Assembly (NCBI GenBank): GCA_963422735.1
Contig: OY730476.1
Span: forward strand, 4,768,001-4,832,000
Origin: Candidatus Latescibacterota bacterium
Lineage (GTDB): Bacteria; Latescibacterota; UBA2968; UBA8231
Reading direction: 5' to 3'
Length of the DNA: 64,000 nt
The notes below the pieces were generated by a model. That model saw only the letters and a list, made by a program, of their open reading frames with translations, was not told the DNA's origin and made no database searches. Position numbers and translations under genes: made by a program. Below, piece after piece: positions 1 through 64,000 of this stretch. Numbering within the stretch: the stretch's first letter is position 1; each line of letters starts with the position of its first letter.

Positions 1-361
1 GCCCAGCGGCCTGCCGCCACCGGGTCTCGAATTGGCCGCTAGGGCGGGCCTTGTGGTCTCGGTTCCCGCGCCAGCGGCCCGGCCTGTGGCCGTGCGAGTG
101 TTCAATTTTCCCAACCCCTTTAATGCCTCAACTTCGATTTCAGTGGCACTGCCAGAGGCGGCGCAAGTCGATATCGAGGTGTACAATATTTTGGGGCAAG
201 TGGTGCGGCGGCTCTTTAAGGGATACTGGCCAGCCGGCGTCTATCAGCTAGCGTGGGATGGGCGCGACGAGGGCGGGCGAGCGGCCGCCAGCGGAGTATA
301 TCTCATCTCAGCGCAGATGGGTGGCGCACGCTACCTAGCGCGGATGACCCTCCTGCGCTAA
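1..361 (+). CDS. 3' end of a secreted protein with a C-terminal FlgD-Ig/T9SS-type sorting domain (partial, starts before window)
   Basis: NFPNPFNASTSI...IEVYNILGQVVRRL...WDGRDEGGR.AASGVYL motif; frame is open back to the window edge. Confidence 0.85.
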   Translation, partial: PSGLPPPGLELAARAGLVVSVPAPAARPVAVRVFNFPNPFNASTSISVALPEAAQVDIEVYNILGQVVRRLFKGYWPAGVYQLAWDGRDEGGRAAASGVYLISAQMGGARYLARMTLLR

Positions 362-362
362 A

Positions 363-1284
363 GTGGACCGGCAGGTTTTTGCCTACGAGGCGCTCGCCGC
401 CCTGCTGCTGTGGGGATGCGGACGAGAGCCTGAATCCGCGAGCGGCAGTGTGCGGTTTCGCGGGGGGCTTACTCTTCGTGTTGGCTTGGCTCATAAGCAC
501 CGGTCTCGATGTGTATGTAGCCGTCCTGCTGGTCGTTGGTGCCTTAGTTGTGTTTATCGGCCCCGCGCGCATAACCTGCGAGGCGGGTCTGCCTAGTATC
601 CAGACGCCGATGGTACCCCAGGCTTTTATGATCCGTGGCTTTGGCCCCCAAGTGCTGGGCCTGCAGAATATGACCGGCTTGGGGTTGAGCACGGTGTGGT
701 TAGGGGATACTGCGGCCAATATGATGAATTCAGTGATGCACAGCTTGCGCCTGAGCTCCGGCCAGGAGCACCATCTGCGCCACCTGCCTTGGGCGCTGCT
801 TCTCGCCCTAGTGGTTGCGCTGGCCGGTTCGATTTGGTACACCATGAGCTTGGCCTATACCCACGGCGGCATCAATCTGCACGGTTGGTACTTTCGCGGC
901 GTTGTGCGCTGGCCCTTCAATCACATGGCCTTGCTGGCCAACGCGCCCGAAGCGAGCTTTGCGCCCCGGCTGACCTTTATTTCCCTAGGAGCTGGCGTCA
1001 TGGGCGCACTGCTCTACCTGCGCCAGCGCTTTTTGGCTTGGCCCCTGCACCCCATCGGCTTCCCAGTGTCCAACACGCACCCGATCATCACCTTCGGCTG
1101 GTCGTCCATCCTGATAGCTTGGTTGTGCAAGGCGGCAATTCTGCGCTATGGTGGGGTACGGCTCTACCAGGCGATGAGCCCCTTCTTTTTGGGCCTAGCG
1201 CTGGGCGAGTTTTCCGCTTCTGCACGCTGGGTCTTTATCGACGGAGCATTCGGGGTAGAGGGCAATATGATTTTTGTATTCTGA
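363..1284 (+). pseudogene. Truncated DUF6785/DUF6784 membrane protein (C-terminal half) joined out of frame to a lipoprotein start
   Basis: From ~415 the frame (DADESLNPRAA...WPLHPIGF...LRYGGVRLYQ..PFFLGL) aligns to the C-terminal half of the 51014 and 57467 paralogs; roughly the first 350 aa are missing; GTG363 reads ...ALLLWGC (lipobox) in another frame. Confidence 0.7.
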
Positions 1285-1316
1285 GGTTTCAGCAGGGGCG
1301 CGAAAAGGAAATCCAA

Positions 1317-1796
1317 ATGCGATACTTGCGCTCGCTCAAATTGCTCTTGATCGTCGCGACGGTCGGCGCGGTGCTAGCTCTTTTTGAACAGCAGCGCACG
1401 ACCGAGTACAGGCACCTTTTGGAACGTACGCACGCGCGGGGGCAGCCGCAGCTCAAAGGCACGTCTTTGCAGGAGTTGGCACAGGTGCTGCTGGAGTTGT
1501 ATCCAGAGGGTGCGGAAGCCAATCTACTGATGGGCACGGCCCTAGCCGAGGAGGGGCGGTTGGAGGAAGCCCGGGCACATCTAGAGAAGGCCATGGAAGT
1601 GAACCCGCGCAACTTGCAGCTACTCTTTTTGTACGCGCGGCTCTTGCTAGATATGGGAGAAGATGTGGAGAAAGTGCAAGAGGTAGTAGAAGAGTTGAGC
1701 CGGTACTTTCCGCGGTCGCGGGAGAAGGTAGAGCAGTACTTTGCAGAGGCTTCAAAGGGGAAGATGCGGTTTGGCGGGGATGATCTTTATCGTTGA
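1317..1796 (+). CDS. Small TPR protein with N-terminal membrane anchor
   Basis: ATG1317 after AAGGAA; hydrophobic N-terminus; ANLLMGTALAEEGRLEEARAHLEKAMEVNP TPR. Confidence 0.8.
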   Translation: MRYLRSLKLLLIVATVGAVLALFEQQRTTEYRHLLERTHARGQPQLKGTSLQELAQVLLELYPEGAEANLLMGTALAEEGRLEEARAHLEKAMEVNPRNLQLLFLYARLLLDMGEDVEKVQEVVEELSRYFPRSREKVEQYFAEASKGKMRFGGDDLYR

Positions 1797-1819
1797 AGCC
1801 GCGTCCGCACCGCGCCTGC

Positions 1820-3454
1820 TCAGGCCCCGTTGCGCAAGCGGTCCTCGTAGATGTGAATCTGGTCGGCGTACTGATCGTTGAGTTTGACCAGCAGCGCATC
1901 GAAGCGTTCCCGGGTTAGGTCTTGGAGCAGGTGGGAGCGCACCCGGCCCCAGACCTCGTCTAGGCTCTGCTGGCGACCGGGTATCTTCTTAAGCACCTTG
2001 AAGACCGTAAAGCCCTGCGCGGTCTTGACCGGGCCGACGATTTGGCCGATCCCGGCGTCTTTGGCCTCCCAACCTAAGTTGCCGTACTTGTCGGGACGCA
2101 AAAGCTGGATGCGTCCTTCGGCGCGGCGGATGCGGGTGCTGCGCCGCGAATAGCGGCGGGCTAGCTCGCCGAAGTCGCTGCCGCGTTCAATGGCGGCCAA
2201 TACGGAGTCCGCCTGCACACGGGTATCGACGAGGATTTCGAGGATCGAGATCCGCTCCTCGCGCACGTAGAGGTCCTTGTGCGTCTCGTAGTACGCGTGA
2301 ATTTCCTCTTTGGACGGGTTGAGCGTTTCGAGCACTTTGACTTGGCGGATGCGCTCGACTAAAGCTCGGCGGCGCGTGGTTTCAATGCCCTTGGCGATGC
2401 GCTCGGCCTCGTGGATGCCTATTTCGCGGGCGTGGCGCGGCAACAGGACCTTGAGGGCATAGAGGCGACGGGCGAAGCGGCGCAAGTCATCCAATTCGCG
2501 GATCTCTGCCGGGTTGCGCTCGCTGGTCATGGCCGCCATGAAGTTATTCAGGGTCCACGACTCGCCGTCGAGTTCGAGCAGCACTAGCTGGGTCTCCCCT
2601 TTTTTGAACGTGGGCATTTCTTCGCCGGCTGCGCTGAGCCGGGCCAAGAGCAGCTCGAAGGTCTCTCGCCGTTCCCTAATATCGGCGCGGTTGGCTAGTC
2701 CTTCGAGGAATTCAAAGGTGGCGATGGCGTGCTTCTGCTCCTGCATGGTCCTGATAACAGCGGGGGCCACATCCTCGAAGGGCACTTCGCGCTCGTCGGT
2801 GACGACGAAGACCGAGAAGCCGTCTGGCTCCTGCACGGGACCGATGATCTCGCCCGGTTTGGCTCCGAATATCTGGCGGCGCAAAACGTAGTTTTTGAAG
2901 TCGAGGCGGCTCTTCCAGCCGAGGTCGCCGCCCTGCTGGGCGGTGTTGCCATCGTCGGAGAGTTCGCTCGCTACCACGGCAAAGCTGTCGGGGCCGCGCA
3001 GACGTGCGAGCACGAGGTCAATGGCAGCTGGCCCGCTGGCGAGGATGCGGCTCAGGCGGCGCTGTTGGCCGATGCGGTGCTGCTCAAAGTACTGGCGGGC
3101 CTTGTCGCGGTCTATATCCTTGGCGACAGCGACCACGCCGCGACGGTACATTTCGTCGAGGATGAGTTCCTGTTCCTGCTGCGCGACTTTGCTTTTGACT
3201 TGGAAGTCGTTTTCTAAGCCCTCTCGGCGGGCGGCCAACAGCAAGATCTCGATGTTGATGAGTCGCTCAAGTGCTTGGCGTTGGAGGTCGTCCGGGGCGT
3301 TCTTGGGAAAAAGCCGCGAGGCCGCGCGCTCGACGCGGTCGAGCGTGATGGCGACGTCGCCAACGCGGGCGAGTACATCTGGGTCGGGTGGGGGTTCGGG
3401 GACGGTGCAGGCGGAGAATAAAGCACTGAACAACAAGAAAAAAAGATGCAGCAA
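1820..3454 (-). CDS. SurA/PrsA-like lipoprotein with two parvulin-type domains
   Basis: Lipobox FSAC; F..VASELSDD..TAQQGGDLGW and F.ELARRYS..GQIVGPVKTAQGF parvulin patterns. Confidence 0.85.
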   Translation of the reverse strand: MLHLFFLLFSALFSACTVPEPPPDPDVLARVGDVAITLDRVERAASRLFPKNAPDDLQRQALERLINIEILLLAARREGLENDFQVKSKVAQQEQELILDEMYRRGVVAVAKDIDRDKARQYFEQHRIGQQRRLSRILASGPAAIDLVLARLRGPDSFAVVASELSDDGNTAQQGGDLGWKSRLDFKNYVLRRQIFGAKPGEIIGPVQEPDGFSVFVVTDEREVPFEDVAPAVIRTMQEQKHAIATFEFLEGLANRADIRERRETFELLLARLSAAGEEMPTFKKGETQLVLLELDGESWTLNNFMAAMTSERNPAEIRELDDLRRFARRLYALKVLLPRHAREIGIHEAERIAKGIETTRRRALVERIRQVKVLETLNPSKEEIHAYYETHKDLYVREERISILEILVDTRVQADSVLAAIERGSDFGELARRYSRRSTRIRRAEGRIQLLRPDKYGNLGWEAKDAGIGQIVGPVKTAQGFTVFKVLKKIPGRQQSLDEVWGRVRSHLLQDLTRERFDALLVKLNDQYADQIHIYEDRLRNGA

Positions 3455-3555
3455 AAAGGCCTCCTAGTGGAAATTTTATCTATTCCAATAAATATATTAG
3501 TGCCGTGTAATTTTACTAAGTGCTAATTATGTTACTGACGTTGTGCAGTTTGCCG

Positions 3556-3695
3556 CACAATGCGTGGTTTCGCCTCGCCTCCCCCTCCCGGCGGAAGCAG
3601 GCTTCACCGCGCCACCCGTTTTCACGGGCGCAGGCTTTAGGCGCGACATCCACCGGGGGGCCACTGGTCGGAACCGTCCGCGACAAAGCACTGCG
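3556..3695 (-). ncRNA. Candidate rod-shaped structured RNA of unknown family
   Basis: Nested stems with G-U pairs on the minus strand and a GAAA-capped terminal hairpin; GC-rich block between AT-rich promoter-like segments. Confidence 0.4.
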
Positions 3696-3741
3696 TAATG
3701 TCAGTTATAATATTGTGGACAATAAGCAATTCTGTATCAAA

Positions 3742-6700
3742 ATGATGTTTATTCCAAGCAGACTTTCAATGTGCATCGTCGCTTTAGTGTGCGGCTGCGC
3801 TGCGAGCGATTCGCCACCCGCGCCCGCAGTGCGCTTCGTCGATGCGACCGCTGCAGCAGGGATCGACTTTGTGCATACCAGCGGTCGGTCCGGGCGCAAA
3901 TACGGGGTGGAGACAATTGGTTCTGGAGCGGCGTTTTTCGATTACAACCGCGACGGGTGGATGGATTTGTACGTGGTCAATGGGGCGGATTTGCCCGGGT
4001 ATGTCTCGGCGGTGCCGCCGCAAAACGCGCTGTATCGCAACGACCGCGGACACTTTGCCGAGGTCGGCGAAAGCCTCGGGGTGGCAGACGCAGGCTACGG
4101 CATGGGCGCGTCGGTCGGGGACTACGACAACGATGGGGACGCCGATCTTTTCGCAGCCAACTTTGGCCGCAACCGGCTCTATCGCAACGAAGGATCGGCG
4201 ATGGCTTGGGCTTTTGCGGATGTGACGGCCGCGGCCGGGATCGGGGCGGACGAGCGGTGGTCAACCGGATCGTCGTTTGTCGATTGCGATCTCGACGGCG
4301 ACTTAGACCTGTACGTAGCCAACTACTTGCACTACGAATTTGAGCGCGGCGAGCTGAGCGCGGGCGGAACGCTGCGCTGGCCGCGGCGGCACTTGGCCCC
4401 CACCGAATACCGAGGGCAGCGGAACGCGCTCTGGCGCAACGACGGCGATCGCTTTGTGGACGCGACCGCCGCGGCTGGGCTGCTCACGCGCGAAGGCCGC
4501 GAGCTGGGAGCGGTGTTTTTCGACTACGACCTCGATGGCGACCCCGATTTGTTTCAGGGCAATGACGCCACGCCGAATTTTCTCTGGCGCAACGACGGTG
4601 GCCGCTTTGCCGAAGTGGGGCTTGTAGCCGGTGTGGCGTACAACGCCGGAGGCAAGCCCGAAGGCACGATGGGTGTGGATGTGGCCGATGGCGATGGCGA
4701 TGGTCGCCTCGACTTGGCGATGACCAATTTTCAGTGGGAGAGCAACACCCTGTACCACAACGCGGGCGGCGGGATGTTTGCCGACGAATCGCTGGCCGCG
4801 GGTCTAGCCGCTACCAGCTTGGACAAGCTGGCCTTTGGCATCAACTTTCTCGACGCCGACAACGATGGCGACCCTGATCTCTACGTGGCCAATGGCCACA
4901 TCGATGAAGACATCGACCGATTTGACCCACAGGCCGCGTACGGTCAGAGCGATCAGTTGTACCTCAACGATGGCCAAGGCCGCTTTGCCGACGCGAGTGC
5001 GGCCGCTGGCGTGGCCGCGCCGACGCGGGATTTGGTCGGCCGCGGCTCGGCCGTAGCCGATTACGACAACGACGGCGACCCCGATATTTTCTTAGTTAAC
5101 ACCGGGCAACGCGCCCTGCTTTGGCGCAACGACACCCAAGCGGGCCACTACTTGGCGCTGGCACTAGAGGGGCGGACAAGCAACCGCGATGGGTACGGTG
5201 CCCGCGTGGTGGTGCGCGTGGCCGGTCGGACGCTGGTGGCGGAAAAGCGCAGCGCGGCGAGCTATTTGTCGCAAAACGACGCGCGGATGTTCTTTGGGCT
5301 GGGGTCGAGCGAAAAAGCCGAGGAGGTGGAGATCGGGTGGCCTTCGGGCGTGCGCCAAGTTTTAACGGGTGTACGCGCCGGGCAGGTGCTGCGAGTCGTC
5401 GAGCCGGATGCGAGCGCACCGCAAGAGGCGGCTGGTGCAGCTCTCGCGCAGGCTACGCCCCAAGGCCGCGATGCCGAGGATCTGGAGCAATTCTGGCGGC
5501 AAGCGCCTTTAGTCCTGCCAACAAAGACGCGGGCTGCCCTGCCGCCCACAGCCCCTCTGTCCGAGTTGCGCGCCGCGTCCCAAGCCCAGCCAGAGATAGC
5601 CGATGTCCACATCGAACTAGCCGACGCACTTGTGCGCGAGCGCACGTACGACGAGGCCGAGGCCGCTTATCGCCGCGCCTTACAGCTCGACGCGGGCGCG
5701 TCCCAAGCCTACGTGGGTTTGGGCCGGCTTTACGCCGATCGCGGTGCGCTCAGGCAAGCGGTCGGTGCGCTCAGGCAGGCGATCGCGCTCGACAGCACCT
5801 TGGCCGAGCCACACTATGCCTTGGGCAACATCCACCTGCGCCAACGGCGTTTGGCCGCGGCTGTGCCGCTCTACGAACGCGCCATCGCGCTGTCGCCGCG
5901 CTACCTCCAAGCCTATTTCAACTTGGCCGGCTTGCACGCGCGGCAGACCGATTACGGCCCGGCTATAGCCGTTTTGCGCCAGGGCCTCGCGGCTCTGCCC
6001 GAGGAAGTGGAACTCATGCTGCAATTGGCGCGGATCTATTTTGCCCAGGCGCAATACGAAGATGCAATAGCGCAACTTTCCAGCGTGGTGCAAGCGCAGC
6101 CCGAACGCGCTGAAGCACGCGAACTGATGGCCCAGATCTGGATGGCGCGTGCGGCCGCGGATTCTGCTCGCGCCGCTTTGCAGCAGGGGTTGGAGTACGC
6201 CCCGGACAGTGCCGCGCTCTTGGGGCGGCTGGGCATCGTGCTCCTGCAGGAGGGCGCGGACGCCGAGGCCATACCCCTTTTGCAGCGGGCTTTAGCCGCG
6301 GACCCGGACCGCACGGAAGTGTACTATCACTTGGGCCAGGCGTTGTTGCGGCGTGGCGAGGCCATGCGCGGCCGCAAGCTTCTCGACTATTTCCACTCCT
6401 TGCAGCAGGAGCACCAAAAGTTGTTGGCCCACAAAACGGCCTTGGTACTTAATCCCAACGACGCGGACGCGTACTACAAGTTGGGTGCAGTCTATGCGCG
6501 GATTGGCCGCTACGAGGCCGCCAGCCAAGCGTACCAAGCGGCCTTGGCCGTGGCGCCGGGTCATCTCGACGCCCGCAACAACTTGGGCAACATCTACCTC
6601 CGTCGTCGAGCACTGGGGCTGGCCATTGCCGCGTACCAAGAGGTGTTGCGCCGCGACCCCCACTACGCCCGTGCCCACTACAATTTGGGCAACGCGTACC

Positions 6701-6828
6701 TGTTGGCCGGCGAGAAGGCCCGTGCAGTGGCGGCGTTTGCCCGAGCGGTCGAAGCCGACCCCGAACACCGCAAGGCGCGGCAGATGCTCGCCGAACTACG
6801 TCGGCGCGAGGCCCAAGATGAGCGCTGA
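3742..6828 (+). CDS. CRTAC1/ASPIC-UnbV FG-GAP lipoprotein fused to a C-terminal TPR array
   Basis: Repeated D(Y/C)DxDGDxDL(F/Y)VAN blades; SNRDGYGARV..SYLSQND..FFGLG..WPSG ASPIC-UnbV; multiple TPRs; start 3742 or 3769 rather than 3520. Confidence 0.9.
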   Translation: MMFIPSRLSMCIVALVCGCAASDSPPAPAVRFVDATAAAGIDFVHTSGRSGRKYGVETIGSGAAFFDYNRDGWMDLYVVNGADLPGYVSAVPPQNALYRNDRGHFAEVGESLGVADAGYGMGASVGDYDNDGDADLFAANFGRNRLYRNEGSAMAWAFADVTAAAGIGADERWSTGSSFVDCDLDGDLDLYVANYLHYEFERGELSAGGTLRWPRRHLAPTEYRGQRNALWRNDGDRFVDATAAAGLLTREGRELGAVFFDYDLDGDPDLFQGNDATPNFLWRNDGGRFAEVGLVAGVAYNAGGKPEGTMGVDVADGDGDGRLDLAMTNFQWESNTLYHNAGGGMFADESLAAGLAATSLDKLAFGINFLDADNDGDPDLYVANGHIDEDIDRFDPQAAYGQSDQLYLNDGQGRFADASAAAGVAAPTRDLVGRGSAVADYDNDGDPDIFLVNTGQRALLWRNDTQAGHYLALALEGRTSNRDGYGARVVVRVAGRTLVAEKRSAASYLSQNDARMFFGLGSSEKAEEVEIGWPSGVRQVLTGVRAGQVLRVVEPDASAPQEAAGAALAQATPQGRDAEDLEQFWRQAPLVLPTKTRAALPPTAPLSELRAASQAQPEIADVHIELADALVRERTYDEAEAAYRRALQLDAGASQAYVGLGRLYADRGALRQAVGALRQAIALDSTLAEPHYALGNIHLRQRRLAAAVPLYERAIALSPRYLQAYFNLAGLHARQTDYGPAIAVLRQGLAALPEEVELMLQLARIYFAQAQYEDAIAQLSSVVQAQPERAEARELMAQIWMARAAADSARAALQQGLEYAPDSAALLGRLGIVLLQEGADAEAIPLLQRALAADPDRTEVYYHLGQALLRRGEAMRGRKLLDYFHSLQQEHQKLLAHKTALVLNPNDADAYYKLGAVYARIGRYEAASQAYQAALAVAPGHLDARNNLGNIYLRRRALGLAIAAYQEVLRRDPHYARAHYNLGNAYLLAGEKARAVAAFARAVEADPEHRKARQMLAELRRREAQDER

Positions 6829-9265
6829 GCGGCGGCTGCAGCTCGGCGTGGGATTGGTGGCTGCGGCCACCATCGGCTATGAAATCGGCCTCGTCCGGCT
6901 GTTTTCCTTTTTGCAGCACTATCACTACACGTTTCTCGTGGTCTCAGGGGCGGTCTGCGGCTTGGGACTGGGGGCTGCGTTGAGTGCGGTGCTGCGGGTG
7001 CAGGAGGAGCGGCTGTACAGGTGCTTGGGCTATTGGGCTGGTTTTTGCGGATGCAGCATGGGGCTGGGGGCACTCGCGTTGGCTCAGTTCCCCCGCATGC
7101 CGCTGTGGATGTTGGTGGGGGTGGCCGGGGTGCCGTTTGTCGCAGCGGGTGCGTTGCTTGCTCTGGCGTTCCGCGCGCGCCATCGGCACAGCCAAGTGCT
7201 CTACTTTTGGGATCTGGTCGGCGCAGCACTGGGCATTCTGTGGATCGCGCCGGCACTGGAGTGGTTGGGAAGTGTAGGTGCGCTGGCGAGTGCCGGCGTC
7301 TTCGCACTCGCGGCGGCTGCGCTGTGGGTCGGCGGCTGGGGAGTATGGGTCGCTCCGCTCCTTTTGGCCGCCTTGCTCGCGGTCCAACGCGATGCTCAGC
7401 ATGAGCTGATTGACCTCACTGCCCTAGCTGAGGCCGGCGATAAGCCCATGTTCCGCGCCTTGGGCGCGGTGCGCCACCGAGGAGAAATAAAGGCCACGCG
7501 CTGGAGCGCGTACGCGCGTACCGACATGGTCGATCGCACGGGCGACACGGGCCTGAACTTGTATGTAGATGGCGGGGCTGGCTCGTACATGTTCCGCTTT
7601 CCCGAGGATTACCGGCGGCTGTTTTTCTTGCGCCGCGAGGTCGCGTTTTTCCCCTATTACTTTTCGCAGCGCGAGCGTGCCCTGATCATCGGGCCGGGCG
7701 GTGGTGCCGACGTGCTCTATGCACTGATGACCGGCTGGCGGAAAATTGAAGCCGTAGAGATCAACCCGGAGATCGCCGCGCTGGTCCGCTTATATGGAGA
7801 GTACAACGGCCATTTGTACGACTTGGAGGGCGTGGAACTGCACATCGGCGATGGCCGCAACTATTTGGAGCGTTCCCGCGTGCGCTACGATCTAATCGCC
7901 CTGCCCTTGGTGTATGCCGAGGCGGCCGATCTGGTGGGGTACGCGCTCTCCGAGAACTACCTATTCACCCGCGAGGCGTTTGCCGCCTATCTCGATCACC
8001 TCACCGAGGGCGGTCGGCTGGCTCTCGTAGTTCACAATCACGCGCTGATGTTGCGCGTGGTTGCCACTTTAGGGGCCTTGTGGGAAGAGCGCGGCCGCGA
8101 GCCGAGCGAGGTTCTCGACCACCTCATTGTCGTCAATGGCACCCGCGGCGATCCGGCGCGGCAAGAAGCTCACCGCCCCCTATTGCTGGTGCAGCAGCAG
8201 CCCTATACAGCCGAGCAATTGGCACGGCTACACGCGGCTATGGAGGAGTTGGGTTTAGACGCGTACTTTTCGCCCGGCAGGCGCGAACGGCCCGAGCTGG
8301 CGGCGTTGCGCGGGGCTACCTTGGCGGACTTTGTCGCCGCTGCCGCACTCGACATCTCGCCGACGACCGACGATCGGCCCTTCTTTTACGACGCTACGCG
8401 CGGGCTGGATTCCAAGCTGGCCCGGCTGTTGGTCGGTGCGTTGTTGGCGTGTGTGCTGGTGATGGTGGTGCCGCTGCCGAACATGCGCCAGCGAAGCGCG
8501 TCCGGGCCACCGCCGCTGTTGTGGGCGTTGTTCGCCGCCGGGTTGGGCGCGGGCTTTATGATGGTGGAGATCCATCTCTTGCAGCGCTTTGGCCTGTTTC
8601 TCGGCTATCCAACTCTGACGCTGGCGGTCGCGCTTTTTGGGCTTTTGTTGGGCACCGGGGCCGGGAGCCTCGCGGGCGGATGGTGCCGCCCGCTCGCACA
8701 CCCTCGGGGGCTGGGGTTGGTCGGCGTGGCCGTCGGCTTGGTCTGCTATCTCTACGGGTTCTTGCTCGATGGCGCGCTTGCAGGGGCGTTGGCGTGGCCG
8801 CTGGCAGCACGGGTGGGGCTAACGCTGGCTCTCGTCGCGCCGCTCGGAATGTTGTTGGGCACTTGTTTTTCGGCCTGTCTGCGCTTGGGTGGTGTGCAAC
8901 ATGCAGGACTCGTCCCTTGGCTGTGGGCCGTCAACGGTTTCTTTTCAGTGCTCGGATCGGTCGGGGCCGTGGCTTTGGGCATGGAGTGGGGAGTAAGCGC
9001 ATCGCTGGCGGTCGGCGCGGCTGCGTATGTGGCAGTGGGTATGGCGCTCTTCTTGGGCAGCCGTCGAACGGCTCCAGGTGCGGAAGTTGCCCGGCCGGTC
9101 GGCGCGGGCCGCTGGGCAATAGGTGCCCTGCTCTTGGTTGCGCTGGTGTGGTATGCGGCCTTTAGCTTTATCGGCGTACGCTATTGGGACGCAGCCCCTT
9201 CGGCAGCTCATCCGCGCCCGCCGGTTGCGGCCGAGGTTTGGCCGGACGCGCTTAGGGCCTTTTGA
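6818..9265 (+). CDS. Polytopic membrane protein with a central spermidine-synthase-like SAM-binding domain
   Basis: ATG6818 overlaps the upstream stop; LIIGPGGGADV, EAVEINP, DGRNYL, TDDRPFF; TM blocks on both sides. Confidence 0.85.
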   Translation: MSAERRLQLGVGLVAAATIGYEIGLVRLFSFLQHYHYTFLVVSGAVCGLGLGAALSAVLRVQEERLYRCLGYWAGFCGCSMGLGALALAQFPRMPLWMLVGVAGVPFVAAGALLALAFRARHRHSQVLYFWDLVGAALGILWIAPALEWLGSVGALASAGVFALAAAALWVGGWGVWVAPLLLAALLAVQRDAQHELIDLTALAEAGDKPMFRALGAVRHRGEIKATRWSAYARTDMVDRTGDTGLNLYVDGGAGSYMFRFPEDYRRLFFLRREVAFFPYYFSQRERALIIGPGGGADVLYALMTGWRKIEAVEINPEIAALVRLYGEYNGHLYDLEGVELHIGDGRNYLERSRVRYDLIALPLVYAEAADLVGYALSENYLFTREAFAAYLDHLTEGGRLALVVHNHALMLRVVATLGALWEERGREPSEVLDHLIVVNGTRGDPARQEAHRPLLLVQQQPYTAEQLARLHAAMEELGLDAYFSPGRRERPELAALRGATLADFVAAAALDISPTTDDRPFFYDATRGLDSKLARLLVGALLACVLVMVVPLPNMRQRSASGPPPLLWALFAAGLGAGFMMVEIHLLQRFGLFLGYPTLTLAVALFGLLLGTGAGSLAGGWCRPLAHPRGLGLVGVAVGLVCYLYGFLLDGALAGALAWPLAARVGLTLALVAPLGMLLGTCFSACLRLGGVQHAGLVPWLWAVNGFFSVLGSVGAVALGMEWGVSASLAVGAAAYVAVGMALFLGSRRTAPGAEVARPVGAGRWAIGALLLVALVWYAAFSFIGVRYWDAAPSAAHPRPPVAAEVWPDALRAF

Positions 9266-9507
9266 GGGCGTAAACAAAAAGGACTGTTTAATCAGTGGTT
9301 AGGGGTTAGGGGTCCGTTCCATCCGCCCCCTTGGCGGTGGGTACCCGGCTACGGGCCCCGGAACATTGACGCGGGGGACCGCGCTGGTCCAGACGAGGGC
9401 TACGGGCATGCCGAGTGAAACCGGAATTCCCAACCGTACACTAGGAAATTCCGTAGTTTTATAAGTATTGTCCCCATACATTCCCCGTTTCCTTCAGGAG
9501 AGTCCCC

Positions 9508-10173
9508 ATGAACGCACCCGCCGATTCCCATCCTCTCCGCTTTGACGTCGATTATCCCGACCGGCCCCTCAATCGCCTCACGACCTTCTTCCGGCTGTTT
9601 ACCGTCATTCCCATTTCTATCGTCTTGGCTAGCATAGACACCAGTTTTACTATGCAGTACTTCTCCGATAGCTTTTTCGGATGGGATCAAGACAAAGGCT
9701 GGAATTGGGGATATCCCAGTGGCCTCGGCCTGCTCTTTATCCCGATCCTGCTCATGCTGGTCTTCCGCCGCAAGTACCCTCGCTGGTGGTTCGACTGGAA
9801 TCTCGAGCTCCTGCGCTTCTCCTCCCGAGTTTCGGCCTACTTAGGGCTGCTGCGCGACGAATACCCCTCCACCGACGAGGAACAAGCCGTCCACCTCGAC
9901 ATTGATTACCCAGATGCCCAGCAAGATCTCAACCGCTGGTTGCCCCTAATCAAGTGGTTTTTGGCCATTCCCCACTACATCGTCCTAACCCTGCTCGGGG
10001 TCGTAGTTTTGCTCTGTCTTATCGGGGCTTGGTTCGCCATCCTTTTCACTGGGCACTACCCTCGCGCCTTGTTCGATCTGGTCGTCGGTTTCAATCGTTG
10101 GTGGCTGCGCGTTATCGCTTACGCTTTTATCCTAGTCACCGACGAGTACCCGCCCTTCCGGCTATCTGATTAG
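9508..10173 (+). CDS. DUF4389 domain membrane protein
   Basis: Two repeats of YPRWWFD...RV.AY..L.DEYP; RBS AGGAG. Confidence 0.85.
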   Translation: MNAPADSHPLRFDVDYPDRPLNRLTTFFRLFTVIPISIVLASIDTSFTMQYFSDSFFGWDQDKGWNWGYPSGLGLLFIPILLMLVFRRKYPRWWFDWNLELLRFSSRVSAYLGLLRDEYPSTDEEQAVHLDIDYPDAQQDLNRWLPLIKWFLAIPHYIVLTLLGVVVLLCLIGAWFAILFTGHYPRALFDLVVGFNRWWLRVIAYAFILVTDEYPPFRLSD

Positions 10174-10181
10174 GAGTGCTT

Positions 10182-11180
10182 ATGCCCGCCTTTTCCGGCT
10201 TGCGCCTTGCCGCCCCGCCTTCCTCTCGGGATGCTTGGGAAGCCCAACGCCCCGCTCTCTTGGAGGCCATGCAGCAAATCATGGGGCCTCTGCCCGGGCC
10301 GGAAAAGCGCGGGCCGCTCAATGTCCAACTCGATGAGGAATTAGACTGCGGCCTTTATTCTTGCCGCCTCATTACCTACGCCTCCGAGCCGGACTGTCGG
10401 GTGCCGGCCTATCTGCTGATTCCCCACGCCGCCCTAAAATCTCCGCTTCCGGCCGTACTTTGCCCCCATCCCACGGACGACCTCATCGGCCACAAGGTGG
10501 TCGTCGGTTTGGGTGGCCGCGCCAACCGCGCTTATGCCAGCGAACTGGCTCAAGCCGGCTTTGTCGCCCTCGCTCCGGCCTATCCCCTGCTGGCTGACTA
10601 TCGCCCCGACTGGCGCGCTCTCGGCTACCAGTCGGGGACCATGAAGGCGATATGGGACAATGTGCGCGGCCTCGATCTGCTGTCCGAACTGCCCTTCGTC
10701 ACAGGGCAGTCTTTCGCCGCCATCGGCCACTCGCTGGGTGGTCACAACTCGATCTACACCGCGGTCTTCGATCCGCGCATCGCGGCTGTCGTCTCCAGTT
10801 GCGGCCTCGATTCCTATCAAGATTATATGGACGGCGATATCACGGGCTGGACCAGCGATCGCTACATGCCGCGCTTAAAGGACTACGCACTAACGGACCT
10901 TCCCTTTGACTTTCACGATATGGTTGCCGCGTTAGCACCGCGCCCTTGCTTCATCTCCGCGCCTTTGGGCGACTCCAATTTCCGCTGGCGCAGCGTCGAT
11001 TCGGTGGTCGAAACCGCCCGAGCAGTGTACGATCTGTACGGTGCCGGCGAGGCCCTGCAAGTGGTCCATCCCGACTGCGGCCACGACTTTCCCGCCGCCA
11101 TCCGACAGCGGGCTTACGAGGTTATCGCCGAGGTCCTGAGAAGCCGTCTGAAAATTCCGGGTGTTGGCCCTTGGGAGTAG
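10182..11180 (+). CDS. Alpha/beta hydrolase (dienelactone hydrolase/abhydrolase-like)
   Basis: GHSLGG nucleophile elbow; LAPRP; C-terminal GHDF catalytic His. Confidence 0.85.
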   Translation: MPAFSGLRLAAPPSSRDAWEAQRPALLEAMQQIMGPLPGPEKRGPLNVQLDEELDCGLYSCRLITYASEPDCRVPAYLLIPHAALKSPLPAVLCPHPTDDLIGHKVVVGLGGRANRAYASELAQAGFVALAPAYPLLADYRPDWRALGYQSGTMKAIWDNVRGLDLLSELPFVTGQSFAAIGHSLGGHNSIYTAVFDPRIAAVVSSCGLDSYQDYMDGDITGWTSDRYMPRLKDYALTDLPFDFHDMVAALAPRPCFISAPLGDSNFRWRSVDSVVETARAVYDLYGAGEALQVVHPDCGHDFPAAIRQRAYEVIAEVLRSRLKIPGVGPWE

Positions 11181-11745
11181 AAAATTCCCCCTCGATGTCA
11201 CGCCTAAAGGCAGGATGAAGCGCGAGAATGACGGAGGGCTGATCCCTATAGCTTGTCCGAAAGCTGACACGCACAGACTCTGGGGGGAAATATATGGAGC
11301 CTTAAAGAAACTTCGTTTGAAGGATAACAACTTTGTTCTCATACATGACTTGAATAATGCTATGCTTAAAGCGGGTCCAGAGTTACTGTGGAACGAAATT
11401 GAATCTGAGCTGAAGTCGGAGATTCCAGACTTTCCCGCTGAGGACGTAAGCATATATGGCCGAAGCCGAAGCTATCAATTGAGCGAAGCCACTTGGATCA
11501 AAGTTAGTCACGTATCCGGCCGTATCTAGTTCGGAGTTTCTTGTTCTAAAAAAGAGCATGAAGACAAGTACGAAGAGCTCAAAAGAGCACTTGAGGTTGT
11601 GAGTGGTGGAGAATTAGACAATGAGCATCCTTGGTGGCGATATGCTGATGGAAATCTAAATACGAAGAACCCCACCCGGGAAACCCCTGAGCTGCTGTCA
11701 AACAAGAAAGAAAGAAGGTCGCGAGAAAAATCGTCCAAGGCTTGA
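11161..11745 (+). pseudogene. AT-rich gene remnant, possibly the C-terminal part of a PD-(D/E)XK nuclease-like protein
   Basis: Frame continues through an internal TAG (11527-11529) for ~70 codons (FGVSCSK...HPWWRY); lower GC; family call is tentative. Confidence 0.4.
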
Positions 11746-11769
11746 AGGGGGTTTGGGAAGTTCTTTCGA

Positions 11770-12102
11770 GATATAGCTCTGGTGAATGCGATCAGAGAAG
11801 GGGAAAAACAGAGACTGTTTCCAAAGAACAGATATTTGAAACTTTAGAAAGTGTATCTTGAATTCAGAAACAGCTTCACGAGAGACCTCAGACGCATCCG
11901 AGACCAATCTATTAACTAAAGAGCGTGTCAAGACAGCGATAGAGCAAATTGAGAGAGTAGATGACCTTACAAGGGCAAGTAATGTCCAAAAGTTTCAAGG
12001 CAGCGGAAATCATTACCGAGTTCGGATTGGCAATTGAGCGAGGATACGGTAGTTTTTGTACTATGTTTGCCGCGTCAGGATATTTATCGATACTTCCCAT
12101 AG
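11770..12102 (+). pseudogene. Decayed antitoxin fragment plus RelE/ParE-family toxin pseudogene
   Basis: DIALVNAIREGEK/TETVSKEQIFETL antitoxin tail; GTG11851 YLEFRNSFTRDLRRI / ERVKTAIEQIE..KFQGSGNHYRVRIGN / EDTVVFVLCLPRQDIYRYFP* split by frameshift and deletion. Confidence 0.8.
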
Positions 12103-12127
12103 CCAGCAATGCGATCTTCGCCTAAAA

Positions 12128-13831
12128 ATGCTCAATTTCTTTCTGCTCCTACTTCTCTTATCCGTCTCCCTCTACGCCAACCCCCACTTCCACGACGCCA
12201 CCCAAGAAGCGGGCATCGGCTTTGTCCACGTCAACGGTGCGAATGGCCAGAAGTTCGTCATTGAAACGGTCGGCCCCGGCGTCGGTTTTTTCGATTGCGA
12301 CGGCGACGGTCGCCTCGACATCTACCTAGTCAACGGAGCCGCCGTGCCTGGGACCGAATACGATCCTGCGCCGCAAAACGCGCTCTACCGGAATAGAGGC
12401 GACGGCACCTTCGCCGAGGTAACGGAGTACGCCGGCGTCGGCGACACGGGCTACGGCATGGGCTGCGCGGTCGGCGACCTTGAGAACGACGGTGACCTCG
12501 ACCTGTACGTGACCAACTTCGGTGCCAATGTGCTATATCGGAACGAGGGCGATGGAATGTTTGCGGATGTGACGGTTGCGGCTCAAGTCGGCGACGAGGG
12601 CTGGGGGGCGAGTGCTGCGTTTGCCGACATTGACCGCGACGGCTTCGTCGATTTGTACGTGGGCAACTACCACGATTTTTCCTATGCCAACCATCGAGTC
12701 TGCGCCGAGGGCGGCAGCGGCTTGCAACTCTACTGCGGCCCGGAGGCCTTTGATGGGGTGGCCGATGTGCTGTATCGGAACGAGGGCGACGGCACCTTTG
12801 CCGACATCACGGCTGCGGCCGGGCTGGGCAGCGCCGAGGGCAAGGAGCTAGGCGTGGTCTTCGGCGATGTGGATCTCGACGGCGACCCAGACCTGTACTT
12901 GGCTAACGACAAGGCCTTGAACTTCTTGTATCTCAACGACGGCACTGGCCACTTTTCGGACGAAGCACTGCTGGCCGGAGTTGCGTACAACGAGGATGGC
13001 GATGTCGAAGCGGGCATGGGCGTTGACATGGGCGACTACGACAACGACGGCGACCCAGACCTTTTTGTCACCAATTTCCAGTGGGAGACCAATACGCTGT
13101 ACAAGAATCTTGGCGACGGCACCTTTGTCGATGAAACTTTCCTCGCTGGGTTGGGCAAGGGCAGTATTGCCTACTTGGCGTGGGGTACGCGCTTTTTCGA
13201 TGCCGACAACGACGGCGACCGCGATCTTTTTGTCGCCAATGGCCACTTGGAAAGCGATGTCGAGCAATACGAGAACGCGACCTTCCCCCAGCGCAATCAG
13301 CTCTTTCTCAACGTTGGCGATGGTCGCTTTGAGGAATATCCAGAGGACGGCGGTGCCTTGTCATTGAAACGGGTCAGTCGCGGCGCGGCGTTTGGCGACT
13401 ACGATGACGATGGCGATATCGACGTGCTGGTGGCCAATGTCGCCGCCCGGCCAACCTTGATGCGCAACGATGGCGCGGGTGGCCACTGGGTGCGCTTGCG
13501 GCTAGAAGGCCGCGACAGCAACCGAGCGGGCATCGGCACCCGCGTCGAAGTCATAAGCGGCGGACAAATTATATCATATAAGTCATTGAAAAATAGTAAC
13601 TTATCCCCCCCCCCCCCCATCGCAGTCGCAAGCAGTCGGCAAGTACAGATAGACGAAGTACGCTCAGGTGCTAGCTTCCTCTCGCAGAGCGACCTGCGGC
13701 TGCACTTCGGCTTAGGAATGGACAAAAGCATTGAGCGCGTGGTCGTCTATTGGCCAAGCGGTCGGGTCGAAGAATACGCGGACTTAGGCGTAAACCAAGA
13801 GCATCTGCTCGTCGAAGGCGGGACCCGATGA
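12128..13831 (+). CDS. CRTAC1/ASPIC-UnbV FG-GAP protein with a 25-aa in-frame insertion
   Basis: Signal peptide; DxDxDG blades; ASPIC-UnbV domain interrupted by IISYKSLKNSNLSPPPPIAVASSRQ. Confidence 0.9.
   Translation: MLNFFLLLLLLSVSLYANPHFHDATQEAGIGFVHVNGANGQKFVIETVGPGVGFFDCDGDGRLDIYLVNGAAVPGTEYDPAPQNALYRNRGDGTFAEVTEYAGVGDTGYGMGCAVGDLENDGDLDLYVTNFGANVLYRNEGDGMFADVTVAAQVGDEGWGASAAFADIDRDGFVDLYVGNYHDFSYANHRVCAEGGSGLQLYCGPEAFDGVADVLYRNEGDGTFADITAAAGLGSAEGKELGVVFGDVDLDGDPDLYLANDKALNFLYLNDGTGHFSDEALLAGVAYNEDGDVEAGMGVDMGDYDNDGDPDLFVTNFQWETNTLYKNLGDGTFVDETFLAGLGKGSIAYLAWGTRFFDADNDGDRDLFVANGHLESDVEQYENATFPQRNQLFLNVGDGRFEEYPEDGGALSLKRVSRGAAFGDYDDDGDIDVLVANVAARPTLMRNDGAGGHWVRLRLEGRDSNRAGIGTRVEVISGGQIISYKSLKNSNLSPPPPIAVASSRQVQIDEVRSGASFLSQSDLRLHFGLGMDKSIERVVVYWPSGRVEEYADLGVNQEHLLVEGGTR
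13571..13618. repeat. 27-bp imperfect palindrome (ATAAGT-N15-ACTTAT) followed by a C14 homopolymer inside a CDS
   Basis: Palindrome 13578-13604; poly-C 13605-13618. Confidence 0.9.
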
Positions 13832-15198
13832 GGGTGCTGCTAATCTGCCTCGTCCTGTGCGCTTGCATCGAGGAAAGCCCGCGAGAAAAAGTGCGCCCCG
13901 GCGCGGCCATGGACGCTGAAGTGCTCTTTACACGCGGCGCCGCGCTCGCCTCCCAAGGCCGCCACATCGAGGCCATTGACGCCTACCAACAGGCGGCCGC
14001 GCTCGCGCCGAGGTCCGCCAAAATCCACTACAACCTCGGCAACGCCTACGTACGCCAGCTCGATTACCCGCGCGCGATTGCGTTCTATCAGCGCGTATTG
14101 GTGCTGGATTCGACGCACGTATCAGCACGGCACAACCTCGCGGCGATGTACGTCAAACAGCTCAACTACGCTCAAGCCATTGACGAACACCGCCGGGTCC
14201 TCTCGTTAGACCCGGGCCATCTGACGACCTACTACGACCTCGGCTACATCTACTTCTTGCGCGGCGAGTACGGCGAGGTGGAAACGCTGCTGCAAGCGGG
14301 TTTGGACCGCGACTCGACCCATGCCTCTTTCTATCGGCTCTTAGGTCGGACGCGCCTGAAGGAACTCGACTTTGAGCGGGCCGCGGCGGCCTTGACGCGC
14401 GCCGTCGCGCTGGACAGCACGTACGCGGCCGCGTACGTCGATCTGGCGCAGGTGGAACTCAAGCGGCGCACGTACGCGGCCGCCGAACGAGCCGCCCGCC
14501 GCGCCGTCGCGCTCGACCCCCTGTCTAAGGAGGCACACTTCGCGCTGGCCAATGCCCTCAAGCGGCTCGGCCACCGCGAGGAGAGCACTGAGGTGCTAGC
14601 GCAGTTCCGCACCCTTGACCAACAACTCGACAAAATCGACGACCAACTGCGGATGCTGGGCAATGCGCCCGACGACCACGAGGCGCGGGCGCAACTGGGT
14701 CTGCTGTACACCGAGCAAGGCCGCTTGGCCGAAGCGACCCAAGCGTATAGGCTGGCCGTGCGCCTCGCACCGGACAGCCTGCGCTATCGCAACAATCTAG
14801 GCAACATCTACCTGCGCTTGGGCCAATTCGCCGAGGCCGTCGCCGAGTATCAGGCCGCGCTGACCTTGGATCCAAAATACGCCAAAGCCCACTATAATTT
14901 GGGCCAGGCGTACATGCGCTTACAGCACTTTGACGAGGCCGTGGCGAGCCTTGCCGAAGCGCGCCGCTTAGCGCCGGAAGACGCGGAGACCCATTACTTT
15001 TTGGGGCTGCTACACGCGCGCGCCGGCGACTACGCCAAGGCCGCCGAGATGCTGACTGTTGCGGTGGCAGTCCGACCGGACTGGCTCGACGCACGGCAGA
15101 AGTTAGCCGTGGCGTACTTGAAGTCCGGCAAGATAGAAGAGAGCAAGCGGGAGCTAGCGGCGATCCGGCAAATGAAAGAGAGCAGGCAGCATGAGTAA
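13828..15198 (+). CDS. TPR-repeat lipoprotein
   Basis: ATGA overlap with the upstream gene; LCAC lipobox; many YNLG/NNLG TPRs. Confidence 0.9.
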   Translation: MRVLLICLVLCACIEESPREKVRPGAAMDAEVLFTRGAALASQGRHIEAIDAYQQAAALAPRSAKIHYNLGNAYVRQLDYPRAIAFYQRVLVLDSTHVSARHNLAAMYVKQLNYAQAIDEHRRVLSLDPGHLTTYYDLGYIYFLRGEYGEVETLLQAGLDRDSTHASFYRLLGRTRLKELDFERAAAALTRAVALDSTYAAAYVDLAQVELKRRTYAAAERAARRAVALDPLSKEAHFALANALKRLGHREESTEVLAQFRTLDQQLDKIDDQLRMLGNAPDDHEARAQLGLLYTEQGRLAEATQAYRLAVRLAPDSLRYRNNLGNIYLRLGQFAEAVAEYQAALTLDPKYAKAHYNLGQAYMRLQHFDEAVASLAEARRLAPEDAETHYFLGLLHARAGDYAKAAEMLTVAVAVRPDWLDARQKLAVAYLKSGKIEESKRELAAIRQMKESRQHE

Positions 15199-16762
15199 GC
15201 GTTGGATGGGAACGGCACTTTGCGCGGCGCTGGTCGGCCTAAGCGGCTGCGCCGAGGACGGCCCGGCCGTGGCCGCTGAAGATGCCGTCTTGGTGGAGGT
15301 GGGCCAAACGGCGGTTCGGGTGGTGGATTACCGCCAGTACATCGCGCGGGTGGCACCGGAATTGCGGGCGGATTACGGAACCGAACAGCTCTTGGAGGCC
15401 ATCGTCGAGCAAACGCTGCTCGTGCAGGAAGCCGAGCGGCGGGGGTTGGGCGAGAGTGCAGAATTTTTGCAATGGCAGGCGCAGGCGCAGGCGCGGCTGG
15501 TACAGCAGGCTTTGTACGAGCGCGCCGGAATCGTCCAGCCCGAGGTCTCCGAAGAGGAGCTGCGAGCCTATTTCCAGCGCAGCCCATACAACCGCCGCGT
15601 GCGCTTTAGCCTGCTGATGGTGCGCGATCAAGAGCAGCTACCAGGGATTTTGGCCGCGCTCGCCGAGGGCGCGGACTTTGAGGAGCTGTCAATGCGGCAC
15701 TCGCAGGACTCGCGGATTCTAGAGCGCCGCGCCGACATGGGCTATCACCGCTGGGGCGATACCATGGCCTCGCACGCCGCCCTGACCGAAAGGGCCTTCT
15801 CCATGCAGGTCGGGGAGATCGCCGAGCCGATGCAGGTGGCCGACGGGTACTTTCTTATCAAGCTCACGGACATGCACCCGGTTAGCTTCGAGCAGGAGCG
15901 GGAGACCATTCGGCGCTTGGTGCTGCGAGAAAAGCTCGGGCGGCAGCTTTTGGTTTACTACGATACCCTGCATGTGCGCTATAATGTGCGCTACGAGCCG
16001 GATGGGTTGGCGGTGGGCCGGTCGCCAGAGGCCGTTGTGGCTGCGTACGATGGCGGGGTGCTAACGGTCGCCCAGGCCCGCGAACTGCTAAAGGGCCAGG
16101 GCGCGGGCGAAAAGGTGCTGCGGCGCGAGCTCGGGCGGCGCGTGTTGGTCTCGCTCGAAACCGCGCGGCTTGCGCTCGCCGACGATCCGGACCTGCAGCG
16201 CGAACTAGAGCGACTGCGGCAGATGGAGCTTGCGCGGCGCTTGCAGGACGCGCTACAAGCGCAAGTGCCACCGCCCAATCCCAACGGCCTGAGCTTGTTT
16301 TACGAGGAGCACAAGCTCCGTTATACCGCACCGGCCGAGGTGGAGGTGCGCCGGCTGCTCGCCGGCGACGAGGCCGAGGGCACTGCCATCGTCGAGCGGA
16401 TGCGCGCCGGTCGCGATACGACCGCGCTGGTCGATCGCTTCGTCAGCGTGATTTACGGCCGCGGCGCGCTGGAGGGCGACAATCCGGTCAGCCGCGCCCT
16501 GCTCGCCGACGAAGGGGCTTTCCACGGCCCCTTTGCCACGGATAATGGCTATATTGTCTTACAGGTGTTGCGCCGCCGTCCAGCTCGGCTGCCGCCACTG
16601 GACGAAATCCGCGAGCAGGTGGAGGCGGATTGGGCGACAGCGCAGCTCCAAGCTGCGGTCAAAGAGTTGGCCGCGTCTCTGCGTCAGCGCCGCGCCAACG
16701 AAATCCGCTTCAGCCCAGACGCTGTGGCGTTAGCCCTTTTGGCTACTTCTCATGGCGAGTAA
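15191..16762 (+). CDS. SurA/PrsA-like lipoprotein with parvulin-type domains
   Basis: Lipobox LSGC; GADFEELSMRHSQD, AFSMQVGEIAEPMQVADGYFLIKL. Confidence 0.8.
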   Translation: MSKRWMGTALCAALVGLSGCAEDGPAVAAEDAVLVEVGQTAVRVVDYRQYIARVAPELRADYGTEQLLEAIVEQTLLVQEAERRGLGESAEFLQWQAQAQARLVQQALYERAGIVQPEVSEEELRAYFQRSPYNRRVRFSLLMVRDQEQLPGILAALAEGADFEELSMRHSQDSRILERRADMGYHRWGDTMASHAALTERAFSMQVGEIAEPMQVADGYFLIKLTDMHPVSFEQERETIRRLVLREKLGRQLLVYYDTLHVRYNVRYEPDGLAVGRSPEAVVAAYDGGVLTVAQARELLKGQGAGEKVLRRELGRRVLVSLETARLALADDPDLQRELERLRQMELARRLQDALQAQVPPPNPNGLSLFYEEHKLRYTAPAEVEVRRLLAGDEAEGTAIVERMRAGRDTTALVDRFVSVIYGRGALEGDNPVSRALLADEGAFHGPFATDNGYIVLQVLRRRPARLPPLDEIREQVEADWATAQLQAAVKELAASLRQRRANEIRFSPDAVALALLATSHGE

Positions 16763-17804
16763 TTCGCTCGTTCTGCAACCTGCCTATATCGTTGGTCGCC
16801 AGCAGGACTATGTGTGGTTTGTCGGCCTGCCCTTTGCTGCGGTCTGCTTTGCCCTCGTGTCGGGGCACTACCTGCCGGGGGCCGCGCTGGCGGCGATCGC
16901 TTTGTGGGTGACCATTCCGCACCACTTCGTCACTTGGCTGCGCGTCTATGGCTCGCCGGCGGAGTTTGCCCGCTTCAAGGAGCGCTTCATCCTCGGGCCG
17001 GTGGTGTTGATCGCCTTTGCCTACGGCCTGATCCAGTGGGCGCCGTTGAGCTTGGTGCTGATCGTGACGTTGTGGGATCACCAGCACAGCTTGATGCAGC
17101 AATACGGCTTTGCGCGCGTGTACGATTTTAAGGCCAAGGCCGGCTCGCCCGCCACCGCCAAGTTCGACTTGGCCTTCAATTGGATTTTCTTCGGCAACAT
17201 GCTCGTAGTGTCGCCGCTTTTTTCTACGGTCTGGGTGCGCATGTTGCACGAGTGGCACCTGCCCATCGGCGCGGAGGCGGTAAAGACAATACACCTCGTC
17301 TCGTGGACCATTGCCATTGCCTACGGCCTGATCTACTTGGGGCACGTTGCCTATTGTGCCCGGCGCGGCTTGACGCTCAACCCCCTCAAATACGCCTTTC
17401 TGCTGTCGAGCTATTTCCTGTGGTACTTCACTAGTTTTACCACGGCCTATCTGCTCGTCTTTGCAGTGGCGCATCGAATCATGCACGGGATCCAGTACAT
17501 TGTCATGGTGTATTTCTACAACCGCCACAAGGTCGAGCGCACGGGCGGCGACTCGGCCCTCCTCCGCTACGTGTCGGGCAAGGGGGGCGTCAAGTTCTTT
17601 CTTCTGCTGTGTGCAGCCTACGCCATTGTCTTTCACGCGCTGAGCGAGGGCTTGGTGCGCGACTTTGGCTTCGGCTTGGTTGGCTTCAACACTAATTTTG
17701 ACCTCTTCAGCTATTCGCTGCTCAGTTCCTTTGCCCTGATACATTATTACTACGACGCATTTATATGGAAAGTGCGGAAAAAGGATGTGCAGGAGGGGCT
17801 GTAG
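16752..17804 (+). CDS. Uncharacterised His-motif polytopic membrane protein
   Basis: ~8-9 TM segments; PHHFVTW, DHQHSLMQQYGF, HRIMHGIQY, HYYYDAFIW motifs. Confidence 0.75.
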   Translation: MASNSLVLQPAYIVGRQQDYVWFVGLPFAAVCFALVSGHYLPGAALAAIALWVTIPHHFVTWLRVYGSPAEFARFKERFILGPVVLIAFAYGLIQWAPLSLVLIVTLWDHQHSLMQQYGFARVYDFKAKAGSPATAKFDLAFNWIFFGNMLVVSPLFSTVWVRMLHEWHLPIGAEAVKTIHLVSWTIAIAYGLIYLGHVAYCARRGLTLNPLKYAFLLSSYFLWYFTSFTTAYLLVFAVAHRIMHGIQYIVMVYFYNRHKVERTGGDSALLRYVSGKGGVKFFLLLCAAYAIVFHALSEGLVRDFGFGLVGFNTNFDLFSYSLLSSFALIHYYYDAFIWKVRKKDVQEGL

Positions 17805-17938
17805 TAGTGATTAGTGGTTAGTGGTCAGTGGCCAGTCCCCGCACCACCAGAAGTGTGGAGACTGGCCACTGACCACTGGCCACTGACCACTGGCCACTGA
17901 CCACTGATCACTGATCACTAACCACTGGCCACTAACTA
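17805..17938. repeat. Intergenic hairpin built from inverted heptamer arrays (YAGTGGY / RCCACTR)
   Basis: AGTGGTCAGTGGCCAGTC...GACTGGCCACTGACCACT inverted arms; right arm extended by further heptamers. Confidence 0.9.
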
Positions 17939-17950
17939 GGAGATTGAGCT

Positions 17951-19798
17951 ATGCTCGAAGTCGTCCTCGCCATCGCCGCTGTCGCCGTCGCCGTCGCCGC
18001 GGCCATGGTCCGCCAAGCCGCGGCCGATGTGTGCTACGACCTCTCCGACGGGGAGCGCCATCCGCACAAGTGGGGCTACACGGATACCCGCTTTGAGTTC
18101 GACGGGCCTAAGACTGTGCGGGTTACTGGCAGTCGCTATCCGCTGGCCGGCTTCACCATGCCGCACTTCATCCCCTTTGTCGAGGAGATGCTTGAGGTTC
18201 CGATTGACCCCAACGAGATGGCCGTCGAAAAAGAGGTCCAAGTGGTGCCGCCCTCGCGGGCAGACGCAAGTCTCGTCGCCGCTTGGCAGGACGCGCTCGG
18301 TGCCGAGCGCGTTTCGCTCGACGACGAGGAACGCCTAATCCACAGCCACGGCCAGCTCAGCGTCGATGAGGTCTATCGCCTGCTCTACGGCGATGCCTTG
18401 GAGCGCGTGGTCGATCTGGTGCTTTATCCAGAGAGCGAAGACCACGTGTGCGCCATCGTGCGCCTCGCCTCCGAGCACAGTGTTTGCCTTGTGCCCTACG
18501 GCGGCGGCACCAACGTCAGCGGCGCGCTGGCCCTGCCCGCCGACGATGGCCGCGTCTTTGCCTCGGTCGATATGCGGCGCATGAACCGGATCGTCGATCT
18601 CGACGCGGAAAACCTCCAAGCTTGCATCGAAGCGGGGATTTCGGGCAAGGAGCTAGAGCGGGAACTCGCCGCCCGGGGCTTTACCGTCGGCCACGATCCC
18701 GACAGCATTGAGCTTTCGACCTTGGGCGGCTGGATCGCCACCAACGCCAGTGGCATGAAGAAAAACCGCTACGGCAATATCGAAGACATCGTCCTCGAAG
18801 CGACCTTGGTGACGCCGACCGGCGCAGTGGAGACCCTGCACACCACGCCGCGCAACTCGACCGGCATCCAGCCGCGCGGGCTGCTCTTTGGCTCGGAGGG
18901 CAACCTCGGCATCATTACCAAGGCTGTGCTCAAGATCCATCCCCAACCGGAAGTACGCGAATATGGTTCGCTGGTATTCAAGTCCTTTGCCCAAGGCGTG
19001 GAGTACTTGCAGGCATTGCGGCAGACTGGGACTTTGCCGGCGAGTATCCGCTTGGTCAACAACCAAGAATTCCGCTTTGGACAGGCCCTCAAGGCCGCAC
19101 CCTCTTCTGTAAAGCGCCTCAAGGAAAAGGTGCAGAAGCTCGCCTTATTCAAGCTGTTGGGATTTGACCCGTTAAAAATGGCGGCGTGTACGATCGCTAT
19201 GGAAGGGACTCGCGCCGAGGTCGCCTACCAGAAGCGGACGATTATCAAGCTGGCCAAGGCCCACGGCGGCAAGAGCGCCGGTGCCACCAACGGCCGACGC
19301 GGCTACACGCTGACCTTTGGGATCGCCTATATCCGCGACTTTTTGAACCAGTTCGATTTCTTGGGCGAGACCTTCGAGACTTCCGTGCCTTGGAGCCGCA
19401 TCCACGACGTGACGCAGGCCGTGCAAGCGGAACTGATCGCCCAGTGTAGTACGCGCGGCGTTGCCGGGCGGCCCTACCTGTCGTACCGGGTGACGCAGAC
19501 GTACCACACGGGGGTGTGCATCTATTTTACGATGGGGTTTTCCGGGCGGGGATTGGCGCGGCCCATTGAGGTCTATCACGACATCGAGCACAGGCTGCGG
19601 CAGACGATCTTGGACAGCGGCGGCTCGCTGTCCCACCACCACGGGATAGGCAAAATCCGCCAGAGCTTCGTCCAGCACATCCAGAGCGACAACAGCATCG
19701 AGGTCCTGCGAAAGACCAAAGAAGCACTGGATCCGCAGAATATCTTTGGCATTCAGAATGGAATTTTTGGGAGTGCGTGCCGGAAGCCTGAGGAATAA
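17951..19798 (+). CDS. agpS: Alkyl-dihydroxyacetonephosphate synthase (AGPS/ADPS)-like FAD-linked enzyme, animal-type
   Basis: WGYTDTRF..TGSRYPLAG, PYGGGTNVS, GHDPDSIELSTLGGWIATNASGMKKNRYGNIED, PASIRL, RVTQTY..GVCIYF, GGSLSHHHGIGK match eukaryotic AGPS blocks from memory. Confidence 0.85.
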   Translation: MLEVVLAIAAVAVAVAAAMVRQAAADVCYDLSDGERHPHKWGYTDTRFEFDGPKTVRVTGSRYPLAGFTMPHFIPFVEEMLEVPIDPNEMAVEKEVQVVPPSRADASLVAAWQDALGAERVSLDDEERLIHSHGQLSVDEVYRLLYGDALERVVDLVLYPESEDHVCAIVRLASEHSVCLVPYGGGTNVSGALALPADDGRVFASVDMRRMNRIVDLDAENLQACIEAGISGKELERELAARGFTVGHDPDSIELSTLGGWIATNASGMKKNRYGNIEDIVLEATLVTPTGAVETLHTTPRNSTGIQPRGLLFGSEGNLGIITKAVLKIHPQPEVREYGSLVFKSFAQGVEYLQALRQTGTLPASIRLVNNQEFRFGQALKAAPSSVKRLKEKVQKLALFKLLGFDPLKMAACTIAMEGTRAEVAYQKRTIIKLAKAHGGKSAGATNGRRGYTLTFGIAYIRDFLNQFDFLGETFETSVPWSRIHDVTQAVQAELIAQCSTRGVAGRPYLSYRVTQTYHTGVCIYFTMGFSGRGLARPIEVYHDIEHRLRQTILDSGGSLSHHHGIGKIRQSFVQHIQSDNSIEVLRKTKEALDPQNIFGIQNGIFGSACRKPEE

Positions 19799-20591
19799 GA
19801 CAGTCGTTATCACCGGTGCTTCTGCGGGCTTGGGCGCGACGCTGGCGCGGGAATGCGCCCAGCAGGGTGCGCGGCTGGTTATCTTGGCGCGGAATGCCGA
19901 GCGGCTGGAGGCTGTCGCCCGCGAGTGCGAGCAGTTGGGGAGCGAGGTGCTGACCGTCGTCGGGGATGTCGCCCTAGCCGAGGGTGGCAAGCGGCTGGTG
20001 GAGGCCGCGATTGAGGGCTTTGGGCGCATAGACTATTTGGTCGCCAACGCCGGCGTCAGCATGTGGACCGAGTTTGCCGCGATCGAGGATGTGGCCCTGT
20101 TCCGTACGCTGATGGAGGTGAATTACTTGGGGGCCGTGTATTGCGTGCATCCCGCGCTGCCGCATCTAAAGAAAAGCAAGGGCCTATTCGTGGCCATTTC
20201 GTCCATTCAGGGACAGGTGGGGGTGCCGTTGCACACTGGGTACTCGGCGTCCAAACACGCGCTACAGGGGTTTTGCGATGCGCTGCGAATGGAGGTGGCC
20301 TTGAGCGGGGTGGGGGTGATGACCGTGCTCTTGCACTGGCTCGAGGGGACGGAGCTGCGGCAACGCGCACTGGGGAGGGACGGAAAGGCGTTGGGCGACG
20401 CATCGCGCAAACACCGGGCGGGAGCGGTGAGCTCGGCGGCGGCCGCGCAGGCGATTGTGCGCGGGATGCAGAAGCGTCAGCCACAGCTCTACGTGCCTAG
20501 GCGACTCAGATTGCTGGCTATAGCCCACGCCCTGTGGCCGGCGCTGGCCGAGCGAGTCGTCAAGGGGAAGGTGGCGCGGGAGGAAGAGTAG
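19758..20591 (+). CDS. Short-chain dehydrogenase/reductase, DHRS7/DHRS7B-like
   Basis: TGASAGLG, NAG, AISSIQG, YSASKHALQGF; start 19758 or 19773, overlapping the AGPS 3' end. Confidence 0.85.
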   Translation: MEFLGVRAGSLRNKTVVITGASAGLGATLARECAQQGARLVILARNAERLEAVARECEQLGSEVLTVVGDVALAEGGKRLVEAAIEGFGRIDYLVANAGVSMWTEFAAIEDVALFRTLMEVNYLGAVYCVHPALPHLKKSKGLFVAISSIQGQVGVPLHTGYSASKHALQGFCDALRMEVALSGVGVMTVLLHWLEGTELRQRALGRDGKALGDASRKHRAGAVSSAAAAQAIVRGMQKRQPQLYVPRRLRLLAIAHALWPALAERVVKGKVAREEE

Positions 20592-20595
20592 GGGG

Positions 20596-23349
20596 CTACG
20601 ATCGCGTGATGCGGAGCCGTTCGGTCAGTTCGAGATCGTCCAGAATCTGCTGCAATTCCGTCTCCATGTTCTGGGCAAATTGCGAACGGACGCTCACGGT
20701 ACATTCTACGCCGACGCTCAGGTCTTCCCCGTCGCGCAGCTTGGGCAGGATCTTGGTGCCAAGCCGGTTCCACACTTCTGGCGGGACGGTGCCAGCAAGC
20801 CGCAGCGTTGTCTTTTGATTGTCCGGGCTCGGGCCCGATTCAGGCGCTGGCTGAGGTGCTGGCTCTGGGCGCGGCGCGGGTTCCGGGGGCGTCTGCGGCG
20901 AATTTTCAGACGCGGCTTTAAGTTCTTTAGCTTTGGCCTTGGTCAGCAAGAATACATCCGCTTCAAACGCCACTTCCTCGGCTTGGACCGACTCTTCATA
21001 CCACAGCCGATCGTAGTTGCCGTCAGGGTTTGCGCCAGAGGCTAGGCCGAATTCTCCCTTGGACACAAACTCGGTGATCTGGCGACGAAGGGTCATGTCG
21101 GGGTCGATCAACCGCGTTAACGAGCCGTCCAGGAAGCTTTGCCGCAAGCCCAAGAGCGGCCAAGTGCCCGTTTCCTTGAATGCGGGGGGCCAGTGCCGGT
21201 CGATGTAGCCGGTGCCAACGCGCTCGTTGAGCAGCGCCTCGGACTTGAGGGCCGCAATGATCCGCCCGCAGAGCGTCTCGCTGGCGCTCGCGTGACCTGC
21301 CCCGAGGTCGATGATCTTGAGGCCGTTATGACTATGGGAATCCGAAAGCGCCACGAATCGATAGCCGGCCCAGACTTCGTCTTTAGCGGCCTCCTCCATT
21401 TCCTTGACCTTGGCCCGAACTTCGGCGCGGTCGGCATAGTCGAACTCGGCGCCCAGTACCCCCTCTTCTACTTCGTGCGCCACCCGCTGCCAGGCAAGCC
21501 ATAGCTCGACCCGCCCCCGCATCTCCCATCCCGGCTTCTTCGCGCACCAGATCAAGGCGCCCGAGTAAAGCCGCGGCGACTTGCCCCGTTGTCTCGTCCA
21601 GTCGGCGATGCGATCGACGGCCCTGCCTTCCCGCCAGTCGATGGCGGGATCGAAGACGATCAACGCAAGACGTGGAGAATCCGGTATGGCAGTGCTATCA
21701 GCCGGAAAGAAAACGATGGGAAGGCTGGCACCACGCCGAAACTCGCCTTCAACAAGCTTGCGGATTGCTGGTTTGGTCTCGCCTTCCTCGTCCAGCGATG
21801 CACGCCGATCGCTGACGACCTTCTTCAACGTGGCCTGATGGTGGATGCGATAGCCGTCGGTGCCGACCCGGCGGATAAAGAATCCCGATCCTTCGAGTGC
21901 CGTCGCCGCATTGTCGATGGTCGTGGTCTCGACTTGGGGTTCGCCGAGCGCGAAACGCAGTTCGGGCAGATGGGCCACCTTGTCCACCTGGCCCCCGGAG
22001 GACTCGAACAGGATGGTCGTACCCGTGCGGCGGTGGATGTCGCGCAATGCCCCCCGGGTGTCGGCATCCAGAGGTCTGGCACGGGCCGCCGTCCCCACGA
22101 GGTCGGCGTCAATGGCGACGTCGAGCCGCTGCTCGCCCAACTGACCCAGGACCACGGCACGGAACTCCGGCACATCCAGCGGCGCCGATCCCAAGGTGAT
22201 CAGCGGCTCGGTTCGCGCCTTTTGGAAATGCTCGCGCGCCGCCCAGGAAACCCACTGCGCCAGCATCGCGAGTGCCCCACGGGTCTGTTGAAACTGGGCG
22301 AGCGAGCGCCACTTGCGCTGGAACACCGACAGGGTCGCCGGATGGAACGGATAGCACGCCTCGAACCGACCCCGCAGAAACTCCCTTGCCTTGGCCTCCG
22401 TCGTCGCGGTATCGACCGCCAGCCACTCGGCCGGCAGACGGGCCGTGCGCTCGAAACACCAGTCCGCGTAGGTTTTGGCCACTCTTTTACGCATACGCTC
22501 GTTGCCCAAGTCTTCGAACAGACGCCGGCGCACGACTTCGCTGATCTCGGATTCGTCATTGGCGATCAGGTCGCGGGCAACGCGGCGCACCACTTTGGTG
22601 ATCCGCTCCTGCCATTGCTGATCCCAGTCCGTCATTTCGACTTGGCTGCGCGGCAGGCTGATGACCGCTGCTGCTTGCGTGGTGCCGGTGACGGCCACCG
22701 TTAGATTCTGAATAAAGGCGTGAAAGCTCTCGGCCATGCTCCGGTGGCGGTTGACGAAGTTCAGCACTTCATCGAACAACAGCAGCACGGGTGCGTCCGC
22801 AGCGGCGAATACGTTGGCCAGCGTCTCGGTTCCCGGCGGCGTAGCTTTCGCAGCCGCACCGAGCACGGCCACGCCCTTGTCACCCGCCAGTTGACGGGCT
22901 AGGTCGATCCACGGCGTCTCTCGCCCCTGGGCCGGGTCCCAGGCATTGCCGACGAACACGCCGACGCGAGCAGGAGGCGCTTGTGCAATCCCCGCCTCGT
23001 TGAGGAGGTTTGCCACCCCGTGGAACTGGGTGGCCTCCGCGCCGGCATGGGCGATATGGTACAGCGAAGCCAGCGTATGCGTCTTGCCGCCGCCGAACTG
23101 GGTGACGAGCGTCAGAACCGGCGCGGTGTTTCCAGTTTGTCCGGCCAGCCGCCGGAGCACCATTCCCGCATGCTCCTTCAAGGCACGGGTGAAGCAGGTG
23201 CGCGAAAAGAACTGGGCCGGGTCGCAATAGTCCGCCGGTGCTGTACCGGCCACCACCTGCTCTAGGGCGATGGCAAACTCGTCCGGGCTGAACGAGCGGC
23301 CTTCGCGTACTTCCTTGCGGAGCGTGACAACTTTGTACCAAGGGTCCAT
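20596..23349 (-). CDS. DUF499 family ATPase (BREX-related defence system)
   Basis: TQFGGGKTH Walker A; LLLFDE Walker B; YPFHP and FQQTRG motifs; Pro-rich C-terminal linker. Confidence 0.9.
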   Translation of the reverse strand: MDPWYKVVTLRKEVREGRSFSPDEFAIALEQVVAGTAPADYCDPAQFFSRTCFTRALKEHAGMVLRRLAGQTGNTAPVLTLVTQFGGGKTHTLASLYHIAHAGAEATQFHGVANLLNEAGIAQAPPARVGVFVGNAWDPAQGRETPWIDLARQLAGDKGVAVLGAAAKATPPGTETLANVFAAADAPVLLLFDEVLNFVNRHRSMAESFHAFIQNLTVAVTGTTQAAAVISLPRSQVEMTDWDQQWQERITKVVRRVARDLIANDESEISEVVRRRLFEDLGNERMRKRVAKTYADWCFERTARLPAEWLAVDTATTEAKAREFLRGRFEACYPFHPATLSVFQRKWRSLAQFQQTRGALAMLAQWVSWAAREHFQKARTEPLITLGSAPLDVPEFRAVVLGQLGEQRLDVAIDADLVGTAARARPLDADTRGALRDIHRRTGTTILFESSGGQVDKVAHLPELRFALGEPQVETTTIDNAATALEGSGFFIRRVGTDGYRIHHQATLKKVVSDRRASLDEEGETKPAIRKLVEGEFRRGASLPIVFFPADSTAIPDSPRLALIVFDPAIDWREGRAVDRIADWTRQRGKSPRLYSGALIWCAKKPGWEMRGRVELWLAWQRVAHEVEEGVLGAEFDYADRAEVRAKVKEMEEAAKDEVWAGYRFVALSDSHSHNGLKIIDLGAGHASASETLCGRIIAALKSEALLNERVGTGYIDRHWPPAFKETGTWPLLGLRQSFLDGSLTRLIDPDMTLRRQITEFVSKGEFGLASGANPDGNYDRLWYEESVQAEEVAFEADVFLLTKAKAKELKAASENSPQTPPEPAPRPEPAPQPAPESGPSPDNQKTTLRLAGTVPPEVWNRLGTKILPKLRDGEDLSVGVECTVSVRSQFAQNMETELQQILDDLELTERLRITRS

Positions 23350-23379
23350 CTATTGCTACCTCTCAGAATCGCAGTTTTC

Positions 23380-23580
23380 CCGTGCGTTGTTGCGCTCGGC
23401 GGTCGGCAAGAAGCAACGCACACACGGATGTCTTCAGGCTCCGGATCAGAGACGCCCGGAGCGTGGTCTCATGTCTAGGACATGCTCTACGGCAATGTGC
23501 ATATCGCGAATGACGGGTTTGCCGCCGAAGACATCCGGGCGAGCGGTGATGCGTTCGAGCAGTGCTTCTTCAGTAATCAT
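23380..23580 (-). pseudogene. DUF433 (antitoxin-like) pseudogene
   Basis: MITEEALLERITARPDVFGGKPVIRDMHIAVEHVLDM then stop at 23446; EPEDIRVC tail lies in another frame. Confidence 0.8.
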
Positions 23581-23628
23581 GGTTGCTCCTCCAACGATTT
23601 CGGGTTCCGAGCGACATCGTAGAATGGT

Positions 23629-26586
23629 TCACTTCGGCATGACCAGCAGCATGGCGTCGAGTAGGCGTTTTTCGTTGCAGCCTTGAGGATAGAGAGCCGA
23701 CAGCGCGTTGGCAAGGCGGAGAAAGTCCGGGCCGCGGTCCTGCTCGGCGTCGATCAGGGTGCGCAGCGCGCCAGAGTGGCCATTGGCTTGCAGCAGCATG
23801 GCGGCGTGTACACGATCCAGAGTCGTGGCCTTGATTGCTTGCAGCTCTACCTCCCCGTCGGGAACGAGCCTTCTGACTCTGCGCGGATTCCCGACCTTTG
23901 GCGCGGTTTCCAATTCCGGGAAGAGGGTTGTTTGTATGTTGGCACCGCTCTCGACCCAGTCAGCGGCGGCGCTGACGCCGTCTTCGCCGAAGAGTTCCTT
24001 GGCGCGTTCGGACACTGGTAGGAGGCGTACGACGCCTTTTGCTTGGCCGATGACGCGGCCGGTCCAGGTGCTGAGGTCGATGCCCATGGGCTGGGCGAAA
24101 CGGCGCACCACATCGAAAGGCAGGCTGAATCCCTTGGCCGCGGCCTTGGCGGATCCCTCTTCGCCTTCATCGTCTTGGTCGTCGTTGTCGGCGGGTGCTT
24201 CCGTGCTTTGCAGCGTCCAGAGGAACAGCGCGGTCAAGCGGGCGTCTTCTTCGAGTGCGCCGGCCAAACCGTTGCGCGCCGTTGCTTCGGCGCTGCCGAG
24301 CACCTGTTCGAGGGCCGCACGGCCCACCACTTCCCACACCCTCTCCAGATATTCGGGCAGCCTGACCTCGCGGCCATCGACCGTTTCGACGGCGCGATAG
24401 CGGCTGTAGATTTCCAGGGCCGGGCCGATGCAGGCGAATACCAGATCGGCGCCGCGGATGCCTTCGCCTTGCAGGCGCTCCATCCAGTCGCCGACACGAT
24501 TAGGAAGTTCGCGCAGGACATCTGCCCAGTCGCCAACCGGAGCATCTTCGGGGCGAGGGCGGCAGATAAGGTGGACGCTGGTGGCAAGGGCGGCGGAATC
24601 GCGGGCGCGGAGGCGGGTCTCGCTCTCGGTCGCAATCGGCCAGGAGCCGGTGATGGTCCAGCCGCCGCGGATCAGGCCGGAAAGCAGCGCTTCCCAACCC
24701 TCGGTGGTCTTGTGGGCGAAGACGACGGAGCCGACTCCGTCTTCGGCCAGGATGCGGCGGCCCTCGGCAAAGGCTTTCGCCATCGTCTCTTCGAACCATG
24801 CGTCGTCCTTGGGACAGCCATCGCATTGTTTGGTTTCGTCTTGCACCGCTTCGCGAATCTTGGGAGAGAGCGGGTTGGCTGTGTCGAACGGGTCGCGCAG
24901 TAGGGGATGGCCGGGCAGCGTGCGCTTGAGCCAGACGAGAAAGAAGTCGGAGAGGTCCGCGTAGGGAATCGCGTCGTAGTAAGGAGGGTCGGTGAACCAG
25001 ACGCCGGCGGATTGGTCGGGAAGGGGGTGGTTCGTGGCGTCGGCGGGTTGGATCTGGCCTGTCGAAAGTAATGGGAACCCCTCTACGACTTGTTCCACAT
25101 TCGCCAATGCACCGTCGAAATGTTCCGACCTGCCGCCGGAAATTATGGTTTCTGGAAAAGTCCATGTAATTGGTAAGGCATGCATCCCAAAGGCCGGTGC
25201 AACTGATGAGTCTGGCCTTAGCCGTGCGTTGCCGTTACAAGCCCTAGCAAAGCGGTCTAATGCACATGCCAACAGCGCACGTACTGCATCTGAACTGCAC
25301 ACGTTCCCTATTATGTTAGCTATAGCCACCAGCGCCGCCTTCTGCCGCGCGGTGAACAGGTCGCCCCACTGGAGCATGCCGTAGCGTTGCACGCTGAACG
25401 CCCTGCCGGCACCCGAACCGCCGCCGGCAGGCGTCGGCTCATCCGGTATCGGACACATGCCTTGCTTCCCGTCGCGCTCCCATTCCTCCAGGATATGCGC
25501 CACCCGCTCCTGTGCCTTCCGCACCGCTGTATAGTCCGCATCCGTCGGCAGCCGATAGTGCCGCCCTTTCTGCCCCGGCTTGAGCGTCACCACCGCGGCC
25601 ATCCGCGCCCCGCCCGTTCGCCGTCCCTCCGCGTCGAACACCACATCCGCGCCACCTCGCTCCGCCGCAAGCTGCGCCCGCACCCGCTCCGGCGGCAACA
25701 CCGTCTCGCAACAAAGGCAGGTCGCCTTCGCCCGCGTCACGGTGCCGGTGCGCACTTCGCGGTCCGTTTTCGGCTCGAAAACCTCGAACTCCACACGCGG
25801 GGCCGCGCCTTCGGGCCGCTCGACCCGGTGCCGCAGCGCCCGCTTGCGCTTGGGCTTTTTGCACAGCCAGAACGAACGCATAAGCGGGATTTCCGCGCCG
25901 CAGTTCGGCGCTTCGCAGCGCACAGAGCGCGCCCACAAATAGGCAATCGGGGTCGCGCCGTCCGGGTCCTTCGGATAGAGGTCGGCCAACTCCCGCTCGG
26001 CTTTCCGCTTGATCTCGGCCCCGGCCTTGCGCAGTTCATCCGCCAGCTTCGGCCCGTGCCGCGGAATGTCCTCCAGCATCACCTTGAGGATCAGGCAGGC
26101 CACCGGGTTCAGATCGCTGGCGAACGCCTCGCAGCCCAGCCGCAACGCCTCCAGCGGGATGGATCCGCCGCCGGCGAACGGGTCCACGACCACTGGGGTT
26201 TCCTCGCCGTGCGCGGCCTTCACTAATGCATGGCTTACATTGAGATAAGTACGGTTCGCGGCAAGGTCCCAGTTGGCGAAGTCGGCGATGAACTTGAGCA
26301 GGCCACGACGCATTTCCTGATCCGTTTCGCTTGGCCCGCAGCCAACTTGCGGAAGCAGATCACGCGCCCGCCGCTTGAACGCATCGGGGCAGTGCGGGTC
26401 GCACGGGTCCGGCAACAGCAACGCCAGCAGTACCGCCCGCGACGACGCCAAGGGCCGCCGCGCCCACCACAGATGTAGCGTCGAGGGATGGCCGTGGCGA
26501 ATGGACTTCTCGCGCACCGCATGTTTGGAGACCGCGGCGATGGGGAAATCCACTTCGGCGAGGCGTTTGCATTCTTTGGGGATCAT
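23629..26586 (-). CDS. DUF1156 adenine-specific DNA methyltransferase
   Basis: LHLWWARRPL; DPFAGGGSIPLEA (motif I); TDPPYYD (motif IV); Cys pairs. Confidence 0.92.
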   Translation of the reverse strand: MIPKECKRLAEVDFPIAAVSKHAVREKSIRHGHPSTLHLWWARRPLASSRAVLLALLLPDPCDPHCPDAFKRRARDLLPQVGCGPSETDQEMRRGLLKFIADFANWDLAANRTYLNVSHALVKAAHGEETPVVVDPFAGGGSIPLEALRLGCEAFASDLNPVACLILKVMLEDIPRHGPKLADELRKAGAEIKRKAERELADLYPKDPDGATPIAYLWARSVRCEAPNCGAEIPLMRSFWLCKKPKRKRALRHRVERPEGAAPRVEFEVFEPKTDREVRTGTVTRAKATCLCCETVLPPERVRAQLAAERGGADVVFDAEGRRTGGARMAAVVTLKPGQKGRHYRLPTDADYTAVRKAQERVAHILEEWERDGKQGMCPIPDEPTPAGGGSGAGRAFSVQRYGMLQWGDLFTARQKAALVAIANIIGNVCSSDAVRALLACALDRFARACNGNARLRPDSSVAPAFGMHALPITWTFPETIISGGRSEHFDGALANVEQVVEGFPLLSTGQIQPADATNHPLPDQSAGVWFTDPPYYDAIPYADLSDFFLVWLKRTLPGHPLLRDPFDTANPLSPKIREAVQDETKQCDGCPKDDAWFEETMAKAFAEGRRILAEDGVGSVVFAHKTTEGWEALLSGLIRGGWTITGSWPIATESETRLRARDSAALATSVHLICRPRPEDAPVGDWADVLRELPNRVGDWMERLQGEGIRGADLVFACIGPALEIYSRYRAVETVDGREVRLPEYLERVWEVVGRAALEQVLGSAEATARNGLAGALEEDARLTALFLWTLQSTEAPADNDDQDDEGEEGSAKAAAKGFSLPFDVVRRFAQPMGIDLSTWTGRVIGQAKGVVRLLPVSERAKELFGEDGVSAAADWVESGANIQTTLFPELETAPKVGNPRRVRRLVPDGEVELQAIKATTLDRVHAAMLLQANGHSGALRTLIDAEQDRGPDFLRLANALSALYPQGCNEKRLLDAMLLVMPK

Positions 26587-26864
26587 CGAATCTGCTCCTC
26601 GGCCCAGCGGATGGTTTCCGGGATCGTATCCCCGGCCTCCTCCAGCAGAGCCAGCGGGTGGCCCAGGTTATGCACATACGGAAAGTCGATGTCGCGCGCA
26701 ATCATCACGGCCTTGATAGCCTTCTCGGCTGCCTTCTGTGCATGGAAACACAGGTCTTCCAGATAAACATCAGAGCGTCGATGCGACGCCAGGGCCAGAT
26801 TGCTTCTGGCGCGGTTCAGCCACTCCCGTGGGTCGTCGGGCGGATACCGCTCAAGCCGCTTCAT
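26583..26864 (-). pseudogene. HEPN-domain protein, C-terminally truncated (93 aa)
   Basis: WLNRARSNL..CFHAQKAAEKAIKA..FPYVHNL; ends at the methylase ATG without the usual C-terminal RY-containing helix. Confidence 0.75.
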
Positions 26865-27177
26865 ACACGACCCTGCCTTCTTGCAGGGCGGGCCTGATGA
26901 CCAGCGCATGGCTATCCTTGTACCGCTCCACATCCCGCGGAGTTGCCATGACGATATCTACCGCAGTGCCGACGCCGTACAGCCTGCGATAAATCCTGGC
27001 CGTGAGTTTGCGTAAATTCGGTGCATCCTTGACGATGAGCAGGTCCACGTCACTGTGCGGCCCCACTTCCCCCCGGGCAGCAGACCCGAAGAGGATAATC
27101 CGCTCCGGCTGTGCCGCCTCCACGATGCGCCGAATGATCTCGTTCAGCGTGTCTGGATCAAACCCCTGTTGCTTCAT
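26851..27177 (-). CDS. Minimal nucleotidyltransferase (MNT)
   Basis: ILFGSAARG....SDVDLLIV; paired with HEPN. Confidence 0.9.
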   Translation of the reverse strand: MKQQGFDPDTLNEIIRRIVEAAQPERIILFGSAARGEVGPHSDVDLLIVKDAPNLRKLTARIYRRLYGVGTAVDIVMATPRDVERYKDSHALVIRPALQEGRVVYEAA

Positions 27178-27277
27178 GATATGCCATGTCTTTGTAAACC
27201 AAAGCCCACCCGGTACCGTTTGTCTTGAGTCGTATCAGTATCTTGAATCACTTGGTCACGACTAACTTGACAGATCT

Positions 27278-27805
27278 TCAGATATTGCTCCGAATATGTA
27301 TGGCTTCTTCGACCGCGTTCGCAAGGTGTTCAGAAATCCAAGCATATCGTTCCTGGCTGTTTTTTCCTGCCGGAATATAGCACTTGACGATTGATGACAG
27401 TCGCCTACCATCGTTCCCGTAAGAAATGGAATCAAAAGGATTCGCGCCCTGTGACGATATATAGCCGTCTGCATCCTTCAGTCCGTGTATATGTATACCA
27501 ACCACACCCATTTCGTCGTTCCATGACTTGATGATCTCGTGATTGATCCACTTGCGATTTGCCGTTTTTTCTCCAACTAAGACAACAGTGAAGGACCGAC
27601 CGGACATCTGATTTGCGATCCACTTCTTGATTGCCGTGTCTCCACCATTTTTCATCGTCTCCCAATCGTTATCGGTCGCAGGTCTGTTTCCTTCAATGAC
27701 GCCCATATTGCGCACTTGGGCGGCCCGCCAGTTGTCTGGTCCGTAGTGGAAGCTGTAGAAACTCTTCTTTTTTTCATGGTTATAGCATCCTTCACATTTA
27801 GCCAA
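27278..27805 (-). CDS. TIR-domain protein (DUF1863/ThsB-like); likely natural ATG at 27777 is out of frame
   Basis: FYSFHY..DNWRAAQVRN, VVLVGEKTANRKWINHEI with the conserved Glu; only a TTG at 27805 gives an open frame. Confidence 0.8.
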   Translation of the reverse strand: MAKCEGCYNHEKKKSFYSFHYGPDNWRAAQVRNMGVIEGNRPATDNDWETMKNGGDTAIKKWIANQMSGRSFTVVLVGEKTANRKWINHEIIKSWNDEMGVVGIHIHGLKDADGYISSQGANPFDSISYGNDGRRLSSIVKCYIPAGKNSQERYAWISEHLANAVEEAIHIRSNI

Positions 27806-28184
27806 TGATCAGCGCCGCACCGACCGCCAAGCCCAAAGCAACGTAGAATGGCACCAAAGTGATGGAAAAGGTCGCTTTGAGCCACGTTCGTTTGAAAGCA
27901 CAGACATCCATCGAAAAATCGACAGCCGTCTCGTCTAAAGTTCGCACATGGTCGTACAGGTCGCGAAACAACCGCTCCTGCCGAAGGAAGTAGCCGTCCA
28001 GTCCCCAGAAGACCAGCACCGGCACAAAGCCGACCCATGCGAATTCAACGCGCCCTTCCCTGACCAGCAATACGAGCAGTGCCGACACCAGGACCACGGC
28101 CCACCCCTTCATGCGGAACGAAGCTCCGGCGAGACGGTTGATCACGCCTTGGATGAATTCGAGATGCTTGAGTTTTGCTTCCAT
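27798..28184 (-). CDS. Small 3-TM protein of a family commonly found beside TIR genes
   Basis: RBS AAGGAG; KHLEFIQGVINRLA..SF.MKGW, FWGLDGYFLRQERLFRDLYD; three hydrophobic segments. Confidence 0.8.
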   Translation of the reverse strand: MEAKLKHLEFIQGVINRLAGASFRMKGWAVVLVSALLVLLVREGRVEFAWVGFVPVLVFWGLDGYFLRQERLFRDLYDHVRTLDETAVDFSMDVCAFKRTWLKATFSITLVPFYVALGLAVGAALIIG

Positions 28185-28271
28185 GGATCTCTCCTTGGAT
28201 GTTCCGGTCAACTGCGAGTCTTTCCGAAAATTGGACGGCGAAACGACGCCCCTCCAAGCGGTCGGCCGCGC

Positions 28272-31200
28272 TCAAGGGTCTTTTTCGCCATACGGCGCTA
28301 CTCTTCCCTCCCGAACTTCCATCGGCTGCTTCAGGGCATCGACGCTCAGCAAGTAGTGCTGGACCTTACTGACCTCCCGCCATGGGCGACGGGCTGGGTC
28401 TCGAACCGGTTCCTGGAGCACAGGCTCCGTCGCGCAGTTTGTCACCACGTAAAGCCAGAAACAGTCCCGACGGTCCTCGGCGACTCGGCGCTCGTTCGGC
28501 GTGAGGAGGATGCTGCCGGTCTCTGCGGCCAACCCCTTCACCTCGATCAGGCGCAGTTCCCCGGAGTTCGGGTCAAGACTGGTCACGTCGTAGCCGAGGT
28601 TTTTCTCGTGCACATCCTCAACCTGCCGTCCCCGGGATCTTTCATGGTCCATGACGACCTGCATCGCCGTCATCTCGGTATCGGGGTGCGGCCGCAGGCG
28701 CCGGACATCCAGGGTTCCCCTTTCGGGATGGGGAAGGACCAGCGCGCTCGCCAACCGCTCGACGCCCTGCAGAGTCACCGCCTGCTGGCGTTTGAATTGG
28801 TCGCGCCGGCGTTCGCGCCGAGCCAGCAACTCCCCGTGGCGGGCTTCCGCTTGGGCTAGCCGCCCCTGTGCGCCAACAACCTGATTGGCCAGTTCGTCGG
28901 CGGCGCGACCGAGTTCCTCGTCGACTCGCCCCAGCACCTCGGTCAGGGAAAGCTCGACATGCTCGCCAATGCGCTTGATCTCAGCCAGACGCTCCGTGCG
29001 CACCTCGTCGATAAAGGGCATCAGCGCATTCTCATTGAGCCAAGCGGTCGCCTCCGGGATGGCGGCTACGGGCGGCAGATCATCGGTTGCAACCGCTGGA
29101 ATCATGTTGCCGAGTATATCCGGCTCGCAAAGGCGTGGTAACCCGTTGCTCGGCAGTTCCACAGTAAACAGACGTTCGTGGATGACTTGGCCGAGACCAT
29201 CCACCACCCGCGCCCGATAGAAGTCCAGCCGCGCCGGCTTCTCGTGCGCAAGTGAATGGAAGCAGGCGCCCTTGGCGAAGGCGTCCTGCCCGGCGTCGAG
29301 ACCGTGCCGCCGCAGCGCTTCGAACAGTGGATGCCCGGGTGTCACCCATTCGAGGTTGTGCTTCTCGGCGATGTCGCGATCGGTTGACAAGCGCGGATAG
29401 CGCGGCGTCAACTCCGGGAGCTTCCAGTCGGGATCGTGATCGCATGCCTTCAACTTGGACGGCGTGCGGCCCGGATCGAAGGTGTGGGCGAGCCCGCGGA
29501 CCGGCTTCAGCGCCAACGCGGCGTTTTCGGCGGATTCTCTGACGAACCGAGCGATGGTCTCGGGGACAACCCGTCGCTCCTGGGCGCGGGCCCGACGCTC
29601 AATGAGCATATCGAGGTTGAGCTTCTTGGCGGCCAAACCTTCCAGCGCAGTCTGACAAATCGCCCGGAAGTGCCCTTCATCCACGTCCTTCAGCAGCCGG
29701 TCCTCAAGATCAACGTCACCCAACTTGCCGGCGTAATAGTCCCGCAGCACCCGCTCCACATGAGCTGAAGGCAGGACTTCGCCAATGACGTTGAACACCG
29801 CATCGTCATCAAGGGCATCGCGGATTTCCTGAAGCTTGTCCAGAAGCCGCTGAAGCACCCGCCCTTCGATGGTGTTGGTGGCGACGAAATTGAAGATCAG
29901 GCAATCTTGCCGCTGCCCATAGCGGTGAATGCGGCCCATCCGTTGTTCGAGCCGGTTCGGATTCCACGGAATATCGTAGTTGAAAAGAATGTGGCAGCAC
30001 TGAAGGTTGATGCCTTCACCGGCGGCCTCGGTGGCCACGAGAACTTGAAAGGCGCCTTCACGGAACTGTTGTTCGGTGTGGAGCCGACTGCCTGGTTCGT
30101 CGCGGGAGCCAGGCTTCATGCCGCCATAAATGCAGCCCACGTTGAAACCCCAGGCTTTCAACTGTTCCATGAGGTAGTCGAGGGTGTCCTTGAATTCGGT
30201 AAAAAGTAGAAGGCGCTGGTCGGGGCGGTCGAAGAATCCCGTTTCCTGCATGATCTTCCGAAGATGTCCGAGTTTCGCTTCGCCGCCCGAGCCCTCGACG
30301 GCATTGGCCTCCTCGGCAAGCTCCCGAAGCTCCGCGGTCTCTTCGTGTACCTGTTCTGCGTTGCCGGCCAGCGTGACCGCCTCAAGCACTTTCTCCAAGC
30401 GTTCGCGCTCGGAATCCTCGAACTCTTCAAGCTCTTCCCAGTCGGGCAGGTCCGGCGGTGCCGCCTTTGCCAACTCTTGCGCATTCTTAAGTCCTTCATC
30501 CAGTCGCCTTGCTCGATTCTCAAGAGACCGCCGCATGGCATAGGTGCTCGAAGCGAGACGCCTCTGGTACAGCGACATCAGGAAACCGACCGCCCGAGCC
30601 CGAGGGTTGGCACCCTCGGCCGCGGCGCGGGCGCTCTGCCGTTTCACGAACCGCGTGACCCTTTGGTAAAGCTCGTATTCGGAACCGTCAATGGCAAAAC
30701 CGGCGGTATGCGGTATGCGCTTGGTGAAGACCGGCTTCGCGGTCCAGGCACCATCCGAATTACGCTCCGGGAAGTAGACCATTGCCTCCTTGGTGCGACG
30801 CAGGTAAAACGGGGCTCGCCTCCGGCCCATGGCTTGGTGAATCGATTTCACGTCGGCGTAGGCGTCCCGGTCGAGCAGTTGCAGGAACAGGGTGAAATTC
30901 TGAGGGTCGCCCTTGTGCGGCGTAGCGGTCAGTAGCAACAGGTGATCGGTGCTGTCGCGCAACAGTTCCCCGAGTTTGTAACGCTGGCTCTTGTGGGTTT
31001 CATCCCGTGCCGACATCCGGTGCGCCTCGTCCACAACGACCAGGTCCCAGTGCACCTGACGTAGTCCGGGCAAGATCTCCGTACGCTTGGCCAGATCGAG
31101 CGAGGTGATGATTTGTTTCTGCTCTATCCATTGATTGACGCCGAATTGATCGCGAATGTCGCTGCCCTTGAACACTAGAAACTTTTCATCGAACTTCTCC

Positions 31201-31712
31201 TTCAGTTCCCGCTGCCATTGAAACGCCAGATTCGCGGGGCAGACGACGAGAACCCGTTCGATGAGGCCCCGCAGCTTCAGTTCGCGGATCAAGAGGCCAG
31301 CCATGATGGTCTTTCCCGCTCCCGCATCGTCGGCCAGAAGAAAGCGCACTGTAGGGAGTTTCAGAAGGTGCTCGTAAATCGCCTCTAGCTGGTGTGGCAG
31401 CGGGTCCACGCGCGAGATGGAAAGCCCGAAGTAGGGATCGAATTCGTAGGCAATGCCGAGGGAATAGGCCTGCAGAGCGATTCGCAGAAGCCGCCCATCG
31501 CCATCATAGGAAAGTGCGGAGTCGGCAACGGTCAGGTCCGAAATGTCATCCGCGGTGAGCGTGACCCGGCGGAAATGCTCGGACCGCTGGCCAACGAGGC
31601 CGGCAACCCAGACGCCGGGACCGTTTGAGCGAACAGTCTCTATCCGCATGGGCTCGCTGAACAGCGGACCGGACAGGATCTGTCCTTCGCGGATGGGTGT
31701 TTCAGCTACCAT
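28272..31712 (-). CDS. SNF2-family helicase with a C-terminal DUF3883 nuclease-like domain
   Basis: ADDAGAGKT, DEAH, TATPH, QRMGRIHRYGQ; C-terminal GYDVTS...IEVKG. Confidence 0.92.
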   Translation of the reverse strand: MVAETPIREGQILSGPLFSEPMRIETVRSNGPGVWVAGLVGQRSEHFRRVTLTADDISDLTVADSALSYDGDGRLLRIALQAYSLGIAYEFDPYFGLSISRVDPLPHQLEAIYEHLLKLPTVRFLLADDAGAGKTIMAGLLIRELKLRGLIERVLVVCPANLAFQWQRELKEKFDEKFLVFKGSDIRDQFGVNQWIEQKQIITSLDLAKRTEILPGLRQVHWDLVVVDEAHRMSARDETHKSQRYKLGELLRDSTDHLLLLTATPHKGDPQNFTLFLQLLDRDAYADVKSIHQAMGRRRAPFYLRRTKEAMVYFPERNSDGAWTAKPVFTKRIPHTAGFAIDGSEYELYQRVTRFVKRQSARAAAEGANPRARAVGFLMSLYQRRLASSTYAMRRSLENRARRLDEGLKNAQELAKAAPPDLPDWEELEEFEDSERERLEKVLEAVTLAGNAEQVHEETAELRELAEEANAVEGSGGEAKLGHLRKIMQETGFFDRPDQRLLLFTEFKDTLDYLMEQLKAWGFNVGCIYGGMKPGSRDEPGSRLHTEQQFREGAFQVLVATEAAGEGINLQCCHILFNYDIPWNPNRLEQRMGRIHRYGQRQDCLIFNFVATNTIEGRVLQRLLDKLQEIRDALDDDAVFNVIGEVLPSAHVERVLRDYYAGKLGDVDLEDRLLKDVDEGHFRAICQTALEGLAAKKLNLDMLIERRARAQERRVVPETIARFVRESAENAALALKPVRGLAHTFDPGRTPSKLKACDHDPDWKLPELTPRYPRLSTDRDIAEKHNLEWVTPGHPLFEALRRHGLDAGQDAFAKGACFHSLAHEKPARLDFYRARVVDGLGQVIHERLFTVELPSNGLPRLCEPDILGNMIPAVATDDLPPVAAIPEATAWLNENALMPFIDEVRTERLAEIKRIGEHVELSLTEVLGRVDEELGRAADELANQVVGAQGRLAQAEARHGELLARRERRRDQFKRQQAVTLQGVERLASALVLPHPERGTLDVRRLRPHPDTEMTAMQVVMDHERSRGRQVEDVHEKNLGYDVTSLDPNSGELRLIEVKGLAAETGSILLTPNERRVAEDRRDCFWLYVVTNCATEPVLQEPVRDPARRPWREVSKVQHYLLSVDALKQPMEVREGRVAPYGEKDP

Positions 31713-31723
31713 ATTTACCACAT

Positions 31724-32836
31724 TTACCACGCAAAAAGCTCGCCTACTTCCATCGTCAGCTCTCGGCCCAGACCGCCATCCTCGCGCACTGCGAGCTGGC
31801 CTTCGGCGTATCCGACATCTGCGACGCCAGCGAAGTCGGTGGGAATCTCCATGAGAAAGTTGGCGTAGGTAAAAACTTGGGTCTCGTCGGCATCGATATA
31901 GTGAAACAGCGAGCGGCCGAAAATCCGCCCCTTTTCCAGCAATACCGGGCTAGGTTGGTGTAGGCCCGTGGTGCCAAACTCCAAGCCGCGGGCAAAGGGC
32001 TTGTTGTCGCGGACGTGCCGCCAGGCGTCGAACCAAGGGTAGTCCGCCATCGGCCAGATGTAGCCAATCAGCAGCCCTTTGCTGGCGTTGATGGCCGTGG
32101 TCCAGCCGTATTCTTCTTCAATTATGTACGAGACGACCGCTGGCGAAGCGTCGTCAGTTAGGCTGCGAATATCCACCTCGGTGCCGTCCTTTTTGAGTGC
32201 GGAGGGCCAGCGCACCTCCGGGTCTTCCGGCGTCGGCATGGGCGTTTCTTGCATAAAGCCGCGCGTGCCGTTGGCATCAACGCGGGTGCTCTCGTCCAAA
32301 AAAGGCGGACCAATGGTCGGGTGCTGGACGATGTTGTACACGCGGCCCAAATGGCGGGTGTTGGTAACGGCCTCGGCGACCGCAAAGACGGCCTGATCCC
32401 GATCCATGCGAATCGAACGCGAGACCTTGAGCCCGGCCAAGGGCAGCTCGGCCGACAGTTGGGCTACGAGGTAGCCGTCTTCTGCGCGTGCGTCCTCATC
32501 CAAGTTCCACCACACGCGCGTAGCCTCGCCGTGCCAGCCCATGCCGTGGGCCTGCTCGGCTTTGGTAGCTGGCCCCCAGCGGTCGAGGCAGAGAAAGTGC
32601 CCCATGGAGCGCGGCTCTATCGGCGGTGCTTGGTCGGGGGTATCGCCGAAGGACCAAGAGTCCCATTGCAGGGGGTTGAGCGGATTGCTTTTGAGGTGGA
32701 AATCGGCAATGGAGCCGCCGCCTAAATCGACGACTAACATAGCTGCTTGGCCGTCGATTACGAGGCGGGGGCGGTCTTCGGCTGTGCTATGCGAAGCCGT
32801 CCAGAGGAGGGCCGTGAGGAAGAGGGTCCATCTCAT
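31724..32836 (-). CDS. Secreted hypothetical protein, possibly galactose-mutarotase-like fold
   Basis: Signal peptide; HGEA, QHPT, GLEFGTTG patterns; fold call is tentative. Confidence 0.65.
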   Translation of the reverse strand: MRWTLFLTALLWTASHSTAEDRPRLVIDGQAAMLVVDLGGGSIADFHLKSNPLNPLQWDSWSFGDTPDQAPPIEPRSMGHFLCLDRWGPATKAEQAHGMGWHGEATRVWWNLDEDARAEDGYLVAQLSAELPLAGLKVSRSIRMDRDQAVFAVAEAVTNTRHLGRVYNIVQHPTIGPPFLDESTRVDANGTRGFMQETPMPTPEDPEVRWPSALKKDGTEVDIRSLTDDASPAVVSYIIEEEYGWTTAINASKGLLIGYIWPMADYPWFDAWRHVRDNKPFARGLEFGTTGLHQPSPVLLEKGRIFGRSLFHYIDADETQVFTYANFLMEIPTDFAGVADVGYAEGQLAVREDGGLGRELTMEVGELFAW

Positions 32837-32895
32837 TTAGGTGCTCCTTTTATTGATGAGGGGATGGCAAACCGGACGTAACAACGTACTAGAAA

Positions 32896-32924
32896 TTGAC
32901 AGCAGGCAAAAGACGGCAGATGTT
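32896..32924 (+). promoter_or_regulatory. Possible sigma70 promoter (TTGACA-17 bp-GATGTT) giving a near-leaderless transcript
   Basis: Perfect -35 at 32896; weak -10; ATG32934 lacks a clear RBS. Confidence 0.3.
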
Positions 32925-32933
32925 GTTTCTGGT

Positions 32934-35000
32934 ATGAGAATTTTGCTGGTTGCTACCCTTTTTATCCTCGCCCTAAGCGGTTGTCGAGAACCGGCCGGCC
33001 GCTCAGAGGCGTTTGTCCAATCGTACTACCGGGGCTTGGACTTGCTAGAGCGCTATCGGCTCAGGGCAGCCGAGCGCGCCTTTGCCCATTGCGTCCGGTT
33101 GGAACCCGCCGCTGCCGAGGGCTATTGGCAGTTAGGGCGGGTGCGGCTTGTGCAGGGGCGGATAGAAGAAGGCGTGGGGTTGCTAAAACAGGCCGCAGCG
33201 CTAGACCCTGAATTGACGGCGGCGCGGTCTTTGGTGTTGGAGACGTTTTTGGGGCGGGGCAAAGAGGCGCTGGAAGAGGGGCTGTTCGCGCAGGCAGAAA
33301 GATATTTGCAGCGGGCACTGGCCGTTGATCCTCAAGGATATGAGTCGCTTTACTGGGCGGCGATTGCCGCGCTGTGGCAGGAGGACTACACCCGCGCTGA
33401 TTCGATCTTGCAGCAGGCGGTGGCGTTGCATCCCGAGCCGCTGGAGTTGCGCTGGCACCGGAAGTGGTTGCAGGAGGCCTTGGGGCGGCCAGCGATCGGG
33501 GCGTTTGCCGATGCCGTGCCGCAGGGAACCATCAGCGGGCGGTTTAGCGAGATCGGCAGCGAGGCCGGGGTCGATAAGCTCGATGGCGGTCGCGCCAGTG
33601 CTTGGGCCGACTGCGATGAAGACGGCGATCTCGATTTGGTTGTCATTGGCCATCCAGCACTGGCGTACTTTCGCAACGATGGGACGCGCTTTGCCGAGCG
33701 GACGCAGGCGGCTGGGCTGGTGCTGCCCGAGGGCGGGATCGGGGTGCAGACGGCCGACTACGACAACGATGGGGACGCCGATTTATATGTGACGCGCGAC
33801 GGGTGGTTTGGCGGCGGCGTGAACGCGCTCTTCCAAAACGACGGCCGGGGCGTCTTCGCCGATGTGACCGAAGCGTCGGGCACCGGCGATCCGGGGTCGA
33901 GCTTTTGCGCGGCGTGGAGCGATTTCGACCGCGACGGCTATCTCGACCTGTACGTGGCCAACGGCACGGGCGCGACCGGCGACTCGACCAATGTGCTCTA
34001 TCGCAACCAAGGCGACGGCACCTTTGCCGATGGGGCGGCAACCGCCGGGGTGGCGCACAAGGGGCAGACGTTGAGTGTGGCGTGGGGCGACTTTGACGGC
34101 GACGGCTGGCCCGATTTATACGCGTGCAATTTCACCGAGCCGAATGTGCTCTATCGCAACGAGGGCGATAGTGCGTTCGCCGATCAGACGGCTGCGGCCG
34201 GCGTAGGTGCTGAGCACATCGACGGCTTTATAACATTTTTCCTAGACTACGACAACGACGGTGCGCTGGACATCTTCGTGGGCAACTGGAGCCAGTACTC
34301 GGTGGTGCTGGCCGATCGGGTCGCCGGAAAATCGACGAGCAAGCGCGACCGGCCGGTGCTCTATCGCAATCGGGGCGACGGCACCTTCGCCGATGTGACC
34401 CAAGCCGCCGGGCTGGGGCGAGCGCTGGGCACGATGAGCGGCGTTCCTGGCGATGTGGATAACGATGGCTGGGTGGACATCTACCTCGGCAACGGCGGGC
34501 CGCAGATGGGCCGGCGCGAGCCGGATGTGCTCTATCGCAATCGGGGCGACGGCACCTTTGTCGATGCGACCCAAGCCGCCGGGCTGGGGCACTTGGGCAA
34601 GTCGCACGGCGTGACCTTTGCCGATTACGACCGCGACGGCGACCTCGACCTCTACGCGCCAGTGGGCGGCTCTCAACCCGGCGACCAGTGGCCCAACGCG
34701 TTCTATCGCAGCGAGGGCTTTGGCAATCACTACCTAGTACTGGAGTTGGAAGGAGTCGAGAGCAATCGCGACGGAATCGGTGCCAAAGTGCGGGTGCAGG
34801 CCGGCGACTTGGTGCAGTACCAGGAGGTGGCGTCTGGGTACAGCTTCGGCAACAGCAGCAGCTTGGAACTGGAGTTTGGGTTGGGGGGGCGCCAGCGGGT
34901 TGATCGCATCGACATCACTTGGCCGAGCGGGCAGGTCGATGTGTATCGGGATATTGAGGCCGACCAGCACTTGTTGCTCAGGGAGGGCGAGACGCAGTGA
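32934..35000 (+). CDS. TPR + CRTAC1/ASPIC-UnbV FG-GAP lipoprotein
   Basis: Lipobox LSGC; N-terminal TPRs; DxDxDG blades; SNRDGIGAKV..FGLG..WPSG. Confidence 0.9.
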   Translation: MRILLVATLFILALSGCREPAGRSEAFVQSYYRGLDLLERYRLRAAERAFAHCVRLEPAAAEGYWQLGRVRLVQGRIEEGVGLLKQAAALDPELTAARSLVLETFLGRGKEALEEGLFAQAERYLQRALAVDPQGYESLYWAAIAALWQEDYTRADSILQQAVALHPEPLELRWHRKWLQEALGRPAIGAFADAVPQGTISGRFSEIGSEAGVDKLDGGRASAWADCDEDGDLDLVVIGHPALAYFRNDGTRFAERTQAAGLVLPEGGIGVQTADYDNDGDADLYVTRDGWFGGGVNALFQNDGRGVFADVTEASGTGDPGSSFCAAWSDFDRDGYLDLYVANGTGATGDSTNVLYRNQGDGTFADGAATAGVAHKGQTLSVAWGDFDGDGWPDLYACNFTEPNVLYRNEGDSAFADQTAAAGVGAEHIDGFITFFLDYDNDGALDIFVGNWSQYSVVLADRVAGKSTSKRDRPVLYRNRGDGTFADVTQAAGLGRALGTMSGVPGDVDNDGWVDIYLGNGGPQMGRREPDVLYRNRGDGTFVDATQAAGLGHLGKSHGVTFADYDRDGDLDLYAPVGGSQPGDQWPNAFYRSEGFGNHYLVLELEGVESNRDGIGAKVRVQAGDLVQYQEVASGYSFGNSSSLELEFGLGGRQRVDRIDITWPSGQVDVYRDIEADQHLLLREGETQ

Positions 35001-36385
35001 AGGGGCTGACCGCAATCGCGCTCCTGTTGGCCGGGTGTGCGGCCGAACCGGACGCGCCGACCGCGCATCGGCAAGCGCAGGCCCTGGTCAATGGCCGGCC
35101 GCTGCGGAGCTTGAGCCGGGCCGAGTTGGCACGGGCCGAACGCCTAGCAGCGCAGGCGCGGGCACTCGATCCTCAGCTACACGAGGCGACCTTTGTCTTA
35201 GCCGCCCTCTACGTGGTGCGCGGTGCGTACGAAGACGCGACCGCGCTCTACCGCAGCCTAGTGGAGGCGCGCCCCGACGACGGGCGGGCCTATGCCGAAC
35301 TAGGGCTTAGCCTAGCTGCCCAAGGACGCTATAGCGGCGCGCGGCGCGCCTATCAGGATGCCGTGCGCCGGGGCGAGAAGTCGGCGCTGATTTACGCGCG
35401 GCTGGGCCACGCCTATCAGGCACTCGGCCACTTGCAAGAAAATCTCCACGCGGCGCAGGCGGCCTATCGCGCCTCCCTACAGCGTGCGCCCGAGCAGGCC
35501 GAGGTGCGCTACCAGCTAGCGCGAGTAGAGGCGCGATTGGGGCGGGATGAGGAGGCGCGTGCGCTGATGCAGCAGGCACTCGCTGGTGCGCCCAAAGACA
35601 CTGAGATCCGGGCCGACCTCGCCGCGCTCTACAGAGAGGCGGGGCAAAGGGAAATGGCCCGCGCCGTGCTCGTCGAGGGTTTGGCCGCACGCGGTGGGGG
35701 CGGCGAGAAAGCCATTTTGCACTATGAACTGGGGCGGCTGCTCTGGGAGGAAGGGGATGGTGAGGAGGCAGGGGCGCAGTTTGAACGGGCGCGGGCCGCC
35801 GATCCCGATCTGCATTCAGCCTATCATTATCTCGGCTTGATCCACAGCGCAGAGGGGCGGCTGGACTCGGCACTCGCTGCGTTTGTCGAGTTGGCTAACC
35901 GCCAACCCGGCGATGCTGCTGCCCAAGTAAGTATCGGCATTGTCCACAGCCGCATGGGCGCGCTCGCCGAGGCGGAAGAGGCGTTCAAAGAGGCGGTCGC
36001 GTTGGGCGGCGCGGAAGGGGACGCGGCCTTGAAATTGGGCGGTCTGTACGTGCATCAGCGGCGGCTGCGCGCGGCCGTGCAGGTGTTCAAAGAAGCCACG
36101 GCCGCGCATCCTCACCACGCCGAGCTTTTCGCGTCCCTAGGCGACACCTATCGGCAGTTGGGCTTGCTCGGCGCGGCCGTGCAGGCCGGCGAGCAAGCCG
36201 TCCGGCTCGAACCTGAGCGGGCACTGTGGCACTTCCACCTCGCCTCGACATACGAAAAATTAGATCCCGACCAAGCGCGGGCCGAGTGGCGTGCGTACGC
36301 ATCTTTGGCAGCGGATGATGTGCGCGAGGCGCAGCGGCTGGCCCACATGCGCGCTCGTCTGCAAACCTTGCAACAGGAGGAATGA
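34997..36385 (+). CDS. TPR-repeat lipoprotein
   Basis: GTGA overlap; LAGC lipobox; serial TPRs. Confidence 0.88.
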   Translation: MKGLTAIALLLAGCAAEPDAPTAHRQAQALVNGRPLRSLSRAELARAERLAAQARALDPQLHEATFVLAALYVVRGAYEDATALYRSLVEARPDDGRAYAELGLSLAAQGRYSGARRAYQDAVRRGEKSALIYARLGHAYQALGHLQENLHAAQAAYRASLQRAPEQAEVRYQLARVEARLGRDEEARALMQQALAGAPKDTEIRADLAALYREAGQREMARAVLVEGLAARGGGGEKAILHYELGRLLWEEGDGEEAGAQFERARAADPDLHSAYHYLGLIHSAEGRLDSALAAFVELANRQPGDAAAQVSIGIVHSRMGALAEAEEAFKEAVALGGAEGDAALKLGGLYVHQRRLRAAVQVFKEATAAHPHHAELFASLGDTYRQLGLLGAAVQAGEQAVRLEPERALWHFHLASTYEKLDPDQARAEWRAYASLAADDVREAQRLAHMRARLQTLQQEE

Positions 36386-37251
36386 TGATTGACCTAGTCG
36401 CTTTTGACCTCGACGGCACGGTGCTCGACTCAGAAGGGCGGCTGGCGGCTTCGGCTGTGGCGGCTATCGAGGAACTCGTTGCGCACGGTATCCCCACAGC
36501 TAGCGTCAGCGGGCGTAGCATTCGCCGCGGCCTATACCCTTTTGCGGCCTACCCAGCACTGGCGCGGGCACTCTACATAGGTGGCTACAATGGCTCGGTG
36601 GTTCTCGGGCGCGGCGCGGGCGCAGAGCGAGAGGTGCTGCGCGAGGAGCGGTTGGACGAGGCGTCTTTTGCCCAGATAGTCGAATACGGGCGCGTGGAGC
36701 GGCTAAACCTGATCTACTGTCTGTTTGAACGCACGGCCGCCGGGATCGCCGAGGAGTACAGGTACGTCCGGCACATGGATTACCTCGAATCGTTCGGAGA
36801 ACCGGGCATGGTGCTCGACGTCGATCTGTATGCACGTTGCCAGAGCGGTGAGCTGGCAACCCCACCCAAGATCATGCTGGAAGTAGAACCGGAGCGGAGA
36901 GCACATCACATCGCCGATATCGAGGCGCTGTGCGGAGATCAGGTCTATGCGGCTTGGGCGCATCCTGGTATGGTGGAATTTATGCGCCGGGGGGTGAATA
37001 AGGGCATGGCCCTGCGGACGCTAGCTGAGCGGGTAGGCGGGTGCGCGGAGCGCATCTTGGCGATAGGGGATGCGAACAACGACTTGCCCATGTTGCGAGC
37101 GGCGGGAATCGGGGTATTGCTGGGGAATGCAAAGGCCGAGGTACAGGCGGCCGTGGCCGAGGATGGGGTGCGGATTGGACCGAGTTTTGCCGAGGATGGA
37201 TTTGCCAAGATGGTGTGGGAATACGCGCTGGATGGACAGGAGCAGAAATGA
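36382..37251 (+). CDS. Cof-type HAD-IIB hydrolase
   Basis: FDLDGT, SGR, GVNKG, IGDANNDLPML. Confidence 0.92.
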   Translation: MMIDLVAFDLDGTVLDSEGRLAASAVAAIEELVAHGIPTASVSGRSIRRGLYPFAAYPALARALYIGGYNGSVVLGRGAGAEREVLREERLDEASFAQIVEYGRVERLNLIYCLFERTAAGIAEEYRYVRHMDYLESFGEPGMVLDVDLYARCQSGELATPPKIMLEVEPERRAHHIADIEALCGDQVYAAWAHPGMVEFMRRGVNKGMALRTLAERVGGCAERILAIGDANNDLPMLRAAGIGVLLGNAKAEVQAAVAEDGVRIGPSFAEDGFAKMVWEYALDGQEQK

Positions 37252-37955
37252 TGCAGGTGTTTTGCGGGATCGCGCTATATGTTGCCGTTGCGGCCTCGGC
37301 TTGGGCCGAGGAGGAGCAAGCTGAGGCCGACTCCCTCAAGGGCGGGGAGATGATAAAAATCGCGGCAGAAAATAACGAGTTTTACATAGATAAGTACGAG
37401 GTGACCAACGAGGAGTACGCAGCGTTTTTGACCGAGAAAGGAAACGCCAAGGTGGAGGGCATGTACTGGGTGGAGATGGGGAGTCGATATACGGCACTGG
37501 TGGAAGAGGAAGGTGTGTACAAGGTCAAAGAAGGGTTTGCGCGTCATCCGGTCATCGAGGTGTCGTGGTACGGGGCGATGGCCTATTGCCAATGGGCGGG
37601 CAAGCGCCTGCCGGTGCAAGAGGAATGGCACTTTGCCTGCGCGGGAGCCGCAGAGCTAAAGTATCCGTGGGGGGAGGATTTTGGGAAGGGACGCGCCAAT
37701 ATCTTCGGGGACAAGGACGGCTACGGGCGAACCGCGCCGGTGGGGTCCTTCCCAAGTGGGGCCAGCCCCTTTGGACTCTTGGATATGGGCGGCAATGTGT
37801 GGGAGTGGACGCAGGGGGGCGAGAAAATGCAGTTTTTGCGCGGGGGATCGTGGATCAACGGCCCTACCTTGACCCAGTGCAACAAGCGGACGAACACCAA
37901 GGATTCGCATTCGTACATCAAGGGCAATACCATAGGCTTCCGCTGCGCCCGCTAA
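37248..37955 (+). CDS. FGE-sulfatase (SUMF1-like) domain secreted protein
   Basis: IDKYEVTN, HPVIEVSW, DMGGNVWEW, RGGSW, IGFRC; lacks the catalytic FGE Cys motif. Confidence 0.9.
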   Translation: MMQVFCGIALYVAVAASAWAEEEQAEADSLKGGEMIKIAAENNEFYIDKYEVTNEEYAAFLTEKGNAKVEGMYWVEMGSRYTALVEEEGVYKVKEGFARHPVIEVSWYGAMAYCQWAGKRLPVQEEWHFACAGAAELKYPWGEDFGKGRANIFGDKDGYGRTAPVGSFPSGASPFGLLDMGGNVWEWTQGGEKMQFLRGGSWINGPTLTQCNKRTNTKDSHSYIKGNTIGFRCAR

Positions 37956-37958
37956 GAA

Positions 37959-38009
37959 GGTCGGTGGCCGGTGGCCAGTCCCTATGGAAGGGGGGACTAA
38001 CCACTCACT
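37959..38009. repeat. Short heptamer-arm intergenic hairpin, same family as 17805
   Basis: GGTGGCCGGTGGCCAGTCCCT-loop-GGGGACTAACCACT. Confidence 0.7.
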
Positions 38010-38011
38010 CT

Positions 38012-39658
38012 ATGGTTTTCATCGTTTTGTTCTTCGCCGTCGCCCGCGTCCAGGCCGATCCCTTCTTTGTGGATGCGACGCGGGAAGCCGGCTTGGACCA
38101 TCCCACCATCAGCGGCGGCCCGCACAAGCGCTTCATCCTCGAATCCACCGGCAGCGGCGCGGCGTTTTTCGACTACGACGGCGACGGCGACCTCGATCTC
38201 TATGTGGTGGACGGCGCGACCTATGCTGGTGCCGGGCTGGGCAATGTGCTCTACCGAAACGATGGCGGAGCCTTTGTGGCGGTTGCAGCCGGCGTCGAAG
38301 ATCGCGGTTGGGGCAGCGGCGTGGCTGTGGGGGATTACGACGGCGACGGGCAACGCGATCTGTATGTAACCAACTACGGAGCCAACGCGCTCTATCGCAA
38401 TCGCGGCGATGGTGCCTTTGCCGCGGGCACAGCGTCGGCTGGGGTTGCCGGCGATGGCTTCAGCACGAGCGCGGCGTTTTTCGATTACGATCGGGACGGC
38501 GACCTCGACCTCTACGTGGCCAACTACGTAGTCTTCGACATCGAGCCGGTGCTGCAAGACCCGGGATTGGAAGATCCCTGCGTCTATTTGGGCGGCCTGC
38601 GGGTCTTTTGCGGTCCTCAGGGCATGGAAGGCGGGCGGGATCGGCTCTACCGCAACGACGGCGGGACCTTTGCCGACGTCACGGCCGCGTCCGGCGTGGC
38701 CACGGCCAATTCCTATTACGGCTTGGGCGTGGTGCCCGCAGACTTTGACCGCGATGGCGACCAGGACCTGTTCGTGGCCAACGACGAGACCCCCAATGTG
38801 CTGTTCCGCAACGATGGCGGTCGTTTGGGCGACATAGGCTTGGAGGCCGGCGTAGCGTATAACGGCGATGGCGAACCCGAAGCGAGCATGGGGGTGGATG
38901 CGGGCGATTGCGACGGCGATGGCGACTTGGACCTCTATGTGACCAACTTCTACGGCGAGACCAATACGCTCTATTTGAACTCGGGCGGTGGAATTTTTAT
39001 GGACGCCACGAGCGACCGCGGCTTGGCCTCTCCGACCGTGGGCTATCTCGGCTGGGGTACGCGCTTTTTCGACTTTGACTTCGACGGCGACTTGGACCTG
39101 TTCGTGGCCAACGGCCACATCTATCCCCAAGTCGATCACGCCAGCGCCGGGGGCACGTACGCCCAGCGCAACCAGCTTTTCGCCAACGAGGGGACGGGCG
39201 TCTTCTCTGAGGTGGAAAGGGCCGGCCCCGGGTTGCAGGTGCAAAAGTCGAGCCGCGCGACCATCAGCGGCGACTACGACCAAGACGGCGATGTCGATCT
39301 GTTCACAACCAATATCGACGACAGCCCGACGCTCTTGCGCAATGAGACACGCGCCGGCCACTATCTCGTGGTGCAAGTCGAACCGGAGGTCGTCGGAACT
39401 TGGGTGCGGCTGGTGGTGGGTGGGCGGACGCAGGTGCGGTCGGTCGGCGGGGCAGCGAGCTATTTGGGCCATAGCGACGCGCGCCTGCACTTTGGCTTAG
39501 GCCGCGCCGAGCGCGTCGAGCGCGTGGAGGTGCTGTGGCCCGATGGCGCGGTGGTGCAGTTGGAGGATTTGCCAGCGAATAAACTACTGAGCGTGTACAA
39601 GGAAGGGAGGATTGTGGTGAGGGCGTTGGATCGTGTCCCGGTACAGAAGCGGCCGTGA
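38012..39658 (+). CDS. CRTAC1/ASPIC-UnbV FG-GAP protein
   Basis: Signal peptide; DYDGDGDLDL blades; SYLGHSDARLHFGLG..WPDG. Confidence 0.9.
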   Translation: MVFIVLFFAVARVQADPFFVDATREAGLDHPTISGGPHKRFILESTGSGAAFFDYDGDGDLDLYVVDGATYAGAGLGNVLYRNDGGAFVAVAAGVEDRGWGSGVAVGDYDGDGQRDLYVTNYGANALYRNRGDGAFAAGTASAGVAGDGFSTSAAFFDYDRDGDLDLYVANYVVFDIEPVLQDPGLEDPCVYLGGLRVFCGPQGMEGGRDRLYRNDGGTFADVTAASGVATANSYYGLGVVPADFDRDGDQDLFVANDETPNVLFRNDGGRLGDIGLEAGVAYNGDGEPEASMGVDAGDCDGDGDLDLYVTNFYGETNTLYLNSGGGIFMDATSDRGLASPTVGYLGWGTRFFDFDFDGDLDLFVANGHIYPQVDHASAGGTYAQRNQLFANEGTGVFSEVERAGPGLQVQKSSRATISGDYDQDGDVDLFTTNIDDSPTLLRNETRAGHYLVVQVEPEVVGTWVRLVVGGRTQVRSVGGAASYLGHSDARLHFGLGRAERVERVEVLWPDGAVVQLEDLPANKLLSVYKEGRIVVRALDRVPVQKRP

Positions 39659-39811
39659 CGAGTCGCTCTGCCCTGACAAGACTATAGGTCCTTGACATCC
39701 CAACAAAAGCAACTTGTGCTATCTATACCCCTCGACATTTTCCGCCTAAACACTTTTTCAATGACATCACCCCCTTGCAATGGTGAATGAATTGGGTAGA
39801 AATGTGGGAAC

Positions 39812-40077
39812 ATGCGAAACCTAACTGAGGCTTCTTCGCCAACAGCCTCCGATTCCGCTGCAATCGGAAAACTCGCCAATGTGGTTGGGATTTTCCAAAG
39901 CGAGTCGCTCACAGCGGGATTGAGGGCTCCACCCCTATCCGGCGAAGTTCGTCGCCGAACTGCCGCGCACTTTGTTGAATACCCTCCCGATCCCCGCAGA
40001 AACAGCCGTCCTCGATCCTTTCTGCGGTGCGGGACCACTCTATGTGGAAAGCCAGAGGCACGGTCTCGCCATCCCAG
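39812..40077 (+). pseudogene. N-terminal remnant of an N4-cytosine-type DNA methyltransferase
   Basis: WDFPKR..GIEG / LHPYPAKFVAELPRTLL..VLDPFCGAG with frameshifts; same layout as the intact MTase at 47193. Confidence 0.8.
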
Positions 40078-40613
40078 ATCGTCCTCGACGAAACCCATGA
40101 GGTCACGCTGATTCTGCGCTTGGGACATGCCGACACCGTGCGAGTCAATGAGAGGCCCGGAACCACTCAGGCACAGGGAACTCAGTATTTCTAGCTCAGC
40201 CGGGATTGCTATGACTTCTTTCCCCCTCTCACCACCCCGAATCGGCGCGGACCTAAGAAAACGTACTCCTGCCTAATCGAGATGGATTTCGTCGATCTAA
40301 AGTCCGCGTGGCGTTTGAAGCCGAGAACAACCTCGACTTTCGCCTAGGCACCGGGCCGCTGCGCCACTCTGGTCTAGCGCGCGTAGGGATCTCCCGCGTA
40401 GGAGAAGTCCGTTACGAGCTGCGCCTCTACAGACAGGAGACCGCTGCTCATTGCGTCCTTGCTCCTTATGCGATCAATTTCATAGGAAATCGAGGCAAGC
40501 AGTACGGATTCATATCCAATCAGGAATTCCAGATGATAATCGAAGCATACGGCGGTCGTTCACCCCTGCTCTGCCTGACGGGATCCGCGAGCGCAGATGC
40601 AGAGGGGCAATAA
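40078..40613 (+). pseudogene. C-terminal DNA-binding domain remnant of a BfiI/BmrI-like type IIS restriction endonuclease
   Basis: LDETHEVTLILRLGHADT..QGTQYF*LSRDCYDFFPPLT..NRRG..TYS / FEAENNLDFRLGTG.LR..YELR..PYAINFIGNRGK match recalled R.BfiI; TAG at 40192 and a frameshift. Confidence 0.85.
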
Positions 40614-40756
40614 AGGCAGCTATTGGGTCTCCCGTTACAAAACGGTGCGCTAGGGCCTGTTTTGGTGACGACCGCCTAACCTTCCGCAGCGATTGACGCG
40701 ACGATTTTTATTTCTCAGTTTAGATACTTTCTCAAAATTCACCTCTACATATACTC

Positions 40757-41767
40757 ATGTCTTGGAATTTTGTCGTCAAAAGGGTCGCCCTTTTCCTGAT
40801 CGTAGTGTGGGCAGCGGCGAGCGTGAACTTCTTTGTGCCACGGCTGGGTACGGGCCGCGATCCCATCCGCGAGAAGCTCGGCCAGCTAGCGGCCAGCGGG
40901 GGTTTGCGCCAAGACGGCATTGAGGCCATGGTAAAGGCCTATCAGGCCAAGTTCGGCCTCGACAAGCCGCTTCACGTCCAATATCTCAACTTTCTTAGCG
41001 ACACCTTTACGCTCGACTTGGGCTATTCGCTGGCCAACTATCCGGCCCGCGTCGGGCAGATCATCGGCAATGCCATCCCTTGGACCATTGGGCTGATGAT
41101 CATTTCGGTATTGATAGGGTTTGCCTTGGGTACGCTCATGGGGGCACTGGCGGCTTGGCCGACGGCACCGCGCTTTATGCGCAACTTGGCGGTGCCGATG
41201 ATGACCCTGTCGGCGATTCCTCCCTATCTATTAGGGTTGATCGTGCTCTACATATTGGGCCTCAAGCTGAACCTCTTTCCGCTTTCGGGTGGGTACTCGC
41301 CCGGTATGTTGGCGATCTTCAACCTCTCCTTTGTCCTAGACGTGTTGCACCATTCGATTTTGCCGGCACTGGCCATCGTCTTGCAGCAGATCGGCTTCTG
41401 GGCGCTGGGGATGCGGGGGATGATGGTCACGACCTCGGGCGAGGATTACATCACGCTCGCCGAGGCCAATGGCCTGCGCAACCGCACGATTTTCTTCCGC
41501 TTCGGTCTGCGCAATGCCCTGCTGCCGCAACTCACTGCGCTGGGGCTGTCGCTGGCCAATGTGGTCGCCGGCCAGGTCATCGTCGAGGTGATTTTCGCCT
41601 ATCCGGGGATCGGCACGGTGCTCTTTCAGGCCATCCAGGCCTCGGATTATACGGTGATCAACGGCGTGGTGCTGATTCTCATCATGTCCATCGGCTTGGT
41701 GACTTTGCTGATGGACTTCTTCTATCCGCTGCTCGACCCGCGGATTTCCCACAGCCGCCACCACTAG
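40757..41767 (+). CDS. Peptide/nickel-family ABC transporter permease (DppB/OppB-like)
   Basis: FGLDKPL.VQY, EDYITLAEANGL, VEVIFAYPGIG. Confidence 0.93.
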   Translation: MSWNFVVKRVALFLIVVWAAASVNFFVPRLGTGRDPIREKLGQLAASGGLRQDGIEAMVKAYQAKFGLDKPLHVQYLNFLSDTFTLDLGYSLANYPARVGQIIGNAIPWTIGLMIISVLIGFALGTLMGALAAWPTAPRFMRNLAVPMMTLSAIPPYLLGLIVLYILGLKLNLFPLSGGYSPGMLAIFNLSFVLDVLHHSILPALAIVLQQIGFWALGMRGMMVTTSGEDYITLAEANGLRNRTIFFRFGLRNALLPQLTALGLSLANVVAGQVIVEVIFAYPGIGTVLFQAIQASDYTVINGVVLILIMSIGLVTLLMDFFYPLLDPRISHSRHH

Positions 41768-41769
41768 CT

Positions 41770-42627
41770 ATGCACCGCTTCGACCAGATTCTCTACTACT
41801 TGCGCGAAAGCCCGATGCTGGCGGCCGGCCTGTGCATGATCCTGCTGGTGGTGCTCTTCGGGGTCTTGGGGCCGATCTTCGTCGATACCTCGCAGGCCCA
41901 GCCGCTGGCCACGCCGCCGCGACAAGCTCCCTCGCTGGAGCACCCCTTTGGCACCGACGACTCCGGCCGCGATCTCCTCGCTGTGATGGTGGTGGGCGTG
42001 CCACTGACTATGCGGATTGGTCTGTTGGCCGGCACGGTGGGGCTAGGGCTGGGCATTCTCCTCGGCTTTACGAGCGGCTATATGGGCGGCAAGATAGACA
42101 CAGTTATCCGCGGCTTCGTGGATACGCTGCTGACCGTGCCCGGCCTCGTGGTGCTAGTCTCCATCGCTTCGACGATCCGCGAGGAAATTAGCGTCAACAT
42201 CATGGCCTTGGTAGTGGCCTCGCTGGCGTGGATGTGGCCCACGCGCACGATTCGCTCGCAGGTTTTGACCATGCGCGAGCGGGCGTACGTACAGATGGCC
42301 AAACTCAATGGCATGAGCAACGCCGAGATCATTTGGAAGGAGCTTTTCCCCAATCTGCTGCCCTACCTCGCGGCCAATTTCACCAATGCCGTCAACTGGG
42401 CCATTCTCTCGTCAATTGGCCTAGAGGCCCTCGGCTTGGGGCCGCAAAACGATCCAACGGTCGGCATGACCATTTATTGGGCCATTACGTTCAGCGCGCT
42501 CATCCGCGGCATGTGGTGGTGGTGGGCGATTCCAATCCTCTTTATCGGCGTGATCTTCGTCGGCTTGTTGATGACCGCGGCTGGCTTAGACGAGCTGGCC
42601 AACCCCAAACAGCGCAAGGCCGTATGA
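41770..42627 (+). CDS. ABC transporter permease (DppC/OppC-like)
   Basis: HPFGTDDSGRD, ERAYVQMAKLNG. Confidence 0.93.
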   Translation: MHRFDQILYYLRESPMLAAGLCMILLVVLFGVLGPIFVDTSQAQPLATPPRQAPSLEHPFGTDDSGRDLLAVMVVGVPLTMRIGLLAGTVGLGLGILLGFTSGYMGGKIDTVIRGFVDTLLTVPGLVVLVSIASTIREEISVNIMALVVASLAWMWPTRTIRSQVLTMRERAYVQMAKLNGMSNAEIIWKELFPNLLPYLAANFTNAVNWAILSSIGLEALGLGPQNDPTVGMTIYWAITFSALIRGMWWWWAIPILFIGVIFVGLLMTAAGLDELANPKQRKAV

Positions 42628-43631
42628 GCACAGCCGACAAAGAGGTCCTGCTGGACATTCGCGGCTTAGAGGTCCACTTTGAGACCCGGCGCGGCATTGC
42701 CCGAGCCGTCAATAAGGTCGATCTAACCCTGTACAAAGGCGAGCGTTTTGGCCTAGTCGGCGAATCCGGCAGCGGCAAGACCACGTTGATTTTGGCGCTG
42801 TTGCGGATGATCAAGACGCCGGGCCTCATCGCCGGTGGCAGCGCAACTTTAGACGACGGTACCGACCTGACTCAACTCGACCGCGAGCAAGTGCGGCAAG
42901 CCCGGCTCAAGCGGGTCGCCATGGTGCCGCAGGGTGCGATGAATTCGCTCAACCCGGTGATGAGAATCGGAGAGCAACTGATGCTGACGATGCGCGAGCA
43001 CGCGACCGATCAGCCCCCGCTGCCCAAGGCCGCGCAGTTGGAGCGTGCGGTCGAGCTGTTGGCCAAGGTCGGGCTGAAGCCGGAAGTGGCCCGTCTCTAC
43101 CCCCACGAATTGAGCGGCGGCATGAAGCAGCGGGCCTGCATTGCCCAGGCTATCTCGCTCAATCCACAGCTCATCTTGGCCGACGAGCCGACCTCTGCCC
43201 TCGACGTGGTGGTGCAGCGGCAAATCATGCAGACCTTGCGCCAGCTACAGCACCAGCTCAATGCCACCGTGCTCTTGGTGGGCCATGACATGGGCCTGAT
43301 GGCGCAGTTCGCCGAGCGCGTGGGCATCATGTACGGCGGCAAACTGGTCGAGGTGGGCCGGGTTGAGGAGATTTTTCACAATCCGCAACACCCCTACACT
43401 CAGCTCTTGATTTCCAGTATTCCCTCTTTTGAAACCAAGGGCGAGTTCAAGGGCATTCCCGGGGTTGCGCTGTCATTGTTGGACCCGCCGTTGGGCTGTC
43501 TCTTCCACCCGCGCTGCCCCCAGGCCATGCCCCAGTGCAGTCAGCGCATACCCGCCTTGAAAGCGGTCGCCCCCGACCACTTAGCGTCGTGTTTGTTGCA
43601 CGAGGAGGACGCAGATGCCCCCGCTTCTTGA
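42624..43631 (+). CDS. ABC transporter ATP-binding protein (DppD/OppD-like)
   Basis: GESGSGKT, LSGGMKQR, ADEPT, HPYT, GCLFHPRC. Confidence 0.95.
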   Translation: MSTADKEVLLDIRGLEVHFETRRGIARAVNKVDLTLYKGERFGLVGESGSGKTTLILALLRMIKTPGLIAGGSATLDDGTDLTQLDREQVRQARLKRVAMVPQGAMNSLNPVMRIGEQLMLTMREHATDQPPLPKAAQLERAVELLAKVGLKPEVARLYPHELSGGMKQRACIAQAISLNPQLILADEPTSALDVVVQRQIMQTLRQLQHQLNATVLLVGHDMGLMAQFAERVGIMYGGKLVEVGRVEEIFHNPQHPYTQLLISSIPSFETKGEFKGIPGVALSLLDPPLGCLFHPRCPQAMPQCSQRIPALKAVAPDHLASCLLHEEDADAPAS

Positions 43632-44661
43632 GGCGCGCCACCTGCGCAAGGTCTTTCGCAGCGGCGGTCAGCGCTTCGGCGCAAGCATCGAGACCATAGC
43701 CGTCAGCGACTTTTCCCTGTCGATTGACGCCGATAGGCCCTCCTTTACCACGATTGCCGGCGAGTCGGGCAGCGGCAAGACCACGATCGCCCGCATGTTG
43801 CTCGGGGTGCTCGCCCCCAGCGCCGGCGAGGTGCTCTACCGAGGCCGCGATGTACACGATCTGCAAAAGGAGGAACGGCGGCAATTCCGCAAAGACGTAC
43901 AGGCGATTTTTCAAGACCCCTTTGAGGTGTACAACCCCTTCTACAAGATCGATCACATCCTGACGACGCCGGTGCGGAAATTTGGCTTGGCCGCGTCCAA
44001 GGCCGATGCATACGACAAGATACGAGAGGCCCTGCGCGCGGTCGGGCTGCGGCCCGAGGAAACGTTGGGTCGCTATCCCCATCAGCTTTCGGGCGGGCAG
44101 CGCCAGCGCATCACCATTGCACGTGCGCTGTTGCTCAAGCCCAAGCTGATCATCGCCGACGAGCCGGTGTCCATGGTTGACGCCTCGCTCCGCGCGACCA
44201 TTCTCTCCACCCTGCACGCGCTGTATCGAAACTTCGGCATTTCCTTCATCTATATCACCCACGACCTGACAACCGCGTACCAAGTCAGCGAGAACATCGT
44301 CGTCCTATTCCACGGAGCCGTGGCCGAGGCCGGCCACACCGAGAAGGTGATCAAGGACCCGCAGCACCCCTATACGCGCGAGCTAATTCACTCGATTCCC
44401 GTGCCCGAACCCGGGCGCGAGTGGATTGACGAAGCAGTAGAAGAAAAAGAAGTAGAAGATATAGAGGCCGAAGAAGTGGCTGCTGGCTGCCGCTATGTGC
44501 TGCGCTGTCCCCAGGCCATGGCCCAGTGTGCGACCGCGCCGCCGTTTTACCGGCTAGAGGCCGAGCGGGCGGTGGCTTGTTTTCTGCACGCTGAGTCGCC
44601 GGTGTTGGAAAGCGGCGATCTAAACGAAGTGTTTTCGGCTGCGGCCGACGCGCAGAAATAA
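43615..44661 (+). CDS. ABC transporter ATP-binding protein (DppF/OppF-like)
   Basis: GESGSGKT, LSGGQRQR, ADEPVS, HPYT. Confidence 0.95.
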   Translation: MPPLLEARHLRKVFRSGGQRFGASIETIAVSDFSLSIDADRPSFTTIAGESGSGKTTIARMLLGVLAPSAGEVLYRGRDVHDLQKEERRQFRKDVQAIFQDPFEVYNPFYKIDHILTTPVRKFGLAASKADAYDKIREALRAVGLRPEETLGRYPHQLSGGQRQRITIARALLLKPKLIIADEPVSMVDASLRATILSTLHALYRNFGISFIYITHDLTTAYQVSENIVVLFHGAVAEAGHTEKVIKDPQHPYTRELIHSIPVPEPGREWIDEAVEEKEVEDIEAEEVAAGCRYVLRCPQAMAQCATAPPFYRLEAERAVACFLHAESPVLESGDLNEVFSAAADAQK

Positions 44662-44678
44662 TTTTCCGGAGGAGTGCC

Positions 44679-46409
44679 ATGCAGGGTCTGTTGTTGTGCT
44701 TGGTGAGTGTGCTGTTGATCGGCTGCGGGGACGGGGGGCACAAGAGTGTGCCACGCGGCCGGACCTTGATCATGGATTGTTCGAGCTTGCAGGACTGCAG
44801 CGGGCAGATCAAGGACTACAACTCGTTTAATCCGTTTTTGCTGACCGGCGTTTCCAAGACAGGTTGGAACTTCCAGTACGAGCCGCTGTACTTCTACAAC
44901 GCCTACAGTCCGCAAGCCGACAACGTCATTCCTTGGATCGCCACCGGGCACGAGTACAACGAAGACTACACCGAGGTCACTATCTATATCCGCGAGGGAG
45001 TCGAGTGGAGCGATGGGCAATCGTGGACCGCGGACGACTTGGTCTTTACGATCAACATGCTCAAGGACAACGCGCCGCATCTGTCTTTTTCCACCGACAT
45101 GCAGACTTGGGTAAAGAGCGCGGTGGCCATTGACGCCCACGCGGCTAAAATCGCGCTTACCAAGCCCAATCCGCGCTTTGTCTTCAGCTACTTCACCAAC
45201 AACTTCGACAACGGCATCCCCATCGTACCCAAGCACATTTGGGAGGGCCAAGACCCACAGACGTTCAGCAACTTCGATCGGGAAAAAGGCTGGCCCGTGG
45301 CCAGCGGCCCATACGAGATCTTCATTTCCGTGCCCGCGCAGCGGGTGTGGGATTTGCGCCGAGGGTGGTGGGCGCAGAAGACGGGCTTTCGCCAGTCGCC
45401 GGCCGTGGAGCGCATCATCTACCTGACGCATATGGAGGAGACCAAGCGGGTGCAGAACTTGATCTCCAACGCCATGGACACCTGCCTCGACATCCGGCCG
45501 CCGAACATCCAGTCGATTCTCGACGCCAATCCCAGCGTCTCTACTTGGACTGGGAGCGACCTGCCGCACGGGTATCTCGATTGGTGGCCGGTGTGTTTGG
45601 GGTTCAACAACTTGGAGCCGCCGTTTGACGACCCAGCGATCCGCCGCGCCATCAACTACGCCATTGACCGCGACCAATTAGTGGCTATTGGTTGGCAGGG
45701 GGCCGGGACTAAATCGCACCTGCCACTGCCGGACTTTCCGCCCATCCGCCAATACACCGACCTGGTCCAAGACTTGGTGGAAAAGTACGAGATCGGCGTC
45801 CACGACCCGGCCAAGGCTGCGGCGATTATGGAGCGCAAGGGGTGGAGCAAGGACGCCGAGGGCTTTTGGACCAAAGAGGGCGAGCGGCTCAAGATCGTCA
45901 TCGACATTTTCGATATTTTTACAGACTTAGCACCGGTCTTGGTGGCGCAGTTGGAGCGGGCGGGTTTCGACGCCGACTTCCGCATGACGCCCGATGCGTT
46001 TTCGCGCATGGCGCAGGGCGCGGCGCGGGCTTTCTTGATGGGCAATGGCGCGAGCGTGCGCGATCCGTACTTCACCCTGCGGCTCTACCACAGCCGCTTC
46101 GTCCGGCCCACCGGCACGCACTCCGAGCGGTTTTGGCGCTGGTCAAACCCGGAGTTTGACGCGCTGGTTGATCAGATGGGGCAGATCGCGCCCGACGACC
46201 CGGTGCTGAAAACGCTCTTCCGCGAGGCCATGGAAATCTGGCTGGCCGAGCTGCCCTCCATCCCCATCGTGCAGTGGTATCACCGCATCCCGCACAACCA
46301 GACCTATTGGAAGAACTGGCCGTCGGCAAAAAACCCCTATATCAACAGCGCCTATTGGCACAACACGTGGCTTTTGGTGTTGCTCGGGCTGGAGCCGGTG
46401 GAGGGATAG
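44679..46409 (+). CDS. ABC transporter substrate-binding lipoprotein, family 5
   Basis: LIGC lipobox; REGVEWSDGQSWTADDLVFT; PFDDPAIRRAINYAIDR. Confidence 0.93.
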   Translation: MQGLLLCLVSVLLIGCGDGGHKSVPRGRTLIMDCSSLQDCSGQIKDYNSFNPFLLTGVSKTGWNFQYEPLYFYNAYSPQADNVIPWIATGHEYNEDYTEVTIYIREGVEWSDGQSWTADDLVFTINMLKDNAPHLSFSTDMQTWVKSAVAIDAHAAKIALTKPNPRFVFSYFTNNFDNGIPIVPKHIWEGQDPQTFSNFDREKGWPVASGPYEIFISVPAQRVWDLRRGWWAQKTGFRQSPAVERIIYLTHMEETKRVQNLISNAMDTCLDIRPPNIQSILDANPSVSTWTGSDLPHGYLDWWPVCLGFNNLEPPFDDPAIRRAINYAIDRDQLVAIGWQGAGTKSHLPLPDFPPIRQYTDLVQDLVEKYEIGVHDPAKAAAIMERKGWSKDAEGFWTKEGERLKIVIDIFDIFTDLAPVLVAQLERAGFDADFRMTPDAFSRMAQGAARAFLMGNGASVRDPYFTLRLYHSRFVRPTGTHSERFWRWSNPEFDALVDQMGQIAPDDPVLKTLFREAMEIWLAELPSIPIVQWYHRIPHNQTYWKNWPSAKNPYINSAYWHNTWLLVLLGLEPVEG

Positions 46410-46412
46410 GGG

Positions 46413-46480
46413 CGCGTCCCCGATAACCTCGTCAAAGCACTACACCAAGCTGCTGTCGAGCACAAGCTGAGTCGTGTCGC
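46413..46480 (+). pseudogene. Fragment of an RHH/CopG antitoxin (left copy)
   Basis: Reads RVPDNLVKALHQAAVEHKLSR; 46427-46453 matches 48551-48577 at 25/27 nt. Confidence 0.6.
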
Positions 46481-46497
46481 CATCGAAGAGAGACTTA

Positions 46498-47196
46498 ATG
46501 AACATAGAGAATATAGACCAGTTAAGTGAAAAATTATCTGAGATTAGGAATAAGGGGTATGTTGTTTCATTAAGGAGAGGTAATACTGGTATAGGTTACA
46601 CACTGGAGATGCTGCTTGGATTACAAGAAAATAATTTGCAGACCCCCGATTTTGATGCCATAGAGATAAAATCTCAAAGAAAAGAAGCCACCAATCGCGT
46701 AACCATGTTTACGTTTAATCGAGGCGTTTGGAAGATAGAACAAAAGGATGTGATTAAGGAGTATGGCTATATAGATACGAACGGTCGTTCTTCTCTATAT
46801 TGCGTCGTGAACAATATGACAAATAATCAAGGACTTTTTATAAAAGTTGAAGAAGAAATGGTTAGACTGTATCATGTGAACAAAACTCTTATTTGTCAAT
46901 GGCCTGGAGAAGGCTTAGTTGGGACATTCAAAGAAAAGATGCCCGCTCTGGTTATTGTTTATGCTGATACCCGTGTCAATTCAGATAAAAAGGAGGAGTT
47001 TTGGTTTAATGAAGCCTATCTCTTAACAGATCCGGATGAGGATAATTTCTTGGATTTGATTCGGAAAAATATAGTTATCATCGATATTAGAATGCACCTG
47101 CGAGATAATGATTCGGTACGAAATCACGGGACGGGTTTTAGAATCGAGGAAAGGTTCTTAAACTTATGCTTTGGAAGGAGGGTAAAAATACTATGA
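46498..47196 (+). CDS. MvaI/BcnI-family type II restriction endonuclease
   Basis: GNTGIGYTLE.LLG..ENN..PD..IEIKS, TMFT, RNHGTGFRI; AT-rich. Confidence 0.9.
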   Translation: MNIENIDQLSEKLSEIRNKGYVVSLRRGNTGIGYTLEMLLGLQENNLQTPDFDAIEIKSQRKEATNRVTMFTFNRGVWKIEQKDVIKEYGYIDTNGRSSLYCVVNNMTNNQGLFIKVEEEMVRLYHVNKTLICQWPGEGLVGTFKEKMPALVIVYADTRVNSDKKEEFWFNEAYLLTDPDEDNFLDLIRKNIVIIDIRMHLRDNDSVRNHGTGFRIEERFLNLCFGRRVKIL

Positions 47197-48440
47197 CAGT
47201 CAAGAATCGCAAATACAAAGACGAAACCTGGGACTTTAGAAAAGCAGATACCAAGAAATATACTCACTGTTTTCACAATTATCCCGCGATGATGATTCCC
47301 CAGGTTGCAAGAAATCTCTTAGATCGGTATGGTGGTGTAGATGGATGGTTATTAGATCCTTATTGCGGTACTGGTACATCCTTAGTAGAGGCATCTATGT
47401 TTGGGATGAACGGTATCGGATGTGATATCAATCCCCTTGTAAGGTTGGTCGCAATGGCCAAGACCTCTCCGATTTCCCTACGAACGCTTGATTTTCATTT
47501 GAGAGATTTAGACAACATTATTTTTCAAATTTGTTTCTCTAATCATATACCTTATACGCCAGTTCCCGATGTTCTAAATCTGGATTATTGGTTCTCCAGA
47601 GATGTTACAATATATCTGTCTTTTCTTCGTACTTACATTTGTGCCATAAATGATGAGGCGATTCGCAATTTCTTTTGGATCGCATTTTCAGAAACAGTTA
47701 GGGAATGTTCCTACACAAAGAATAGCGAGTTCAAGCTGAACAGAATATCGTCTCAGAAAATGAAAAATTTCAAGCCTGATGTTTTCGGCATTTTGCAGAG
47801 CAAGCTAATCCGAAATCGGCAGGGTTTTGAAAATTATCTAAACAAAAGAAAAAACGTCGAGATATTTGTCTCAGGTAAGAACACCGCAAATGGCGAGTTG
47901 CCCGAAAATCAACCATTGGGAGGATTCGATTTGATTATCACCTCTCCTCCGTATGGCGATTCACAAACAACAGTTGCGTATGGGCAATTTTCGCGTTTGT
48001 CGGCTGATTGGATTGGCCTGATTGATTCGCGCAAAGTTGACCGAATATCAATGGGCGGCAAAAAAAAAGAAAGAAGATTGTGTGCGGCTCCAGTTGCGGA
48101 GGCTATTGGAAAAATTCGTGCCATAGATGAAAAACGCGCTATCCAGGTCGAGGCATTTTACATAGATTTGGAGCATAGCATAAATTGTATTGCGCCGCTG
48201 CTGGCAAAGCATGCGACGATTTGCTATGTGGTTGGTAATCGCAGGGTTAAAGATGTCATCCTTCCGACGGATGAGTTTGTCGTTTTTGCCTTTGCTCAGC
48301 ATGGATTTTCTCACCGGGAAACCATCGTTAGGAATATACCCAATAAACGCATGCCCCAAAAGAACAGCCCTTCCAACATTGTGGGTAAGACGGCTGCCAC
48401 AATGCAAGAGGAAAACATCGTTGTTTGCCAACGGCTGTGA
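47193..48440 (+). CDS. N4-cytosine DNA methyltransferase (M.MvaI-like)
   Basis: HNYPAMMIPQ, LDPYCGTGT (motif I), TSPPY (motif IV); ATGA coupling to the REase. Confidence 0.9.
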   Translation: MTVKNRKYKDETWDFRKADTKKYTHCFHNYPAMMIPQVARNLLDRYGGVDGWLLDPYCGTGTSLVEASMFGMNGIGCDINPLVRLVAMAKTSPISLRTLDFHLRDLDNIIFQICFSNHIPYTPVPDVLNLDYWFSRDVTIYLSFLRTYICAINDEAIRNFFWIAFSETVRECSYTKNSEFKLNRISSQKMKNFKPDVFGILQSKLIRNRQGFENYLNKRKNVEIFVSGKNTANGELPENQPLGGFDLIITSPPYGDSQTTVAYGQFSRLSADWIGLIDSRKVDRISMGGKKKERRLCAAPVAEAIGKIRAIDEKRAIQVEAFYIDLEHSINCIAPLLAKHATICYVVGNRRVKDVILPTDEFVVFAFAQHGFSHRETIVRNIPNKRMPQKNSPSNIVGKTAATMQEENIVVCQRL

Positions 48441-48518
48441 TGTAAATTGATCAAAGGTCATGCGCGTTATGGCCTTACGACAAATCGGAGATGAGCGGCG
48501 GTTTAGGAGATCAACCCC

Positions 48519-48654
48519 ATGCACCAGATAACTACTCGCCTACCCCATGGCCTCGTCAAAGCACTAGACCAAGCCGCGGCACAACTTTATGGAGCGGCTG
48601 CGCGATCCTGCCGACCCGGTGCTGGATTGGGATCAGGTCCGGTACGCACACTAG
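48519..48654 (+). pseudogene. RHH/CopG antitoxin pseudogene with an internal deletion
   Basis: RBS AGGAG; MHQITTRLPHGLVKALDQAAAQL, then out of frame ERLRDPADPVLDWDQVR. Confidence 0.75.
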
Positions 48655-48690
48655 TCAGTTCGGCTTAACACCCCCACGAGAAGAACCACC

Positions 48691-49557
48691 ATGCGCTATC
48701 GGCGATTTGGGCGCACACAATTGCAAATGAGCGCAGTCAGCTTGGGCGGGGCCTACTTGGGCGGCCAAGATCCAGAGTGCGCCGAGGAAAACGCCCGGGC
48801 GATTGTGCGGCGTGCGCTGGATTTGGGCTGCAATTACATCGACACGGCACCGCTCTACGGGGCGAGCGAAGAACTGCTGGGCAAGGTGCTGGCCGGGGAG
48901 CATCGCCCCTTTTACTTGGCGACCAAGGTAGGGTTTAAGCCGGAGGGATTTGACTACCGGCGCGATTCGGTCTTGCAGAGTTTGGAGCGTAGCTTGGCCT
49001 TGCTGGGCAAGGCCAAGCTCACGGTGGCGCAGATCCACGAGGTGAACATAGCGGGCTGGGAGAGGATCGTGGAAAAGGGCGGGACTTTGGAAGGGTTGCG
49101 CGCCGCGCAAAAACAGGGGCTGTGCGATTTTATCGGCGTGACGGGCCGGGCCATCCCCCTGCTGGCGCGGCTGGCGGCGACCGGCGAATTCGACGCGGTG
49201 CTGTGCTACCACGACTACCATCCCTGTGTGCAGTTAGCGGCAAAGGCCGTCTTGCCGGCTGCCGAGCAAAGCGATATGGGCGTGGTGCTGGCGACGGTGT
49301 TGGCTGGGGGCCTGTACGTGGCGGGCAAGGGCCAGCATGCGGCAGTGGAGCGTCGGTTTGAGCGCGAGGAAGAGCGGCAACGCGCTTGGGCGACGATCGC
49401 TCGGCTGGAGCAGGAAGAGTCAACGCTGCCGCAGAGCGCGTTTCGCTGGGTCTTGGCCGACGAGCGAGTCTCGACCGTGGCCAGCGGCGCGGCGAGCGTT
49501 CAGGAGCTAGAGGAAGTGGCGCAGGTCGGGGACATGACGCCGCTGGAGCACTGTTAG
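48691..49557 (+). CDS. Aldo/keto reductase
   Basis: YRRFGRT, IDTAPLYG, LATKVG, QIHE. Confidence 0.92.
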   Translation: MRYRRFGRTQLQMSAVSLGGAYLGGQDPECAEENARAIVRRALDLGCNYIDTAPLYGASEELLGKVLAGEHRPFYLATKVGFKPEGFDYRRDSVLQSLERSLALLGKAKLTVAQIHEVNIAGWERIVEKGGTLEGLRAAQKQGLCDFIGVTGRAIPLLARLAATGEFDAVLCYHDYHPCVQLAAKAVLPAAEQSDMGVVLATVLAGGLYVAGKGQHAAVERRFEREEERQRAWATIARLEQEESTLPQSAFRWVLADERVSTVASGAASVQELEEVAQVGDMTPLEHC

Positions 49558-49643
49558 GAACTGGCGTTACTCAGTAGGGACAGCTCGAGGTGCGGGGTAT
49601 TTGTTCCAACGAATCGGCCCCAGGTTGCCCTGTGCGGCGGGGC

Positions 49644-49668
49644 GGGCGCCCACAAGGGACGCCCCTAC
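49644..49668 (-). repeat. GTAG-type REP element
   Basis: Minus strand GTAG-GGGCGTCC-CTTGT-GGGCGCCC between convergent genes. Confidence 0.7.
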
Positions 49669-49725
49669 GACGGCCGACGGCACTGCTATCAAGACCCGAG
49701 CCGGTCCCAAGGGCCTAGGCCAGCT

Positions 49726-49849
49726 ACTGACCACTGACCACTGACCACTGACCACTGACCACTGACCACTGACCACTGACCACTGACCACTGACCACTGA
49801 CCACTGACCACTGACCACTGACCACTGACCACTGACCACTGACCACTGA
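49726..49849. repeat. Perfect heptamer tandem array (ACTGACC)17 + ACTGA
   Basis: 124 bp, no mismatches; begins 1 nt after the stop of the minus-strand gene. Confidence 0.97.
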
Positions 49850-49850
49850 T

Positions 49851-50903
49851 TCACATCCAGCCGTGCTGGCCAGTAACGGGCGCACCGGAAGTCTGGGTTT
49901 GCCAATGTGGGCCGCGGCCGAGCTTGACCTCGCGGCGGGTGAGGGACGAGGCTTCGGCCGCGAAGAGGATTTCCATGATGTGCCGCCCGTATTGGCCGTG
50001 AGTCGGCGGCTCGATGTTGAGCGCGATGGCCTCGGCAAAGCTCTTCCACTCGTGGTACATTTCAGTTGGCGCGTCCTCAAAAGGGACATCTTCCCACGTA
50101 TCGCCTTGGCCTATTTTGACGTACTTCTCGCCGTGTTGGCTGAAGCGCAGCGAGCCGTTGGCGCAAATTACTTGGCATTCAAAATTCGGTGCTCCATCCG
50201 CGTACCCCACGGCTACGGCCGTGCCGGCGAGGCCGTTCTTGTAGCGGATAAAGGCCGTGGCCGAATCGTCGCTGGCTTGGTAGTGAGCGCGGGTGCCAAT
50301 GGCGGCCGAGACCGACACAGCTTGCGAAGCCATCACCCACGTGAGCCGATCGGCGACGTGGACCCCGTTGGTCAACCACATGCCGCCGCCGTGGAAGCGA
50401 CTGCGGTATTGGGGCCGCCGGCCGGCGAAATTCCAATTTTTCGACATGTAGCTGACAGCCGTAATCACCGGGCCGAGTTGGCCGGAGTCGAGAATTTCCT
50501 TGGCCTTGAGACTCGTGCTGTAAAAGTGCTGCGATAGCCCGACCATCAGCTTGACATTGTTTTCGGCGGCGGCAGCGACCATGGTGTCGCATTGCGCTAG
50601 GCTGATGGCCATGGGCTTTTCGACGAGCACGTGCTTGCCAGCGCGGCAGGCGTCAATGGTGAGCTGGTGGTGCAACTGGTGCCCGAGCACGACGGCGACC
50701 GCATCGATGTCGGCATCCTGCAAGAGTTCGTGGTGCGTTGAATAGCCCTTGGGGATGTGGTACTGGTCCATGTACTCGCGTCGCTTTTCCTCAAACAGAT
50801 CGGCGACCGCGACGACTTCTACGTCGTCGAGATGGGCGATTGAATCGCAGTGGGAGCGGGCGATGCCGCCGAGGCCAATGATGCCAACCTTGAGATCTGC
50901 CAT
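49851..50903 (-). CDS. Gfo/Idh/MocA oxidoreductase
   Basis: VGIIGLGGI, GKHVLVEKP, GGGMWLTNGVH. Confidence 0.93.
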   Translation of the reverse strand: MADLKVGIIGLGGIARSHCDSIAHLDDVEVVAVADLFEEKRREYMDQYHIPKGYSTHHELLQDADIDAVAVVLGHQLHHQLTIDACRAGKHVLVEKPMAISLAQCDTMVAAAAENNVKLMVGLSQHFYSTSLKAKEILDSGQLGPVITAVSYMSKNWNFAGRRPQYRSRFHGGGMWLTNGVHVADRLTWVMASQAVSVSAAIGTRAHYQASDDSATAFIRYKNGLAGTAVAVGYADGAPNFECQVICANGSLRFSQHGEKYVKIGQGDTWEDVPFEDAPTEMYHEWKSFAEAIALNIEPPTHGQYGRHIMEILFAAEASSLTRREVKLGRGPHWQTQTSGAPVTGQHGWM

Positions 50904-51013
50904 AGGGTGTCCTTTGGTGTGAACGAAGGGTTTGCTAAGTATAGAATGCGGCTTACCCGGCCACAAACCGCCGCACATTTGCGCCGAAATAAATTATGCC
51001 CTAAGATGCTCTG

Positions 51014-52957
51014 ATGCCCGATAATTTCACTTATCGCTCGCTTGCTTTTGGGGCCCTGCTGTCGCTGGCGATCAACGTGTTTTTCGCGTATGCGCGGCTG
51101 GCGATGGCCACTGCGGGCATGTCCTCGGATTACATCACCGCCGGAGCGGTATTCCTGTTCTTCCTGGTGGTGGCTTTTGTCAATCCCACGCTCAAGCTGA
51201 TTCGCCGTGCTTGGGGCTTTAACCGCTCCGAGCTGATCGTCATCTACGCGATGATGATCATTGGTTCGGCCATCCCCACGTGGGGCTTTACGGGCAATTT
51301 GATCGCCATGTTGCCCAATATCTACTACTATGCCACTCCCGAGAACAACTGGTCGGAGCTGCTGCACCCTTATGTCCGCGAGTGGATGGTGCCGCAGGAC
51401 CCAGACGCGATCAAGTACTTCTTCGAGGGCCTGCCCAAAGGGCAGCCCATCCCCTGGAAACACTGGATGGTGCCACTTGCGGCTTGGGTCTCGTTTATTC
51501 TGTCGATTTACCTGATGATGATCGCCATCGCGTCGATCGTCCGCCGCCAGTGGGTTGACTACGACCGCTTGACCTTTCCGCTGTTGCAGCTGCCTATCGA
51601 CCTGACCGAAGAAGGCAAGAGCGGGTCCATCGTCGGGCCGCTGTTCAAAAGGCCGCTTTTGTGGATCGGGTTCGCGCTGCCCTTTGTGCTGCATAGCACT
51701 AACGCCTTAAACCACTATTTCCCCTTCATCCCGGCGGTGCAGTTGCGCAACAGCATCTCGTTGTTTAACCACGCGCTGGGGCTGACGACCAATGTGAACT
51801 TCGCCGCGCTGGGGCTGGCGTATTTTTTGAGCTTAGACGTGGGGTTGAGCATCTGGCTCTTCCACTTATTGACCAAAGCGCAGATCACCACCGAAAACGT
51901 CCTCGGCTATTCGCTGCCCGGCCGCCGCGACCTGTTTATGGAAGGTTCGATGTCGGTGTCCTACGAAGGGATGGGGGCCATGCTGGTGCTGGTAATCTAC
52001 GGACTGTGGAACAGCCGCGGCTATCTACGGCGGGTCTGGCGCAAGGCTCTGTACAACGAGGGCGAGTTGGACGATTCGCAGGAGATTCTCTCGTACCGGG
52101 CGGCACTCATCGTCTTGGTCCTGGCCAGTGCGTATGCCACCGGCTGGCTGACCCTATCGGGCGTGCCGTGGTGGGTCTCGCTGTTTTTTCTTTTAGTGGC
52201 CTTCTGCATCTTTTACGGGCTGACGCGGATCGTCGCCGAAGGGGGGTTGGGTTTTGCACGGGCGCAGATGACGGCGCAGCCGTTTGTGATTGACGCGGTG
52301 GGCACGGAGGCGATTGGTCCGTCGGGGCTGGTGAGCTTGGGGATGACCTTTAGCTGGGCGGGCGATCTGCGGACTATGGTGATGGCCTCGGCGATCAATG
52401 GTCTCAAGCTCGCCGATATTGGCCAAGTGCGGGGACGGCCGCTGTTTTGGGCGCTGATGCTCTCGATTGTGGTCGGCTTGGCTGGTTCGGTGTGGATGGT
52501 GGTGTGGATGGGATACCAGTACGGGGGCATCAATTTGGACTGGTGGTTCTACAACCGCTTCGGCGAAATAGTCCACGGCGACTCGGCCTACAAGATCGCC
52601 AACCCGAGGCATCCCCTTGGCGACTTCGACGAGATCGGGCCGCGCTTTCTGTTTGCGGGGATCGGCGCGGGGATCATGGGGCTGTTGATGTACGCCCGGC
52701 ATCACTTTCTGTGGTGGCCGGTGCATTACCTCGGCTTCCCCATCGGCGCGACCCTGACGATCATCTGGACGTGGTTCAGCATTTTCATCGGCTGGATTCT
52801 CAAGGCGCTGGTGCTCAAATACGGGGGCGCAACGCTCTATCGGCAGCTACGGCCGCTGTTTTTGGGGTTTATTTTGGGGCATATTTTCGTCTCGGGATTC
52901 TGGGTGCTCTTCGATTATATCACCGGGGAGACCGGCAACCGGATTCCGATTTTTTGA
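51014..52957 (+). CDS. DUF6785/DUF6784 family polytopic membrane protein
   Basis: YYATPENNW, RRQWVDYDRLTFPL, WWPVHYLGF, LKYGG..LYR..PLFLGFILG. Confidence 0.85.
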   Translation: MPDNFTYRSLAFGALLSLAINVFFAYARLAMATAGMSSDYITAGAVFLFFLVVAFVNPTLKLIRRAWGFNRSELIVIYAMMIIGSAIPTWGFTGNLIAMLPNIYYYATPENNWSELLHPYVREWMVPQDPDAIKYFFEGLPKGQPIPWKHWMVPLAAWVSFILSIYLMMIAIASIVRRQWVDYDRLTFPLLQLPIDLTEEGKSGSIVGPLFKRPLLWIGFALPFVLHSTNALNHYFPFIPAVQLRNSISLFNHALGLTTNVNFAALGLAYFLSLDVGLSIWLFHLLTKAQITTENVLGYSLPGRRDLFMEGSMSVSYEGMGAMLVLVIYGLWNSRGYLRRVWRKALYNEGELDDSQEILSYRAALIVLVLASAYATGWLTLSGVPWWVSLFFLLVAFCIFYGLTRIVAEGGLGFARAQMTAQPFVIDAVGTEAIGPSGLVSLGMTFSWAGDLRTMVMASAINGLKLADIGQVRGRPLFWALMLSIVVGLAGSVWMVVWMGYQYGGINLDWWFYNRFGEIVHGDSAYKIANPRHPLGDFDEIGPRFLFAGIGAGIMGLLMYARHHFLWWPVHYLGFPIGATLTIIWTWFSIFIGWILKALVLKYGGATLYRQLRPLFLGFILGHIFVSGFWVLFDYITGETGNRIPIF

Positions 52958-52970
52958 GGAGGAAAGACTC

Positions 52971-53999
52971 ATGCGAGCAGGCGACAGAGAAAAAATTGGG
53001 CCGCACGGCTTGGAGGTAACGCGCTTGGGGCTGGGCGGCACGACCTTTGGCAACATGTACTCGGTGCTAAGCGAGCAGGAGGGGCTGGACGTGCTAGACG
53101 CGGCCTTTGCAGCCGGGGTGCGCTACTTTGATACCGCGCCGCTGTATGGCTACGGCCTGAGCGAGACGCGCTTGGGGCCGGGGCTGGCGCGCTACAACCG
53201 CGACGAGATGGTCCTTTCCTCGAAAGTGGGCTATGCGCTTGTGGAGCGGCAGCCCGGCGACGACTATGTCGATCTCTTCGTCGATGCGCCCGAGATGACC
53301 AGCTATTTCGACTTCTCGTGCGACGCGGTGCTGCGCTCGATTGAGGGGAGTTTAGCGCGACTCAAAATGGATCGCCTCGATATGGTGCTGATTCACGACC
53401 CGGACGAGGCGAGGAGCATTGAGCCGGATTGGACGCCGGGCGAGCGGGGGTTTTTCGACCAAGTGATGGCCGAAGCCTATCCCGCGCTCGACGAGCTGCG
53501 CCAGCAGCAGGTAGTCAAGGCCATTGGCTTGGGCATGAACCAGTGGCAGATGCTGGCCGACTTCGCCCGCGCCGGGGATTTCGACGCTTTTTTGCTAGCC
53601 GGCCGCTATACGCTGCTAGAGCAGGAACCGCTGCGCGAACTGTTGCCGCTGTGCTTGGAGAAGGGGGTGCGGATCGTCGTCGGCGGGCCGTACAACTCGG
53701 GGATTTTGGCTACTGGGGCGGTGGAGGGTGCGTATTACAACTACGCGCCAGCACCGGAAGATGTGCAGTCCAAGGTGCGCCGCATTGAGGCGGTCTGCGC
53801 TCGGCACGAGGTGCCTTTGCCGGCCGCAGCGCTGCAATTTCCCTTTGGGCATCCGGCGGTGGCAACCGTCATTCCCGGGGCGCGGACCGTCGCGGAAGTC
53901 GCCACCAATGTGGTCTGCCTAGAGTGCGCGATTCCCGCCGACTGCTGGGCCGAACTCAAGCAGGAAAGGCTGATTGTCGCCGAGGCTCCAACGCCTTAG
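52971..53999 (+). CDS. Aldo/keto reductase (D-threo-aldose 1-dehydrogenase-like)
   Basis: FDTAPLYGYGLSE, IHDPD, LLAGRYTLLEQ, YNSGILATG. Confidence 0.9.
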   Translation: MRAGDREKIGPHGLEVTRLGLGGTTFGNMYSVLSEQEGLDVLDAAFAAGVRYFDTAPLYGYGLSETRLGPGLARYNRDEMVLSSKVGYALVERQPGDDYVDLFVDAPEMTSYFDFSCDAVLRSIEGSLARLKMDRLDMVLIHDPDEARSIEPDWTPGERGFFDQVMAEAYPALDELRQQQVVKAIGLGMNQWQMLADFARAGDFDAFLLAGRYTLLEQEPLRELLPLCLEKGVRIVVGGPYNSGILATGAVEGAYYNYAPAPEDVQSKVRRIEAVCARHEVPLPAAALQFPFGHPAVATVIPGARTVAEVATNVVCLECAIPADCWAELKQERLIVAEAPTP

Positions 54000-54058
54000 G
54001 CCCCGATGCGAGCTATCCCCTTTTGGCCAACCTATATTCACGATGAGGAGTAATCACA

Positions 54059-56542
54059 ATGTCCAATTGGCCGATGCTCAAGCACTACGATCGGGATCAT
54101 CTCGCCAGCATTGCCATGCCCATTGGCGGCATTGGCACGGGCACAATTTCACTGGGCGGCCGCGGGGATTTGCGCGACTGGGAACTGATGAACCGCCCGG
54201 CCAAGGGATTTGTCCCAAGGCGCAATGGGGGCCAAGGAGATGGGCCGTTTTTTGCCCTGTACGCCAAACCCGCTGGCGGCCCATCCGTCACCCGTGCGCT
54301 CGAAGGGCCGGTGGATGTATCCGAATACCAAGGTGCGCGCGGCAGTGTGGCGGTCAATCACGGCTTGCCGCGCTTTGCACAATGTGCGTTTGCAGCGGCC
54401 TATCCACTTGCACAGGTCCATCTGTTCGATCCGCACGTTCCGGTCGCGGTTTGTCTCGAAGCGTTTAACCCGCTCATCCCCGCCAACGCAGATGACAGCG
54501 GCATCCCTATCGCGGTGCTGCGCTATAGGCTCACCAATCGGACCAACAAGCGCGTCGCGGCCTCGGTGTGCGGCTCGTTGCCCAATTTCATTGGCAACGA
54601 TGGTGTGGAAGAGTTGGCCCGGGCCAATCGCAATCGCTTTCGCAAGGCAACCCACTGTCAGGGCATTTTCATGGACAGCGAAGGAGTTGATCCCACCGCC
54701 ATTAGTTATGGCACGATGGCCCTGACCACCGCGAACAAAACTGGTATTACCTATCGCACGGCTTGGAAAAAAGCCGGGTGGGGCACGTCTCTGCTCGACT
54801 TTTGGGACGACTTTGCCGCCGATGGTCGGGTGGAAGAGCGCTCCGGCGAAGGAGCCGACATGCCGAGTGCCTCGCTCGTGGTGCGCACCAACATTTTGCC
54901 CAAGGCACACAAGACCATCACCTTCTTGCTTGCGTGGCACTTTCCCAATCGGCACACGTGGTCGCCGGACGACGACCCCTACATTGGCAACTACTATGCG
55001 ACGCACTATCGCGATGCGTGGGATGTGGCCTGCAAAACCGCGCCGCGGCTCAAAAAGCTTGAACAACAGACCATGCGCTTTGTCCAAGCCTTCGCGGCAA
55101 GCGACCTGCCCGAGGTAGTCAAGGAAGCCGCCCTTTTCAATCTCAGCACCCTGCGTACGCAAACGTGCTTCCGCACCCCCGATGGACGTTTATTTGGCTG
55201 GGAAGGATACGACGATCACAGCGGCTGCTGCATGGGCTCCTGTACGCATGTGTGGAATTACGAACAAAGTACGGCGTTTCTCTTTGGCGATCTGGCCCGC
55301 ACGATGCGCGATACCGAATTCAATCGCGCCACCGACGACAAAGGCATGATGAACTTTCGCGTCCATCTGCCCCTCAGTCGCGCCCAAGAATTTGGCAAAG
55401 CGGCTGCCGACGGCCAGATGGGCTGTATTATGAAAGCCTATCGCGACTGGCAGCTTTGCGGCGACGATGCCTTCCTACAATCGATTTGGGCAAAGGTCAA
55501 AAAGGCCCTTGAATTTTGCTGGATCGAAGGGGGGTGGGACGGCGATGGCGACGGTGTTATGGAGGGCTGTCAGCACAATACCATGGATGTCGAATACTAC
55601 GGCCCTAATCCACAAATGGGGATATGGTATCTGGGGGCTTTGCGCGCCGGCGAGGAAATGGCGGCCCATCTGGGCGAATCCGACTTTGCCCAAACCTGCC
55701 GTCGGCTCTACCAGAGTGGCCGCGCCTACATAGACGAGCAATTGTTCAATGGCGAATACTACGAGCATCGCATTGAGCCACCCAAAAAAGTGGCCGCATC
55801 GCTGCGGCTGGGTATGGGCGCGGCGGAGCTCTCCGATCCAGATTACCAACTCGGCAGCGGTTGTCTGGTAGATCAACTCGTTGGCCAGTTTTTCGCCCAC
55901 GTCTGCGGCTTGGGCTATCTGACCAAACGCGCCCACGTGCGCCAAACCCTCAAGAGCATCCGCAAGTACAACCACCGCAAGAAGCTGACTGATCACTTCA
56001 ACTGCATGCGCTCTTATGCCTTGGGCGATGAATCGGCCTTGCTCATGGCGAGCTATCCCTACGAGCGGCCCGACAACCCATTTCCCTATTTCGCGGAAGT
56101 GATGACCGGGTTTGAATACACTGCGGCCATTGGCATGCTCTACGAGGGGCAGCTCAAAAACGGTCTGCAAACCATGCGCGACATTCGCAATCGCTACGAT
56201 GGGGCGAAACGCAGTCCCTTTGACGAAGCCGAATGCGGCCATCACTACGTGCGTGCCATGGTTGCTTGGGCCGGGGTGCTCGCGCTGACGGGATTTAATT
56301 ATTCGGGGGTTACAAAGTCCATCGCCTTTGCCGCAAAGCCCGGGACCTTTTTCTGGTCAAATGGTGCTGCTTGGGGCACGGTGTGCATTGCCCAACGCCA
56401 GGCGGACTATCGCATTGCCTTGGATGTTTTGTATGGGCAGATCAAAATTAAGCACTTTAGGCTGACCGGCGTGGGCGAGCACACCTTTGACCGGGAGCTC
56501 GCGCTGCGCGAGAATAGCCAACGGACCTTTGTCGTGGGGTGA
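54059..56542 (+). CDS. GH116 glycoside hydrolase (GBA2/non-lysosomal glucosylceramidase-like)
   Basis: MPIGGIGTG, GWEG...CC.GSCTHVWNY, AADGQ, HNTMDVE, DQLVGQ, ECGHHY.RAM. Confidence 0.9.
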   Translation: MSNWPMLKHYDRDHLASIAMPIGGIGTGTISLGGRGDLRDWELMNRPAKGFVPRRNGGQGDGPFFALYAKPAGGPSVTRALEGPVDVSEYQGARGSVAVNHGLPRFAQCAFAAAYPLAQVHLFDPHVPVAVCLEAFNPLIPANADDSGIPIAVLRYRLTNRTNKRVAASVCGSLPNFIGNDGVEELARANRNRFRKATHCQGIFMDSEGVDPTAISYGTMALTTANKTGITYRTAWKKAGWGTSLLDFWDDFAADGRVEERSGEGADMPSASLVVRTNILPKAHKTITFLLAWHFPNRHTWSPDDDPYIGNYYATHYRDAWDVACKTAPRLKKLEQQTMRFVQAFAASDLPEVVKEAALFNLSTLRTQTCFRTPDGRLFGWEGYDDHSGCCMGSCTHVWNYEQSTAFLFGDLARTMRDTEFNRATDDKGMMNFRVHLPLSRAQEFGKAAADGQMGCIMKAYRDWQLCGDDAFLQSIWAKVKKALEFCWIEGGWDGDGDGVMEGCQHNTMDVEYYGPNPQMGIWYLGALRAGEEMAAHLGESDFAQTCRRLYQSGRAYIDEQLFNGEYYEHRIEPPKKVAASLRLGMGAAELSDPDYQLGSGCLVDQLVGQFFAHVCGLGYLTKRAHVRQTLKSIRKYNHRKKLTDHFNCMRSYALGDESALLMASYPYERPDNPFPYFAEVMTGFEYTAAIGMLYEGQLKNGLQTMRDIRNRYDGAKRSPFDEAECGHHYVRAMVAWAGVLALTGFNYSGVTKSIAFAAKPGTFFWSNGAAWGTVCIAQRQADYRIALDVLYGQIKIKHFRLTGVGEHTFDRELALRENSQRTFVVG

Positions 56543-56651
56543 CGGCGCACAGAACGCGGCGTACCCGACCCAGCTTCGTGGGGCACGGACGGCCTCTGCC
56601 GTCTCGCTGATAGAGCGATCACCCCCTTTATCCCTGCAAGGAGCAATCGAC

Positions 56652-57443
56652 ATGAACGCACCGGACATTATCTTGGCCTCGGGCCACGCTATTCCGCAAT
56701 TGGGGTTGGGCACTTGGATGTTGCGCGGTCAACAGTGTCAAGCCGTGGTCAAAGAGGCGCTCGAACTGGGCTATACGCATTTGGATTCGGCTTGGATGTA
56801 CCAGAATCAGGATGCCATTGGCCAAGCCCTCAAGGAGGTCGGAGCCGACCGCGACCGCCTCTTCATTACCTCCAAAATCTGGCATTCACACTTGGAGTAC
56901 GAAGCGACCTTGGAGCAGATGGAGGAGATTCTACGCGATCTGCAGACCGAATACGTCGATCTCCTACTCATCCATCACCCCGGGCAGGGCGTACCGGTGG
57001 AGCGCACCTTAGCCGCTTTTGAAAAAATCTACGAGGCCGGACAGGCCAAGAGCATTGGCCTCAGCAATTTCAGCATGGAGCAAACCGATCGCGCACGGGC
57101 CGCCACCAGCTTGCCGATATGCACCAATCAGGTGGAGTACCACCTGCGCCACAAGCGCGAGCGACTGCGGCGCCATTGCCACACCCACAACGTGGTGCTG
57201 ACGGCGCACCGCCCGCTGGCCCAAGGCGAACTAGCGCAGGATGAGGCCCTAAAACAGGTGGCCGCCGAGCACGGCAAGAGCATGCCCCAAGTGGCTTTGA
57301 AGTGGCTTTTGCAAAAGGATATGATCGTCATCCCCAAGGCCAGTTCAACAGCTCATTTGCGCGCCAATCTGGATTTGTTCGACTGGCAGTTGGGATCTGA
57401 GGAAATGGCGCGTCTCGATGGGGTGGGTGCCGATCCGGATTAG
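56652..57443 (+). CDS. Aldo/keto reductase (2,5-DKG reductase-like)
   Basis: IPQLGLGTW, DSAWMY.N, SIGLSNF, IPKASS; RBS AGGAG. Confidence 0.92.
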   Translation: MNAPDIILASGHAIPQLGLGTWMLRGQQCQAVVKEALELGYTHLDSAWMYQNQDAIGQALKEVGADRDRLFITSKIWHSHLEYEATLEQMEEILRDLQTEYVDLLLIHHPGQGVPVERTLAAFEKIYEAGQAKSIGLSNFSMEQTDRARAATSLPICTNQVEYHLRHKRERLRRHCHTHNVVLTAHRPLAQGELAQDEALKQVAAEHGKSMPQVALKWLLQKDMIVIPKASSTAHLRANLDLFDWQLGSEEMARLDGVGADPD

Positions 57444-57466
57444 GTCTTACAGCTATTGTTTCAGTA

Positions 57467-59374
57467 TCAATAATAGTAAAACGCATAGACCAGCGCGGCA
57501 CTGCCAATGCCGACGCAGGTACCTAAGATCAGGCCAATAAAAAAGGGCAGCAGGGTGCGGTAGAGTCGGATGCCACCGTAGCGCAGGGCTAGGAGTTTGA
57601 TCAGCCAGGCCAAGAAAATCCCGAACCAGTCGATGGAGACGGTGTTGGTCAGGGCGATGCCTAGCCCCACTGGATGCAAGGGCCAGCCGGCGAAGCGGTA
57701 CTGGGCTAGCGAGAGCAACCCGGCGAGGCCAGCGCCGATGGCGAGGAACACGGCCACCAGCGGCTCGGCCGGGTTGGGATTGTCGATCGAATTGGCGACC
57801 CAAGACCAGTGGTATTGCGGCGAGATAACGAAGTACCAGCGATAGCCGTGGATCAGCCCGTGGCGGTAGCCCAGCCATATATAGCAGACCATGGTAGTTA
57901 TGAGGCCGACGATCATGGCGGCGGACAAAAAGAACACTAGCTTGCGCCCGCTGATCTTGAGCCGGGCCGGCTCGCAGACCTTGAAGGCGTGGGCGAGGGT
58001 GCCCATCAGAAAGAGCTGCAAGTCGGCCGTCCAGACCATGCTCAGCCCCATTGCGCTCAGTCCTTGGGCACCAAAAGGGGCGGTGCCCACGAGATTGGTC
58101 AAAATCGGCGGCACGGAGACCGGAGCGCGCAGCCGGCCGATCCCGGTCTGGGCCAACAAGCGGGCAATGCCAAAGAAAATCACCAGCGCGACCAGCAAGA
58201 AGACGATGCTCCAGACCAAACTCAGGCCGCTGGCCCAGAGGAAGCCGCTCATGTACGCCAGCCCAACAAGCCCGAGCACAGCGGCGGTGCGCGGCGAGAT
58301 CGGGTTGTCGCAGTCTGGGGCACCGTCGATGATCAGCCGCCACTGGCGACGGAGAAAATCGCGCGACATCCACAGCGAAATCCCGACGATGCAGGCGAGT
58401 GAGCCAATCTGCTGATGAGCCAGCAGGACGTTGGTTGGTGCGTGGGGCTGGGCCGGCAGTGAGACGACGATGCCCAGCCAGTTGAGCAGTGCGCCTTCGG
58501 CGGCGATGATTATGTGAAAAAACCAGACGCTGAAAAGCACGTTGAGGCCAACCAGATAGCTCAAGCCCACGACCAACAGGTCGGTATTAAGCCCGTAACT
58601 AAGCCCGAATTGCCGGATCTCGATGCGACCGCCGGGAATGCCCAAGCCGTGGATGATCTCGATGTCTAATACTTGGTCGAGCATATTGACGGTCGGCAGC
58701 ATCGAGGCAATGAGAAATCCCAGCCACAACAGCTTGCTTTTGAGAATGGACGCGGTGGGGTTTTCCAAGGTCTCGATGAGCATGTTGGGGACGGCGGCGA
58801 GAGGATACACCAAGCGCTCTTGGCGCGACCACTGGCGGTGGACGAGGCTAATCAGCGCGATGCTGACCAAGAAGAAGGCCAGCATGAAGAGGCCCCACCA
58901 CAACAGCGGCCCGGCCCACAAGGCCCAAGGCACGGGCGCGGTGGCATCAGTTCCTTCAAAAAGCTGGCGGATCGCTTCGAGATCGCGGGGGACGGCCCAA
59001 TGGGGAATGTGCGGCCAAAGCAGGTCGGACCAGTTGTTTTCTGGGGTAGCGTAGTAAAAGACGCCGGCGATTAAAGGGATGAAGTAGCCGCCAAAGCCCA
59101 TTGAGGGCAGCACTACGGCGACCATTAGCGCGGCATAGACCAAGGCGAAATTGGCTGGCGAGAGGCGCAAGAGCGGGTGGAGCAGGCGCAGCGCGAGGGC
59201 GACGACCACGAGCCAGAAGATCAGGAAGATGACGCCGATGGTGTTGAAGTGATCGGTCAGCCCTGTGTAGTTGCCATAGAGGACATAGGTCCGCACACTG
59301 GTAAAGGTCATGCAGACGGTAAAGACGAGGACGAGGACGAAGGAGAAACAGGTGCCGAGGAAGGACGAGCGCAT
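57467..59374 (-). CDS. DUF6785/DUF6784 family polytopic membrane protein
   Basis: YYATPENNW, RQWSRQERLVYPL, WPLHPVG, LRYGGIRLYR..PFFIGLILG. Confidence 0.85.
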   Translation of the reverse strand: MRSSFLGTCFSFVLVLVFTVCMTFTSVRTYVLYGNYTGLTDHFNTIGVIFLIFWLVVVALALRLLHPLLRLSPANFALVYAALMVAVVLPSMGFGGYFIPLIAGVFYYATPENNWSDLLWPHIPHWAVPRDLEAIRQLFEGTDATAPVPWALWAGPLLWWGLFMLAFFLVSIALISLVHRQWSRQERLVYPLAAVPNMLIETLENPTASILKSKLLWLGFLIASMLPTVNMLDQVLDIEIIHGLGIPGGRIEIRQFGLSYGLNTDLLVVGLSYLVGLNVLFSVWFFHIIIAAEGALLNWLGIVVSLPAQPHAPTNVLLAHQQIGSLACIVGISLWMSRDFLRRQWRLIIDGAPDCDNPISPRTAAVLGLVGLAYMSGFLWASGLSLVWSIVFLLVALVIFFGIARLLAQTGIGRLRAPVSVPPILTNLVGTAPFGAQGLSAMGLSMVWTADLQLFLMGTLAHAFKVCEPARLKISGRKLVFFLSAAMIVGLITTMVCYIWLGYRHGLIHGYRWYFVISPQYHWSWVANSIDNPNPAEPLVAVFLAIGAGLAGLLSLAQYRFAGWPLHPVGLGIALTNTVSIDWFGIFLAWLIKLLALRYGGIRLYRTLLPFFIGLILGTCVGIGSAALVYAFYYY

Positions 59375-59386
59375 AGTAGTCTATTG

Positions 59387-59402
59387 GTTAGTGGCCACTA
59401 AC
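59387..59402. repeat. Perfect 16-bp palindrome of the heptamer family between divergent genes
   Basis: GTTAGTGGCCACTAAC. Confidence 0.7.
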
Positions 59403-59428
59403 GATACCATTCAGCAGATAGATACGCA

Positions 59429-61234
59429 ATGATCGCTGGGCTACAGGCCGGGCACTTGGGCTGGCTCGTCTTCGCCCTTGCTCTCGCCGTGCGGGTCGCC
59501 TACATCTTCGAGCTGGATGCGAGTCCGCTTTTTGTACATCCGGCGGTCGATGCCAAGACGTACACCTACCACGCCCAGCGCTTGGCTGCGGGCAACTGGT
59601 TGGGCATTGGCGAAGGGCCATTTTGGCAGCCGCCGCTCTACGCGTACTTCCTCGGGGCGGTGAAGGTTCTTTTTCCGGAGTCATTTTTTTACGCTGCGCG
59701 CTTTGTGCAAACGCTGCTAGGGGCGCTGGTCTGCGCGATGAGTTGGTGGATTGGGCGCTCTTTGTTCAATCCGGCGGTGGGGTTGCTGGCAGGGATCGGC
59801 GCGGCGCTGTGTGGGCCGCTGATTTTTTTTGACGGCGAACTGTTGCCGGCTTCATTAGCCGCCTTCGTGGATCTGCTGGCCTTGGTGGTGCTTTTGCGCG
59901 TCTGGCGTCGCCCGAGCCGTTGGGGCTTTTTGGGTGCTGGGGCGGCCTTTGGCGTCGGCGCATTGGCCGTGCCGACAGTGCTGACTTTTGCGGTCGCCGT
60001 GCCCATTGTCCTCCTGTGGGTCGCTCCCCGTCGGCAGGGCTTGGCTTGGGCTGGTGCTTTTGCACTGGGGGTAATTTTGGCTATCGCGCCGGTGGCTTGG
60101 CGCAACTGGGCCATCGGCGGCGATGGGGTGGGGATTTCCTACAACGCGGGGATCAACCTATACATCGGCAACAATCCCGACTATGCAGAGACCGTGGCCA
60201 TCCGCCCGGGGTGGGAATGGGACCATTTAGTCACCCAACCGGCGCGGAAGGGGATCGCGCGGCCCTCGGCTAAGTCCGCTTATTTCGCCGAGCGGGCCTC
60301 GGACTACATCCGGGGTGACCCGACTGCGTGGCTGGGGTTGATGGGGTACAAGTTAGGGGCGTTTTGGCACGGCGACGAGCGGGGGCGGAACCAGCCGATC
60401 TACTTCTGGCGCACGTACTCAAAGGTGCTGTCGGCGACCCTGTGGAAAGCAGGCATCGCCTTCCCCTTTGGCTTGGTGGCCCCCCTAGCGCTGTGGGGAA
60501 TGCTGCTGAGTCTGCGGCGGCTCGGGCCGACGTGGCCGCTGCTATACGTGCTGAGCTATTGTCTGGGAGTGGTCGCGTTTTTTGTGGCGGCGCGCTATCG
60601 AGTGCCAGTGCTGCCGGTAGTCATGGTATTTGCCGCCTACGGGTTGTGGGTGCTGTGGGCTTGGGGGCGGGCGAGCTGTTGGCGCAGCTTGGGGCTGGGG
60701 TTGGTTATCTGTGCGGCCTTTGCGTTTGCGGCCAACAGCCACCTAGCGCCAATGGACATGGAGGGGGACGCGGCGATCCACTACAATCTAGGCAATGCGT
60801 ATGCCAAAGCTGGCAACAAAGAGCGAGCACTGGCGGCGTTTGAGCGGGCGGTGGCCGAGGATCCCGAGTACTGGCAGGCGTGGTTAAATCTGGGTGGAGT
60901 TAAGGCTGCGCTGGGCGATCTCGCAGGCGGTGGGGAAATTTTTGCGCGCGTGGCGCAAAAGGCTCCCCGGCAAGTCGAGCCGTGGATGAACTTGGCGCAC
61001 GTGCGGATCGTGCAGCAAGACATAGAAGGGGCCTTTAGCTGCTATGAGTCCGCGCTTGCGGCCAATCCCAAGTTGCTACCAGCCTACGTGGAGATGATCC
61101 GCCTCTACGGGCAGATAGGTGATATAGCCCGGGCGGCGCATGTCCTTCAGCGAGCCGTCGATCACTTGCCCGCCGACCGCGACCGCTTGCGCCAGTTTTA
61201 CGAAGCGATACAACAGCGGGCGTTGGGCCGCTAA
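59429..61234 (+). CDS. GT-C fold (GT39/ArnT-like) glycosyltransferase with C-terminal TPRs
   Basis: VDAKTY acidic loop, PPLYAYFLG, GINLYIGNNP, ARYRVP; many TMs; TPR tail. Confidence 0.85.
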   Translation: MIAGLQAGHLGWLVFALALAVRVAYIFELDASPLFVHPAVDAKTYTYHAQRLAAGNWLGIGEGPFWQPPLYAYFLGAVKVLFPESFFYAARFVQTLLGALVCAMSWWIGRSLFNPAVGLLAGIGAALCGPLIFFDGELLPASLAAFVDLLALVVLLRVWRRPSRWGFLGAGAAFGVGALAVPTVLTFAVAVPIVLLWVAPRRQGLAWAGAFALGVILAIAPVAWRNWAIGGDGVGISYNAGINLYIGNNPDYAETVAIRPGWEWDHLVTQPARKGIARPSAKSAYFAERASDYIRGDPTAWLGLMGYKLGAFWHGDERGRNQPIYFWRTYSKVLSATLWKAGIAFPFGLVAPLALWGMLLSLRRLGPTWPLLYVLSYCLGVVAFFVAARYRVPVLPVVMVFAAYGLWVLWAWGRASCWRSLGLGLVICAAFAFAANSHLAPMDMEGDAAIHYNLGNAYAKAGNKERALAAFERAVAEDPEYWQAWLNLGGVKAALGDLAGGGEIFARVAQKAPRQVEPWMNLAHVRIVQQDIEGAFSCYESALAANPKLLPAYVEMIRLYGQIGDIARAAHVLQRAVDHLPADRDRLRQFYEAIQQRALGR

Positions 61235-61243
61235 TGGACAAAA

Positions 61244-62872
61244 TTAAGGGGCCGGCTGGACGACCCTGAGCACTTGGTTGGCGGCGACCTTTTCTAGGGT
61301 CTGATGCGTCCCGTCCGGCCAGTGGATTTCCACTTGGGCGCTCGTGGCCGCGCCCAGCCCGAAATGCAGGCGCGGATCGTGGCTGGCCAGATAGCTACCG
61401 CCCGATTGTCGCTCCTGCACTTGGCGCACCCCGCCAGCCGTAACTTCTACCCGCGTGCCGAGGGCATCGGGATGGCTCTTTCCCACCAGTAGAATTTGCA
61501 AATAGTGGCGGGCATTGCCGCCGTCGTTGCGCAACAGTCGCGGCCGGGCCGCTACCGTGGTCACTAGGAGGTCGAGGTCGCCGTCGTCGTCGTAGTCGGC
61601 GACAGCCGTGGCTCGGCCGGCGTTGGCCTTTTGGAAATCTAGTCCCAATGCGGCCGAGACGTCGGCAAAGCGGCGGCCAGCGTCGTTGCGGAACATCTGG
61701 TTGGGTTGCCGATAGGTCTGGCCCGAATCCACTTCTGCAATGCGGTCGATGACGTGGCCGTTGGCGGCGAAAAGGTCGAGGTCGCCGTCGTTGTCGTAGT
61801 CGAAAAACTTGGTGCCAAAGCCGAGGGGTCGATACGAGGGGTCGGCCAGCCCCAGGCGCTGGGTGGCGACGGCGAATTGGCCTTGGCCGTCGTTGCGGTA
61901 GAGGGCGTTGGTCTCAAAGGCGAAGTTGGTGACGAAAAGGTCGGCGTCGCCATCGCGGTCGTAGTCGCCAAAATCGACGCCCATGCCCGCGTCGGCGCTA
62001 CCGTACTCGTTGTAGCGAGTGCCGGCAATCAAACCCACTTCGGCGAAGGTGCTGTGCTGATTGGCGTAGAGGAAGTTCATGGTGCCGTCGTTGGCCACGT
62101 AGATGTCGGTGTCGCCGTCGCGGTCGTAGTCGGCTAGCGCAACGCCTAGCCCCTTGCCCTTGAGGGCGATGCCGGTCTCCTTGGTGACATTGGCGAAGGT
62201 GTGGCCGTCGTTGCGGTAGAGGAGGTCGCCTGTGGGGTCGTACACGCTAGGCTCGCAGTACGCGCGCACTTGGCCCTGCTGGCAGATGGCGTCGTCGTCG
62301 AGGGTGTAGCGCACGTAGTTGGCGACGAAGAGGTCGAGATCGCCGTCGAGGTCGTAGTCGAGGAAGCCGGCACTAGTGCCCCAGCGTGGATCTTCTAGGC
62401 CGGCCGGCGTTTTGGCAAAGGTGCCTTGGTCGTTGCGATAGAGGGCGTTGGGGCCGTAATTGGCGACGAAGAGGTCGGGGTCGCCGTCGGCGTCGTAGTC
62501 TGCGGCCGCGACGCCAAAGCCGTAGCTGGGGTCGGCGCTGCCGCTGTGGGCGGTGACGTCGGCGAAGGTGCCCGCGCCCGCGTTGCGATAGAGCTGGTTG
62601 ACCGGCGGCGGATTCGGGGGATGACCGGTCAGGTAGGTGCCGTTGGCGAGATAGAGGTCGAGGCGGTCGTCGCCATCGTAGTCGAGGAAAGCAGCTCCGG
62701 CACCGAAGGTTTCGACATAGTAGTATTCGCCGGAAAAGCCGTTGTAGTGGACGAAGAAGATGCCGGCGTCGGCACCGGCGTCGGCAAAATGCACCGGCGG
62801 TGCTGGGGGGGCTTGGGGGGCACAGGCGCAGAGGGTGCTGGCGAGGGCGAGGCCCCATATCTTGTCGTTCAC
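61244..62872 (-). CDS. CRTAC1/ASPIC-UnbV FG-GAP lipoprotein
   Basis: LCAC lipobox; DYDxDGD blades; GGSYLASHDPRLHFGLG..WPDG. Confidence 0.9.
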   Translation of the reverse strand: MNDKIWGLALASTLCACAPQAPPAPPVHFADAGADAGIFFVHYNGFSGEYYYVETFGAGAAFLDYDGDDRLDLYLANGTYLTGHPPNPPPVNQLYRNAGAGTFADVTAHSGSADPSYGFGVAAADYDADGDPDLFVANYGPNALYRNDQGTFAKTPAGLEDPRWGTSAGFLDYDLDGDLDLFVANYVRYTLDDDAICQQGQVRAYCEPSVYDPTGDLLYRNDGHTFANVTKETGIALKGKGLGVALADYDRDGDTDIYVANDGTMNFLYANQHSTFAEVGLIAGTRYNEYGSADAGMGVDFGDYDRDGDADLFVTNFAFETNALYRNDGQGQFAVATQRLGLADPSYRPLGFGTKFFDYDNDGDLDLFAANGHVIDRIAEVDSGQTYRQPNQMFRNDAGRRFADVSAALGLDFQKANAGRATAVADYDDDGDLDLLVTTVAARPRLLRNDGGNARHYLQILLVGKSHPDALGTRVEVTAGGVRQVQERQSGGSYLASHDPRLHFGLGAATSAQVEIHWPDGTHQTLEKVAANQVLRVVQPAP

Positions 62873-62932
62873 CAAACAGCCTTTAGGGTCGTCGTCGGCC
62901 GCCATGCGATAGACGAATCTCAGCACCGATGT

Positions 62933-63229
62933 CTATGTACAGCCATCCCCGGTCGGCGCAGCCGCGCGACGCCGGCAGAGCGTTTGGTTAGGGACTCTAA
63001 ATTGGGCGAACTCAATGACGTCGAGGGTTTGGGGTCGGGCCAGTTCCTTGCGCTGCTGGAGAAGTCGATCCAGCGCCTTGGCGGTTTGGGCCGCCATATA
63101 GGATTGATGGCCATGGGGACAACGGACCACCGGCACCTTATCCACCAGAAACTTATCGTTCTTGGGGCCATACACTTGCGTCTTGTAGCGCAGCTTCGCG
63201 CCGTCCTTACCGCAGTAGTCGCAAGTCAT
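62933..63229 (-). CDS. YgiT/MqsA-type zinc-finger antitoxin-like protein, probably degenerating
   Basis: MTCDYCG...VPVVRCPHGHQSY; second Cys pair incomplete; C-terminus appears extended past EFA. Confidence 0.7.
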   Translation of the reverse strand: MTCDYCGKDGAKLRYKTQVYGPKNDKFLVDKVPVVRCPHGHQSYMAAQTAKALDRLLQQRKELARPQTLDVIEFAQFRVPNQTLCRRRAAAPTGDGCT

Positions 63230-63450
63230 GGGGTTTCTCTCCAAGCCGTGGTAAAAACCAGTTTGCCTGTTGGACTAATGCCAAGTTGCCTGCTTTTGTC
63301 TCACCTAAGATGACGTATTTGCATTCGCCCGAGGTTGAATCCGCTCAATAAGGAGTATGTGAATTCCTCATAGGTATGATCGGGAATAATATACTCACTG
63401 GCGCGGATCTTGTCGCGCATCTGGTAGAGGATATAGGTCGTGCATCGCAT
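63226..63450 (-). pseudogene. DUF4258 toxin-like pseudogene
   Basis: ILYQMRDKIRASEYII..H..EE / DSTSGECKYVILGET / ISPTGKLVFTTAW in shifted frames; ATGA-coupled to the zinc-finger gene. Confidence 0.75.
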
Positions 63451-63593
63451 GCCGTCCCCCAATATATAGACCGCCGCGTTCTCTTGCTGTGCAGCGATCT
63501 CTGCGTTGGCAGGCGGACGATTTCCCTCTTGCGCGATGGGGTCGCGGCTTATTTAATGGTGGCGTTACTAACCACTAAACAGGAGAATAGACG

Positions 63594-63785
63594 ATGCCGT
63601 TTATCAACGTGAAGATGCTCGCGGGGCGTTCCGCCGAGCAGAAGCGGGCTTTAGTCGAAGCCTTGACCGAGGCCATGGTGGATACCTGCAACGCGCCCCG
63701 AGAGGGGACGACGGTAGTGCTCGAAGAATGCGAGCGCGAGCACTGGGCCGTCGGTGGGATGCTGGTGGCGGACCGCCCGGAATAA
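63594..63785 (+). CDS. 4-oxalocrotonate tautomerase family protein
   Basis: Pro1 after Met; GRSAEQKRAL, HWAVGG; RBS AGGAG. Confidence 0.92.
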   Translation: MPFINVKMLAGRSAEQKRALVEALTEAMVDTCNAPREGTTVVLEECEREHWAVGGMLVADRPE

Positions 63786-63801
63786 GGCGGAATAGGCCAT
63801 A

Positions 63802-64000
63802 TCACAGCACATAGGCCAAAGCTGTGGCGATGAGCAGGCCGAAAAAGACCCAGCCTAGCAGGGCCTCGGCAACAGCGAGGAGTTTGAGCTTGCCCGTCGC
63901 GTCCCAGGCTTGGGAGTTGATGTGGATAAAGGTATAGATGCTGAAGACGATGCAGTCGGCGAGAGTGGGCTGGCCTGCGCCGGAGGCGGGGCGCATGGAG
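63802..64000 (-). CDS. C-terminal two-helix ion-channel-like (Ion_trans_2-like) domain, partial
   Basis: FSIYTF...G.LKLLAVAEALLGWVFFGLLIA; no GYGD filter; frame open to the window end. Confidence 0.55.
   Translation of the reverse strand, partial: SMRPASGAGQPTLADCIVFSIYTFIHINSQAWDATGKLKLLAVAEALLGWVFFGLLIATALAYVL

Follow-up and report, generated by a model that had tools for sequence, protein, structure and literature searches.

Two overlapping genes in the 64,000-nucleotide stretch of Candidatus Latescibacterota DNA analyzed here (the window) are probably transcribed as a unit and would carry out two successive reactions of the DHAP ("peroxisomal-type") pathway to ether lipids. The first gene encodes a predicted alkyl-dihydroxyacetonephosphate synthase (AGPS) and the second a classical SDR that is a candidate 1-alkyl/acyl-DHAP reductase. 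This reading is based on homology, the conservation of catalytic residues, the order of the genes, and their co-occurrence, from which we infer all substrates and products, the cofactor, and the roles of the SDR and of an acyltransferase-like protein, X, encoded elsewhere in the genome. The interpretation given in the initial annotation of this DNA is, as a whole, partly supported.

Table 1. Positions of the genes and sequence elements discussed, numbered within the window unless a genome coordinate is given
Feature	Position	Strand	Length	Basis or remark
AGPS ortholog (alkyl-dihydroxyacetonephosphate synthase), predicted	17951..19798	+	615 aa	Pfam, PDB search, catalytic residues
Classical SDR, candidate 1-alkyl/acyl-DHAP reductase	19758..20591	+	277 aa from ATG	adh_short, PRK06181, gene linkage
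AGGAG, Shine-Dalgarno-like	17938..17942	+		8 nt 5' of AGPS start codon; direct sequence reading
Long hairpin, inverted arrays of heptamer CCACTGA	17811..17886			Fold and TRF; not in enzyme cassette
X, unnamed HX4[D/E] acyltransferase-like protein	genome C1:1748846-1750783		646 aa	Outside window
ElbD-like FAR / acyl-CoA-synthetase / acyltransferase fusion	genome L083:5561-9769	-	1402 aa	Outside window

The translated AGPS ORF contains the motifs WGYTDTRFEF...TGSRYPLAG, SGMKKNRYGNIED, PASIRL, RVTQTYHTGVCIYF, and SHHHG, preceded by an N-terminal hydrophobic segment (residues 3-20). Its Pfam domains, FAD_binding_4 (E 7.9e-40) and FAD-oxidase_C (E 9e-34), indicate a two-domain VAO/PCMH-type flavoprotein. 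In a PDB sequence search, residues 39-603 aligned with residues 94-656 of the guinea-pig AGPS chain (4bby, E 5e-145), an alignment that covers the AGPS-specific N-terminal part, and Dictyostelium AGPS was matched at E 1.3e-84. AGPS structures lead the PDB matches by more than 100 orders of magnitude, the next flavoenzyme reaching just E 5.9e-28. The catalytic Arg, Tyr, and HHH named in the initial annotation are all present: R367, Y525, and H562-H564 align with guinea-pig R419, Y578, and H615-H617, the catalytic residues of that enzyme, and all are invariant across 12 homologues. The GlcD equivalog models give 174 and 92 bits, where 568 and 897 would be required. Because these models fall far under their cut-offs and AGPS structures top the PDB matches, the window flavoprotein is, as judged from its sequence, a true AGPS ortholog and not a generic GlcD or lactate dehydrogenase, a grouping that the initial annotation had named as one that would refute its proposal.

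The overlap of this flavoprotein gene with an SDR gene was also confirmed. The two frames share 41 nt when the SDR is counted from its ATG and 53 nt when it is counted from an alternative TTG start at 19746 (ORF 19746-20591, +, 281 aa). The SDR translation contains the motif VAISSIQGQVGVPLHTGYSASKHA and scores 164.8 bits with Pfam adh_short and 286 bits with NCBIfam PRK06181 (cut-off 215). Its TGxSxGLG motif (with T19, G20, S22, G24, and G26), its NAG motif (N97, A98, and G99), and the tetrad N122/S149/Y162/K166 are invariant across 18 orthologs. The residue after strand 2 is Arg (ILAR), and an Arg at this place in an SDR goes with a preference for NADP(H). The substrates of SDRs cannot be read from sequence, and the best PDB match here, clavaldehyde dehydrogenase (7e-29), is not a lipid enzyme. 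Among the best solved relatives are HSD11B1 (E 3e-27) and the yeast (3R)-hydroxyacyl-CoA dehydrogenase (2e-26).

A DHRS7B-like name for the SDR, as used in the initial annotation, was dropped: source names are generic, and the nearest Atlas clusters, determined for one homologue, are bacterial SDRs only and carry no lipid annotation. The SDR N-terminus, MEFLGVRAGSLRNK, contains no hydrophobic stretch and is followed at once by the Rossmann motif; an N-terminal membrane anchor is characteristic of DHRS7B/PexRAP, though not strictly defining. DHRS7B itself, the third-step enzyme of animals, is a classical SDR whose subfamily lies near HSD11B1 and HSD17B4, according to excerpts of PMC13200781.

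The pairing of the two genes is widely conserved, a point on which the initial annotation had made its proposal depend. In 68 of 80 related loci, the SDR gene is found downstream of AGPS and in the same orientation, and in 56 of those 68 it starts no more than 150 nt from the AGPS match. Of 151 phylum genomes, 109 carry AGPS and 104 carry the SDR; each of these 104 is AGPS-positive, and the SDR never occurs alone. The SDR ortholog is single-copy, giving a single match in each genome at E<=1e-40. In six loci (L033, L039, L041, L078, L079, and L080), a complete 6 kb of downstream sequence is available and contains no SDR. Unlinked SDR copies can exist, as in genus g10, where AGPS and SDR are both kept though unlinked. 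A second AGPS lineage, 46% identical to the first, is followed directly by a different classical SDR; the copy in genome G107 is 33% identical to the window SDR, and that in genome G082 is 50% identical to the G107 copy. A bacterial AGPS-SDR pair is not described in the literature searched, which comprised the text of papers and not their supplementary tables, where gene neighbours may be listed.

In agreement with the initial annotation, the annotated ORFs of the window include neither a DHAP acyltransferase nor an acyl-CoA reductase. Candidates for both functions appear beside AGPS in sister families of the window genome, where 24 of the 80 loci have the gene order FAR (NAD_binding_4 + Sterile), X, AGPS, SDR; in G107 this order is extended to acyl-CoA synthetase, FAR, X, AGPS, SDR. 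Across the 151 genomes, X and AGPS occur together in 107, AGPS without X in 2, X without AGPS in 8, and neither in 34. In 20 X sequences, the motif His is always present and is followed four positions on by Asp (10 sequences) or Glu (10 sequences); the canonical motif III Glu is replaced by Met or Thr in 19. X is a marginal match to Pfam Acyltransferase PF01553, at E 1.3e-3 in one search and at 22.1 bits, or 23.7 with neighbours, in another (cut-off 23), and its nearest named Atlas clusters are PF01553 (score 0.90). NCBIfam returned no match for X and a PDB profile search nothing significant, and hhalign comparisons with the PlsC-like protein and the ElbD-like acyltransferase domain of the same genome were not significant.

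The sole FAR domain of the window genome lies inside the ElbD-like fusion, with domain order NAD_binding_4 + Sterile, AMP-binding, Acyltransferase; Pfam detects no ACP domain in it at E<=0.01. Its gene neighbours encode a DAGK_cat/YegS-type kinase, Lgt, an Oxidored_FMN protein, and another SDR. A search for CarF/PEDS1 (PF10520) gave no match in this genome, but its control gave none in any genome either, so the negative carries no information.

In the route that we propose, X would supply acyl-DHAP and the FAR domain of the fusion the fatty alcohol, both from outside the window. The membrane-anchored AGPS would exchange the acyl chain of 1-acyl-DHAP for the fatty alcohol to give 1-O-alkyl-DHAP, and the translationally coupled SDR would reduce the C2 keto group, probably with NADPH, to give 1-O-alkyl-sn-glycerol-3-phosphate. 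A PlsC-like acyltransferase would then add an acyl chain at sn-2.

The SDR might instead be tied to AGPS through a different task, the interconversion of fatty aldehyde and alcohol to make or recycle the fatty-alcohol co-substrate. Aldehydes are frequent SDR substrates, the top PDB match is clavaldehyde dehydrogenase, and the only FAR domain of the genome is of the ElbD-like kind. M. xanthus ElbD has been proposed to stop at the aldehyde, fatty alcohol not having been detected (excerpts of PMC9131029). We nevertheless consider this assignment unlikely, as the 24 loci with a stand-alone FAR + Sterile protein, the type that makes alcohols in eukaryotes, conserve the SDR just as well, and the SDR is placed after AGPS rather than after FAR. 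A keto-reductase for alkyl-DHAP would, moreover, still be required, and this SDR is the sole candidate linked to the cassette.

A catabolic operon, in which the flavoprotein would be an AGPS-like oxidoreductase and the SDR a catabolic dehydrogenase, with no ether lipid formed, is very improbable. Such a context is suggested by G082, in which a divergent AGPS-SDR pair stands behind genes for a glucokinase, a DeoC-type aldolase, and a HAD hydrolase. The window protein, however, is of full AGPS length with R, Y, and HHH of the catalytic site retained, has no adjoining kinase, ETF, or transporter gene, and belongs to a set of orthologs grouped with FAR and an acyltransferase-like gene. Slighter still is the chance that the bacterium takes acyl-DHAP or fatty alcohol from a sponge host and merely finishes the pathway, the alternative that the initial annotation had raised as use of host lipid intermediates. 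The annotated ORFs of the window include neither FAR nor an acyltransferase, and close relatives occur in sponge-labelled runs, in small shares. Host scavenging is nevertheless not needed, as X and the ElbD-like FAR fusion are encoded elsewhere in the genome and sister families encode the full cassette; phosphorylated intermediates are, besides, unlikely to cross membranes.

Beyond the proposed AGPS-SDR route to ether lipids, the DHAP route could be the main or only entry of this class to glycerophospholipids, replacing GpsA together with PlsX/PlsY or PlsB, a possibility that we advance tentatively and hold to be somewhat doubtful. X would acylate DHAP, AGPS would turn part or most of the acyl-DHAP into alkyl-DHAP, and the SDR would create the sn-glycerol-3-phosphate backbone. 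The whole Latescibacterota class seems to lack the usual bacterial starter genes of membrane-lipid synthesis. None of the 115 class genomes, several of them single-contig, yielded PlsY or the GpsA C-domain, compared with 29 of 36 genomes in other families for each; X shows the opposite distribution (113 of 115 compared with 2 of 36). In the window genome, which is one contig and 95% complete, PlsX, PlsY, the GpsA C-domain, and the GlpD C-domain were not found, nothing scored above the GlpK cut-off, and there are just three PF01553-type acyltransferases. Genus g11 counts against a main-entry role, since it has X while the window-type SDR is found in 0 of 5 genomes and the main AGPS is missing, 4 of 5 having no AGPS at all. 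A weak candidate for a glycerol-1-phosphate dehydrogenase also weighs against it, and there may be a glycerol-3-phosphate dehydrogenase of an unrecognized kind. We rejected GGGPS as the reason for the missing GpsA because PcrB/GGGPS is phylum-wide (143 of 151 genomes) and so does not follow the class-specific pattern. A DHAP-only start of phospholipid synthesis in bacteria is not described in the literature searched.

The AGPS gene is separated from the operon upstream by a 146-nt spacer that contains the CCACTGA hairpin. The fold of 17800-17950 has an energy of -83.5 kcal/mol (z -9.7), with 0 of 200 shuffles as good, and TRF reports an array at 17861-17933. Contigs of relatives have 16 or 36 other letters in place of 17804-17934. 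The hairpin probably marks a transcription-unit boundary; a promoter and terminator scan of 17600-20900 gave no more matches than shuffled sequences. On the far side of the hairpin lies the membrane protein P0123 (16752-17804), whose His-rich motifs led us to consider a lipid desaturase, a reading that we rejected. P0123 has no Pfam or NCBIfam match and stands beside AGPS in just 16 of 80 loci, all from close relatives. Its gene runs into that of the PPIase upstream, and the strong hairpin parts it from AGPS; its distant relatives are N-terminal membrane domains fused to TPR repeats. P0123 is assigned to the upstream FG-GAP/TPR/PPIase operon, outside the cassette.

Assembled contigs of close relatives in three RNA libraries from three studies cover the locus, and one of them (4567 nt) spans 16700-20335. 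These contigs come from relatives about 88-95% alike and record presence in a library, neither transcription nor co-transcription being shown; they are a weak hint of expression. Against the proposed route, the sponge preprint reports that short-chain (bacterial-type) plasmalogens were not found and suggests that bacterial agps may have been unexpressed (10.64898/2026.06.23.733905).

The literature searched assigns no gene to alkyl-DHAP reduction, the third step of the AGPS route in bacteria, and an SDR that is single-copy and invariably accompanied by AGPS is a concrete and easily assayed candidate. The cassette also offers a genetic handle on which organisms of sponges and marine waters make non-isoprenoid alkyl glycerol ethers, where existing environmental surveys screen agps, elbD, and ger only. 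Whether each peroxisomal step has a bacterial partner bears on the origin of the eukaryotic pathway; AGPS phylogeny could not be resolved in the cited PNAS paper. If DHAP is indeed the main entry, a whole bacterial class would begin its phospholipids at DHAP and not at glycerol-3-phosphate and would depart from the textbook scheme of PlsB or PlsX/PlsY.

The order of chemistry proposed here is that of the mammalian enzymes FAR1/2, GNPAT, AGPS, and DHRS7B (PexRAP), namely, alcohol supply, DHAP acylation, exchange, and keto reduction. AGPS is a clear ortholog with identical catalytic residues, whereas X is not recognizably GNPAT, and the bacterial genes, unlike the mammalian ones, are operonic. 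The bacterial AGPS carries an N-terminal hydrophobic anchor, while the N-terminus of animal AGPS is a peroxisomal targeting signal. In yeast, an SDR, Ayr1, reduces 1-acyl-DHAP with NADPH in the DHAP pathway. The window SDR and DHRS7B are both classical SDRs (excerpts of PMC13200781). The window SDR differs from DHRS7B in having no N-terminal hydrophobic segment.

Among bacteria, the claim of the initial annotation that characterized routes use other enzymes is not supported. M. xanthus carries an operon with AGPS, MXAN_1676-1675-1674; disrupting it causes a slight drop in ether lipids, and the AGPS route of M. xanthus contributes little, which speaks against a large role for such a route (excerpts of PMC9131029). 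While Myxococcus thus already has a known AGPS route and Latescibacterota MAGs are reported to hold agps homologues (PMC11868695 and preprint 10.64898/2026.06.23.733905), the SDR partner is absent from the literature searched. The window genome, like M. xanthus, has both an AGPS and an ElbD-like route. The fusion matches ElbD in its FAR/AMP-binding/Acyltransferase order (PMC9131029) and differs from the elb cluster in lying, outside the window, without elbA-C,E neighbours. The known bacterial AGPS operon likewise combines FAR and acyltransferase functions with a nucleotide-dependent reductase-type partner (excerpts of PMC9131029 and PMC13012113). Here, by comparison, FAR and the candidate acyltransferase each have a gene of their own or are encoded at another place in the genome. 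The candidate acyltransferase is of another family, one that has no name; a classical SDR stands in the place of the epimerase/dehydratase-type partner, and the order is FAR-X-AGPS-SDR.

Every motif cited in the initial annotation was found in the two ORFs, and the pairing of an alkyl-DHAP synthase (AGPS) gene with a short-chain dehydrogenase/reductase (SDR) gene is confirmed. In a window of ~60% G+C, the AGPS gene carries AGGAG 8 nt 5' of its ATG, as read from the sequence, and encodes the Pfam domains FAD_binding_4 and FAD-oxidase_C. AGPS structures are the top matches among all PDB sequences, led by guinea-pig AGPS (E 5e-145, query 39-603 vs chain 94-656) and Dictyostelium AGPS (1.3e-84), with the next flavoenzyme at 5.9e-28; the protein scores far under the cut-offs of the GlcD equivalog models. 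R367, Y525, and H562-H564 align with guinea-pig R419, Y578, and H615-H617, which we take to be the catalytic residues of animal AGPS, and are unchanged across 12 bacterial homologues. We assign the flavoprotein, on sequence, as AGPS. Residues 3-20 are hydrophobic, and the family consensus has basic residues after them, which suggests an N-terminal membrane anchor.

The SDR start codon (ATG) lies 41 nt ahead of the AGPS stop codon, so the two genes are probably translationally coupled. The second protein, a classical SDR, matches adh_short and, over cut-off, NCBIfam PRK06181; its TGxSxGLG and NAG motifs and the tetrad N122-S149-Y162-K166 are unchanged across 18 orthologs. Among solved structures, it comes closest to clavaldehyde dehydrogenase, 11-beta-HSD1, and a yeast (3R)-hydroxyacyl-CoA dehydrogenase. 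The DHRS7 subfamily, including the animal alkyl-DHAP reductase DHRS7B, is placed close to HSD11B1 and HSD17B4 in a 2026 paper (PMC13200781); this placement, with 11-beta-HSD1 among the relatives, fits the idea of a DHRS7B-like protein without proving it. Source names for the SDR are generic, and its Atlas neighbours are bacterial throughout.

The unit in the source genome (GCA_963422735.1) is AGPS and SDR alone, as delimited upstream by a hairpin of inverted heptamer arrays between P0123 and AGPS (-83.5 kcal/mol, z -9.7) and the overlap of P0123 with a PPIase gene, and downstream by a convergent Hma-type defence system (20596-31730, minus strand; PADLOC models, E 7e-95 to 4e-169) that starts 5 nt past the SDR stop.

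Features in the window and, where marked, elsewhere in the source genome or in surveyed loci
Feature	Position	Strand	Remarks
Open reading frame, 970 aa	6353-9265	+	No Pfam family at E<=1e-5; overlaps end of ORF 3520-6828
P0123, polytopic membrane protein	16752-17804	+	350 aa; no Pfam or NCBIfam family
AGPS	17951-19798	+	615 aa
SDR	19746-20591	+	281 aa; in-frame ATG at 19758
HmaC ATPase	20596-23349	-	PADLOC model
HmaB DUF1156 adenine methylase	23629-26586	-	PADLOC model
HmaA SNF2 helicase with NOV_C domain	28272-31730	-	PADLOC model
GGGPS (geranylgeranylglyceryl-phosphate synthase) homologue	L095:5591-6361		Source genome; PDB 4mm1, E 5.8e-52
Weak glycerol-1-phosphate-dehydrogenase-like protein	L096:1259-2308		Source genome; 5fb3, E 1e-10
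DAGK_cat/YegS-type lipid kinase	L083:9979-10884		Source genome; adjoins ElbD-like gene
DAGK_cat/YegS-type lipid kinase	L045:8659-9543 and nine other loci		Downstream of FAR-X-AGPS-SDR

Tandem arrays of the heptamer CCACTGA occur at 17808-17935 and 49724-49849, and its two-unit pattern has 25 matches against a chance expectation of 0.07. The very stable hairpin at 17808-17935 consists of two inverted arrays; relatives have other letters there. Summed depth over this hairpin was very high in one RNA-library run, and the repeat is therefore common in that library's community. P0123 closes an operon of FG-GAP/ASPIC, TPR, and PPIase genes. It has 740 relatives at E<=0.001 in a representative library, many with this domain N-terminal and TPR repeats behind, and by sequence the operon looks like a split form of such fused proteins. 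The window holds four paralogous FG-GAP/ASPIC-UnbV genes (3520-6828, 12056-16762, 32841-36385, and 37565-39658), of which three have TPR repeats either in the same protein or in an adjoining gene, and two multi-domain PPIase genes, one within an FG-GAP operon (15191-16762) and one on the minus strand (1820-3454). The 970-aa ORF may be spurious.

With each species represented by one genome, a scan matched at least 599 stretches, at least 568 of them encoding an AGPS relative; among the matches listed, the nearest homologues come from MAGs labelled Latescibacterota and some Gemmatimonadota. The SDR linkage is conserved: in the best 80 of these at least 568 loci, tblastn located the SDR 3' of AGPS, in the same orientation, in 68, starting within 150 nt in 56 of the 68. 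Of the other 12 loci in this best 80, four have <300 nt of contig left and two ~1 kb; six show no SDR by tblastn despite 6 kb downstream. Among 151 sampled genomes of the phylum, which are related so that counts are not independent, AGPS occurs in 109 and the SDR (E<=1e-40) in 104, with a single match each and AGPS present in 104/104. Five genomes have AGPS without this SDR: two fragmentary assemblies (G084 and G093); G020, with half an SDR adjoining AGPS on a 7-kb contig; and G107 and G082, in which a divergent AGPS (46% identical) has another type of classical SDR immediately downstream. In genus g10 both genes are present but unlinked. In these genomes, the AGPS-SDR pattern still holds for two lineages of AGPS and for several families.

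The second lineage, with its own SDR type (L091, G107:C96; L092, G082:C4), lies in G107 in a five-gene operon of acyl-CoA synthetase, fatty acyl reductase (FAR), X, AGPS, and SDR, and in G082 follows genes for a glucokinase, a DeoC-type aldolase, and a HAD hydrolase. In G020 (L094 = L070, G020:C112), the only sampled genome with PlsY/GpsA and FAR-X-AGPS, no more than the C-terminal half of the SDR can be detected behind AGPS, which may reflect a disrupted gene or an assembly error.

ORFs of the same 80 loci (best 80 of at least 568) were clustered and the clusters annotated. Of these best 80, 27 carry a FAR that combines NAD_binding_4 and Sterile domains; 25 carry X, our name for a ~650-aa acyltransferase-like family that had no Pfam match in the cluster annotation; and 24 show the order FAR-X-AGPS-SDR, with the lipid kinase, a candidate alkylglycerol or monoradylglycerol kinase, downstream in 10. 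X has an invariant His with an acidic residue four positions on (Asp in 10 sequences, Glu in 10), a degenerate motif III, and VP(I/L) as motif IV. It matches the Acyltransferase model borderline, is linked weakly to PF01553 clusters in the Atlas, and has no PDB or NCBIfam match. X and AGPS co-occur in 107 of the 151 genomes (AGPS alone 2, X alone 8, neither 34).

The source genome is a single 4.95-Mb contig, 95% complete. PlsY, PlsX, and the GpsA C-domain were not found in it, with controls positive; nothing exceeded the GlpK cut-off, and the GlpD C-domain was not found. Its single PF01210 match was rejected as GpsA, being a 3-hydroxyacyl-CoA dehydrogenase. Only three PF01553-type acyltransferases are present: an ElbD-like domain, a 227-aa PlsC-like protein, and X (C1:1748846-1750783). 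PlsY and GpsA-C are each detected in 0/115 genomes of the class (families f1-f4 and the source genome) and in 29/36 genomes of the phylum's other families; X is distributed nearly inversely, coinciding with PlsY in G020 only (151 genomes). This absence and near-inverse distribution support, and do not prove, DHAP rather than G3P as the acyl acceptor in the class. Three caveats apply: genus g11 has X, lacks this SDR, and is mostly missing AGPS; a protein of 349 aa has weak similarity to glycerol-1-phosphate dehydrogenase; and a GGGPS homologue is present, though its family is found phylum-wide (143/151 genomes). The latter two proteins together suggest a capacity for archaeal-type ether lipids in addition to the AGPS route.

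The "animal-like cassette" of the initial annotation stands in substance, as an AGPS ortholog with a linked classical SDR; its undescribed bacterial route and host dependence were overstated. The source genome encodes X and a FAR domain outside the window, and both the M. xanthus AGPS operon and Latescibacterota agps were already known from earlier reports (PMC9131029; PMC11868695). According to two reports (PMC9131029; PMC13012113), M. xanthus MXAN_1676 is ~42% identical to human AGPS, neighbours a FAR-GNPAT fusion and an epimerase/dehydratase-type protein, and yields slightly fewer ether lipids when lost. Black Sea Latescibacterota MAGs are reported to have Agps homologues in 67/92 and ElbD homologues in 50/92 (PMC11868695), and agps and elbD are reported for sponge-symbiont Latescibacterota (10.64898/2026.06.23.733905). 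In the literature covered, we found nothing on the SDR partner or X. The sole FAR domain of the source genome makes up the N-terminal part of a 1402-aa FAR / AMP-binding / Acyltransferase protein, the same domain order as that reported for M. xanthus ElbD (PMC9131029). New relative to these systems are the dedicated SDR partner, its FAR-X-AGPS-SDR cassette setting, and the class-wide absence of detectable PlsY and GpsA.
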